From: Anaerolineales bacterium
GTDB lineage: Bacteria > Chloroflexota > Anaerolineae > Anaerolineales > UBA11579
Assembly: GCA_040902265.1 (NCBI GenBank)
Contig: JBBDXQ010000014.1
Location: forward strand, 1-49,138
Reading direction: 5' to 3'
DNA: 49,138 bases
The translations under genes were made by a program, and so were the position numbers. The notes under the pieces were generated by a model. It saw only the letters and a list, made by a program, of their open reading frames with translations. It did no database searches and had not been told where the DNA came from. This document shows, piece by piece, positions 1 through 49,138 of this stretch; within the stretch, counting starts at the first letter, position 1; every line of letters starts with the position of its first letter.

Positions 1-2
1 TG

Positions 3-258
3 ATCTTCGCCATGGCCAACCCCGATCCTGAGATCCGCTATGACGTGGCCAAGGCAACCCGTCCTGACGAGATCGTAGCTACTAGCCGCTCGGATTATCC
101 GAACCAAGATCAACAACGTGCTGGGATTCCCCTGCATTTTCCGCGGGGCGTTGGATGTGCGCGCCACCCATATTAACGACGAAATGAAGGTGGCCGCCGC
201 CAGAGCCCTCGCGGCACTGGCTAAAGAGGACGTGCCTGAGAGACCAAGGTTTAGTTGA
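3..258 (+). pseudogene. maeB: NADP-dependent malic enzyme fragment, frameshifted and truncated (begins upstream of window)
   Basis: Manual translation gives [11 protein letters not shown]...[11 protein letters not shown], then an extra base at about 106-108, then [44 protein letters not shown] and TGA at 256-258. These are hallmark malic-enzyme motifs; canonical ATGRSD reads ATSRSD. Confidence 0.85.
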
Positions 259-604
259 ACGTGTGGCGCTGAACGCGCTGGCATCCCTTATAATTGTGAT
301 CATGGTTGCCCCAGCCAATCCTAACCACATCGCTAGAACAATCCGTAGCCACGCCTCGACCGACGGTCCCTATCCTCTCAACGATTGTGGCTGTCGTGTT
401 CCATGGTGACTGGCCAGTGAGGATGCACGCCCGCCAGAACCCGATGGTCGATGACTGTCTGGTGAGCACCGGTGACCGGACGGCGGTCGTGCAGGCTGAC
501 GATTACCGCCGCTCATCCATTATCGGAAAGGTGGTTGCCACGCGCACATCGAAACCTACCCGGACAGCTCGTTCCTTGTACCCTGCGCGTTCGGAGGCCG
601 ACCG

Positions 605-1336
605 ATGACAATCACGCATCTTCATACCGGCCAATCCAACGCTGACGGCGCGGCAACCGGCGGCCCGGCGTGGCCGTTCTCGGCGAACAATCTCGCATGG
701 GACTGTGAGCCGACATTGACGGGTGCGGTCGGAACGCACTTCGTTCCGGCGACCCTCGGCGCTCCTCCATTCCTGCCGGATAACAAGAACTGTCATGGGT
801 TTTGGCTCGGCTACTACGTCGCAGCCGAGACAGCAAAGCCGGTTTGGACCATCCATGTCTCAAAGGGCGGCCAGAAAATCGAGCAGTGGTTGAACAACGG
901 GCCGATGACGCAGCGCATTCAGCAAATCTGGAACGTTGCGAGGCAGACGCCGTTTGTGGTCGCGGCTCAACTCTTTTCTTGGCACCAGGAGGGGAAGAAG
1001 GGGAACGGCGCCGAGGACATCGAAGCCTATCCGGCGAAATTCAACACGCTCCGGGACGACTATGTGGCACGAGGGCTAGTGAGCCCGAATGCGATCGTCC
1101 TGATCTACCCGAGATCGCCCTCGCTGTGGCAGTTCGCCATTGACTTCAACACCATGCTGACGACCCTTGCCGCAACCAATCCGCGATGGGCTTTTGTCTC
1201 GCCGCTCGACGCGGAGACTGGGCTGCCGCTCACGACAGTCCCCGGCCAGCCGGTTCATTTTGACGGGCCGGCGCTCTGTCAGCTCGGGTGGAATGCCTAC
1301 CACGAGTGGCATTTGAAGAAGCTGGCCGGCTACTAA
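605..1336 (+). CDS. SGNH-hydrolase, sialate O-acetylesterase (SASA)-like protein
   Basis: N-terminal GQSNA block I, WHQEG (variant of WHQGE) and a late His in PVHF; GGAGG SD upstream. Confidence 0.7.
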   Translation: MTITHLHTGQSNADGAATGGPAWPFSANNLAWDCEPTLTGAVGTHFVPATLGAPPFLPDNKNCHGFWLGYYVAAETAKPVWTIHVSKGGQKIEQWLNNGPMTQRIQQIWNVARQTPFVVAAQLFSWHQEGKKGNGAEDIEAYPAKFNTLRDDYVARGLVSPNAIVLIYPRSPSLWQFAIDFNTMLTTLAATNPRWAFVSPLDAETGLPLTTVPGQPVHFDGPALCQLGWNAYHEWHLKKLAGY

Positions 1337-1522
1337 TCACCGGGTCTGGAGCGCGGGAGCGCATCTCAAACGGAGTGGGACTGCCGAACATTAAACCAAT
1401 CAGGGATATAATCACCTCTTCAGTCTAGCGCATCTTGATCAGTATAATTTAAGTCCAAAGCCAAAAGGAGCGTAGACGTACGGGCTAATGATGAATTGCT
1501 TGCCCTCGCATAGAGGAGACAT

Positions 1523-2509
1523 GTGATACCCACTGGTAAAGGCGTCTTCCTCTGGCAGGTAAAGCGCGTAAGATCAGGCGACCCTCGCTTAATCGCGGGG
1601 GCAGCCCACAACGCGCGCTTGACACACGTTCTAATCAAGGTAGCCGACGGCACAAATAGCTATAACATCAACAACGGCGTAGACATGGTGCCTAATTTGG
1701 TTGCAGCTCTACGCGCCCGAGGCATCCAACCTTGGGGTTGGCAGTACGTATACGGCAAAAACCCGATTGCGGAAGCCAAAAAGGCCATCCAGCGAGTGAA
1801 ACAGCTCAATCTGGCTGGATTCGTGGTCAATGCTGAGGGACCTTTTAAAACCAAGGGCATGGATAAAGTTGCCAAGACCTACATGACGGAACTACGCAAG
1901 GAACTACCCAAACTTACTATCGGCCTAAGCTCTTACCGTTACCCTTCTTACCATCTCGACTTCCCATTTAAAGCTTTTCTGGATTTTTGCGATGTTAATA
2001 TGCCGCAAGTATATTGGATGGATATGAATAACCCAGGCCAGCAATTGCAAAAAAGCGTAACTGAGTTCAGAGCGCTTATGCCAAATCAGCCCATTGTGCC
2101 CACTGGGTCAGTTTTTTCACATGGCTCTTGGTCTGTAACACCTGAGCAGCTTACCGAATTTTTTATGAAAGCGCGTGCTCTCAAACTTCCTGGCGCCAAT
2201 TTATGGGAAATGGCCACAGCACGCGAAAAAGCCATTTGGTGGCGTGCTATCTGCGATTACGATTGGGATTCTGTACCCCCACACAAGGAGGAAAAAGTGA
2301 ATCTCCCAGTAACGACCCTTGCCGATCCAAAGCTGAACATTCGTAGCGGCCCAGGAACGCAATTTAACATCGTTGGAAGTTATCAGTTTAAATCTTCAGT
2401 TATAATTATTAATATAGTCCGAAAAAACCGGGGCCTATGGGGAAAGACCGATTTAGGTTGGATCGCTCTTCGCTATAACGGTTCTGCCCTCACAGATATA
2501 TGCAGCTGA
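1523..2509 (+). CDS. GH25-like glycoside hydrolase with C-terminal SH3b domain (putative cell-wall hydrolase)
   Basis: GKGVFLWQ, VLIKVADG, WGWQYVYG, VVNAE, MPQVYW TIM-barrel pattern; C-terminal LNIRSGPGT...GWI SH3b; GAGGAG SD before GTG. Confidence 0.7.
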   Translation: MIPTGKGVFLWQVKRVRSGDPRLIAGAAHNARLTHVLIKVADGTNSYNINNGVDMVPNLVAALRARGIQPWGWQYVYGKNPIAEAKKAIQRVKQLNLAGFVVNAEGPFKTKGMDKVAKTYMTELRKELPKLTIGLSSYRYPSYHLDFPFKAFLDFCDVNMPQVYWMDMNNPGQQLQKSVTEFRALMPNQPIVPTGSVFSHGSWSVTPEQLTEFFMKARALKLPGANLWEMATAREKAIWWRAICDYDWDSVPPHKEEKVNLPVTTLADPKLNIRSGPGTQFNIVGSYQFKSSVIIINIVRKNRGLWGKTDLGWIALRYNGSALTDICS

Positions 2510-2563
2510 GCTGGCATACCACATATTTGTTTTCAACTTATGCTTCAACCGGAATCAGGATGT

Positions 2564-3538
<975 letters not shown>

Positions 3539-3599
3539 TTAATTACGAACATTCTCAGTCTGGAATTTTAGCTTGAATACCCTAAGTCGACAAACAGCT

Positions 3600-3642
3600 T
3601 GTCATTCCGAGTGAGCCGCGTAGCCGCGAACCGAGGCATCCC
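3600..3642. repeat. Degenerate REP/MITE-like element of the GTCATTCCGAG...GAGG(A/C)ATC type
   Basis: TGTCATTCCGAG...CGAGGCATCC resembles a common short intergenic repeat family as I recall it; a related element lies at 46929-46998. Confidence 0.4.
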
Positions 3643-3828
3643 TTTACTGCAACCATGCTGGCTTATATGTGGAATTTGTTGAAGTGCGCCAATACCCCAC
3701 CATTAGGCCAGCGGCTCCAATTCAGATTAGAATTCCACTTGGGCTTTTCGTCAAATGGGTCTGCTTTGCACCCCTGGGGAGGCCATCACAGCCTTGAAAT
3801 TTGCTTTACTAAAGGAGCCATGTTTTAG

Positions 3829-4884
3829 ATGCTGAAAGTCTGGAAGCGCATCCATTGGGGAAAAGTGGGCCTCTTCGTGGTCAGCCTCTGGCTCTTCATC
3901 CTCGCCATCACCCTGATGAAAGAAGGCGCCCACGATTTTGCGCCCCTTGTCAAAACCACCTTCTCCATCAACAGCGTCTCCAACAGCCTGGGCTTTGGCT
4001 GGCTTTTTGCCTATTTCGTAATGAGCGGCTCGCCCGTAGCCGCCACCGCCCTCACCTTTTTCGATGTTGGCGCCATAACCAAGGCAGCCGCCTTTGCCAT
4101 GATCACCGGCAGCCGCCTGGGCGCCAGCCTCATCGTCCTGCTTATTGGCATCCTCTACGTGCTGCGCGGTCGCGATCGTTCCACCAGCCTTGGCATGGGC
4201 TTGCTCTCCCTCATGGTCACCGGCTCCACCTACATCATCGCCTTCTTCATGGGCCTTTTCATCCTCGAAACCGGCTGGCTGGACCATCTGCAGGTGCGCA
4301 CTGGTCCCGTCCTCGCCTCTGTCATAGATGTCATCCTGACGCCCATTGTCGGCCCCCTGGCTTCCTGGCTGCCGGGGTGGGCTCTCTTTCTCCTCGGCCT
4401 GGCCATCATCATCTTGAGTTTTAATCTGTTCGATCGCTGCCTCCCAACCATGGCCATCAAGCAAAGCCAGGTGGGCCGCCTTTCCCGCCTCATCTACCGT
4501 CCCTGGGTCATGTTCCTGCTCGGCGCCCTGGTCACCTCCATCTCCATGTCGGTCAGCGTCTCCCTTTCCATCCTGGTGCCGCTCAGCAACCGCGGCTTTG
4601 TGCGCCGCGAAAATGTGATTCCCTACATCATGGGCGCCAACATCACCACCTTTATAGACACGCTCATCGCTGCCATCCTCCTGCAAGATCCCGCCGCCTT
4701 CACCATCGTCCTCGTCGAAATGCTGAGCATCGCCATCGTCTCCGCCCTGATCCTTGCATTTTTCTTTAGCTCTTTCCAGAACCGCGTCTTGTCTATCGAA
4801 AGCTGGCTCATCCGCAGCAACCGGCGCCTGGCTCTTTTCATTGGCGTCATCTTTTTCATCCCGCTCCTGTTGGTTTTGATCTAA
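3829..4884 (+). CDS. Na+/phosphate cotransporter family membrane protein (short form, no PhoU tail)
   Basis: Two re-entrant repeats (MSGSPVAATALT...GSRLGAS and SVSVSLSILVPL...IMGANITT); multiple TM helices. Confidence 0.8.
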   Translation: MLKVWKRIHWGKVGLFVVSLWLFILAITLMKEGAHDFAPLVKTTFSINSVSNSLGFGWLFAYFVMSGSPVAATALTFFDVGAITKAAAFAMITGSRLGASLIVLLIGILYVLRGRDRSTSLGMGLLSLMVTGSTYIIAFFMGLFILETGWLDHLQVRTGPVLASVIDVILTPIVGPLASWLPGWALFLLGLAIIILSFNLFDRCLPTMAIKQSQVGRLSRLIYRPWVMFLLGALVTSISMSVSVSLSILVPLSNRGFVRRENVIPYIMGANITTFIDTLIAAILLQDPAAFTIVLVEMLSIAIVSALILAFFFSSFQNRVLSIESWLIRSNRRLALFIGVIFFIPLLLVLI

Positions 4885-4897
4885 AGGAGGTTGAGAC

Positions 4898-5752
4898 TTG
4901 GTCATGAAAGTACTTATACCCACAGACGGAACCAATGCTGCCGTACCCGCCATCATGCAGGCTGGCTTTGCCGCTCGCACCTTGGGCGCAAAACTGACCC
5001 TGCTGGCCGTAGTCCGCTCGAAAAACCGCCTGCCTGAAAGCCAGGCTATCCTGGAGCACGCTCAGCGCATTTTGCGCGAGATAAACGTCGAAGCCGAAAC
5101 CAGGACTCGCCTTGGGCATCCGCTGACTGAGCTCCTCGCCGAAGTCGCTGAGAGCGCGTATGACCTGGTGGTCATGGGCGGGCTCCGCGTGCTCAGCTGG
5201 CCCGAACGTTTCGCTGGCGATGCGGCCCGCAGCATGCTTTCCGCCATGCCCACCGCGGTCCTCTTTGCCAAAGGCGTCAGCGACGATTTTGATCGCATCT
5301 TGCTCTGCGATAGCCTCGGCTTGGATGGCACCCTCATCCGGGTCTTGAACAAGCGTTTCCCGCAATTCTTCAAGGGGAAAAGGCAGATCACCATCCTGCA
5401 CGTCATGTCGCAGATCGGCGCCCAACCGGGGGTAAAGAGTTGGGAATTGCGCGCCTCTGCCGAGGAATTGATCGGCGCCGGAACCATCGAAGGCCAGCGC
5501 ATCCAGGAGGAATTAAGCGCGCTCACTGCCCGGTTCCGCTCGCAGGTCAAGCCCAAGATCCGTCATGGCGTTGTGGTCGAAGAGATCATGGCAGAAGCCG
5601 ACGAAGGTGGCTACGACTTGATCGTGGTCGGCGCCCACCACGGCGCGGGTTGGCAGCGGCTGCTGCTGGAAAACCTGGCCAGCCTCATCATCGCCAGCAG
5701 CCGTAAACCGGTGCTGGTCCTTCCCGGTTCCCAACCGGCAGAACACTTATAA
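4898..5752 (+). CDS. Tandem universal stress protein (two USP domains)
   Basis: KVLIPTDG...YDLVVMG and RILLCDS...YDLIVVGAH...PVLVL; AAGGAGG SD; directly follows the transporter. Confidence 0.9.
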   Translation: MVMKVLIPTDGTNAAVPAIMQAGFAARTLGAKLTLLAVVRSKNRLPESQAILEHAQRILREINVEAETRTRLGHPLTELLAEVAESAYDLVVMGGLRVLSWPERFAGDAARSMLSAMPTAVLFAKGVSDDFDRILLCDSLGLDGTLIRVLNKRFPQFFKGKRQITILHVMSQIGAQPGVKSWELRASAEELIGAGTIEGQRIQEELSALTARFRSQVKPKIRHGVVVEEIMAEADEGGYDLIVVGAHHGAGWQRLLLENLASLIIASSRKPVLVLPGSQPAEHL

Positions 5753-5884
5753 AATTAGGTTTCGAAGCAAACAGTGCCTGCATGGTATTCGGTATGATAT
5801 AACAATGTGCGAAAGCTGGGGACTTTTGAACCTAGGTCGCTATTAATAACTATAACAATAACAATAACAAAGGGACCTGATAGC

Positions 5885-7843
5885 ATGAAGGTACTGCTGA
5901 ACGGTGTGTTTTTTGCCTTGCTGGCGTTACTGCTTAGCCCTTTCGTTCCTAGTGCTTTGGCTGATGCAGCGCCTACATTTGCAATACCACAGGCAATACA
6001 GACTGATCAGATATATCATAAATACTATACAACTTGGTGGGATAACGAAAATGGAAAAATGTGGTTGCAATCATATGATCCTGATACTGGTGAATTAGTC
6101 AATATAGGCGTTATCCCTGGTGTAAAGACGAACGCTCAAGGTGAGGGCACCTATGATGCCGAGAATGGCTATTATGTGTTTACCACCAATCTAGGTTTAA
6201 CAGTTGTTGATATCAAGGATGCCTCTGTCGTAAATAGATTCCCACCAAGTTTACTTGCATATGAGTACAGTAACGAAAAAAAGGTAATCTATGGAATTAG
6301 AGAAGATGTCGAACTGCATAAATTAAAGTTGAGTTCAATTGATCTTAAAACGAACGAATTAATAGATATTGGTATTCTTCCCTTTCAAGTCAATTCTGTG
6401 GCGCAAGGCGAATCTACGTTCGATCAAGTACACGGCTATTACATATTTCATCATGCCGGGGGTAGTGTAGTAATCGTCGACACTCGAGATGCTTCCATTG
6501 TCAAAAGCTTTCAATTTTTAGGCAATGCTGAATATGATCCTGTTCAAGATCTATATTTCGGAATTGTTGAGAACCTGTGGGGGGAGGATCTATCTCTAGC
6601 TTCTTTTGATCTTAAAACTGGCGAAATCAGTGAGATTGGTACTATCCAAAACATTAAGCATTATCCGCAAGGAATCTCTACATATGATCCGGACCACGGT
6701 TATTATATGTTTAAAGGATTAACAAATTCGTTCTTTCCATATTACGTTATTGTTGATACTCGGGATGCCTCGATTGTCCACAAGTTTAATGTGGACACGA
6801 ACATTGTCGGTCTGCATCTAAGCCCTTATAAGATTGCTGCCCCTGCAAAAGATATTTTCAATCAATCAAAGGGAGGAAGTAACCCTGAGTATGCCTACAA
6901 GCTTCCAGAGAATGTACCTCAAGAAAAAGAAAACAGCAATTTGCCAAACACGTATCGTGTCCTGATTGACAACAACGGCGGGAGTTTCAGTGCTTTCAAA
7001 GTACTAGTAAAACTACCTGATGGAATTATCCCCGATGGCTATTCCAGCTGCCATTTGTCTATCCAGGTTAATGCGGAAAGCAATATACCATCTGGGTTTA
7101 CAACTGGTGTTGAAATCTACAATATTTCTATTCGGTGCGAACTAGGATATCTAAGTACCTTCACACACCCCATCACCGTTTGCCTTCTTCCGGAAATAGG
7201 TTCCACCAACAATATGCTGGTGTTCCACCAGCAGTCACCCAATGGGGCTTACTCACCCTTGCCTCTGGTAAGTGGTTCGGCGGGATATGTGTGTGGGACT
7301 ACCAACCATCTATCTAACTTCACCTTGGGTAACGTGAGCTTGCCCAATACTGGTTTTGCTCCTGATCGGGAAACAAGCTTGAGTGATCGATCCAAGTCAT
7401 TGGCTTACTTGGAGACTTCCTTGACTCTCATAATCCCCAAATTGGGTCTAGAAATGCCTATTGTGGGTGTTCCCCTCGCCGCTGGTGGTTGGGACACCAC
7501 ATGGCTTTACAACCAAGCAGGTTACCTAGAAACGACCGCGTTCCCTACCCAAGCTGGCAATACAGTACTGACTGGCCACGTTTGGGATGCCAATAATATT
7601 CCCGGTCCATTGGTGTATCTGAGTGATCTACAGTATAGCGATCAAATAATCATCAGTGCTTGGGGCATGGAGTATACCTATGAGGTTCGAACCTCTCGCT
7701 TAGTAAGCTCCTGGAATATGAGCGTAATGGGTCATAAAGACCTTGATTGGGTCACCCTTATCACGTGTGAAGGGTTTAATGAAAGCAGTAACAGCTACCT
7801 TTATCGGCGGGCTGTTCAGGCCGTGTTGGTGGGCGTGAAATAA
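5885..7843 (+). CDS. Secreted beta-propeller-repeat protein fused to LPNTG motif and C-terminal sortase domain
   Basis: Signal peptide from ATG 5885 (MKVLLNG...SALA); three repeats of about 90 aa ending V(V/I)VD(I/T)(K/R)DAS(V/I)V; LPNTG at 7340-7354; sortase catalytic GH, TLITC and R. The track start at 5807 is probably too long. Confidence 0.85.
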   Translation: MKVLLNGVFFALLALLLSPFVPSALADAAPTFAIPQAIQTDQIYHKYYTTWWDNENGKMWLQSYDPDTGELVNIGVIPGVKTNAQGEGTYDAENGYYVFTTNLGLTVVDIKDASVVNRFPPSLLAYEYSNEKKVIYGIREDVELHKLKLSSIDLKTNELIDIGILPFQVNSVAQGESTFDQVHGYYIFHHAGGSVVIVDTRDASIVKSFQFLGNAEYDPVQDLYFGIVENLWGEDLSLASFDLKTGEISEIGTIQNIKHYPQGISTYDPDHGYYMFKGLTNSFFPYYVIVDTRDASIVHKFNVDTNIVGLHLSPYKIAAPAKDIFNQSKGGSNPEYAYKLPENVPQEKENSNLPNTYRVLIDNNGGSFSAFKVLVKLPDGIIPDGYSSCHLSIQVNAESNIPSGFTTGVEIYNISIRCELGYLSTFTHPITVCLLPEIGSTNNMLVFHQQSPNGAYSPLPLVSGSAGYVCGTTNHLSNFTLGNVSLPNTGFAPDRETSLSDRSKSLAYLETSLTLIIPKLGLEMPIVGVPLAAGGWDTTWLYNQAGYLETTAFPTQAGNTVLTGHVWDANNIPGPLVYLSDLQYSDQIIISAWGMEYTYEVRTSRLVSSWNMSVMGHKDLDWVTLITCEGFNESSNSYLYRRAVQAVLVGVK

Positions 7844-7913
7844 ACTATAAATTGATTGATAGATGCCATAGCGAAGATCAGCGAATCGTCGCGACGGGGG
7901 GTCTAGAGAGCCA

Positions 7914-7942
7914 TTGACTTGCCTTAAGCGCTCCAATAGAAT
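7914..7942 (+). promoter_or_regulatory. Sigma70-type promoter for the S8 protease gene
   Basis: TTGACT (7914-7919), 17 bp, TAGAAT (7937-7942). Confidence 0.75.
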
Positions 7943-8054
7943 TACATGGTTAGCGCCGTTAGGCCGGCTATTTTTAGTAAGGCTCCTCAGATGAGGAACC
8001 CTGACCTGCAAGGAGATCATCATCTTTAAATTCACCTCAAAATACACCCTCGCA

Positions 8055-9596
8055 TTGAATTACATCATGGCGATCAGCCTTCTGGTCGGCCTCTTTGCTT
8101 TCAACCCGCATAGTCTGATCTTGGCAAAGGCAGCTTCTGGTTCGCCAAATGTTGCCCTCCAGGAAGCCACCGACCTGCCAACCGACGTCCCCACCGACAC
8201 GGAGACCCCTCTCCCAACCGAGACGGGTACACCAACTCCTACGGAAGAAAGCCAGCTTCCCACCGAAACCTCGTCACCCACCCCAACCTCTCAGCCAACC
8301 GCAACCTCTCAGCCAACCGCCACGTTAACCCCCACCCCGCCCCCCTCACCTACCTCCACCCAAACTCCTCACCCGGAGCTCCAGGGTGGCTTCCAGGCCG
8401 AGCTGATCATCCCGCAGGGCGTGCAACTTGTTCCAAATTCCTACATCGTAGTCTTTAAACCCGGCGTCAATTTGGCGCTGGCGGTCAGCAACGATCGCGC
8501 TCGCATCCAAAGCCTTGGAGGCGAGATCACCTTCACCTACACAGCCGCCTTGCAGGGGTATGCCGCCATCCTGTCGGGCCAAGCGCTTCGGGAAGTCAGG
8601 GCCAATCCGCTGGTCGATTACGTTACCGCCGATGGGATCATCTCCTTGGATGATACTCAGCAAATTGAAAATACTGCCACCCAGTCCAACCCGACCTGGG
8701 GTTTGGACCGCATCGACCAGCGCAACCTGCCGATTAACTCCACTTATATTTACAATAACGTCGCCCCCCGCGTGCATGTCTATGTGCTCGACACCGGCAT
8801 CTATATCCAACATAACGAATTTGGCGGGCGCGCCAATAAAGTATTCGACGCCTTCGAGAATGTGAAGACGGGCAACGATTGCCACGGGCACGGCACCCAT
8901 GTGGCCGCAACCATCGGCGGCACCAAATATGGCGTTGCCAAAAGGGTCAGGTTACACGCCGTCAGGGTCTTGAATTGTTTTGGGTCGGGTACCTATTCAG
9001 GCGTGATCGCCGGGGTGGATTGGGTTACCAAGCATCATGTAAAACCCGCGGTGGCCAACATGAGTCTGGGAGGCTTCAAACCGCCTCTCGTCTTGGACAC
9101 TGCAATTAAAAAATCCATCAAGGCTGGGGTGGTCTATGTGGTCGCCGCTGGGAATTCAAACGCCAACGCCTGCTCCTATTCGCCCGCCCGAGTGCCGCCC
9201 GCCATCACCGTCGGCGCAACCACAGCCAGCGATGCCCGCGCTTCCTTTTCGAACTGGGGCGCCTGCCTCGACATTTTTGCACCCGGACAAAGCATTACTT
9301 CCGCCTGGATCGGGTCCAAGAACGCCACCAACACCATCAGCGGCACCTCAATGGCTTCGCCCCACGTAGCTGGTGTCGCCGCCCTTTACCTCACCAGGAA
9401 CCCCTTGGCCAAGCCCGCCCAGGTCGCTAACGTGCTTATCAAGGGTTCCTCCCCCAACCGGGTCAAGAACCCAGCCGGGTCGCCAAACCGCCTCCTTTTT
9501 TCTCGCTTTGGCCTGTTAGCTTCCGCTCTATCCGAACAGTGGTTCGTCGCTTCCCTGCCCGCCTGGTGGGAAGAACCGCTCGATGTTTTCAACTAG
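8055..9596 (+). CDS. Secreted S8 subtilase (aqualysin/proteinase K-like) with Pro/Thr linker and I9 propeptide
   Basis: Triad motifs VLDTG, HGTHVA, GTSMASPHVAG; WGLDRIDQR; I9-like YIVVFK. True start may be ATC at 8022. Confidence 0.95.
   Translation: MNYIMAISLLVGLFAFNPHSLILAKAASGSPNVALQEATDLPTDVPTDTETPLPTETGTPTPTEESQLPTETSSPTPTSQPTATSQPTATLTPTPPPSPTSTQTPHPELQGGFQAELIIPQGVQLVPNSYIVVFKPGVNLALAVSNDRARIQSLGGEITFTYTAALQGYAAILSGQALREVRANPLVDYVTADGIISLDDTQQIENTATQSNPTWGLDRIDQRNLPINSTYIYNNVAPRVHVYVLDTGIYIQHNEFGGRANKVFDAFENVKTGNDCHGHGTHVAATIGGTKYGVAKRVRLHAVRVLNCFGSGTYSGVIAGVDWVTKHHVKPAVANMSLGGFKPPLVLDTAIKKSIKAGVVYVVAAGNSNANACSYSPARVPPAITVGATTASDARASFSNWGACLDIFAPGQSITSAWIGSKNATNTISGTSMASPHVAGVAALYLTRNPLAKPAQVANVLIKGSSPNRVKNPAGSPNRLLFSRFGLLASALSEQWFVASLPAWWEEPLDVFN
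8284..8319 (+). repeat. Perfect 18-bp tandem duplication within Pro/Thr linker
   Basis: CAACCTCTCAGCCAACCG twice, encoding TSQPTA twice. Confidence 0.9.
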
Positions 9597-9612
9597 TCTC
9601 CCTTAGTACTCC

Positions 9613-9643
9613 GGAGGCAAGGTCTAAGACTCTCCCTGCCTCC
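9613..9643 (+). terminator. Hairpin after S8 gene (no U-tract)
   Basis: GGAGGCA...TGCCTCC inverted repeat 16 nt after the stop. Confidence 0.35.
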
Positions 9644-9676
9644 CTGAAACCAGCCCGAAATGCTGCGCTAGGGTCA

Positions 9677-9705
9677 TTGACAGGGGGTGTGAATAGGTCT
9701 ACCAT
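9677..9705 (+). promoter_or_regulatory. Sigma70-type promoter for the lipoprotein-M4 protease pair
   Basis: TTGACA (9677-9682), 17 bp, TACCAT (9700-9705). Confidence 0.75.
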
Positions 9706-9849
9706 ATGTGTCTACTGGTGACGCGCGTCACAAATCATGGGGAATAACGCACTATCTGTCTTACTTCCTCACATTCGCCCGGAGTATTTGTATTGCCTGC
9801 TTGCTGTTAACCGGCCTTCCCCGGTTACGAAAGGCTTAGGGCGAATCCG

Positions 9850-10302
9850 ATGCGGGTTGCACTTGTCTCCATTCTGATAGCTGCCGGCCTAAGTGCCTGC
9901 ACTCTCCCAGATCCCGCCTCCGGCATTCCGGAATCGTGGCATCTTTCCCTTGAAGTTAGCGGCGGCCTCGCCGGTATCCATCGCCAACTGACGCTTTCAA
10001 GCCTCGGGGAACTTGTCGCCACCGACCACAACACCGCAACCGTCGTAGCTCTCCAGATTTCCGCAGCTGAACTCATTGAGGTTGCCAACCTGGTCTCGCG
10101 CATCCAGCTCGCAGCTACCGCTCCAGCGGGGTCCCTGCCGCCCTGCAACGATTGCTTTGAGTACACCCTCGGCATCTCCTTGGGCCGTGAACAGATCGAA
10201 ATAGTCGCAAATGATATCTCCCTGGCAGATTCACCCTTTGCGCCTCTGGTCAGCAAATTGAATGACTTGTTACAAAAAGCGCTTACTGGCGATGTTGATT
10301 AG
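9850..10302 (+). CDS. Lipoprotein with emfourin (protealysin inhibitor, M4in)-like domain
   Basis: Lipobox LSAC (Cys17); SGGLAG and DCFEY match emfourin SGGFAG and DxFxY as recalled; immediately upstream of an M4 peptidase. Confidence 0.65.
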   Translation: MRVALVSILIAAGLSACTLPDPASGIPESWHLSLEVSGGLAGIHRQLTLSSLGELVATDHNTATVVALQISAAELIEVANLVSRIQLAATAPAGSLPPCNDCFEYTLGISLGREQIEIVANDISLADSPFAPLVSKLNDLLQKALTGDVD

Positions 10303-10344
10303 GTAGCGCTTTAGATAATGGTTCCAGTTCTCTGAGGAGAGAGC

Positions 10345-13140
10345 ATGAAAACAGCCAAGCAATTAGTCAGCATCCTGTTTATCTTATCGCTCCTGGTGGC
10401 GCAGTTCCCTGCATCCGCCCAGGGATCACTTCCCGCTGTGGCGGACTCAAGCCAACTGGTCTCACCAGAGGTCTTGGAGGCCGCTTTCCGGCTGCAAGAT
10501 GAGGGCGTCAGGATCTCGTTCCACGCCCAGACCGGATTGGTTAGCTTCCTGGCAGCCCAGGAAGGGCTGTCAATTCAACGCCTTCCCTCCATGTCTGCCG
10601 GGGACTCCCCAGAGGGTTTGGGACGCGGCTATTTGGCCGCCTACGGCTCCTTGTTCGGGCTGACCGGTAACGCAAAACAGCTCAGGGCGATGCGCCAATC
10701 TTCTGGCGAAAACGGCCTGCGCGGAATTCATTTCCAGCAGCTAAATAACGGCATCCCCGTCTTGGGCGGTGAGCTCATCGTTCAAATGGATGCTGGTGGC
10801 AACCTGCTCTCCATCAACGGAGAGATTTTGCCAAACATCACCGTGTCCACCACTCCATCGCTCAACGCGTCCGCCGCCAAAAACATTGCCCTGGACCTTG
10901 CCGCAGGCCAATATGAAGTCGCCGCCTCCGCACTCAGCGCTTCGGAACCCGAACTCTGGATCTACAATCCGGTTCTCACCAGCGATGTCGCCGGCAAAAC
11001 ATCCCTGGTTTGGCGCACAGAAATAACCCACGAATTCGCACCCATCCGCGAGTTGGTCCTCGTCGATGCTCAGTCCGGCGCTATCGTCCTGAACTTCAAC
11101 CAGGTCGATACTGCTCGCAACCGGCTAACCTATACCTGCAACAACAGCGGCACCTGCTCCGCGCCAGTGCTGGTGTGCAACGAGGCAGATCCAACTTGCG
11201 CCGCTGGGGATGCCGACGCCAAAGCCGCCCATAAATACGCCGGGGAAACGTATGATTTTTACAAGGCCTACCATAATCGCGACAGCATCAACAACGCAGG
11301 AATGAGTCTAATCTCCCGGGTGCACTACAGTTCAGGCTACTGTAACGCCTTTTGGAACGGCTCCTCCATGACCTACGGCGATGGTTGTTCTAGTTCTATC
11401 GTCGTGGATGATGTCGTTGCTCATGAGTTGACCCACGGCGTCACCCAATATGAATCCAACCTGGTCTACTCATATCAATCGGGCGCCATCAATGAATCGC
11501 TCTCCGATGTCTGGGGTGAGTTTGTTGATCTGACCAACTCCAGCGGCAACGATGCCGCTGCAGTCAAATGGCTGATGGGAGAAGATATTGTCGGGACCGG
11601 CCCCTTCCGCAGTATGAAGAACCCTCCCGCCTACGGCGACCCTGACCGCATGGGTAGTCCTCTGTACTACAAGGGAACGGGGGATAACGGCGGCGTGCAC
11701 ACCAATAGCGGAGTTGGTAACAAAGCGGCTTTCCTCATTACCGATGGCGGCACCTTCAACGGGCAAACCATCGTTGGCCTGGGCATTACCAAGACCGCCA
11801 AGATCTTCTATCGGGTGCAGACCGCCCTGCTCACCAGCAGCTCGAACTACGCCGACCTGGGAAACGCCCTCTATCAGGCTTGCATTAACCTGGTCGGCAC
11901 CAGCGGCATCACCACAGCCAACTGCGCCAATGTCCGCAAGGCGACCATTGCTACACAAATGGTGAAGGACAGCAGCAAACCTGTCCCGCTTAAACCCGCA
12001 GGGACGATCACAGACAAGACTCCTACTTTCGTCTGGACCAAAGCCACTGGCGCGAGCCAGTATCAGGTCCAGTTGCTAAAGGGAACCAAGGTCATATACA
12101 CATTCATAGCTGGCGCGGCAACCTGCAAAGGATCGAATTGCTCCAAGACGCCTGCCAAGGCCTTGGCCCTTGGAACCTATAAGTGGCGCGTGCGCCCTGC
12201 CATAGGCGGGTGGAAAGCCTGGAGTGCCTGGAAAGTGTTCAAACTTGCCGCACCTGCGGCTGGCTTCAATTCACCGTTCACTAGCAATGCTGCAGGCTGG
12301 GCGAAAGTAAGCGGAGCCTGGGCGCTCAAGGGGGGCAGCTACACCAGCAACGGTCTTCCTTACAAATGGGCGAGCATTGTCCACAGTAACAATTACCCAA
12401 CCCTGACCTACTCGGTAAAGATGAAGCGAACAGGTAGTGAATACAGCCTTGCTAATGCGGTTTGGTTCCGCGGAAAAGCGACCCCGCTGGATAGCGCCAA
12501 TCATTGGCATAACGGCTACTACTTCGCCTATTCCAACACTGGCCATTTCCTAATTGGTTACTACAAGTCCGGCTCTTTCTACGCGCTGCTACCCTGGACC
12601 TACTCCAGCCGCATCAGCCAAAATGGCTGGAATACGCTGAAGGTCACTGCGAACGGCTCCTATGTGCAGTTCTTCATCAATGGTACTCGGGTGGCTTATG
12701 GGACTGTCTCCGTTTTCAGTACCGGGCAGGTCGGCCTTGGCTTTTACCGAAACTCGCCCGCAGGTTCTTTGGCCGTTGATTGGGCCACACTGGCAATGAC
12801 TGCCCCCAAGTCAATTGCTGGCAGCCAGGGATTTAACTTTAATGAATCTGCGGTTTACCAGGGTGTCGATCCATCGGGCTTTACGCTTTCACCGACAGAG
12901 ACGCCGGTACCGACGGCCACTCCCACCCTGACGCCAACACCGACTGAAGTCGTGCCAACCGACACTCCGACCGCACCGCCCACTGAGGTCCCCAGCGATA
13001 CGCCCTCCGACATACCGAGCGACACGCCGACGGATACTCCTCCCAGCGAAACGCCAACCGAGCCCCCGGTCGACACGCCGACAGATTCGCCAACCGAACC
13101 ACCCGCTGAGACTCCTACTGAAACACCAACGCCTTCCTAA
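10345..13140 (+). CDS. Secreted M4 (thermolysin-type) metallopeptidase with FTP/PepSY propeptide, Fn3-like and lectin-like domains, Pro/Thr tail
   Basis: NAFWNG, HELTHG, GAINESLSD, DNGGVHTNSG; signal peptide; FQQLNNGIPVLGG (FTP); acidic PT(D/E)TP tail. Confidence 0.95.
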   Translation: MKTAKQLVSILFILSLLVAQFPASAQGSLPAVADSSQLVSPEVLEAAFRLQDEGVRISFHAQTGLVSFLAAQEGLSIQRLPSMSAGDSPEGLGRGYLAAYGSLFGLTGNAKQLRAMRQSSGENGLRGIHFQQLNNGIPVLGGELIVQMDAGGNLLSINGEILPNITVSTTPSLNASAAKNIALDLAAGQYEVAASALSASEPELWIYNPVLTSDVAGKTSLVWRTEITHEFAPIRELVLVDAQSGAIVLNFNQVDTARNRLTYTCNNSGTCSAPVLVCNEADPTCAAGDADAKAAHKYAGETYDFYKAYHNRDSINNAGMSLISRVHYSSGYCNAFWNGSSMTYGDGCSSSIVVDDVVAHELTHGVTQYESNLVYSYQSGAINESLSDVWGEFVDLTNSSGNDAAAVKWLMGEDIVGTGPFRSMKNPPAYGDPDRMGSPLYYKGTGDNGGVHTNSGVGNKAAFLITDGGTFNGQTIVGLGITKTAKIFYRVQTALLTSSSNYADLGNALYQACINLVGTSGITTANCANVRKATIATQMVKDSSKPVPLKPAGTITDKTPTFVWTKATGASQYQVQLLKGTKVIYTFIAGAATCKGSNCSKTPAKALALGTYKWRVRPAIGGWKAWSAWKVFKLAAPAAGFNSPFTSNAAGWAKVSGAWALKGGSYTSNGLPYKWASIVHSNNYPTLTYSVKMKRTGSEYSLANAVWFRGKATPLDSANHWHNGYYFAYSNTGHFLIGYYKSGSFYALLPWTYSSRISQNGWNTLKVTANGSYVQFFINGTRVAYGTVSVFSTGQVGLGFYRNSPAGSLAVDWATLAMTAPKSIAGSQGFNFNESAVYQGVDPSGFTLSPTETPVPTATPTLTPTPTEVVPTDTPTAPPTEVPSDTPSDIPSDTPTDTPPSETPTEPPVDTPTDSPTEPPAETPTETPTPS

Positions 13141-13164
13141 CAGGCTTGAGCTTTCTCAGTAGCG

Positions 13165-13201
13165 CCAGGCTGCTTGCACGGTGCAAGCAGCCTGGTTTTT
13201 T
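13165..13201 (+). terminator. Intrinsic terminator
   Basis: CCAGGCTGCTTGCA / TGCAAGCAGCCTGG perfect stem followed by T6. Confidence 0.92.
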
Positions 13202-13237
13202 GGAGAGCTCTCACCCCTGCTGTAAAATGAACAACCC

Positions 13238-14185
13238 ATGGCACAACACACCCCCACCCGTGACCGCGTAAAGCTGGAAGACATCCAACTCGCTCCAGCG
13301 CCCCAGCGTCGCCCCGCCTGGATCCGCGTGCGCGCCCCGATGGGTGAAAGCTACGAGAATATCAAGCGCCTCATGCGCAGCAAGGCGCTGCACACTGTGT
13401 GCGAAGAGGCCATGTGCCCCAACATCGGCGAATGCTGGGGAGATGGCACCGCCACCTTCCTCATGCTGGGGGATGTGTGCACCCGCAGCTGCGGCTTTTG
13501 CGACATCAAGCGCGGCCTGCCCAATGCGATGGACTGGGCCGAGCCGCTGCGTGTAGCCCAGGCTGTCAAAGACATGGACCTGAAGCACGCCGTGATCACC
13601 AGCGTCAACCGCGACGAGCGTGCCGACGGCGGAGCGCCAATCTTTGCCATGGTCATCAAGCGCATCCGCCTCATCCATCCAGGCTGCTCGATAGAAGTCC
13701 TGATCCCCGATTTCAAAGGCAGCGCCGAAGCGCTGCGCATCGTGATGGAAGCCCGGCCGGAGATCCTCAACCATAACGTGGAAACAGTGCCGCGCCTCTT
13801 TAAAAAAGTGCAGCCCCAGGATAATTACGATTGGGCGGCAGCCACTCTCAGCCACGCCAAACAAATGGACCCCGAAGTGCTCACCAAGAGCGGCATCATG
13901 CTGGGCCTTGGCGAGACCATGGACGAGGTTAAAGCTGTGATGCGCGACCAGCGCTCTTGGGGGGTCGACATCCTCACCGTCGGCCAATACCTGCAGCCCA
14001 GCAAGAAACACCTGCCCATCGAGCGTTACTACACCCCAGAAGAGTTCAGCGAGATCAAGGAGTACGGACTCGGCATTGGCTTCCAGTGGGTGGAGAGCGG
14101 CCCGCTGGTACGCTCCAGCTACCACGCCGCTGAGCAGGTGCGAACCTTGAGTGCCGTTCATCGCGCTCTTTACGGCATGGCTTAG
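13238..14185 (+). CDS. lipA: Lipoyl synthase (radical SAM)
   Basis: [42 protein letters not shown]. Confidence 0.97.
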
Positions 14186-14321
14186 CTATTCTGGAGAATC
14201 GTTTCCCGGCGCAGCCGGGAAATTTCTCCAACGCGTTGCGAAGCAACGCAAGTGCACCGCAAGTTGTACGGCCACTCGACAAATTAAACTATTTCCATCA
14301 CCCCCATTTTTTTTATAAACC

Positions 14322-14847
14322 TTAGCGCCTCGCTCGTGAGTCGATCAGTCCGCGGGTCGCACCGTAGATGTATCGATTGTCCTCCAGAAAGCCATGAGGG
14401 AATCCCAAATCGAACAAGGGTGTGAAATCTAAATCAGCGCTGGCCCGGAGGGCAGCCACGCGCACCGGCTCTACTTTACGCAGGACTATATCGTATGGCA
14501 ATAATTCACTAGTCTCGATCTGATCAATGCGCCCTTCGATGCGCGCCAAGCGCTCCAGATCTTCCCTGACCTTGTCCTGGAATTCAGCCCGCTTGAGCAG
14601 CAACATGCCGCGCATCTCTTCGGCAGAGACTTGCCGCGCGAGAAGCTTGCGGATCTGGTCCAGGGAAAACCCCAGGTCCTGCAAAGTGAGGATGCGATGC
14701 AAGCGAGGGAAGCTGGTCTGCTGAGTAATAGCGATAGTCTGTCAGGGGATCCACACGAGAAGGTCTCAGTAGCCCTAATTCATCGTAATGCCGCAGCATG
14801 CGCACGGACACGCGGCTGAACTTCGAAAAATCGCCTATGCGGAACAT
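14322..14847 (-). pseudogene. MerR/BmrR-type regulator, frameshifted, effector domain truncated
   Basis: MFRIGDFSKFSRVSVRMLRHYDELGLL...YRYYSADQLP, one extra base at about 14707-14710 (CTT CCC T CGC), then RLHRILTLQDLGFSL; the GyrI-like domain breaks off after VAALR. Confidence 0.85.
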
Positions 14848-14853
14848 GGCCAA

Positions 14854-14884
14854 AGTATACGGTCTCTCACTGTGTGAGAGTCAA
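14854..14884 (-). promoter_or_regulatory. MerR-type promoter: 19-bp spacer with dyad operator; leaderless transcript
   Basis: Minus strand TTGACT (14884-14879), 19 bp, TATACT (14859-14854); dyad CTCTCAC-aca-GTGAGAG; ATG 6 nt after the -10 and no SD. Confidence 0.85.
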
Positions 14885-14947
14885 GGGTGAATTCGGGTGT
14901 AAAATTCGCCGTTGCATCCTTGTTCTTTCATTTTTTAGGAGGCTTTA

Positions 14948-15976
14948 GTGGCTGAAAACCGAACTCTGCAACCAACGCCGCGCTGGCTCTACGCAATCCT
15001 GAACTGGGTCAAGCGCACTCCCGGCCGGGGCTGGCTGCTTGCAGCAATCATCTTTGGCGCTGGCATCCTACTGATCCATTGGCCGCTGTGGCTCGCAGGT
15101 GTAAGAACCCCGTATGAGATCGATCCCGCGCTCATCTTTCCGGCCTCCTGGTTCCCGCTAGGCTTGGTGTTTTGGCTGTGGATGGATGGGGTTGCCCAAA
15201 CTACCATCACAGATTTTTGCAGCGGTCTGGGCAAGACCAGCAAAGAAACGCAGCATCTCTATATCTCCTTTATCTCCCTTGGCGAGAGACTTGCGTTGAT
15301 TTTAGTACTGGGCGGATTGTTTCTGGGATTCGGCTATCAAGTACAACAAACGTCCACATTAGGCATCACCGACCCCGTGCAGCTCTTCCTTGGCAGCCTC
15401 GTCCCCGGCTTGGGCAGTGTAATGGAACTGCTGGCCGTGGCTCGCGTCATTAAGCAATTGTTCACTGTCAATTCACTTTATAAGGAAATCAAGCGCATCA
15501 ACCTGTTCAATCTTTGGCCGGTCTACGCATTGTCACGCTACGGCTACATATTGGCGTTAGCTTTTATCTTGATCACAGTAGCTATCGATCTGGTGGTCCG
15601 CCTGGACGGCGGCGCAGGATTGGCCTTAGAAAACATTTTTTATACATTGGCACTTTCGCTAGTGGTGTTCCTCGCCCCTATGCTGGGTATCAACGCCCGC
15701 CTGCGCCGCGAAAAGCAAACTGACCTGCAGCGCATGGGATCTGAAATCAATGCCATCTATATGGAAACCGAAGCGGCTATACGCAGCCGCAAGCTTGCCA
15801 GGGTGCCGGCTTTGAAAACCGCCGCCAGCGCGCTGCGCGAGCAAATGGACACTGTTCAAAAAGTGGCGACCTGGCCGTGGAACCCGGGTTCGCTCCGCAA
15901 TTTGCTGATACCGGTTTTGCTACCGCTTTTCATCGCCATCTTGCAAAGATACCTGGTGACTTTTCTGGGGATCTAA
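14948..15976 (+). CDS. Hypothetical polytopic membrane protein
   Basis: About 7 hydrophobic segments, coiled region, C-terminal TWPW motif; AGGAGG SD before GTG. Confidence 0.8.
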   Translation: MAENRTLQPTPRWLYAILNWVKRTPGRGWLLAAIIFGAGILLIHWPLWLAGVRTPYEIDPALIFPASWFPLGLVFWLWMDGVAQTTITDFCSGLGKTSKETQHLYISFISLGERLALILVLGGLFLGFGYQVQQTSTLGITDPVQLFLGSLVPGLGSVMELLAVARVIKQLFTVNSLYKEIKRINLFNLWPVYALSRYGYILALAFILITVAIDLVVRLDGGAGLALENIFYTLALSLVVFLAPMLGINARLRREKQTDLQRMGSEINAIYMETEAAIRSRKLARVPALKTAASALREQMDTVQKVATWPWNPGSLRNLLIPVLLPLFIAILQRYLVTFLGI

Positions 15977-15998
15977 GCAACTCGCTGGCAGTAGATCA

Positions 15999-16097
15999 CT
16001 AAAGGTGGCGCAGAAAGGAATCAGGGTCGGAGAGAAAATCGCGGGTCAGCGTCACGTGCTCAAGGTCTCGATAGTCCATTCTCTTCAGGGGGAGGGT
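15999..16097 (-). pseudogene. 3' remnant of a predicted ABC/AAA ATPase (COG3910-like)
   Basis: Minus strand reads LPLKRMDYRDLEHVTLTRDFLSDPDSFLRHL-stop, resembling the C-terminus of that family from memory; the rest of the gene is absent. Confidence 0.45.
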
Positions 16098-16131
16098 TTA
16101 GCAGGTAATTGGATGCTGCGCAAATGTTGCA

Positions 16132-16797
16132 TCAGGCTAATGGGATCTTTTGCAGAATCTCACCTAAAGTCAGGTCTGCCAGCGAATTTAATCTTAGGTC
16201 CGCATTCTCAAAACGCAGTTGCGCCGTCACTTTATTAGGCACCGCCACGCAGAACAGTCCGGCCGCTTTGGCAGCCTTGACGCCATTGGGCGAGTCCTCG
16301 AACACAATCCCTTCAGACGGTTCAATTCCCAACGCGTCCATGGCTGCCAGGTAGAGCTGAGGGTGAGGCTTGGTGCGTTCCACGTCGTCAGCAGTCTTGA
16401 TCGTGTCGAAGCGCTGGTAGAGCCCCAGGCGAGCCAGGTGCCCGCGTACCCAGTTCTCTGGCGAACTCGAAGCCACGCCGAGAGCCAGCTCGAGCCGCTC
16501 GGCCGCCTCGAGAACATCCAGCACACCAGGCAGCACGTGCTGCTGGGTGATCGTGTCCAGATATTGTTTGCGGCGGCTGATCCAAATTTCCTCGCGGTCC
16601 AGCGTTTGGCCGCAGAGCTGCTCTAGGTGACTATGTGGGTCGAAGTCCGACGCGCCGGTGCCACCCACGATCTGGCCCCAGGATTCCACCGCTAGTTCGC
16701 AGCCATACAGCCGGTACACCTGCTGCCAGGATTCGTAGTCCGGCAGCTCGGTATCGAGAATGAGGCCGTCAAAATCAAAAATAAGCGCTTTTATCAT
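16132..16797 (-). CDS. HAD-superfamily phosphatase (subfamily IA variant 3)
   Basis: IFDFDGLILDTE, VASSS, KPHP, FEDSPNG. Confidence 0.93.
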   Translation of the reverse strand: MIKALIFDFDGLILDTELPDYESWQQVYRLYGCELAVESWGQIVGGTGASDFDPHSHLEQLCGQTLDREEIWISRRKQYLDTITQQHVLPGVLDVLEAAERLELALGVASSSPENWVRGHLARLGLYQRFDTIKTADDVERTKPHPQLYLAAMDALGIEPSEGIVFEDSPNGVKAAKAAGLFCVAVPNKVTAQLRFENADLRLNSLADLTLGEILQKIPLA

Positions 16798-16844
16798 GCT
16801 GGCGACACTGGAGCCTGTTGGTTGCGAAAAAGCAAGCCACCTTA

Positions 16845-17249
16845 TTAACCAACGCCATGCTGCAATTGGCGTCCATACTCATCGCTATCAAAGTGACCTT
16901 TCGACTCGGCCACGAGTCCATCATCACCAAATCGCCAATCTTCGTAACCACTGATCTGAATGCGATTGCCTGTGCCCCCTGGGCCTGAGTTGGTTCCCGT
17001 AAGCGTCCAATGAAAGATCGCGCCATCTGATTTTGGCTCAAGTCCATCCATGGCCACTACCATATCAGGAAAATCTGTCATGAAACTCTGCGCCACTTCG
17101 GCAATTGCCTTACGCCCCTTTGCAGGAGTGCCATCATTGACGCTGAGAGAACCGTTCTCTGAGAAAAAGGCAGCCACGCTGTCAGGGACTTGGCTGCACC
17201 ACGCCTTTGCGTACCGACGACCAAATTCGTTCAATTCTGTTAGATCCAA
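16845..17249 (-). CDS. SnoaL/NTF2-like protein (ester cyclase family)
   Basis: YAKAW...FMTDFPDM...FHWTLTGTNSGPGGTG; GGAGG SD before TTG. Confidence 0.85.
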   Translation of the reverse strand: MDLTELNEFGRRYAKAWCSQVPDSVAAFFSENGSLSVNDGTPAKGRKAIAEVAQSFMTDFPDMVVAMDGLEPKSDGAIFHWTLTGTNSGPGGTGNRIQISGYEDWRFGDDGLVAESKGHFDSDEYGRQLQHGVG

Positions 17250-17319
17250 ATTTGTCCTCCAAGGGTTCTAAGCGACTCCACAGTCACTGTACCAATTGTA
17301 TTTCAATCTTTTGATATAT

Positions 17320-18774
<1,455 letters not shown>

Positions 18775-18776
18775 GC

Positions 18777-20294
18777 TTAGGGCAAAGCCGCGGTGGAGTT
18801 CTGGAAAATCGTTAAGAATTGTTCAACAGTCGGGTGTATTAGGTCAAAGAACGGCTTGGGATACAGACCGATCCAAAAGATGAGCACCAACAGCGGAATG
18901 ATGATGGCTAATTCGCGCCAGCTCAAGTCTTTAAGCTTTTCGTTGGCCTTCTTAGTTACCGGCCCGAGGAACATGGCCTGGAACATATAGAGGATGTAGA
19001 CCGCGGCCAGAATAACGCCGAAGGCGGCGATCACCGTGTACCAGATCGAGCCTAACGAGCCGCCCGCCTGCCCGGCGCCCCAGGCACCTAAAAGAATGGT
19101 GAACTCACCGACGAAACCGTTGAGCCCTGGCAGACCCATTGACGACAGACTGACGATCAGGGTGATGGCTGCATACACCGGCATCACTTGCCACAGGCCG
19201 CCGAACTCTTCCAAATCACGCGTGTGGCGCCGCTCATAAATAAAACCCACGATCAAAAACAAAGCGCCGGTACTGATGCCATGGTTCACCATCTGCAGGA
19301 TAGCGCCCTCAATACCCTGTGCGTTGAGCGCAAAGAGACCCAACATCACGAACCCCAAGTGGCTAATGGAGGAATAAGCTACCAATTTCTTTACATCCTT
19401 TTGCGAGAAGGAAACGATAGCCCCATAAATAATACCGATGACCGCCAGAGTCGCCATGGCGGGCGCAAGCTGCACCGCCGCCTGCGGGAACATGGGCAGG
19501 TTGAAACGCAGGAAGCCATAGGTGCCCATCTTCAGGAGCACGCCGGCCAGGATGACCGACCCAGCTGTAGGCGCTTGCACATGGGCATCCGGCAACCAGG
19601 AATGCAGGGGCCACATGGGCACTTTGATGGCGAAGGCTGCAGCGAAAGCCAGGAAGAGCCAATATTGGACGTCTCCGGGAATCCCACCCAGAGCCACCAG
19701 GTCGGGTACATAGAAGGTGCCCTGGTTGATGCCGAGCCAAAGGATAGCCAATAGCATCAGGATAGAACCAGCCATGGTGTACAGGAAGAATTTGATCGCG
19801 GCATACATACGTTGGCTGCCGCCCCAGATGCCGATCAGGAAGTACATGGGCACCAGAGTGAACTCCCAGAAGATATAGAACAAGAACAAGTCCTGCGCAA
19901 GAAAAACGCCAATCATGCCAACTTCCAGCAGAAGGAAGAACAACATGAAATCTCGCACCCGGTCCTCCACCGCGTTCCACGTCGACAGGATAGAGACGGG
20001 CGCCAGGAAAGTGGTCAGGAGCACCAGCAGTACGCTGAGGCCATCGATGCCCAAGGCATACTTGATGTTCCAGCCCGCCACCTGGATCCAATCGCGGTTG
20101 ACGACCAGTTGCAGCTCAGCGTTATTCGAGTCGAACAGGCTAAGCACCCACAACGAGATACCGAAGGTGATGAGCGAGGCACCCAGCGCCACCCAGCGAG
20201 CCAGGTCCTTGCGCTCCTTCAAAAAGAGCAGGGCAAGGACACCAAGCAGCGGAAAGAAGGTAACCAGGTTTAAAGGTTGCAGAATAAAGTCCAT
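18777..20294 (-). CDS. nuoM: NADH-quinone oxidoreductase subunit M
   Basis: FYIFWE, KFFLYT, KVPMWPLHSWLPDAH, LLKMGTYG, GFVGEF. Confidence 0.97.
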   Translation of the reverse strand: MDFILQPLNLVTFFPLLGVLALLFLKERKDLARWVALGASLITFGISLWVLSLFDSNNAELQLVVNRDWIQVAGWNIKYALGIDGLSVLLVLLTTFLAPVSILSTWNAVEDRVRDFMLFFLLLEVGMIGVFLAQDLFLFYIFWEFTLVPMYFLIGIWGGSQRMYAAIKFFLYTMAGSILMLLAILWLGINQGTFYVPDLVALGGIPGDVQYWLFLAFAAAFAIKVPMWPLHSWLPDAHVQAPTAGSVILAGVLLKMGTYGFLRFNLPMFPQAAVQLAPAMATLAVIGIIYGAIVSFSQKDVKKLVAYSSISHLGFVMLGLFALNAQGIEGAILQMVNHGISTGALFLIVGFIYERRHTRDLEEFGGLWQVMPVYAAITLIVSLSSMGLPGLNGFVGEFTILLGAWGAGQAGGSLGSIWYTVIAAFGVILAAVYILYMFQAMFLGPVTKKANEKLKDLSWRELAIIIPLLVLIFWIGLYPKPFFDLIHPTVEQFLTIFQNSTAALP

Positions 20295-20302
20295 ATCAAT
20301 CC

Positions 20303-22378
20303 TCAGCTAGAAAATACCAGGTATCCGAGCATAAGCACCACGCCCAGGAAGGTGACCAGCGCGTAATTGCGTACAAAGCCGGTTTGGAAGAAACTCAGAC
20401 CTCTGGCCAGGCCGGTAGTGGTGGCTGCCAGACCATTGGCTATGCCATCGATGACACCAAGGTCAACCGGGTTTGCCAGGAAACGCGCCAGCCATTGGAA
20501 ACTGTTTACGATGAGGCTGTCGTGCACCCAATCGTGCCAAAACTTCCAGTCGACCACATTGGCCAGGAAGGCGGCCAGGCGCTGGTAAGGCTGGATGATC
20601 AGCCAGGCATACAACTCATCCACCCACCACTTATTTTCCATGCCCACGAACAAAGCTCCTAACCGCGCCTTAAGCGGATCGGTTTGGTCTGCCTTAAGTG
20701 GCTGGCGCCCGTACAGAGTCCAGGCTAAATAAATTGCACCAAGCGCCAACAGGGTGGAGAGCAGGGCTACGATCAGGCTGAACTCTGTAACGTGGGCTAA
20801 GTCATGCCCCAGTGTGTGTTCGAGCCAATCGGTGAACCAGTGCAGGCCGGGTAAATTGATCAGGCCGCCGAAAATGGAGAGTACCGCGAGAGCCACCAGG
20901 GGTAAAGTAACAACGCGCGGGCTTTCCACGGCTTTCTTGGCTGGATTGGAGCGCGCTTCACCAAAAAACACCAGCAGCACCTGGCGACCCATATAGAAGG
21001 CGGTGAGGAACGCGGCTGCGGTGAGCAAGACATAGACAAAGGGATTAGCCAGCAACGCGTCCGTCAAAATTTCGTCTTTAGAAAAGAAACCAGCCAGGGG
21101 CGGCAAGCCCGCCAAGGCCAGCGCGCCGACCAGGTAAACCCAAAAGGTCAGCGGGATCTGCTGTCGCAACCCGCCCATGCCGCGCATGTCCTGTGGGTCG
21201 AAGTGGGCTGCGTGAGCCTCTGGCTTAGCATGATGAGCGCCATTGCCGTCGATGGGATGGTGGGCGCGCTCGAGCGCCAGGATCACTGAGCCGGAGCCAA
21301 GGAAGAGTAGCGCCTTGAAGAAGGCGTGGGTGACCAAATGAAACATGCCAGCCACAAAAGCGCCCATGCCCACCGCAGCCACCATGAATCCCAATTGGCT
21401 GACGGTGGAATATGCCAACACCTTCTTTATGTCGGATTGGCCCACTGCGATGGTGGCAGCGAACAGCGCGGTCAGTCCGCCCACCACTGCCACGGTAGTC
21501 TGGGCGGCGGGCACCGCGACAAATAACGGCGCGGAGCGAGCCACCAGATACACGCCGGCAGTCACCATGGTGGCCGCATGAATCAGCGCCGAAACCGGGG
21601 TTGGGCCGGCCATGGCATCCGGAAGCCAAACGTAGAGGGGCAGCTGGGCTGATTTGCCGGTGACGCCCAGCAGCATGGCCAGGGTGATGAACAAGATGAT
21701 CCAGGGTGCAACGGACTCGGCCTGCGGCAGCACCGCGTCAAAGTTTAGCGAGCCAAACGCCCAAAAGATCATCATCATGGCTAGCAGGAACCCAAAATCA
21801 CCCACACGGTTAGCAATGAAGGCTTTCTTGGCAGCCTGTGCGTTCAATGTGCCAAACTTACCATCAGGATTGCGTGAATACCAGAAGCCAATCAACAGGA
21901 AGGAGCAAAGACCCACGCCTTCCCAACCGACGAAGAGCATCAGGTAGCTATCGCCGCTTACCAGGATCATCATGGCGGCGATGAATAAGTTCAAATAAAC
22001 GAAGAAGCGAGCGTAACTGGCGGTGTCTTCCTTGTAGCGGACATCGTAGTGCATATAACCAGCGGCGTAAATATGGATCAGCGTGCCCACCGAGGAGACC
22101 ACTAGCATCATGGTCACCGACAAGGTGTCCACGCGGAAAGCCCAAGGGACTTGCAGCACGCCGATATTGATCCAATCGCCGAGGCTGACCACCTCGCCTT
22201 CGGGATGCGCGTTGAGTGCCAGGAACTGAAGCACCGAGACGACGAACGCCCCAGTGGAAGCAGCGATGGCGATCAGCGCCGCGCCGCGCTCGCCCACCCG
22301 GCGGCCAATGGCTGCGTTGAGCAGTAAGCCGATGACTGGCAGGAATACTATCCAGGGGACCAGGTTGAACATTTCCAC
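20303..22378 (-). CDS. nuoL: NADH-quinone oxidoreductase subunit L (extended lateral helix)
   Basis: GWEGVGLCS, NRVGDFG, GKSAQLPL, AMAGPTPVSALIHAATMV, HAFFKALLF. Confidence 0.97.
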   Translation of the reverse strand: MEMFNLVPWIVFLPVIGLLLNAAIGRRVGERGAALIAIAASTGAFVVSVLQFLALNAHPEGEVVSLGDWINIGVLQVPWAFRVDTLSVTMMLVVSSVGTLIHIYAAGYMHYDVRYKEDTASYARFFVYLNLFIAAMMILVSGDSYLMLFVGWEGVGLCSFLLIGFWYSRNPDGKFGTLNAQAAKKAFIANRVGDFGFLLAMMMIFWAFGSLNFDAVLPQAESVAPWIILFITLAMLLGVTGKSAQLPLYVWLPDAMAGPTPVSALIHAATMVTAGVYLVARSAPLFVAVPAAQTTVAVVGGLTALFAATIAVGQSDIKKVLAYSTVSQLGFMVAAVGMGAFVAGMFHLVTHAFFKALLFLGSGSVILALERAHHPIDGNGAHHAKPEAHAAHFDPQDMRGMGGLRQQIPLTFWVYLVGALALAGLPPLAGFFSKDEILTDALLANPFVYVLLTAAAFLTAFYMGRQVLLVFFGEARSNPAKKAVESPRVVTLPLVALAVLSIFGGLINLPGLHWFTDWLEHTLGHDLAHVTEFSLIVALLSTLLALGAIYLAWTLYGRQPLKADQTDPLKARLGALFVGMENKWWVDELYAWLIIQPYQRLAAFLANVVDWKFWHDWVHDSLIVNSFQWLARFLANPVDLGVIDGIANGLAATTTGLARGLSFFQTGFVRNYALVTFLGVVLMLGYLVFSS

Positions 22379-22390
22379 GATTGTTCCCGG

Positions 22391-22693
22391 TTAGCCTTTC
22401 AGACTGCTGATCTCATCGATGTCAATGCTTTGCTTGGAGCGGAAGATGGCCACGATCAGCGCCAGACCCACAGCCACCTCAGCCGCGGCTACGGCGATCA
22501 CGAAAAACACATAGATCTGACCGTTGAGGGCTTCATAGCTGCGCGCAAATGCCACGAAGAGCAAGTTAGCGGCGTTCAGCATTAATTCCACCGACATGAA
22601 GATAATGATGGCATTGCGGCGAATGAGCACACCCAGCGCACCCAGGGTAAACAGAATTGCAGAGAGCGCGAAGTAATACGAAACGGGCACCAT
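22391..22693 (-). CDS. nuoK: NADH-quinone oxidoreductase subunit K
   Basis: [17 protein letters not shown]. Confidence 0.97.
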
Positions 22694-22694
22694 G

Positions 22695-23210
22695 CTAATC
22701 CGCCTTCTTACGTTCTTCTTTGGTCAGGACGATCACACCCACCATGGCGACCAACAAGAGCACGGAGGTGACTTCAAATGGCAGCAGGAAATCGGTGAAC
22801 AGGGTTTCGCCAATGGCTTGCGGGCTTGCGTAGTTCGAAGCTGCCGGCTCGATCACCGCGCTCAACGCGCCGCGACCGAATATCAGATAACCGGTTTCAA
22901 TAATCAATACCAAAGCCAACAGAATAGCAATTGGGCGCTGCCAGCCGCCCTTTTGGCGCTCCTGGACCTGCTCAGCGCCTAACAGCATGATGACGAAGAG
23001 GAACAGCACCATGATGGCGCCGGCATATACAGTGACCTGAGCCATGGCTATAAAGGGCGCGCCTAGCAACAGGAAGAAAACCGCCACGGTGGCAAAATTC
23101 AATATAAGGAATAGTGCCGAATACACCGCATTGCGGCTGAGCAGCATGGCTATGGCGGCACTTACTGCCACTGCGGCCAAACCGAAGAACAATATGAGGT
23201 CGACAGTCAT
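22695..23210 (-). CDS. nuoJ: NADH-quinone oxidoreductase subunit J
   Basis: [21 protein letters not shown]. Confidence 0.96.
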
Positions 23211-23212
23211 AA

Positions 23213-23719
23213 CTAATCCGGGTTCTTCATCACAGGTATGGAGCGGTCGAACATGCCAGGTTCCACTTGCTGTGGAGTGGTTTTGCCGCCCGGCGGCGCG
23301 GCTTCCAGCAGCTTTTCGCGGGTGTAGATGGATTGCGAGCGATCGGTGAAGGAGAGTTCGTAGTTATCGCCCAGAATGATAGCTTCAGTCGGGCAGGCGT
23401 CTTCGCAATAACCACAGAAGATGCAGCGCAGCATATTGATCTCGTAGGTGCTGGCATAGCGCTCGCCTGGTGAAAAGCGGGCCGCGTCGGTGTTCTCTGA
23501 AGCCTCCACAAAGATAGCGTCGGCAGGGCAGGCCGCAGCGCACAACGAGCAACCGATACACTTTTCCAGGCCATTTTCATAGCGTTTGAGCACATGGCGG
23601 CCTTTGAAACGCTGGCGCACTGGGCGCTTGACCTCAGGGTATTGGTAGGTCTTAGGCCTCTCAAACATGGCCTTGAATGTGACCCACATCCCCTTGAGCA
23701 CTTCTAATAGGCCGCCCAT
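23213..23719 (-). CDS. nuoI: NADH-quinone oxidoreductase subunit I
   Basis: Two CxxCxxCxxxCP motifs; YPE. Confidence 0.97.
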   Translation of the reverse strand: MGGLLEVLKGMWVTFKAMFERPKTYQYPEVKRPVRQRFKGRHVLKRYENGLEKCIGCSLCAAACPADAIFVEASENTDAARFSPGERYASTYEINMLRCIFCGYCEDACPTEAIILGDNYELSFTDRSQSIYTREKLLEAAPPGGKTTPQQVEPGMFDRSIPVMKNPD

Positions 23720-24723
23720 CAGAGTCCAAACACCACGATGACCACCGCGGTCAGGAACACATTGGCTAACGCCAACGGGAGCAATACTTTCCAGCCAAAA
23801 CTCATCAGGCGGTCATAACGCAGGCGCGGCAGGGTTGCCCGGATCCAGATCATGATTCCCAAACTTATTACGATCTTGGCGAGCAGATAGATAGGGCCAA
23901 GCAGCGGAAACTGGTCTATAAAGGGACCGCGAAAACCGCCCAGGAATAGCGTGGCAAAAATGGCGCTCACCGCGGCCATCTTAATGTACTCGCCCATGAA
24001 GAATAAGGCGAACTTCATGCCCGAGTATTCCGTGTGATACCCGGCAGTCAGTTCCTGCTCCGCTTCGGGCATATCGAAGGGGGAGCGATTCACTTCAGCC
24101 AGGGCGGCTACGTAGAAGATAAAGGCGCCGATGGGCTGCAGCAGGATGTACCAGAGGCCGCGCTGCGCGTCGACGATATCGACCATGCTCATCGAGCCGG
24201 CCAACAGGATGGGTCCCACGAAAGACAGGCCAAGCGCCAATTCATAACTTACCATCTGGGCAGAGGAACGCAGACCACCCATCATGGAATATTTATTATT
24301 CGAGGACCACCCCGCCAACACGATGCCATAAACTGAAATTGAAGCCACCGAAAGGATGTAGAGAACGGCAACATTGATATCGGCGATCCCTAGTAGGATT
24401 GTGCGCCCGAATAATTCGATGCTGCTGCCCCAGGGAACCACCGCCATAATGACCAGAGCGGGGACCACGGTAATGATCGGGGCTAAAATAAAAATGGCTT
24501 TGTAAGCCTTCGCCGGGATCAACTCTTCTTTGAAGATCAATTTGATCCCATCCGCCAGAGGCTGCAGTAACCCCCAGGGTCCCACGCGGTTTGGCCCGAT
24601 ACGCACCTGGATGCGGGCAGCCAGTTTGCGTTCATACAAAGTGGTGTAGGCAAAGCCGGTCACCAGGATGGCGAGCAATATGCCGCTCTTCACCACCCAC
24701 TCCACGATCAGCCAAAGATCCAT
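23719..24723 (-). CDS. nuoH: NADH-quinone oxidoreductase subunit H
   Basis: ERK...[32 protein letters not shown]. Confidence 0.97.
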
Positions 24724-27263
24724 TAGCGCTCCACCGTCACGGAGGTTGGCACGCTGATGGGCAAACCCACGCTGCGCGGAATGAGAACCACCCCTTTAGG
24801 CAGGCTATTGTCGATGTGCGCGGTCACGGTAGATTGGGTGCCGTTCAGAGTCAGCTTGGCTGATGTGCCCGGCTCCAGGCTCAGACGTTCGGCATCCTCG
24901 GGATTAAGCACCACTTGGGGAGCTTGCAACCGAGCGCCGAGTAACTTGGATGTCACTACGGTATTCCCTCGGTCATATAAGCGATTGATAGGCACGGCCA
25001 CCAGACCTTCGCGCGCCCCGCCTTCCGACAGGGCGGTGAAGGCCAGTGCTGGATTATGACCGCGTTCGGCGGCGCTGCTCAATTGCACGCCAAGGCCTTG
25101 GCTATTTTCGTAGGTGGTGCCGCCATAATACATATCCTGGCGGCCAACAATAGGCCACTGCTCGGTTACCTGTGCTAATTTTCCATAATCCAGATCATTG
25201 TAGGCTTCGGTGACAGGCGCCAGTTGCTTGAAGACCAGCGAGGCCAGTTTGACTTCAAGATCCAAACCAATTACCGCGGCTAACTGGGCGGTAATGCTAA
25301 AATCGGCGCGAGCCTCACCAGAAGCCGACACCGCAGGGTAGTAACGCTGCACGCGGCGCTCACCCGAAGTGGTGCTGCCCTCGCGTTCCGTAAACGCCTG
25401 GGCGGGCAGCACGATATCGGCAGCCTGCGCTGTCTTGGTGAGGGCCAGTTCCTGTACGATGACGAATTGGGCTGCGTCCACCGCGGCAGCCAGTTGCGGA
25501 TCATCGCCCGCCGGGTCAGCGCCGACAATATAGAGCACACTGGCTTCCTTCAACTTTGAGGACAACTCCGCGCTAGGGTGCAGATCCTGATCCCAAGCCC
25601 CTTGGACATTGCCCTTGTCCCACACCGGCACCAGACCGTTACTCGCCCGTCCCACATGGCCGGTAGCGATCAGCAGATTGGCGGCCGCGTTGGCCAGCGC
25701 TTGCGAAGCAATCAGATCAGTGCCCTCACTGCCATAAAACACGATCAGGTTTTCAGCCTGTGAAAGATCCTGGGCGGCGGCTTTCAATTCATCACCGCGC
25801 AATAATTTCTTTACTGTTTCCGGCTGGTCCGGACGTTTGGGTGAAAAGCTATCCAGTATGGCATACAGCAGAGCGGCCTCTTCGCCAACACCATATCGCA
25901 GCACATAGTTGGCCGAACGATCCAGCTTGGTGCGCCGCAGGTTGGCCACAACTAGAGTTGCGCCGCGTTCGGCGGCCTGCTTGACGCGCAGCCACCACAA
26001 AGGCGCTTCCTCTTCAAGGTCGCTGGCGATCACCAGAATGGCAGAACCAGCGCCCAGGTCGCCCAGATTGGTGCCGGTGCCCAAACCCACTTGCGCCACC
26101 AGGTCTCCGCCGGCCATGTTGCTGTACAGCAAAGCAGAACCATTGGCTTTGCTGCTTAGCTGCCTGATCTGAAAATAATCTTCATTGCTCAAGCGCCCGC
26201 CGGCCAGGCTAACCAATTTACTACCGGCGTCCTTAACCTTGGCCGCCGCGGCCGCCAGGGCTTCATCCCAGGAAACAGGTGTAAGCTGGCCGCCCTTACG
26301 CAACATCGGTTGGGTGACACGATTCTCAGCCTCGGTGTAGTGATAAGCAAAGCGGCCCTTGTCGCAGATCCAGATCTCGTTTACTTGCTCATTCTGGCGC
26401 GGCATCACACGTTTCACTACTTGGTGGCCGCCTGCCTTGGCTTCCCGCCGGGTATTAAGCGTGGTATTGCAATTAACCGGGCAATGGGTGCAGATGGAAG
26501 CGACCGGCTTCAGTTCCCACGGCCGTGAACCAAAACGGAAATCGGCGGTGGTCAGCGCACCCACCGGACAAATATCCGTGGTGTTCCCGGACCAGTACGA
26601 ATCGAAACCCGGCTCCGAGAACGTGATTATCTCCAGGGCGCGCCCGCGTTGGGAGAAGCCAATCACCGGGTCATCCACCAGCTCGGTTTGGAAGCGCGTG
26701 CAGCGCGCGCATTGGATGCAACGCTCGCGGTCCAGGAAGATCAGCTCACCCAGAGGCACATGTTTATCCAGGCGCTTCTTTTCGGAGTAGATATAGCGGC
26801 TGCTCCCAGGCCCAAAACGCATGGTCAGGTTCTGCAGCGGGCACTCGCCTCCTTTGTCGCAGATCGGGCAATCCAGTGGGTGCGAGGTGAGTAGGAACTC
26901 CAATACCTCGCCGCGAGCTGCCTTTACTTTTTCGGTGTAACCGCGCACCACCATGCCTTCGGCCACCGGCACCGTGCAACCCGTTTCTAGCTTGGAGGCA
27001 AATTGGACCTGCAGAGTACCATCCTCCGCCAGCACAGGTTGGCCGGTGGCACGGTCGGTAACCGGGCGGCCGACTTCTACCAGGCACATGCGGCACATAC
27101 CCACCGGCTCCATCTTAGGGTGATAACAAAATACTGGGATATCAATGCCAGCCTGTTTGGCGGCATCCACCACCAGAGTGCCTGGCTTCACTTTGATCTC
27201 GAGATCGTCAATGGTCAGAGTAACCAGTTGCTCAACAGCTTGGGTGGCAATCAGGTCGCTCAT
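24723..27263 (-). CDS. nuoG: NADH-quinone oxidoreductase subunit G (with N7 cluster motif)
   Basis: CYHP..CRMC (N1b), HPLDCPICDKGGEC (N5), CIQCARC..C (N4), CTHCPVNC..C (N7). Confidence 0.96.
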   Translation of the reverse strand: MSDLIATQAVEQLVTLTIDDLEIKVKPGTLVVDAAKQAGIDIPVFCYHPKMEPVGMCRMCLVEVGRPVTDRATGQPVLAEDGTLQVQFASKLETGCTVPVAEGMVVRGYTEKVKAARGEVLEFLLTSHPLDCPICDKGGECPLQNLTMRFGPGSSRYIYSEKKRLDKHVPLGELIFLDRERCIQCARCTRFQTELVDDPVIGFSQRGRALEIITFSEPGFDSYWSGNTTDICPVGALTTADFRFGSRPWELKPVASICTHCPVNCNTTLNTRREAKAGGHQVVKRVMPRQNEQVNEIWICDKGRFAYHYTEAENRVTQPMLRKGGQLTPVSWDEALAAAAAKVKDAGSKLVSLAGGRLSNEDYFQIRQLSSKANGSALLYSNMAGGDLVAQVGLGTGTNLGDLGAGSAILVIASDLEEEAPLWWLRVKQAAERGATLVVANLRRTKLDRSANYVLRYGVGEEAALLYAILDSFSPKRPDQPETVKKLLRGDELKAAAQDLSQAENLIVFYGSEGTDLIASQALANAAANLLIATGHVGRASNGLVPVWDKGNVQGAWDQDLHPSAELSSKLKEASVLYIVGADPAGDDPQLAAAVDAAQFVIVQELALTKTAQAADIVLPAQAFTEREGSTTSGERRVQRYYPAVSASGEARADFSITAQLAAVIGLDLEVKLASLVFKQLAPVTEAYNDLDYGKLAQVTEQWPIVGRQDMYYGGTTYENSQGLGVQLSSAAERGHNPALAFTALSEGGAREGLVAVPINRLYDRGNTVVTSKLLGARLQAPQVVLNPEDAERLSLEPGTSAKLTLNGTQSTVTAHIDNSLPKGVVLIPRSVGLPISVPTSVTVER

Positions 27264-27264
27264 C

Positions 27265-28545
27265 TCAAGCGCTCACTTTGTTTGTCGCGGCCACCGGCGC
27301 CACCTGGGTTTTGGCTTCGAAGTCGCTGCGGAAACGTTCGATGCTAGAGGTCACAGCCTCAGTGGCAAAATCACCCAAAGCGCAAAGGCATTTACCCTTA
27401 ATGCTGGTAGCAACTTCATTCAATAGAATTACGTCGCTCCAATTCGCACCGCCGCCATGAATGCGCTCGGTTAGGTGCTTCATCCAATAAGTGCCTTCGC
27501 GGCAGGGGGTGCACTTGCCGCATGACTCGTGCTGAAAGAAATGCATGGTTTTGTTGATCAGCCAATCCATGCTGACCGAATCGTCAATGACGATCACCGA
27601 TGCAGAACCCAGCATGGCGCCTACACTGGGCACGTTCTCGTAATCCATAGGGGTATCCAGGGCTTTATCGTCGGCCACGATCAATGAGGACGAAGCGCCA
27701 GCGGGCATGATGGCTTTGATCTTGCGCCCGCCAGGGATGCCGCCTCCATGGGTAAAGATCAATTCGCGGAAGGTAGCGCCCAGTGGTAATTCGTAGTTGC
27801 CGGGCTTCTCCACGTTGCCGCACAGGCTGAACACTTTGGTGCCTGGGCTTTTTTCCGTACCGAAAGTGCGGAACCATTCAGCGCCGCGCTCGAGGATCAG
27901 CGGCACGCTCGCCAGGGTTTCCACATTATTCACTACGGTGGGCTTGCCATACAACCCGAAGCTGGGAGGGAACGGCGGGCGCAGCCGTGGCTGCCCCAGC
28001 TTACCTTCCAACGATTCGAGCAAGGCGGTCTCTTCGCCGCAGATGTAAGCGCCGGCGCCCAGGTGGGTATAGATGCGCAGGCCGTACTCGGTGCCGAACA
28101 GCTTTTCGCCCAATAAATTCTCGCGTTCCAAATACTCAATGTGTTTATCCAATTCGGCGGCCAGCTGCCAAAATTCACCGCGCAAATAAATGTAGGCAGT
28201 GTTGGCGCTGATGGCAAATGCGCACAGCATCACCCCTTCCAAAAATTGGAAGGGGTTGGATTCCATGATCTCGCGATCTTTGAATGTACCCGGCTCGGAC
28301 TCGTCGGCGTTCACCGCTACATAATGCGGCCAGTTCTTCATGTCAATGAATGACCATTTCAAACCGGTGGGGAAACCGGCTCCACCGCGGCCGCGCAAGC
28401 CTGAAGCCTTGACGATCTCGGTGACTTCGACCGGTTGCATGCTGGTCACCGCGCGCTGGAAGGTTTCAAAGCCCTTGTGCTGCCGGTAGATTGGCAGTTG
28501 GTCGATGTTGGCGATCTGGCGGTGGCGCAGCAGGATCTCGTTCAT
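27265..28545 (-). CDS. nuoF: NADH-quinone oxidoreductase subunit F
   Basis: GRGGAGFPTG, NADESEPG, YICGEETAL, ESCGKCTPCREG; real start ATG 28545 overlaps the nuoE stop (ATGA). Confidence 0.96.
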   Translation of the reverse strand: MNEILLRHRQIANIDQLPIYRQHKGFETFQRAVTSMQPVEVTEIVKASGLRGRGGAGFPTGLKWSFIDMKNWPHYVAVNADESEPGTFKDREIMESNPFQFLEGVMLCAFAISANTAYIYLRGEFWQLAAELDKHIEYLERENLLGEKLFGTEYGLRIYTHLGAGAYICGEETALLESLEGKLGQPRLRPPFPPSFGLYGKPTVVNNVETLASVPLILERGAEWFRTFGTEKSPGTKVFSLCGNVEKPGNYELPLGATFRELIFTHGGGIPGGRKIKAIMPAGASSSLIVADDKALDTPMDYENVPSVGAMLGSASVIVIDDSVSMDWLINKTMHFFQHESCGKCTPCREGTYWMKHLTERIHGGGANWSDVILLNEVATSIKGKCLCALGDFATEAVTSSIERFRSDFEAKTQVAPVAATNKVSA

Positions 28546-29045
28546 TTGCCGTTCCCCTGCCGCCAGCCCTGAACCAGCAGCATGGCGCGGTCCACGGTCT
28601 GTTCTTCGTGATAACTGATCTCGGAGCGGCTTTGCACCTGGAACACAGGAGCCCGATGGCAGGCTGCCAGACACATCACGGCTTCTACCGTAACTTGCCC
28701 GTCTGCGGTGGTTTCGCCGGGCTTCACCTCCAAACGCTGGCAGAGATGGTCGAGGAACACATCTGCACCGCGCAGAGCGCAAGGCAGATCGTTACATACC
28801 TGGATGCGATATTTCCCAGCGGGCTGGTCGTGGTACAGGGTATAAAAACCGACGATCGAAGCCACATCGGTGGAGGAAATGCCAAGGATCTCGCCGATCT
28901 GGTCCAACTGCTCACGAGTCACATATCCATGTTCACGCTGGGCTATGTAGAGCAGCGGCATGACTGCCGAGCGTTTCTGGTCTGGCGGGTACTTGGCCAG
29001 CACGCGCTCGATGTCTTCGTCATAGCGTTGGCGTAGTGCGTTCAT
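28542..29045 (-). CDS. nuoE: NADH-quinone oxidoreductase subunit E
   Basis: FYTLY, CNDLPC, CLAAC 2Fe-2S ligands. Confidence 0.96.
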   Translation of the reverse strand: MNALRQRYDEDIERVLAKYPPDQKRSAVMPLLYIAQREHGYVTREQLDQIGEILGISSTDVASIVGFYTLYHDQPAGKYRIQVCNDLPCALRGADVFLDHLCQRLEVKPGETTADGQVTVEAVMCLAACHRAPVFQVQSRSEISYHEEQTVDRAMLLVQGWRQGNGK

Positions 29046-30283
29046 CGGTCCACGTCTCCTAAAACGATGTCGACGCTGCCGATAATTGCCACCAGGTCGG
29101 CAACTAAATGGCCCTTGGAGAGCAGCGGCACGATTTGCAAGTTAATGAAGGACGGCGTTCGCCAATAGCAACGATAGGGGCGCGGACCGCCATCGCCTTC
29201 CAAAAACACGCCCAGTTCCCCGCGGGGGGACTCGACGGGGACATACACCGAAGCCCTTGGTGCTGGAAACCCTTCCGTCCATAGCTTGAAATGGTGGATC
29301 ACGGCCTCCATGCTGGTGCCTAATTCTGACCGCGGCGGAGGTACGAACTTGCGGTTATTGCTGCGCACCGACCCCTTAGGCAGCTTTTCCAGCGCCTGGT
29401 GCACGATGCGCAGCGACTGGCGGAACTCTTGCATGCGCACCCAATAGCGGGCGTACACGTCGCCTTCGGTGGCCACCGGTACGTCGAAGTCATATTGTTC
29501 GTAACCGGAATATGGCTCATCCTTGCGCAGGTCGTAAGCCAGTCCGGACGCGCGCAGGGGAGGGCCGGTGATCCCCCAGGCCACGCCGGTTTCAACGGAC
29601 ATCACGCCGATATCCTTGGTGCGGTCAAGGAATATGGGATTCTTACTTAACAGGGTTTCGTATTCGTCGACGCGCCGTGGGAAGTCGTCAATAAAATCGC
29701 GTACGGCAGCCTCAAAGCCATCGGGCACATCACGCCATAGGCCGCCTGGGCGAAAATAGGTGGTCATCATGCGCTGCCCTGAGCACATTTCCATAATGTC
29801 CAGAATTCGCTCGCGCTGATTGAAACAATAAAAGAACACGGACATGGCGGCCAGGTCTAGGGCATGTGTGCCCAGCCAGACCAAGTGCGATGAGATGCGC
29901 TGCAGTTCGGCAAATATCACGCGGATGGCCTGGGCACGCTCGGGCACATCCAGGTCCACCAATTTCTCCACCGCCAGGCAGTAAGCCAAGTTGTTACCCA
30001 TGGTATTGAGGTAGTCGAGGCGATCGGTCATTGTCTCTGATTTTTCATAGGTCTTGAATTCGATATTTTTCTCGATCCCGGTGTGCAGGTAGCCTACATC
30101 TGGGATGCAGGAGACCACGGTTTCGCCGTCTAGTTCCAGCAGCAGGCGCAGCACGCCATGCGTGCTGGGGTGCTGCGGACCCATGTTGAGCAGCATGGTC
30201 TCGCCTTCCATAGCACGGCTGGAGACCAGGTGGCGCAGTTCGTCGGTGGTGATTTCCAATTGCTGGATTGTCACGCCAATCAA
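29042..30283 (-). CDS. nuoD: NADH-quinone oxidoreductase subunit D
   Basis: NMGPQHPSTHGVLRL, DRLDY, ESPRGE, C-terminal GDVDR. Confidence 0.97.
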   Translation of the reverse strand: MIGVTIQQLEITTDELRHLVSSRAMEGETMLLNMGPQHPSTHGVLRLLLELDGETVVSCIPDVGYLHTGIEKNIEFKTYEKSETMTDRLDYLNTMGNNLAYCLAVEKLVDLDVPERAQAIRVIFAELQRISSHLVWLGTHALDLAAMSVFFYCFNQRERILDIMEMCSGQRMMTTYFRPGGLWRDVPDGFEAAVRDFIDDFPRRVDEYETLLSKNPIFLDRTKDIGVMSVETGVAWGITGPPLRASGLAYDLRKDEPYSGYEQYDFDVPVATEGDVYARYWVRMQEFRQSLRIVHQALEKLPKGSVRSNNRKFVPPPRSELGTSMEAVIHHFKLWTEGFPAPRASVYVPVESPRGELGVFLEGDGGPRPYRCYWRTPSFINLQIVPLLSKGHLVADLVAIIGSVDIVLGDVDR

Positions 30284-30792
30284 TCCTTCGGGCGCGGTTT
30301 GCGCTGTTCTATTTCTTCGAAGTTAAAACTGAACTGCACTTCTTCATATCCTAGCGGGTAATCCTTCCGCAGCGGATGCCCAACCCAATCCTCGGGCATC
30401 AGGATGCGGCGTAAGTCCGGGTGGTTCTTGATGCGCAGCCCAAACATATCCCAAAGCTCACGCTCATGCCAGTTGGCATTGGGAAAGACCGCGCAAATGC
30501 TTTCCAACTCGGGCTCATCCCCATCCAATGGCACACGCACTTCCAGGCGCAACTTTTGGGTTATATTCTTGAACTGGTATACAACATGGAAGCGTGGTTG
30601 GTGTTGGGGCCAATAGTCCACTGCACTCAACGCGGCCAGCATGTTGAAACCGTGCGCATCGCGCAGAGCTCTTGTGGCTTCCACAATTTGGCCGGGGGGC
30701 AGCAACAACGAAGCCTGGCCGCGGAATTCGCTGCCTGTGCTCCCAAAGGATGATTCTAAGTTCTGGATGATGGTCTGCAAGGCGCTATTCAT
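30280..30792 (-). CDS. nuoC: NADH-quinone oxidoreductase subunit C
   Basis: ERELWDMFG, HPDLRRIL, HPLRKDYP. Confidence 0.97.
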   Translation of the reverse strand: MNSALQTIIQNLESSFGSTGSEFRGQASLLLPPGQIVEATRALRDAHGFNMLAALSAVDYWPQHQPRFHVVYQFKNITQKLRLEVRVPLDGDEPELESICAVFPNANWHERELWDMFGLRIKNHPDLRRILMPEDWVGHPLRKDYPLGYEEVQFSFNFEEIEQRKPRPKD

Positions 30793-30806
30793 AGTAGGAA
30801 ACCCAA

Positions 30807-31289
30807 CTAAGCCCAGTCTCTGATCTTTTCGCCCCTTACCTTTTCGTGCAAGGTCATTATCCCGTGGATCAATGCTTCGGGGCGCGGCGGGCAGCCGGCC
30901 ACGTACACATCCACCGGCACAATCTCATCCACGCCCTGCACAATGGCGTAATTGTTGAAAACGCCGCCGCAGGAAGCGCAATCCCCCATGGAGACCACCC
31001 ATTTAGGCGCCGGCATCTGATCGTATAGGCGGCGCAAAACGGGCGCCATTTTGCGACTAAGGCGCCCGGCAACGATCATAAGGTCCGATTGGCGAGGGCT
31101 GGCGCGCATCAATTCCATACCGAAGCGGCTCATGTCGTAATCCGGCGCCTGAGAGCCCATCATCTCGATGGCGCAGCAGGCCAAACCGAAGAGCATGGGC
31201 CACATAGCACCGGTGCGGCCCCAGTTGACTACTTTTTCCAGTGAAGTGGTAACGATGCCCAGGTTCCCCAGCTTGCTTTCTATTCCCAA
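30807..31289 (-). CDS. nuoB: NADH-quinone oxidoreductase subunit B
   Basis: [28 protein letters not shown]; likely TTG start at 31289 (track gives 31310). Confidence 0.96.
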
Positions 31290-31636
31290 TCCAGAGCCCC
31301 CTTCTTCCAAGCATAGATATAACCAACCAGCAGAATGAGGATGAAGACGAACATCTCGATCAGGCCAAACACGCCCAGTTGGCGAAAAGTCACCGCCCAG
31401 GGTAGGAAGAAAACAACTTCAATGTCGAAGAGGATGAAGAGAACAGCCACAAGATAAAAACGCACCGGGAAACGGCGGGTGCCCGGCCCAATGGGCTTCA
31501 TGCCGGATTCGTATGTTGCCAGTTTGGCTTCAGTGGGGCGTTTGGGGCCAAAGAGATGCCCAATAACCACAACAGCAACCGCAAACCCGGTCGCAATAAT
31601 GATCAAGACAGCGATAGGAAGATAGTCTTGCAGCAT
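31280..31636 (-). CDS. nuoA: NADH-quinone oxidoreductase subunit A
   Basis: [19 protein letters not shown]. Confidence 0.97.
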
Positions 31637-31696
31637 AAAATACCCAAAACCTACAGAATGTTAAAGACGAAAAGCATTTAAATCGTAGGTCGGCCC

Positions 31697-31734
31697 AGTG
31701 TAACACAGGGCTTTTTGGGTGTCAAATTTCACAA
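31697..31734 (-). promoter_or_regulatory. nuo operon promoter with possible Rex operator overlapping the -35
   Basis: Minus strand TTGACA (31725-31720), 17 bp ending in TG-n, TACACT (31702-31697); TTGTGAA-attt-GACACCC is a half-perfect Rex box. Confidence 0.7.
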
Positions 31735-31743
31735 AGTCGGGGA

Positions 31744-33882
31744 TTAAATTTGTATTTCGGTCCCTATTTCCAGGCTGCGTACCGCCGCCAGGGTGGCGCG
31801 TGCTCCACCAAAAAGCTGCGGGTAGGAAATAGGCGGCGGACCGCCGGCGTGCAGGCTGGCCAGAAAGGCTTGCCAAATGGCGTGATGGCCTTTGTCCTGG
31901 CTGCGCCGCTGGGTGCTGGTGCGGCCGCTGTTGGTCAGCTCCAAAACGCGGAAGTCATCCAGTACGGCCACGTTACCGCCGCAAAAGATCTCCAGGCGCT
32001 CCTTGGGTAAAGAGCGGTCGCCATTTGCCAGATAGCTCAACGTGCCCAGAGACCCATCTGCAAAGCGCAGGGTTACTTGAACGTTATCTTGCATGCTGCC
32101 TTCCTCAGTTGGCAGCGCTGCAGCGGATACGGCCACTGGCGGCGCGCCTACCAAGAAGATCAAGTAGTCAATAAAATGGCACCCCTCGCCGAGCAGACGC
32201 CCGCCACCCAGAGCGGGATCGTGCAGCCAATGGTAAATGGGCAGCGGCCCGGCATTGACGCGGTAGTGGGCTGCCAGGGGCTGGCTGCGATTTTGCAAAA
32301 ATGAGACCAACAGCTTGCTCAGCGACGCAAAACGGCGATTGAAACCAACCGTTAGTAAAGGCGCTCCTTTTTTAGCCAGTGTTTTTTCGATTGAGGCCAA
32401 CTCGTTCTCGTTCAGAGCCAGTGGCTTTTCGCAGAATACGTGCTTGCCAGCCTTTAGACCCGCCAATGTTTGGCTGGCATGCAAATGGTGCCGAGTAAGT
32501 ACTGCGACGGCCTGCACTTTTCTATCGCCCAAGATCTGCGCGTCGTCACTCGCCGCATACCGGAATCCATAACGCCTGGCCAGTTGCGCAGCCGGTCGCC
32601 CAGAGGCGGACGCGATGCCGACCAACTCAAACCCACGCAGTCCCTTTAATGCAGGCAGCAATGTATTCCGCGCGAAGTTACCTGCCCCTAATACCCCCAG
32701 CCCAATCTTTTCCCCGGAAATCGGTTTACTGGAGACCACCAGTTTCTTTAGACTACGGGAGCTGCTCGCGTTTTTGGGATAAGTGATCAGCACACCGAGG
32801 AAAGGCTTCCTGCCTCGGATCAGATCATAGGCTTGAACTGCTTTTTGGATCGAATATCGATGGCTTATGAGAGAAGACACCTCGATCTCGCCACGTCCCA
32901 GTAGGTCGACAAAAGCCTGCAGGTTGCGTCCTTCCGTCCAGCGCACGTAGCCGATGGGATAATCTAGACCCGCTTCTTCGTAGCCGGGATCGTAGCGCCC
33001 CGGGCCATAAGAACGAGAGACCATCAAGGTCAATTCCTTGGCATAGTAACTGCGCCGCGGCACTTGCATTCCCACCGCACCCACTGCGATCACCCGTGCC
33101 CGGTCGCGGGCCAGCTCGCCAGCCAACTCGATTGGATCGTTCGACTCGCTGTCAGCACAGATCAGCACCAAGTCGAAGCCCCGGCCCTGGCTGCGGGCTA
33201 AAGCGTTCTGCTCCGCGCCTTGGCGCGGGACGGCTGATAGGCCGCGCTTCTTTGCTAGAGCTACCCGGCGCTCATCCAGGTCGATGCCAACCACCTGGCA
33301 GCCGGCGGCTGCAGCCAGGCTGGCCGCCAATTGCCCCAACAACCCGAGACCGATTACGGCCACACGTTCGCCAAGTTGCGCGCTTCCCAATCGGAAGCCG
33401 TGCAGGGCGATTGCTCCTAATGTAGCAAAGGAGGCTTGCTCGAAATCTACACTTTCTGGCAAAGCGGCCAGCAAGTTCTGGGGTACGACTACATACTCAG
33501 CATGCACTGCATATCCGCCACCTGCACAAGCCACGCGTTGCCCGACATGAAACCCTTTCACCCCTTCACCCAGCTCAACAATTGTGCCCGCTGAGGAGTA
33601 TCCCAGCGGCATGGCTTCACCCAGGCGGCCAAAGGCGGCTTGGGCCGCATTCAGCAGACCTTCGCGTCGAGCTTTTTCCAGTACTTGGCTCAACAAGTCA
33701 GGCCGCGAGCGTGCCTTGCCCAACAGGGATTTTCCAGCAAATTCCACCAGGGCGCGTTCCGTGCCGGCCGAGACCAGGGAGGCTGCGTTGCGCACCAACA
33801 CCATGCCAGGTTGCGCGGTAGGCTGCGGCACCTCGACCAGCTGAGGCTGCTTGGCGCGCATATCTTGGGTTAATTGTTTCAT
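31744..33882 (-). CDS. Bi-domain oxidoreductase (MDR/alcohol dehydrogenase-like plus Gfo/Idh/MocA)
   Basis: SAGTE, GLGLLG, SRSYGPGRYD, GAGNFA, CEKPLA, GFNRRF, GEGCHFID. Confidence 0.92.
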   Translation of the reverse strand: MKQLTQDMRAKQPQLVEVPQPTAQPGMVLVRNAASLVSAGTERALVEFAGKSLLGKARSRPDLLSQVLEKARREGLLNAAQAAFGRLGEAMPLGYSSAGTIVELGEGVKGFHVGQRVACAGGGYAVHAEYVVVPQNLLAALPESVDFEQASFATLGAIALHGFRLGSAQLGERVAVIGLGLLGQLAASLAAAAGCQVVGIDLDERRVALAKKRGLSAVPRQGAEQNALARSQGRGFDLVLICADSESNDPIELAGELARDRARVIAVGAVGMQVPRRSYYAKELTLMVSRSYGPGRYDPGYEEAGLDYPIGYVRWTEGRNLQAFVDLLGRGEIEVSSLISHRYSIQKAVQAYDLIRGRKPFLGVLITYPKNASSSRSLKKLVVSSKPISGEKIGLGVLGAGNFARNTLLPALKGLRGFELVGIASASGRPAAQLARRYGFRYAASDDAQILGDRKVQAVAVLTRHHLHASQTLAGLKAGKHVFCEKPLALNENELASIEKTLAKKGAPLLTVGFNRRFASLSKLLVSFLQNRSQPLAAHYRVNAGPLPIYHWLHDPALGGGRLLGEGCHFIDYLIFLVGAPPVAVSAAALPTEEGSMQDNVQVTLRFADGSLGTLSYLANGDRSLPKERLEIFCGGNVAVLDDFRVLELTNSGRTSTQRRSQDKGHHAIWQAFLASLHAGGPPPISYPQLFGGARATLAAVRSLEIGTEIQI

Positions 33883-33942
33883 AGGATGAGTTTGCTCAGA
33901 GGAATAGCGATTTTATCATTTACACCACCTCGGCTTTGTGTC

Positions 33943-34470
33943 CTATGCGCCCCAAAACCCGCGCCCTATGGGTCGCATATCTTCCCCGCTGATAAAAGCC
34001 GAGCTGTCAATTTTCTGGGCGATCGTGTGCACCTTCTTTACTTTCCGCCTGCGCACGCTAACGTGCAACATGGTCACCATGCCATCTTTTCCCCGCGCCG
34101 GGATCTCAGTCACCGCGTATCCTTCGGCGCGCAACTTTTCGGCAATGGCGCTCCCCCGCTTCGGGCTGATGATGCTAATGTGGATGTGACCCACTGCCAG
34201 CCTTTCTTCCACCATAATGCCCACTGTATTGCCAAAAGCAAACCCACCTGCGTAGACCGCAATATATAAAATATTGTTCAGGTTACTAAACACCGCACTA
34301 AGGGTGACAACGAAGATCACGGATTCTGTAAAAGCCAGTATCCAGGCTACCAGTTTGCGCCCGCGAATGGTCATCATGATACGAACCGTGTCGATGGTCT
34401 GGTTGACCAGACGTGCAATAAAGACACCTAGCGCGATCACCAGGGTTTCAGGCGTCAGGATAAATTCCAT
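33943..34470 (-). CDS. UPF0316/DUF2179-type membrane protein
   Basis: Three N-terminal TM helices, YAGGFAFGN..G, C-terminal ferredoxin-like domain (GYAVT..ARG). Confidence 0.85.
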   Translation of the reverse strand: MEFILTPETLVIALGVFIARLVNQTIDTVRIMMTIRGRKLVAWILAFTESVIFVVTLSAVFSNLNNILYIAVYAGGFAFGNTVGIMVEERLAVGHIHISIISPKRGSAIAEKLRAEGYAVTEIPARGKDGMVTMLHVSVRRRKVKKVHTIAQKIDSSAFISGEDMRPIGRGFWGA

Positions 34471-36644
34471 CAGCGTTTCATTCCCACCAAGTCCCCGCGT
34501 TGCTCCATGGCTGGCAGATACATATCGTTCAAATACTCTTTGACCATGCGCCGGGCGCTGAAGCGCGGCGCCAGACTGCGAATCGATTCCTTGACCATAG
34601 CCAGCCAGGCTTCTGACGCCCGATGAGGGGTGCGCTCGTCGTAATACAGGGGGATGATCTTATTCTCGAGAACATCGTAGAGGCTGGCCGCGTCCTTTTC
34701 GTCCTGTTCACGCGGGTCAAGGTGGTCTGCATCCTGGCCGATCACCCAGCCATTATTCCCGTTATAGCCTTCTCGCCACCAACCATCCAGGATCGAAAAA
34801 TTGAGCGCGCCATTCATAGCAGCTTTCTGCCCTGAAGTGCCAGAAGCTTCCATTGGCCGCCGTGGGGAGTTCAGCCACACATCCACGCCCTGTACCAGGT
34901 AGCGCGCCAGGTGGATATCGTAATCATCCAGGAAAACGAGGCGCCCTCCAGTTTCCGCTTTTTTCACGGCGCGGTACACCTGCTGGATAAGCATCTTGCC
35001 CGGCTCATCTGCCGGGTGTGCCTTGCCAGCAAAGATGATCTGCACCGGCCGCGTCGGTCGGTTAAGCAAATCGAGCAGATGATCAAGGTCCCTCAGCATC
35101 AGGTCAGCCCGTTTGTAGGTGGCAAAGCGGCGTGCAAAACCGATGGTCAGCGCATAGGGATCCAGCAGCACGCCGGAAGCGATCACTTGCACCGGGTGGA
35201 CCCCGTTATACATCCAATGTGTGCGCGCCCGTTCTCGGATGAAAGCCACCATCTTTCGCTTCAAGTGACGCCGCACAGCCCATAATTCCTCGTCCGGGAT
35301 CTCCAGCACGGTTTCCCACAAGGCAGGGTTGTCCTGATTCTCGCGCCAATCCCTACCCAGATGCTTGGTATACAAACTTCCCATTCGCCGCGCCAGCCAG
35401 GTACCGGTGTGTACTCCATTGGTGATTGACCGGATCTTGACCTCCTCTTCCTTTACTTCCGGCCACAGGAAGTTCCACATGCGGCGGGCGACGCGGCCGT
35501 GCATTTCAGAAACGCCATTGTGTTGTGCGGAGAAACGCAAAGCCAGAATGGGCATACTAAACGTGTCCCGATTGCCCTCCTCGCGCCGGGCCAGATCGAC
35601 AAAGCCTTGCTGGTCCAAACCCAGTTCCAGCCAATACCCTGCAAAATACTTATCCACCAGCCACACAGGAAATTCGTCATTGCCAGCCGCTACCGGCGTG
35701 TGGGTCGTGAAGATGTTATGAGCCCTCACCTTTTCGATCGCTTCCGTCAACGATCTGCCTGCTTGCACCAATTCGCGGGTCAGCTCTAAGCCGAGGAAAG
35801 CGGAGTGACCTTCGTTCATGTGCCAGGCTAACGGGTTGTATCCCAGCATGCGCAAGGCACGCACGCCTCCGATACCCAGCAATATTTCCTGGGAAATACG
35901 CGAATCGGGATCGCTACTGTATAAGCGCGCCGTCAAGGCGCGGTCGTCCTCGCTGTTCTTATCGATGTTGCTATCCAGCAAATACAACGGGACGCGCCCC
36001 ACATGGACCTCCCACAGCCGGGCATGTAGCGTGCGGCCGGCCAGATCCACCGTCACTGTCATCGGTTCCCCCTGCTCGTCCAGGATCGGCATTACCGGTA
36101 GATCTTCAAAACGCAAGGTCACTCGCCGTGATTCCTGCCAACCATCCTCGCTGATATGCTGGAAGAAATAGCCTTGCGTATAAATGAAACCCATAGCTAC
36201 CAGGGGTAGGCCCAGGTCGCTGGCCTCCTTCAGATGGTCACCCGCCAGGATACCCAGCCCTCCGGCATACATCGGTAGAGTTTCATGCAAACCAAACTCG
36301 GTCGAAAAGTATGCGATGGGTTTGTTTTCGTTGCTCGAATGATTGCGTTGGAACCAGGTGTCCTTTGTTTTTATATAGCGGTCAAAGTCAGAAAGAATAT
36401 GGTCGTATAGATCCACATAGTCCAGGTTTTGGGCTGCAGCTTCCAGTCTCTCAGCAAGCACCTCTCGCAAAAACATGATGGGGTTGTGCTTGACTTGATC
36501 CCAATAATAATGATCGATCCTGGCAAACAGGTCCTGGGCACTGGGTTGCCAGGTCCACCACAAGTTATAGGCTAGCTCACCGAGTCGGCTGATGCGTTCA
36601 GGTAGATTGAAATGGTTTAGTTGTTGGGCACGAAATTCTGGCAT
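34470..36644 (-). CDS. glgP: Alpha-glucan (glycogen) phosphorylase
   Basis: YAGGLGILAGD, HMNEGH, ARRFATYKR, AGKAHP, PLP motif EASGTSGQK. Confidence 0.96.
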   Translation of the reverse strand: MPEFRAQQLNHFNLPERISRLGELAYNLWWTWQPSAQDLFARIDHYYWDQVKHNPIMFLREVLAERLEAAAQNLDYVDLYDHILSDFDRYIKTKDTWFQRNHSSNENKPIAYFSTEFGLHETLPMYAGGLGILAGDHLKEASDLGLPLVAMGFIYTQGYFFQHISEDGWQESRRVTLRFEDLPVMPILDEQGEPMTVTVDLAGRTLHARLWEVHVGRVPLYLLDSNIDKNSEDDRALTARLYSSDPDSRISQEILLGIGGVRALRMLGYNPLAWHMNEGHSAFLGLELTRELVQAGRSLTEAIEKVRAHNIFTTHTPVAAGNDEFPVWLVDKYFAGYWLELGLDQQGFVDLARREEGNRDTFSMPILALRFSAQHNGVSEMHGRVARRMWNFLWPEVKEEEVKIRSITNGVHTGTWLARRMGSLYTKHLGRDWRENQDNPALWETVLEIPDEELWAVRRHLKRKMVAFIRERARTHWMYNGVHPVQVIASGVLLDPYALTIGFARRFATYKRADLMLRDLDHLLDLLNRPTRPVQIIFAGKAHPADEPGKMLIQQVYRAVKKAETGGRLVFLDDYDIHLARYLVQGVDVWLNSPRRPMEASGTSGQKAAMNGALNFSILDGWWREGYNGNNGWVIGQDADHLDPREQDEKDAASLYDVLENKIIPLYYDERTPHRASEAWLAMVKESIRSLAPRFSARRMVKEYLNDMYLPAMEQRGDLVGMKR

Positions 36645-36797
36645 GATTCCTTTGCTGGTCGGCTTGAGGTCATTCGAAATGTTACCATGCGCCGCGCGCT
36701 AGCTACCGGAGACGATTTTCGTCCCTGAGTTATAATGCCCCTCTGGCACACCTGTACAGTTTCGCGTCAACAAACCTGTCCGAGCCAGCTGGAGCCT

Positions 36798-38711
36798 ATG
36801 AGCAGCGTAGAGGAAGTCAAGGCCCGCCTCGAGATCGTCGATCTGGTCTCGGAGACTGTCACCCTGCGCCGCGCGGGGAAAAATTTTACCGGCTTCTGTC
36901 CCTTCCACAGTAACACGCGCACGCCTTCGTTCGTCGTCTTCCCTGAGACGGGTACCTGGCGTTGTTTCGGGCAGTGCAACGAAGGCGGAGACATTTTCCG
37001 GTTCGTGATGAAAAAGGAAGGGTGGGATTTCCCCGAGGCCCTGCGCCGCCTGGCTGAACGCGCCGGGGTGCAATTACGCGCTCCCAGCCCCCTGGAACAG
37101 GCCGCCAAGGAGCAGCATGGCCACCTGCGCGAGTTGCTGGAAAGCACAGTCACCTTTTTTCGCCACCAACTAGTCAATACCCAGGCAGGCACAGCACCCC
37201 TCGATTATGTGCGCGGCCGCGGCCTCACTGACGCCAGCATCGAATCCTTTGGCGTGGGTTTTGCGCCTGATTCGTTCGACGCTCTTTCAACCCATCTGCA
37301 AGCCAATGGCTACACAATGGATGAGATGCATAACGCTGGCCTGCTATCCGAGAACGAAGCTGGCAAACGCTACGACCGCTTCCGCAACCGCCTGATGTTC
37401 CCTATCCGTGACGGCGGTGGCCGCATGACCGGCTTTGGCGCACGGGCGCTCAAAGAAACCGACCAGCCAAAGTATCTAAATTCCCCTCAAAACGCACTCT
37501 TCGACAAAAGCAGCCTGCTTTACGGTTTGGATCGCGCCCGCAAAGCCATCCGCGCCGAGGACCAGGCCGTAGTGGTTGAAGGCTATATGGACGTGATCGG
37601 TCTGCACCAGGCCGGCTTTGCAAACGCGGTGTCCCCCATGGGCACGGCTCTGAATGAGCAGCATATGCGCCAGCTCAAACGGTTGGCCAAGGGCATTGTG
37701 CTGGCGCTGGATGCCGATGCGGCTGGGAACCAGGCCACCCTGCGCGGCTTGCAGGTGGCCCGCCAAAGCCTGGACCGTGAAGCAGACCCGGTGTTCGACG
37801 CCCGCGGCCTGCTGCGCCACGAAGGCCGCCTGCAGGCAGATCTGCGCGTGTGCACCCTGCCCGCAGGATCGGACCCCGACGAGATCGTGCAGCGCGACGC
37901 CCAAGAATGGCCGCGCCTATTGCAGTCCGCCCAACCTATCGTCGAGCATGTGATGCATACCTTGGCCAAAGGCCGCAACCTGGACGACCCTAAAGTGAAA
38001 CGCGAACTGGCCCAGCAAGTGCTGCCGCTGATAGGCGACCTGCCCAGCGCCATTGAACGGGATAGCTATATCCAAAAATTGGCGCGGCTGCTGCAAGTGG
38101 ATGAGCGCAGCTTACTCAGCGAACGGCCGGTTCGCCGGCGAGCGCAAGCGCGCCGCCACACCAGCGCCCCACCTCAGGCTAAAGAGACGACAATCACGCG
38201 TATTTCAGACGAAAGCACTTTCAAACTGGAATCGCATTGCCTAAGCATTATCATCCGCACGCCAGACCTGCTCTATCGGGTTAACCGCGCCTTGCAAGAG
38301 GCTAACTTGCCGCGCTTGTCTTCAAACGACTTTGAACATACTGACCTCCAAGAGATGTTCCGACTTTCGCTGGAAGCCCTTGAACAGGACCTGGTTGAGC
38401 CATCCAGCTACACTTTGCAGAATCTGCCGCTGCCTCTGCTCGACCGGGCGGACGAGCTCCTGGTGAATAGCAAAGAGCTGGATCCTAATACCGACCGCGT
38501 TTTTGAGGACCTGCTGCGCGGTATTCTGCAGCTGCGCCGACGAACCTTGCGCAGGACCAACGAGCAAATGCGCTTCCTGCAGGAAACCGCCCAAGATGAA
38601 GGCGATTTGAAGGCCAGCGAATACGCTCAAGTGATGGTACAAAACACTCTGACCTTGCAGCGCCTGGATAAAGCCCTGGCCTTTGGGCGCAACTTACCTA
38701 CCGCAACGTAA
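36798..38711 (+). CDS. dnaG: DNA primase
   Basis: CPFH...CFGQC zinc finger, KYLNSP, VEGYMDV, DADAAG; likely start MSSVEEVK with GGAG SD. Track ATG 36735 lies inside a TATAAT box. Confidence 0.96.
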   Translation: MSSVEEVKARLEIVDLVSETVTLRRAGKNFTGFCPFHSNTRTPSFVVFPETGTWRCFGQCNEGGDIFRFVMKKEGWDFPEALRRLAERAGVQLRAPSPLEQAAKEQHGHLRELLESTVTFFRHQLVNTQAGTAPLDYVRGRGLTDASIESFGVGFAPDSFDALSTHLQANGYTMDEMHNAGLLSENEAGKRYDRFRNRLMFPIRDGGGRMTGFGARALKETDQPKYLNSPQNALFDKSSLLYGLDRARKAIRAEDQAVVVEGYMDVIGLHQAGFANAVSPMGTALNEQHMRQLKRLAKGIVLALDADAAGNQATLRGLQVARQSLDREADPVFDARGLLRHEGRLQADLRVCTLPAGSDPDEIVQRDAQEWPRLLQSAQPIVEHVMHTLAKGRNLDDPKVKRELAQQVLPLIGDLPSAIERDSYIQKLARLLQVDERSLLSERPVRRRAQARRHTSAPPQAKETTITRISDESTFKLESHCLSIIIRTPDLLYRVNRALQEANLPRLSSNDFEHTDLQEMFRLSLEALEQDLVEPSSYTLQNLPLPLLDRADELLVNSKELDPNTDRVFEDLLRGILQLRRRTLRRTNEQMRFLQETAQDEGDLKASEYAQVMVQNTLTLQRLDKALAFGRNLPTAT

Positions 38712-40274
38712 ATGAAGAAGCGACGTAAAGAACCCATAGAACCAACTGAACTCGAAGAGGAGGCTCCCGAGGAGGAGCTTGTATCGGAAGAGATCGAGCT
38801 AAACCCTGAATTGCCAGACGATGAAGAGGTTCTGGATGCCCTGCGCGATGACCTGCAGAAGCTCGAACAGAGCGTGCGGGACAAGCGGGATATCTCGGGC
38901 GAAATGGGGGACGACCCGGTTCGCCTCTATCTAAAAGAGATCGGGTTAGTCAGTCTGCTCAATACAGACCGCGAACACTGGCTGGCCACTCGAGTAGATG
39001 CGGCTAAACGACTGCATGCCATCCAGAAGAAGCACCCCGTGGCTATTCGCGGCAATGCGGAACCGCGCTCCATTTATCGTGCCATCTATGCGGAATTGAT
39101 CCGGGCTCGCGAGAGGGTGAACGAAGAAAGCCGCGCGCGAGGCTATGCCGTCCCCGAATTGCTCCCCATCCTGCAAGAAGCGGTGCGCCTGCAACGCACT
39201 TGGGATATCGAAATACCCTCCTACATGCGCAGCTATTTGGATAACGGCCTGTGGGGCAAGGATGAGCACTGGAATGCAGTGGCGCGCAGCGCTTTCATTA
39301 TTTTCATGGGCTTTTACGTCCTGCCCATCGAACTGTTGGAAAGACTACAAAAACATTTAGACAGCCACGGCGACCTGCTTTCACCTCGCACTTTCGCCGG
39401 CATGCTGCCTTCCAACGAAGAATTGCTTGTCGCCATGGCGGCGGTGGAAACCCGCTCGATGGAAGCCCAGATCGCCATCATCAACGCCAACCTGCGCCTG
39501 GTAGTCAGCATCGCCAAACGTTATGTAGGCCGCGGTTCTTCCTTTGAGGACCTGATCCAGGAAGGTAATATTGGCCTGCTGCGGGCTGTGAATAAGTTCG
39601 ATCCTACACGCGGCTTCAAATTTAGCACATACGCCACCTGGTGGATCCGCCAGGCTATCACCCGTTCAATTGCCGATCAGGCCCGCACCATTCGTATCCC
39701 GGTGCACCTGCTGGAGTCGATCCAACGCTTGATGCGCCTGCAACGCGAGCTGACCCAGAGCCTGGGGCGCGATCCCAGCCTGGAGGAGTTGGCGCTGGAG
39801 AGCGGCTTCCTCGATGAAGCGGATGTGATTGCCATCAGGGAAGGCATTAAGAGGGACGAGGGTTTCCCCGCCGACCTGCGGCGCCGTTGGGTACGCGCGA
39901 CCAGCAAGGTGGAGCAAACTTTGCGCAGCGCCGAGGAACCCATGTCGCTGGAGAGCCCTGTGGGAGCGGGAGACGGCAGCGAGCTGGCTGACTTCATCCA
40001 AGACGAAGATGCGCTGGCCCCCATGGACGCAGCCGCCCGCGAAATGCTGCGCGAGCAGGTCCAGAACGCGCTGGCCGCCCTCACTGACCGCGAGCGCGAG
40101 GTGTTGGAGCTACGCTACGGCCTGGTGGATGGCAAGGACCACACCTTGGAAGAAGTGGGCCAGTATTTCAACGTCACCCGCGAGCGCATCCGCCAGATCG
40201 AGGCGAAAGCCCTGCGCAAATTACGACACCCCACCCGCAGCCACCAGCTGCGCGAATATTTGGGGGGCAGCTAA
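38712..40274 (+). CDS. rpoD: RpoD/SigA-family sigma factor
   Basis: [56 protein letters not shown]; directly follows dnaG. Confidence 0.92.
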
Positions 40275-40336
40275 CGACGAGTTACGGCTTACACGAAACA
40301 AGCTGAAAACGATCGTAGGATGGTGGATGAAACAAC

Positions 40337-40362
40337 AAAAAAGGCACAGTGCAACTGTGGTC
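40337..40362 (-). terminator. Possible intrinsic terminator of the minus-strand run
   Basis: Minus strand CACAG-ttgca-CTGTG stem, then CC and T6. Confidence 0.5.
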
Positions 40363-40415
40363 TAGCAGTGGTTAGCAAATCAGGCAAACTAATTTTCTAA
40401 TTTCAATCTACAGAC

Positions 40416-40631
40416 CTAATCCCCACCCCGCTCCTCCTGCTCAAACGCGCTGTCGAATTCGTCTTCCAACTCGTCCTCATATTCGTCCATCGGCCAGTCC
40501 AGCTCCAACGGATCCAGCCAGACTACCTCGATTTCCGTATCGCATGATTTACAGGTGACCCTTGCACCGATCTTGGGAGCACCCTTCACTGTGAGCTTGG
40601 CTCCACAAGAGGGGCATACGGATTCAGTCAT
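40416..40631 (-). CDS. LysW-like zinc-ribbon protein with acidic tail, lacking EDWGE
   Basis: CPSCG...CKSC..IEVV..DPLEL pattern; tail DEYEDELEDEF...EERGGD; GAAGGA SD. Confidence 0.75.
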   Translation of the reverse strand: MTESVCPSCGAKLTVKGAPKIGARVTCKSCDTEIEVVWLDPLELDWPMDEYEDELEDEFDSAFEQEERGGD

Positions 40632-40711
40632 TAATACAATTTCCTTCCAAGCGTGGAATTGTCATCGCAAGCGGAACTTTACCTATAAAAGCAGTAAAAA
40701 GTATTGAAAAG

Positions 40712-41440
40712 CTATGTAAATTGTGTTTCAGTTTTAGGGAAAAGCCTCTGCTGGTCCGGTTCAGGCTCAAAGAAATATCCGATCCCAGCCTCGGTGAGGA
40801 TGTAACGCGGGCTGGATGGGTCAGGTTCCAGCTTGCTGCGTAGGCGGCTGATCAGCCCGCGCACCAGGCTCTGGTTACCCTCGCCCCCATAGCCCCACAC
40901 GTACTCCACAAGGTTCTCGGATGGCACCACCCGGCCGGGGTGTGTCATCAGTGCATATAGCAAACGGAACTCCAGTTGGGTCAAACGTGCCGCAGCCCGG
41001 TCGCTCACTTGCACACTGCGCTTGGATGGGTCCAGCGTAACGCCCGCCTGGCTGAGAGCCGGCAAACTGAAGTAGGGCAGGCCGGAGCTGCGACGCATCA
41101 AGGCGCGCAATTGAGCCACCAGGAGCCGCGGGCTGAAGGGCCGTGCGAAAATCAGGTCAGCGCCTGCTTCGATCAACATGATCTGGCGACGCTCATCATT
41201 GCGCTCCAATAACAACACGATAGGCGCCTGGTTTTCCAAACGTAATTGGCTGATGTATTCGGGGGTGAGTGCCTTGTCTTCTACAAAAGCAAACAGAAAC
41301 AATTCTACCGGGCGGTCTTGCCAGGCTTGCGCTACGCGATCAGCTTCCGAGATCAGGCGCACTTCAAAACCTGCCCGCTCTAGGATTAAGGTGAGGATTG
41401 CAGCTTCGTCTGGATCAGGAGCGAATAATAGAGTCAGCAT
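40712..41440 (-). CDS. Atypical OmpR/PhoB-family response regulator (pseudo-receiver plus winged helix)
   Basis: wHTH LTQLEFRLL...VWG...ISRLRSKLE...GIGY; receiver lacks the conserved Asp, Thr and Lys. Confidence 0.88.
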   Translation of the reverse strand: MLTLLFAPDPDEAAILTLILERAGFEVRLISEADRVAQAWQDRPVELFLFAFVEDKALTPEYISQLRLENQAPIVLLLERNDERRQIMLIEAGADLIFARPFSPRLLVAQLRALMRRSSGLPYFSLPALSQAGVTLDPSKRSVQVSDRAAARLTQLEFRLLYALMTHPGRVVPSENLVEYVWGYGGEGNQSLVRGLISRLRSKLEPDPSSPRYILTEAGIGYFFEPEPDQQRLFPKTETQFT

Positions 41441-41469
41441 AATGGCTGCGTACTACATTTATAACACGG

Positions 41470-43197
41470 TCAGGGTGCAGTAGTGGTGGCGCGCACAAGC
41501 TCCAAAATTTCATGGGCCGATTGCAAAGTGCCCTCACTGATCTCACCCAGCATGTTGGCCAATTCCTGTACACGCGGTTGGCCTTCTAAATTTACTACAG
41601 TGGTGATGGTGCGCCCCTCCCGGATGATCTTTTCAACTTTAAAGTGCTGGTCACCATATGCAGCCAGCTGGGGCAAGTGGGTAACACACAAAACTTGGTG
41701 CTGCCGCGCCAGTCGCCATAGTTTTTCACCCACCATCGCTCCTACCCGGCCGCCGATACCCTGATCGATCTCGTCAAAGATCAGCGTGGGGGTCTGGTCG
41801 GCGCGGGCCAGCACGTTCTTCAAAGCCAGCATCAGGCGGGCCGTTTCGCCGCCGGAAGCGATCTTCACCAGCGGCTTCAACCCTTCGCCGGGATTAGGCG
41901 CTACCAGGAATTCAACGGTCTCATGCCCAAGGGAATCAAAAGCCAGTAACGCGCCATTCATTGGCAAACCCTGTGGATCGTCGCGTATTTTAAAATCCAC
42001 ACCAAAGTGAGCCGCGGCCATCTTGAGGTCATCCAATTCTGTTTCGATCGCGCTGGCCAATTGGTTTGCGGCCGTATGCCGCCCGGCTGAAAGGGCTGCA
42101 GCTTCACCAGCCAACTTCTCCAACAAACGACCCTCGCGGCTTTCCAGTTCGCCCAGGCGCTCTTCAGCGTGGTTGATATTGTCCAGATCTTTGCGCGCCC
42201 GTTCACCGAACACAAGGATCTCGGGAATGGTTTCCCCATATTTGCGTTTGAGATCCTGCAACAAAGCGAGGCGTTCTTCCACTTCCTCCAAACGCTGGGG
42301 GTTGAATTCGATCTGCTCCAGATAAGCGCGCAGGTCGCCTGCCAGGTCGGTGATGCCATCGAATAAGTCCTGCCCGCGACCCTCAAGCACAGATTGGGTC
42401 GGGTCCACCTTAGCCAACTGCCCCAGGGCGGTTAACGTAGCGCCCAACCGGTCAGAAGCGGAGGGTGCGTCGGTGTCGTTCTCATCCAGCGCGGCCAGCG
42501 CCAGGTTGGCGTTGGTCGCCAGGGATTCGGCATTAGCCAGGCGGGTGCGCTCGTCTTTGAGGGTCTGCTCTTCATCCATTTGCAGCTTGGCGGCTTCGAT
42601 CTCTTGAGCCTGGAAGGTAAGCAGCTCCACCCGCCGGGCGGCGTCTTGCTCAGCCGCGCGCAGATTGGTTAATTCACGGCGCACTTCCACCAATTCGGCG
42701 TAGGTCGCCTGATAGTCCCCCAATTGAGTTTCAACACCGGCGTAGCGGTCCAGCAAGCCGCGGTGGGAGGGTACGCGCAAAAGGGACAAATGTTCCGATT
42801 GGCCATGCAGGTCGATCAGCAGTTCACCTAATTCCTTTACTAGAGCCAGAGTAGCCGGGCGGCCATTGACTCGCGCCACGTTGCGGCCTTCGCGACGAAA
42901 CTCGCGCTGCATGTTAAGGTAATTTGGATCATCCAGTAGGTCTTCGCGTTGAAGGATAGCGTGCACTTCGGCTTTGATCGCTGTGGGGATCCTGAAGGTA
43001 CCTTCCACGCTGGCGCGTTCCTGCCCACTGCGGATCAAGTTGGTATCCGCTCTGACGCCCAATAAGGTCTCCACGGCATCCACTAGGATGGATTTGCCCG
43101 CTCCGGTTTCGCCGCTCAATGTGATCAACCCCTCGCGCAGTTCGAGCGAGAGGTCTTCAATAATGGCGAAGTTCTTGATGCGCAGTTCGGTCAGCAT
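41470..43197 (-). CDS. recN: DNA repair protein RecN
   Basis: MLTELRIKNFAII, GETGAGKS, ASGGE, FDEIDQG, VTHLPQ; real start ATG 43197. Confidence 0.97.
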   Translation of the reverse strand: MLTELRIKNFAIIEDLSLELREGLITLSGETGAGKSILVDAVETLLGVRADTNLIRSGQERASVEGTFRIPTAIKAEVHAILQREDLLDDPNYLNMQREFRREGRNVARVNGRPATLALVKELGELLIDLHGQSEHLSLLRVPSHRGLLDRYAGVETQLGDYQATYAELVEVRRELTNLRAAEQDAARRVELLTFQAQEIEAAKLQMDEEQTLKDERTRLANAESLATNANLALAALDENDTDAPSASDRLGATLTALGQLAKVDPTQSVLEGRGQDLFDGITDLAGDLRAYLEQIEFNPQRLEEVEERLALLQDLKRKYGETIPEILVFGERARKDLDNINHAEERLGELESREGRLLEKLAGEAAALSAGRHTAANQLASAIETELDDLKMAAAHFGVDFKIRDDPQGLPMNGALLAFDSLGHETVEFLVAPNPGEGLKPLVKIASGGETARLMLALKNVLARADQTPTLIFDEIDQGIGGRVGAMVGEKLWRLARQHQVLCVTHLPQLAAYGDQHFKVEKIIREGRTITTVVNLEGQPRVQELANMLGEISEGTLQSAHEILELVRATTTAP

Positions 43198-43199
43198 GC

Positions 43200-43721
43200 T
43201 CAGCGGCGCCCGATCTGGATGCCCGAGAATCGGTAATACACGGTGGAGGTGGCCAGCACCACGTACAGCAGCGGCCACAAAGAGCGTAGCAGGAATTGCA
43301 CATTGCCAGCCAGCACCAGTAGCAAAGGTGGGATGACATAGATAGCGCCGCCGGCGGCCACGCCAACTGCCACCAACAGGAACAATCTGGGCGAACGGCG
43401 GCGGCCGGTAGCCGTGCGCACCACCTCGGCGATGATGCTGCCGGCCGCAGGCGCTAACAAGATGGTAAAGAACCCGATACGAGCGGCAATGAGACCTCCC
43501 AGTGTGGATAGCAACACCGCGACTACGAACCCCACGAAGTAGTCCTGCACCTTAGTAGTTTCAAAGATCCTTTGGTGGCCGCGCACGCACTCCCTGCAAC
43601 GATAGCCAGTGGGGGTGCGCACTGCGCACTTGGGGCAAATATATTTGCTGCAGTTATTGCAGCGCAGGGAGGTTTCCGTACTGGGATGATTGGCGCAATA
43701 CGTCGCAGCTGTTTCGTTCAT
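43200..43721 (-). CDS. B-box-like zinc finger membrane protein
   Basis: CANHP...CNNC...CPKC...CREC followed by about 4 TM helices. Confidence 0.8.
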   Translation of the reverse strand: MNETAATYCANHPSTETSLRCNNCSKYICPKCAVRTPTGYRCRECVRGHQRIFETTKVQDYFVGFVVAVLLSTLGGLIAARIGFFTILLAPAAGSIIAEVVRTATGRRRSPRLFLLVAVGVAAGGAIYVIPPLLLVLAGNVQFLLRSLWPLLYVVLATSTVYYRFSGIQIGRR

Positions 43722-44596
43722 TCGACTATGTTACCTATAGATGGATTGTTGTCCATTATGCGCAACAAGCGTGTATAGAAGTGGCTGGGTTCATGGAAGC
43801 GCAGGAAGTGCAGGCTGTGTTCACTGGCGCGCAAGTCCACCCAATCCCCCAGGCTCACGTCGATGGACTGTTGGCCGTCCACACTCAGCAGCGCCTCGTC
43901 ACCCCGCGCCAGTTCCACGCGGATGGCAGCGCCTTCCGAGAGCACGATGGCTCGGTCCAGGCTGAGGTGGGCTGCCACCGGCACTAGTACCAAGTTGCGC
44001 AAGGTGGGTGGTAATACCGGGCCGCCCGCTGCCAGGGCATATGCGGTGGACCCCGTAGCGGTGGCAATGATCAGGCCATCCGCTACATATGTGGTGAGGG
44101 AGCTGCCGTCCAGGCTGGCAGCTAAATGCACCGGCCGCGCGATGCGGCCCCGGCCTACCAGAGCTTCGTTCAGTGCTTCCCAGGTCCCCACTTGCTGGCC
44201 ACCACGCCAATACTCTACATGCAGCAACATGCGCGCTTCCAAGCGGTAATCGCCGCTAACCAACCGTGGCAGGGCTTCGCGCCACGCATCGCGTTCCAGT
44301 TCGATGAGAAAGCCAAAGTGGCCTTCATTGATCCCTAATACAGGGATACCCAGCGGCGCGCACAACTGTCCGGTGCGCAACATGGTGCCATCGCCCCCTA
44401 CGGCGATCACCAGGTCGAATTCCCCGGCTTTTACACGCTGGGTTGCGGACTCATCGTGCATATACAGAGCGCTGGCTGAGAGCTTTAACTCACCAAGCGC
44501 AGCAGCCACCTGGCGCGCTTCGTCCATCGGGTCCCCTTCTGAGCTGCGCGAGAGCACCGCGATCTGCTTAAAAGCCGGTTTCTGGGTCTTTGACAT
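43718..44596 (-). CDS. nadK: NAD kinase
   Basis: GGDGT, NE, DGLIIATATGSTAYALAAGGP; likely start ATG 44596. Confidence 0.95.
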   Translation of the reverse strand: MSKTQKPAFKQIAVLSRSSEGDPMDEARQVAAALGELKLSASALYMHDESATQRVKAGEFDLVIAVGGDGTMLRTGQLCAPLGIPVLGINEGHFGFLIELERDAWREALPRLVSGDYRLEARMLLHVEYWRGGQQVGTWEALNEALVGRGRIARPVHLAASLDGSSLTTYVADGLIIATATGSTAYALAAGGPVLPPTLRNLVLVPVAAHLSLDRAIVLSEGAAIRVELARGDEALLSVDGQQSIDVSLGDWVDLRASEHSLHFLRFHEPSHFYTRLLRIMDNNPSIGNIVE

Positions 44597-44613
44597 ACTT
44601 AATCTTACCGCCG

Positions 44614-45132
44614 TTAGCCACCCAGGCGTTCTTCGCACAGCTGGACATAACCGCAGGCGCGGCAGCGGGCGGCCACGTCATGCGAGCGGTGCATCTCTCC
44701 TGAACGGATTGCTGCCCGCATCTCCGCCAATAGGGTCAACAACTGGCCCTCCAGCTCCTGGGTGAACTCGACGGTAAAGCTTCGCTGGGGATAACGGATA
44801 ATCCCATGAGCGGGACGCTGATTAAAGTTGCGCTCCACCAGAGCGCAATAGGCGGCCAACTGGAATATATGCGATTCGAATGGACGTGCCGGAGTTCTCC
44901 CCGTCTTCACTTCCACTGGGATCAATCCCTGCCTGCCTTTGATCAGGTAGTCAGGTTTGCCCACCAGGTCCAGGTCTTCGGCTAGTAATGCCTGCACCAG
45001 CCGCCGTTGATCACCGCTATCTTCATATAAAACGCGCCCTTGCGGAACTCCCAGTCTACGGCGTTGTCGTATAGAGAACCACAAGAGAAGGAGAGCGAAT
45101 GCGAAGAGGGAGAGGGAAAAGAAAATAAACAT
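44614..45132 (-). CDS. Cas4-like PD-(D/E)xK nuclease, C-terminal half, with N-terminal TM helix
   Basis: TM then RQRRR; GKPD, EVK, QLAAY and C-terminal CRACGYVQLC (three Fe-S Cys); the N-terminal Cys segment is missing. Confidence 0.85.
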   Translation of the reverse strand: MFIFFSLSLFAFALLLLWFSIRQRRRLGVPQGRVLYEDSGDQRRLVQALLAEDLDLVGKPDYLIKGRQGLIPVEVKTGRTPARPFESHIFQLAAYCALVERNFNQRPAHGIIRYPQRSFTVEFTQELEGQLLTLLAEMRAAIRSGEMHRSHDVAARCRACGYVQLCEERLGG

Positions 45133-45199
45133 AGTTAGGGAGGTTCTTTGGAGATATAGATCAGAAACTGGGTAATAGACATTTAATCTCCAGTTTCTT

Positions 45200-45430
45200 C
45201 TACATCAATTCCATCCACAACATCACAATAGAAGCCACGAGCAGAGCGATGGCTATCAAGCGCACCCAGACCATTACGCGCAGGCTGCGGCTATGGCTGG
45301 CGTGCTGCCTAGCGCCCAGGGCTAGCTCCAACGCATTAGCGCTCTGCGCTCCCTGCATCCGGTACCACCAGGCGCGCCGACAGTAGAGGTACTCCCCAAT
45401 TTCGGAAGCCCTGATCCAGCGCCGGTCCAC
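45200..45430 (-). CDS. Cas4-like nuclease N-terminal half with C-terminal TM helix
   Basis: IRASEIGEYLYCRRAWWY...GARQH (first Fe-S Cys and GxxxH motif), then a hydrophobic helix; likely GTG start at 45430. Confidence 0.8.
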   Translation of the reverse strand: MDRRWIRASEIGEYLYCRRAWWYRMQGAQSANALELALGARQHASHSRSLRVMVWVRLIAIALLVASIVMLWMELM

Positions 45431-45472
45431 TAAGCATGTCCCGAGAAAGCTACTAACTGAGAAGTGCAACTT

Positions 45473-45847
45473 TCAATAGTTAGCAAGTTCGATTTTTATC
45501 CTATCCGGGTCTTCAAAAAATAGTTTATCTTTAAAGTTCTCTTCTTCATAAAGTAGGCCAACCCCTTTGGACCGCAGCTCAGTTTTTAGCTGGTTAAGCT
45601 TTTCTGTTGTTACCGCGAAGGCAAGATGGTTTAACCCAACATGCTTCCTATGGTAGGGAGGCACCTTGTGTTCTTTTTCGACTTGCACTAACGTAATATA
45701 AGTGCCATCCATTGTCCAACTCTTCCCCTGCGGCCACGCCTGATATTCTTCATAGCCTAGTTTTGCCAGAACCCATCCCCAAAACTCCGAGGAAATTGCG
45801 ATATCAGAAACATAAATCTCAACGTGATGAATCTGGCCGTTTTTCAT
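45473..45847 (-). CDS. VOC/glyoxalase family protein
   Basis: IHHVEIYV, GLNHLAF, FFEDPDRIKIEL; AT-richer than its neighbours. Confidence 0.92.
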   Translation of the reverse strand: MKNGQIHHVEIYVSDIAISSEFWGWVLAKLGYEEYQAWPQGKSWTMDGTYITLVQVEKEHKVPPYHRKHVGLNHLAFAVTTEKLNQLKTELRSKGVGLLYEEENFKDKLFFEDPDRIKIELANY

Positions 45848-45878
45848 ATTTGCAGACCTTCTAAAGTGAACATCGTCG

Positions 45879-46532
45879 TCACGCGCTGCCAGGTTTGTTA
45901 TCTTTTCCCAGTTGCTCTTCCAGGCGGCGCAGACTGTTCTCCAGCCCTTTCTGGCGCAGGCTGATGGTCATATCGCCGCGGGTGCGTTCCACCAGGCTGC
46001 GGCAGATGTCGGTGAGGCGGCGCAGGCCGCGAGTGACCGCATCGGGATAGTCCATGGTCACCAGCACCGCGTAGATCTCGTCCATCTCGCCCAGCAAACG
46101 CTCGGCTTCATCCGAATGGCCATGGCGTAAGATGTCCAGGCAGCGGCGGCGTAGTTCTCCCGCCGCCTCAGCCAACCCTTGTAGATAAGTGGACGATTCA
46201 ACGTTTAAGTCAGCCGGGCCAGGGATCGGACTGCCCTGCACCAGGGCAGTCACCAGGCTGGCCTCGACGTATTCCTTGAGCGCGTCCTGGGTGTATCCAG
46301 CAAAGTACAGATCGGGGAAATGCTTGAGACCTGCTACCAGAGAAACTGCCAACTGGCGCGCCGCATCCAGTTCGGCGGCGGCGTTGTCGCGCTCGTCACG
46401 GTGGATGGCACGGATGGCCTGGGCGCAATGCCGGGTAAGTTGGCGCGTTTGCGCCAGTGCCGCATCGCGCGCCGCGGTCTGGGCGTCGAAGTTGGCACGG
46501 ATGCCTTCCGCGATCTTCTCCAGGTGACTCAT
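45879..46532 (-). CDS. Translin/Trax (C3PO)-family protein
   Basis: All-helical; AIRAIHR, KEYVEA, YLQGLAEAAGELRR, LRRLTD match archaeal-type translin. Confidence 0.85.
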   Translation of the reverse strand: MSHLEKIAEGIRANFDAQTAARDAALAQTRQLTRHCAQAIRAIHRDERDNAAAELDAARQLAVSLVAGLKHFPDLYFAGYTQDALKEYVEASLVTALVQGSPIPGPADLNVESSTYLQGLAEAAGELRRRCLDILRHGHSDEAERLLGEMDEIYAVLVTMDYPDAVTRGLRRLTDICRSLVERTRGDMTISLRQKGLENSLRRLEEQLGKDNKPGSA

Positions 46533-46909
46533 GCCAAACCCTCCGGTTTCGGCGGGGCAGGCGGGGGTTCGGGCGGTTGTAATGAATGGAAGAGGTCGTC
46601 CGCCAGGGTTTTACCCTGAGGGACCTTTATCTCACCGAAGGTGGTTTCGTACTTGGCGATGTTGTCGGCCAGGGCTCGCTGTAACAGCTTGGCGCTCAGC
46701 GGCGACATCATCACCCTGGCTTTGACAAAGACATCCACTTCTCCGGGCAGCATCCTCCCGAAGTCGAAGACCAGTTCAGAGGGAGAGTGGGAAATACGCA
46801 CTACGTTACTGTAGATCGCATCCTGCCCAACGGGTAGCACTAAGCGAGGGCGAGGTGGGATGGCAGGTTTCCCCGTCGCGCTTTTAGGTGTTTGTTTTGG
46901 GTCAGCCAT
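46529..46909 (-). CDS. DUF3467-family protein
   Basis: YSN...HSPSELVFDF, RVMMSP..AK, NIAKYE..FGEI; ATGA overlap with translin. Confidence 0.85.
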   Translation of the reverse strand: MADPKQTPKSATGKPAIPPRPRLVLPVGQDAIYSNVVRISHSPSELVFDFGRMLPGEVDVFVKARVMMSPLSAKLLQRALADNIAKYETTFGEIKVPQGKTLADDLFHSLQPPEPPPAPPKPEGLA

Positions 46910-46928
46910 TGGACTCCTTACCGACTAT

Positions 46929-46998
46929 CTTTGCGAGTCAGCGTAGCAAAAGCTGACAAAGCAATCTCCCAAACATAAAGGAGATTGCTTCGCTCGCT
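46929..46998. repeat. REP/MITE-like palindromic element
   Basis: TTGCGAG, GTCAGC/GCTGAC hairpin, then perfect AAGCAATCTCC / GGAGATTGCTT stem. Confidence 0.55.
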
Positions 46999-47009
46999 AT
47001 GTGATCAGG

Positions 47010-47441
47010 TTAGAACGGGATCTCGTCTTCAACCATGCTGTCTGGTTCAGCGGGAGCGCCTTGGTATTCGGTCTGACCCCCGTCATCGCCATCACCGCGG
47101 CCCAGGAAGATCACGCGCTCGGCCGTGATCTCGTACGAAGTTGCCGACGTGCCATCTTGGCGCGTCCAGATGCGCGGGCCGCCGGTTGTTTTGTCCGGGG
47201 TAATGCGGCCGTCCACCAGCACCTGGCGGCCGGATTTCAGATACTGGTTGCAGATCTCAGCCTGTTTGCCCCAGGCAGAGACTCGGAACCACACGGTCTC
47301 TTTGATCTTTTCCCCATTGGAACTGGTGTATTGGCGGTTTGAAGCCAGGGAGAAGTTGGTGACGGCCTGCCCCGCGGGGGTGTAGCGCATTTCCGGGTCA
47401 CGACCCAGGTTACCTACGACTGTTATTTTGTGATATGACAT
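47010..47441 (-). CDS. ssb: Single-stranded DNA-binding protein
   Basis: GNLGRDPEMRYT, WFRVSAW, C-terminal EDEIPF; AAGGAG SD. Confidence 0.97.
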   Translation of the reverse strand: MSYHKITVVGNLGRDPEMRYTPAGQAVTNFSLASNRQYTSSNGEKIKETVWFRVSAWGKQAEICNQYLKSGRQVLVDGRITPDKTTGGPRIWTRQDGTSATSYEITAERVIFLGRGDGDDGGQTEYQGAPAEPDSMVEDEIPF

Positions 47442-47628
47442 GACTAGCTCCTTGTTGTTTGGTCATTACAACGCGTAAAATTTGCTGGCGATACAGCCAG
47501 CACACAGGTGAAAGCCTTGCTATGCAGTTGTTGGGTAATGGGGCTCCTTTTCGGATGAGTGCTTTAGTTTAGATTCCCGGGCGAACACCGCCCGGTGCTT
47601 GGTACCGTTCACTCACCGGCTGATTTTT

Positions 47629-47657
47629 ATAATAGACCATCTGTGCGAAAAAGTCAA
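47629..47657 (-). promoter_or_regulatory. Sigma70-type promoter upstream of ssb, with a degenerate SOS-box-like site in the spacer
   Basis: Minus strand TTGACT (47657-47652), 17 bp, TATTAT (47634-47629); plus strand GACC-atct-GTGC at 47635-47646 versus GAAC-N4-GTTC. Confidence 0.6.
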
Positions 47658-47706
47658 GAACAAAAAGATTTTATGGGGTGGTTTCACACACAATCTCTGG
47701 GCGCTA

Positions 47707-47930
47707 GGGGATGGGAGAGCTTACATCGACCCGAACCTGGAACTCTTCAAGGCAGCCCCTCAGCAGTCTGAGGGTTATGCTGCTGTTCCTGGCTATCCCT
47801 TCGCTGATCTCCATGGTGAACACGCTGGGCATCGGAGTTATTGAGCACTCGCCAGATCGGCATGCTGTGCGCCATTGGCGCCACCCGCAAACAGGTCCGC
47901 GCCGCGATCTTAGCGGAAGCACTAATCCCC
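47707..47930 (+). pseudogene. FtsX/MacB-type ABC permease remnant with frameshifts
   Basis: Across frames: GRAYIDPNLELFKAA / LRVMLLFLAIPSLISMVNTLGIGVIE / TRQIGMLCAIGATRKQVRAAILAEALI, matching ERTREIGMLRAIGAT. Confidence 0.75.
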
Positions 47931-48046
47931 TCAGGCTTCGGCACTCAGTTCGGCATAATAACAGGGTCTTACTCGGGCTATCTCGCAGTATAAACCATTG
48001 GGTACTAGTAACAATAAATGAATGTTGAAGGGTAGAAAGTTAAACC

Positions 48047-48075
48047 AAAAGTGCGGAGAACATTCTCCGCACTTT
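48047..48075 (-). terminator. Intrinsic terminator after the helicase gene (possibly bidirectional)
   Basis: AAAGTGCGGAGAA / TTCTCCGCACTTT perfect inverted repeat. Confidence 0.8.
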
Positions 48076-48127
48076 ACAACCAATTTTGGTAGTAATTAAT
48101 TACTCTGTCTCGTAACTAAACAAGCTC

Positions 48128-49138
48128 CTAGCGATACGACGCCAATCGCTTGGCGTATGTTTCTCCACGGCGTTGGTTGTTGCGCGGCCGACGGGCAGCC
48201 GGAGCAGCGTAGGCGGGCTCGCGTTGTGCGGCATATGGTGCAGCCCCGTAATCGAAGCCATCCAGCTTGCGACGCTCGATCGGTTTCCCCATCACTTTTT
48301 CCAGAGCACGCAGAGCGCTATTGTCTTCTGGCGTCACCAGGGTATAAGCATCCCCTAGTCGTTCGGCACGGCCAGTGCGGCCGATGCGGTGGATATAAGC
48401 ATCGGTGGTATCCGGCATGTCGTAGTTGATCACGTGTGAGATATTCTCCACGTCCAGGCCGCGGGCAGCAATGTCTGTAGCGATCATTACCTGAAAGCGG
48501 CCGGCCTTGAAGCCCTTAAGCGCAGATTGGCGCTGGCCCTGGCTGCGGTTACCATGCAAGCTGGTCACACTGAAGCCTTCTTGCTCCACCTGGCGCGCTA
48601 ACTTCTGGGCGCGGTGCTTGGTGCGGGTAAAGACCAGCACGGAATTAGTATCAGTGCGCTTGAGTAGTTCGACTAGCAGCCGGGTTTTGGAAGCACCGGG
48701 TACTGGGTACAGCGCGTGTGAAACGGTGTGCGCCGGGGCGCTGATTCCCACCGCTATCCGCTTGGGATTGCTCAGAGACTCTCGCACTAGTGCTTCTACT
48801 TCTCTGGGGAAGGTGGCTGAAAAGAGCATGCTCTGGCGCTTGGCGGGCAGCAGTTTGAGGATGCGCTTCACATCGGGTAAGAATCCCATGTCGAACATGC
48901 GGTCCGCTTCGTCCAGAACGAGCATCTCCACTCCGTCCAGCTTTGTGGCGCGCTGCGAAACCAGATCCAGCAGGCGGCCTGGGCAGGCCACTACGATATC
49001 CACTCCGGAGCGCAGAGCTTTGATCTGTGGGTTGGCTCCGACACCGCCGTAAACCGTGGTCGAGCGCAGCCCGGTGCCAGCGGCAAGGCCGCGCACGGTC
49101 TCGTGGATCTGCTCGGCCAGTTCGCGGGTGGGGGTGAC
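48128..49138 (-). CDS. DEAD-box RNA helicase (RhlE-like), 5' end outside window
   Basis: PTRELA at the window edge, PGRL, DEAD, SAT, ARGLD, HRIGRTGR. Confidence 0.95.
   Translation of the reverse strand, partial: VTPTRELAEQIHETVRGLAAGTGLRSTTVYGGVGANPQIKALRSGVDIVVACPGRLLDLVSQRATKLDGVEMLVLDEADRMFDMGFLPDVKRILKLLPAKRQSMLFSATFPREVEALVRESLSNPKRIAVGISAPAHTVSHALYPVPGASKTRLLVELLKRTDTNSVLVFTRTKHRAQKLARQVEQEGFSVTSLHGNRSQGQRQSALKGFKAGRFQVMIATDIAARGLDVENISHVINYDMPDTTDAYIHRIGRTGRAERLGDAYTLVTPEDNSALRALEKVMGKPIERRKLDGFDYGAAPYAAQREPAYAAPAARRPRNNQRRGETYAKRLASYR

Follow-up and report, generated by a model that had tools for sequence, protein, structure and literature searches.

A duplicated lateral-helix module of NuoL accompanied by a single nuoM in complex I operons of Anaerolineales

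The 2M type of complex I was reportedly described by Chadwick, Hemp, Fischer and Orphan in 2018 (ISME J 12:2668), and a second nuoM gene has been the mark by which four-pump enzymes were identified to date. 2M complex I is treated in PMC6606698, PMC9040806 and PMC7117926. According to PMC9040806, the NuoL of Nitrospira carries a 26 aa insertion in the lateral helix HL, and Complex_I_1 and Complex_I_2 of 'Ca. Manganitrophaceae' (Nitrospirota) possess NuoL subunits with HL insertions, for which extra pumps are not described (Yu et al., 2022). Both the Chloroflexi 2M cluster and the mismatch between a lengthened HL and a single M in Manganitrophaceae are already known. Among the full texts searched, the mismatch between a long NuoL and a single NuoM is stated only in PMC9040806, and for no member of Chloroflexota.

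The window analysed here is the whole stretch of 49,138 nucleotides of contig JBBDXQ010000014.1 from an Anaerolineales bacterium (assembly GCA_040902265.1). It contains an unbroken 14-gene operon, nuoA-N, at positions 17320-31636 (Table 1), which encodes L, M and N once each and includes nuoE, nuoF and nuoG, as the first-pass annotation had stated. The NuoL of this operon (L1) is encoded between nuoK and nuoM, with nuoM starting 8 nt downstream, and the order J-K-L-M-N is also seen in relatives. The scores of L1 for PF00361 (the Proton_antipo_M core) and PF00662 (the N-terminal NuoL/ND5 domain) exceed the curated cut-offs, and NuoL/Nqo12/ND5 chains head the list of its PDB sequence matches (E 1.9e-118 to 1e-101). 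The canonical chains from E. coli (3rko and 7z7r), Thermus (4he8), Mycobacterium (8e9g) and Paracoccus (8qby) are 42-43% identical to L1, and superposition of its AF2 model (pLDDT 90) on solved NuoL chains gave Z values of 50-54. The fold of L1 agrees with that of the canonical chains as far as TM15 and the beginning of HL, whereas these chains have one HL module fewer.

Table 1. Features of the complex I operon and of the NuoL C-terminus, in positions of the window. Subunit names for nuoA-K are based on reading of the translations and on gene order; the Pfam scan covered L, M and N.
Feature	Position	Strand	Description
nuoA	31280-31636	minus	ORF, translation and gene order
nuoB	30807-31310	minus	ORF, translation and gene order
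nuoC	30280-30792	minus	ORF, translation and gene order
nuoD	29042-30283	minus	ORF, translation and gene order
nuoE	28542-29045	minus	ORF, translation and gene order
nuoF	within 27265-28782	minus	ORF, translation and gene order
nuoG	24723-27263	minus	ORF, translation and gene order
nuoH	23719-24723	minus	ORF, translation and gene order
nuoI	23213-23719	minus	ORF, translation and gene order
nuoJ	22695-23210	minus	ORF, translation and gene order
nuoK	22391-22693	minus	ORF, translation and gene order
nuoL (L1)	20303-22378	minus	ORF, 691 aa, GTG start; PF00361 1.4e-75, PF00662 9.4e-18
HL unit 1, canonical first module	20546-20632	minus	Residues 583-611; aligns with the first module, present once in canonical NuoL
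HL unit 2, inserted copy of unit 1	20459-20545	minus	Residues 612-640; 14/29 identical; absent from 55 canonical NuoL
Predicted continuous helix across both units	20474-20632	minus	Residues 583-635; DSSP on the AF2 model, block pLDDT 83-73
Last HL module	20384-20452	minus	Predicted helix, residues 643-665; AF2 block pLDDT 52-76 (low); aligns with the canonical second module
TM16, C-terminal anchor helix	20309-20374	minus	Residues 669-690; AF2; aligned to the final helix of Thermus Nqo12 and of Paracoccus NuoL
nuoM (M1)	18777-20294	minus	505 aa; PF00361 2.5e-81; sole M gene of the operon
nuoN (N1)	17320-18774	minus	484 aa; PF00361 5.7e-70

The first-pass annotation had placed a 29-aa tandem duplication in HL at 20459-20632, and the two units in Table 1 occupy exactly this interval. 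They are encoded on the minus strand; translation of the interval in the plus direction is meaningless. The units are identical at 14/29 residues, with an ungapped BLOSUM62 score of 63 as compared to 8 for the next-best 29-mer elsewhere in L1, and in 100,000 shuffles of unit 2 neither the real score nor the real identity to unit 1 was reached. At the DNA level, 51/87 bases agree and third codon positions are the least alike (14/29), showing that the duplication is old. In the helix region, the alignment of Thermus Nqo12 to L1 begins at unit 2, and the lone unit of Paracoccus NuoL is divided, one part matching the beginning of unit 1 and the other the latter half of unit 2, which leaves 29 residues of L1 unmatched. 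Across the family, the self-similarity of the L1 helix peaks at start 2 with an offset of 29.

The helix region was 63-66 residues long in 55 and 88-97 residues long in 24 of the 79 NuoL C-termini aligned with MAFFT, and none of the 79 had a length of 67-87 residues. This quantisation of HL lengths is in keeping with a four-pump membrane arm, which is considered below. The L1 helix region comprises 93 residues, a net increase of 29 over the canonical ~64, so that the net lengthening proposed at first pass held on alignment; the 87 residues counted there from the valine of VDELY to the tyrosine of RNY (residues 586-672) were also correct. These comparisons of sequence confirmed the HL insertion as a net gain of 29 residues, the product of an ancient duplication of the first module in tandem. 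The suggested resemblance to the insertions of 2M complexes was borne out as well, since HL is one module longer in the same helix region and the insertions are of the same length class (26 aa as reported in PMC9040806, 29 aa in L1). In contrast to the 2M enzymes, the L1 cassette is devoid of a second nuoM, L1 duplicates another module, and the operon has 14 genes including those for NuoEFG. The Manganitrophaceae Complex_I_1 and Complex_I_2 share with L1 a NuoL lengthened in HL, and extra pumps are not described for them, but they belong to Nitrospirota and not to Chloroflexota.

In the AF2 model, the C-terminus of L1, which aligns with those of the Thermus, Paracoccus, cyanobacterial and mycobacterial chains, forms helices at residues 535-557, 583-635, 643-665 and 669-690, and this arrangement fits an extension of the series TM15, lateral helix, TM16. 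The second of these is a single continuous helix that spans both units without a loop or hairpin, and is followed by a predicted break at residues 637-641, where the pLDDT is below 50. In the solved NuoL chains, HL stops shortly before TM16, and their superposition on the model extends no further than residues 636-638; beyond this point the model contains one more helix and TM16. The block pLDDT over residues 590-691 is low (52-78), and the model, being of a monomer, gives no view of what the helix lies against.

A full-length, gap-free match to the L1 helix (positions 1-93, E<=1e-18) was found in 198/301 Anaerolineales genomes, which belong to many families. Within 18 orthologues, Asp, Trp and His positions at the junction and inside the inserted unit are invariant, and units 1 and 2 of each protein are identical at 3-14/29 residues, forming distinct conserved signatures. 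A second nuoM was present neither in the 18 related operons nor in 79 further loci (68 with L-M-N, 1 with M-N and, truncated at the end of the locus, 7 with L-M and 3 with L alone). By their titles, 80 of 80 loci considered come from uncultured or metagenome-derived assemblies. As judged from these sequences, the mismatch between a long HL and a single nuoM is conserved across the order and is not private to the source genome. Two related NuoL proteins (L019 and L024) have a short helix, and their NuoM proteins are 63-64% identical to M1, so nothing yet seen in NuoM tracks the helix length.

Elsewhere in the same genome, contigs C64 and C72 hold a second cluster with more genes of the nuoM type. 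This cluster has two nuoM genes and encodes a long NuoL of its own (L2). The first-pass annotation, which had called for a search for such genes, was right that the operon itself is single-M, but it overlooked this cluster. The cluster is of the already described Chloroflexi "2M" type: in this genome and its relatives, nuoA-H-J-K-L2-M-M-N lies next to atpB, with nuoB-CD-I elsewhere, and the cluster is without B, C, D, I, E, F and G. Relatives encode a fused NuoCD elsewhere, which was not found in the source assembly (86.5% complete). Both M genes were seen in 71/80 related 2M loci, and the remaining nine end at a contig edge. Among five sampled NuoL proteins with the 2M-type insertion, four have one adjacent M (L055, L058, L068 and L086), and M-M was seen only in L047. 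The two systems are of the same organism and enzyme family and have the same helix length, whereas the 2M cluster differs from the L1 operon in its two M genes and in its lack of E, F and G. L2 is ~47% identical to L1 (tblastn), and its helix is 91-95 residues long (69/79 measured), the same length as the 93 residues of L1. The self-similarity of the L2 helix peaks at start 28 with an offset of 27, indicating that a later module is repeated, whereas L1 repeats the first. The two NuoL types thus reach an equal length via duplications of different modules, an observation that also agrees with a four-pump arm.

In the NuoL tree, the long-L1 clade, whose nearest outgroups carry a short helix, is separate from the clade of 2M-type NuoL. 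The L1 and L2 helix profiles align (probability 99%, 84 columns) only with gaps of 8 and 7 columns at the inserts. Given these gaps and the separate clades, a common origin of the two insertions is unlikely. When the insert columns were dropped, L019 and L024 nested inside the long-helix clade (SH-aLRT 91 and 89). However, a tree uniting all long-helix NuoL was not rejected by the AU test (p 0.64), and this constrained tree scored higher; secondary loss of the insert in L019 and L024 is therefore not supported.

We infer, with a probability of roughly 0.4, that the L1 complex has a four-pump arm in which an operon-encoded subunit, probably NuoM, is used twice. HL would be built of modules of ~27-29 residues, one for each antiporter-like subunit that it passes. 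A third module, if helical, would add ~43 Å (29 x 1.5 Å) and would move the TM16 anchor one subunit further out, so that the membrane arm would hold four antiporter-like subunits. Because neither an operon with a second M nor a consistent partner encoded in trans was found, the fourth place would go to an operon subunit present twice, most likely NuoM (L-M-M-N), and the length of HL would be the ruler that sets the antiporter copy number. Provided that each antiporter module moves one proton, as is usually assumed, this NADH-linked complex I would translocate five protons per NADH and not four. The order-wide occurrence of the insert and the continuity of the AF2 helix, together with the missing second M and trans partner, are in line with four pumps. 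Against it, the signatures of the two units have diverged, whereas docking on identical NuoM copies would most simply call for similar sites, and we know of no complex I that uses one antiporter gene twice. The low AF2 confidence over the distal helix and the similarity of M1 to the NuoM of the short-helix pair L019 and L024 also count against it. Of the three explanations offered at first pass, two copies of the same NuoM is the leading option, and that interpretation as a whole is partly supported. More speculatively, HL of NuoL may be a modular ruler for the number of antiporter subunits drawn from one gene, with a one-module duplication causing most Anaerolineales to build their NADH-oxidising, 14-subunit complex I as L-M-M-N from one nuoM, a five-proton enzyme obtained with no gene duplication. 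The 2M cluster of the same genomes would then be a later version fixed by paralogues, in parallel to the ATP synthase stalk, which contains b2 in some bacteria and b/b' in others.

The main rival, which we consider somewhat less probable, is an ordinary L-M-N enzyme with a three-pump arm, in which the extra module has another role: TM16 could be anchored past NuoN on the NuoK/J/A/H heel, or the module could form a bulge at the membrane surface or contact lipid or another complex. Such an arm matches the presence of one L, one M and one N in each examined operon; the invariant Trp/His signature of the inserted unit, unlike unit 1, could mark a new contact, and the predicted break after the continuous helix would suit it. 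However, a three-pump arm leaves the quantised lengths and the convergence of L1 on the length of the two-M cluster NuoL unaccounted for, and no looped-out insert is predicted by AF2.

Recruitment of a fourth pump encoded in trans, which the first-pass annotation had also proposed, is disfavoured and appears improbable. The candidates would be an M of the 2M cluster, an MrpD-type protein, or a divergent PF00361 protein encoded on contig C85, and a source is at hand in many cases: 176/197 other long-L1 genomes have a 2M cluster, as does the source genome, and closed genomes of the same genus have 10 PF00361 genes. On the other hand, 21 of these 197 genomes, each at least 90% complete, combine a long L1 with no 2M-type NuoL, and the reverse combination, a 2M-type NuoL and no long L1, occurs in 51 genomes. 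Within the 2M cluster, the long NuoL encoded there already matches both M genes. In one genome assembled in 5 contigs (G077, 95% complete), the antiporter-type genes are L, M, N and one divergent C85-like gene only, and the same was found for G116. For the C85 protein, only weak matches of NuoN/NuoM/HyfF-like type were obtained, which lie far below the cut-offs, and the two membrane proteins encoded beside it gave no family match. Since C85-like genes occur in 295/301 genomes, some of them without any NuoL helix match, they do not track complex I, and the C85 protein was rejected as the fourth subunit. The 21 genomes and the 5-contig genome leave both a trans-encoded pump and a decaying relic unsupported.

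Equally improbable is a fourth position filled by one or more unrecognised, non-antiporter membrane proteins from outside the operon, against which no conserved extra membrane gene was found in or beside the window operon. The genes in the nuoM-nuoN gap of three relatives (L012, L026 and L028) were rejected as antiporters, because they are unrelated, soluble-enzyme-like ORFs (phosphoesterase-like and molybdopterin-oxidoreductase-like from their translations) and not membrane proteins. A relic of a lost 2M state, or an intermediate or neutral passenger tolerated without function, can draw on the related NuoL pair that is without the unit and on the tolerance of E. coli HL to small insertions in mutagenesis, but it is disfavoured and very improbable in view of the gap-free conservation across many families, the invariant residues within the insert, partial evidence of purifying selection on it, the lack of intermediate helix lengths and ~95 operons without a sign of a former second M.

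The proton-to-electron ratio of complex I depends on how many antiporter modules it has, and so does the energy that a cell conserves or needs for reverse electron flow. If a long clamp helix alone signals a four-pump arm, such enzymes are more numerous than gene counts suggest, and the underestimate would cover a whole order that is abundant in sediment, groundwater and wastewater. The helix would then act as an assembly ruler. If the arm instead has three pumps, the conserved extra module would point to a new contact or function of HL, the part of which in coupling has been a matter of long debate.

The minus-strand reading frame at 20303–22378 starts with GTG and encodes a 691-residue NuoL, referred to as L1; the plus-strand translation of the repeat span gave no sensible protein, and the coordinates in the first-pass annotation are correct when read on the minus strand. 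L1 matched PF00361 and PF00662, each above the cut-off, and its best matches among solved-structure sequences were NuoL/Nqo12/ND5 chains (E = 1.9e-118 to 1e-101). The gene is flanked by nuoK and nuoM inside a contiguous nuoA–N operon (17320–31636), which, as had been claimed, retains nuoE, nuoF, and nuoG and carries nuoM, like nuoL and nuoN, in one copy. The mechanically called nuoF frame (27265–28782, minus; 505 aa, TTG start) overlaps nuoE (28542–29045, minus) by ~240 nt and has an Arg/Ser/Pro-rich N-terminus; translation probably starts at a Met further downstream, and the long frame is an ORF-calling detail and no feature. In L1, a histidine-rich loop of ~23 residues (374–396; window 21191–21259, minus), predicted as coil, lies between core helices of Proton_antipo_M, and residues ~371–388 were unaligned between matched stretches in phmmer comparisons with Paracoccus and mycobacterial NuoL chains.

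The lateral (clamp) helix of L1 contains the canonical first module (unit 1) followed directly by an inserted copy (unit 2). The two units are identical at 14/29 positions and score 63 in an ungapped BLOSUM62 comparison; neither value was reached in 100,000 shuffles, and the best other 29-mer within L1 scored 8. The tandem duplication proposed in the first-pass annotation is thus borne out. At the DNA level 51/87 positions agree, third codon positions being least alike, indicating that the duplication is old. Across 18 L1 orthologues, the identity between the units was 3–14/29. The junction and the insert hold invariant Asp, Trp, and His positions in this set, an argument that the new module is under selection.

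Features of the long lateral helix and of related loci
Feature	L1 residues	Location	Strand	Content
Unit 1	583–611	window 20546–20632	minus	
Unit 2	612–640	window 20459–20545	minus	
Second cluster, part 1		contig C64 ~21899–26203	plus	nuoA2, H2, J2, K2, L2 at contig end
Second cluster, part 2		contig C72 ~19334–22661	minus	M-type C-terminal fragment, M-type, N-type (N2), atpB
Three adjacent membrane-protein genes		contig C85 ~6720–10281 (locus L169:721–4282)	plus	509, 197, 479 aa
NuoL of L055, L058, L068, L086 (Binatia, Acidobacteriota, an unclassified bacterium)				helix region 88–89 residues, one nuoM adjoining

When the last 152 residues of L1 were compared with PDB sequences, the Thermus Nqo12 alignment began only at unit 2 and continued to the C-terminus, and the single module of Paracoccus NuoL was split, one part matching the beginning of unit 1 and the other the latter half of unit 2. 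Among 79 aligned NuoL C-termini (78 from public genomes plus L1), the region from the conserved start of the lateral helix to the start of the C-terminal anchor helix, TM16, was 63–66 residues in 55, 88–97 in 24, and 67–87 in none. The 93 residues of L1 therefore represent a net insertion. In an AlphaFold2 model built from 87 sequences (mean pLDDT 90, pTM 0.87), a single unbroken helix (583–635) spans both units, followed by a short break (637–641, pLDDT <50), a helix (643–665), and TM16 (669–690), with pLDDT only 52–78 per block for residues 590–691. Solved NuoL chains superposed on the model at Z 50–54, reaching only residues 636–638; the aligned range of Thermus 4he8 (residues 1–583 of 605) stopped just short of its TM16. 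The continuous helix and this superposition limit indicate that the insert is not looped out in the model, in which the extra helix and the TM16 anchor are predicted, with low distal confidence, to lie past the canonical helix end.

The relatives likewise show no second nuoM: one was found in 0/18 related operons and in 0/79 further loci retrieved with the helix profile (68 L-M-N, 7 L-M, 3 L only, 1 M-N), the short loci ending at locus edges and some loci being contigs already in the first relatives' set. The L1 helix profile (93 residues, 18 sequences) was run against 301 Anaerolineales genomes, each with a completeness of 90% or more apart from that of the window itself. It matched 256: 198 over practically the full length at E ≤ 1e-18 and 58 weakly; the remaining 45 gave no match. 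The corresponding profile for L2, the NuoL of a second cluster in these genomes, matched 227 strongly. Long L1 and the 2M-type NuoL occurred together in 176 genomes, plus the window's own, in which the L2 helix is cut off; 21 had long L1 without the 2M type and 51 the reverse, counts whose underlying weak-match lists were hand-compiled and may contain small errors.

The window's own assembly (1.8 Mb, 86.5% complete, 124 contigs, of which C14 is the window) yielded eight PF00361 matches, three inside the window. Its second cluster is divided between two contig ends (loci L170 and L171): L2 is cut exactly where the lateral helix starts, and only a C-terminal fragment of the first M-type gene survives. 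Among loci retrieved with L2, 71/80 show H2-J2-K2-L2, two M-type genes, N2, and atpB, and the other nine stop at a contig edge. This organization is the Chloroflexi '2M' arrangement, which PMC7117926 describes as having nuoB-CD-I located elsewhere and nuoCD fused. A NuoCD-like gene (480–592 aa) was present in four relatives possessing the second cluster; the 86.5%-complete assembly yielded neither this gene nor a further copy of nuoB, C, D, or I. The second cluster is a 2M complex I. The definition in PMC6606698 combines a lengthened NuoL with a second NuoM; the window operon has no second NuoM and is therefore not a 2M complex I.

The L2 proteins (~720–735 aa) have helix regions of 91–95 residues in the 69/79 measurable, the same length as in L1, whereas the insert sequences differ. 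Self-similarity in the L1 family peaked at start 2, offset 29 (mean 17.6 versus a maximum of −13.6 in 200 shuffles), and in the L2 family at start 28, offset 27 (8.4 versus −15.1 shuffled); L1 thus repeats the first module, whereas the L2 repeat lies later in the helix. The two helix profiles align only with 8- and 7-column gaps at the inserts. In a 90-sequence NuoL tree, L2 formed a clade apart from long L1, whose nearest outgroups, Thermoflexus and Ardenticatenaceae, both have short helices; a 25-sequence IQ-TREE analysis with insert columns removed agreed. Two short-helix NuoL (L019 and L024) nest within the long-L1 clade. Since a tree placing them outside was not rejected (AU test, p = 0.64), we claim, on this phylogenetic basis, one origin of the L1 insertion and do not claim its loss in these two. 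These results show that L1 and L2, NuoL paralogues present in the same genomes, each gained a conserved, quantised clamp-helix extension of one module, and did so independently; L2 is encoded with two M genes and L1 with one.

On contig C85, the last of the three genes encodes a divergent PF00361 member (1.1e-16), and the 509- and 197-aa proteins matched no Pfam or NCBIfam family. Homologues of the PF00361 member occur in 295/301 Anaerolineales genomes, including families without any NuoL helix match, so it has no specific link to complex I and looks like a conserved, independent antiporter-like module. Two congeneric genomes, each a single contig (G090 and G135), carry both complex I clusters, ~55 kb apart, and ten PF00361 genes in all, including the C85-like gene and, ~8 kb from it, an MrpA-like (786–823 aa) and MrpD-like (525–540 aa) pair (e.g., G090:C1:636601–640763); no such pair was found in the assembly that contains the window. 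In G077 (4.1 Mb, 5 contigs, 95% complete), one of the 21 genomes with long L1 alone, the PF00361 genes are only L (719 aa), M, N, and the C85-like gene, and G116 has the same complement.

The lateral helix may be regarded as a series of ~27–29-residue modules, each spanning one antiporter-like subunit. If helical, a third module would add ~43 Å, and it should shift TM16 by one subunit width, an argument that PMC9040806 reports for 2M enzymes. Since the operons show no second M gene and trans-encoded candidates are not consistently present, a four-pump arm would be reached most simply by using one operon subunit twice, NuoM being the most plausible, so that the second copy fills the fourth place; we tentatively give this reading a probability of about 0.4. 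It is weakened by the divergence of units 1 and 2 into different signatures and by the low distal model confidence, and a complex I with a repeated antiporter subunit is not known to us. The main rival, a three-pump arm whose extra module reaches a new contact partner, for example the NuoK/J/A/H heel, agrees with the gene content but is at odds with the quantised, convergent helix length, and we regard it as somewhat less likely. A pump borrowed from elsewhere in the genome fits the data more poorly and is improbable, as, to the same degree, is an unrecognised filler protein in the fourth place; a neutral relic, also a poorer fit, is very improbable. The first-pass observation is thus confirmed, whereas its interpretation (two copies of one NuoM, a subunit encoded elsewhere, or an intermediate or relic of a 2M complex) is supported in part.

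A long helix with a single M is, as such, already known. The closest published statement, in Yu et al. (2022, PMC9040806), concerns Manganitrophaceae, in which lateral-helix insertions also occur in NuoL of complexes not described with extra pumps, read there as a capacity to accommodate extra subunits or as an evolutionary transition. The mismatch recurs in other phyla: among five NuoL in our sample with the other, 2M-type insertion, four have a single adjacent M, and only L047 has M-M. We found no description of the L1 pattern in the literature searched; the founding 2018 2M paper and all supplements, which lay outside the search, may bear on this novelty. What is new is that the L1 insertion duplicates a different module, that it resides in a full NuoEFG-containing 14-gene operon and is conserved across an order, and that the same genomes also carry a true 2M cluster whose NuoL helix is equally long, which provides a natural internal comparison.
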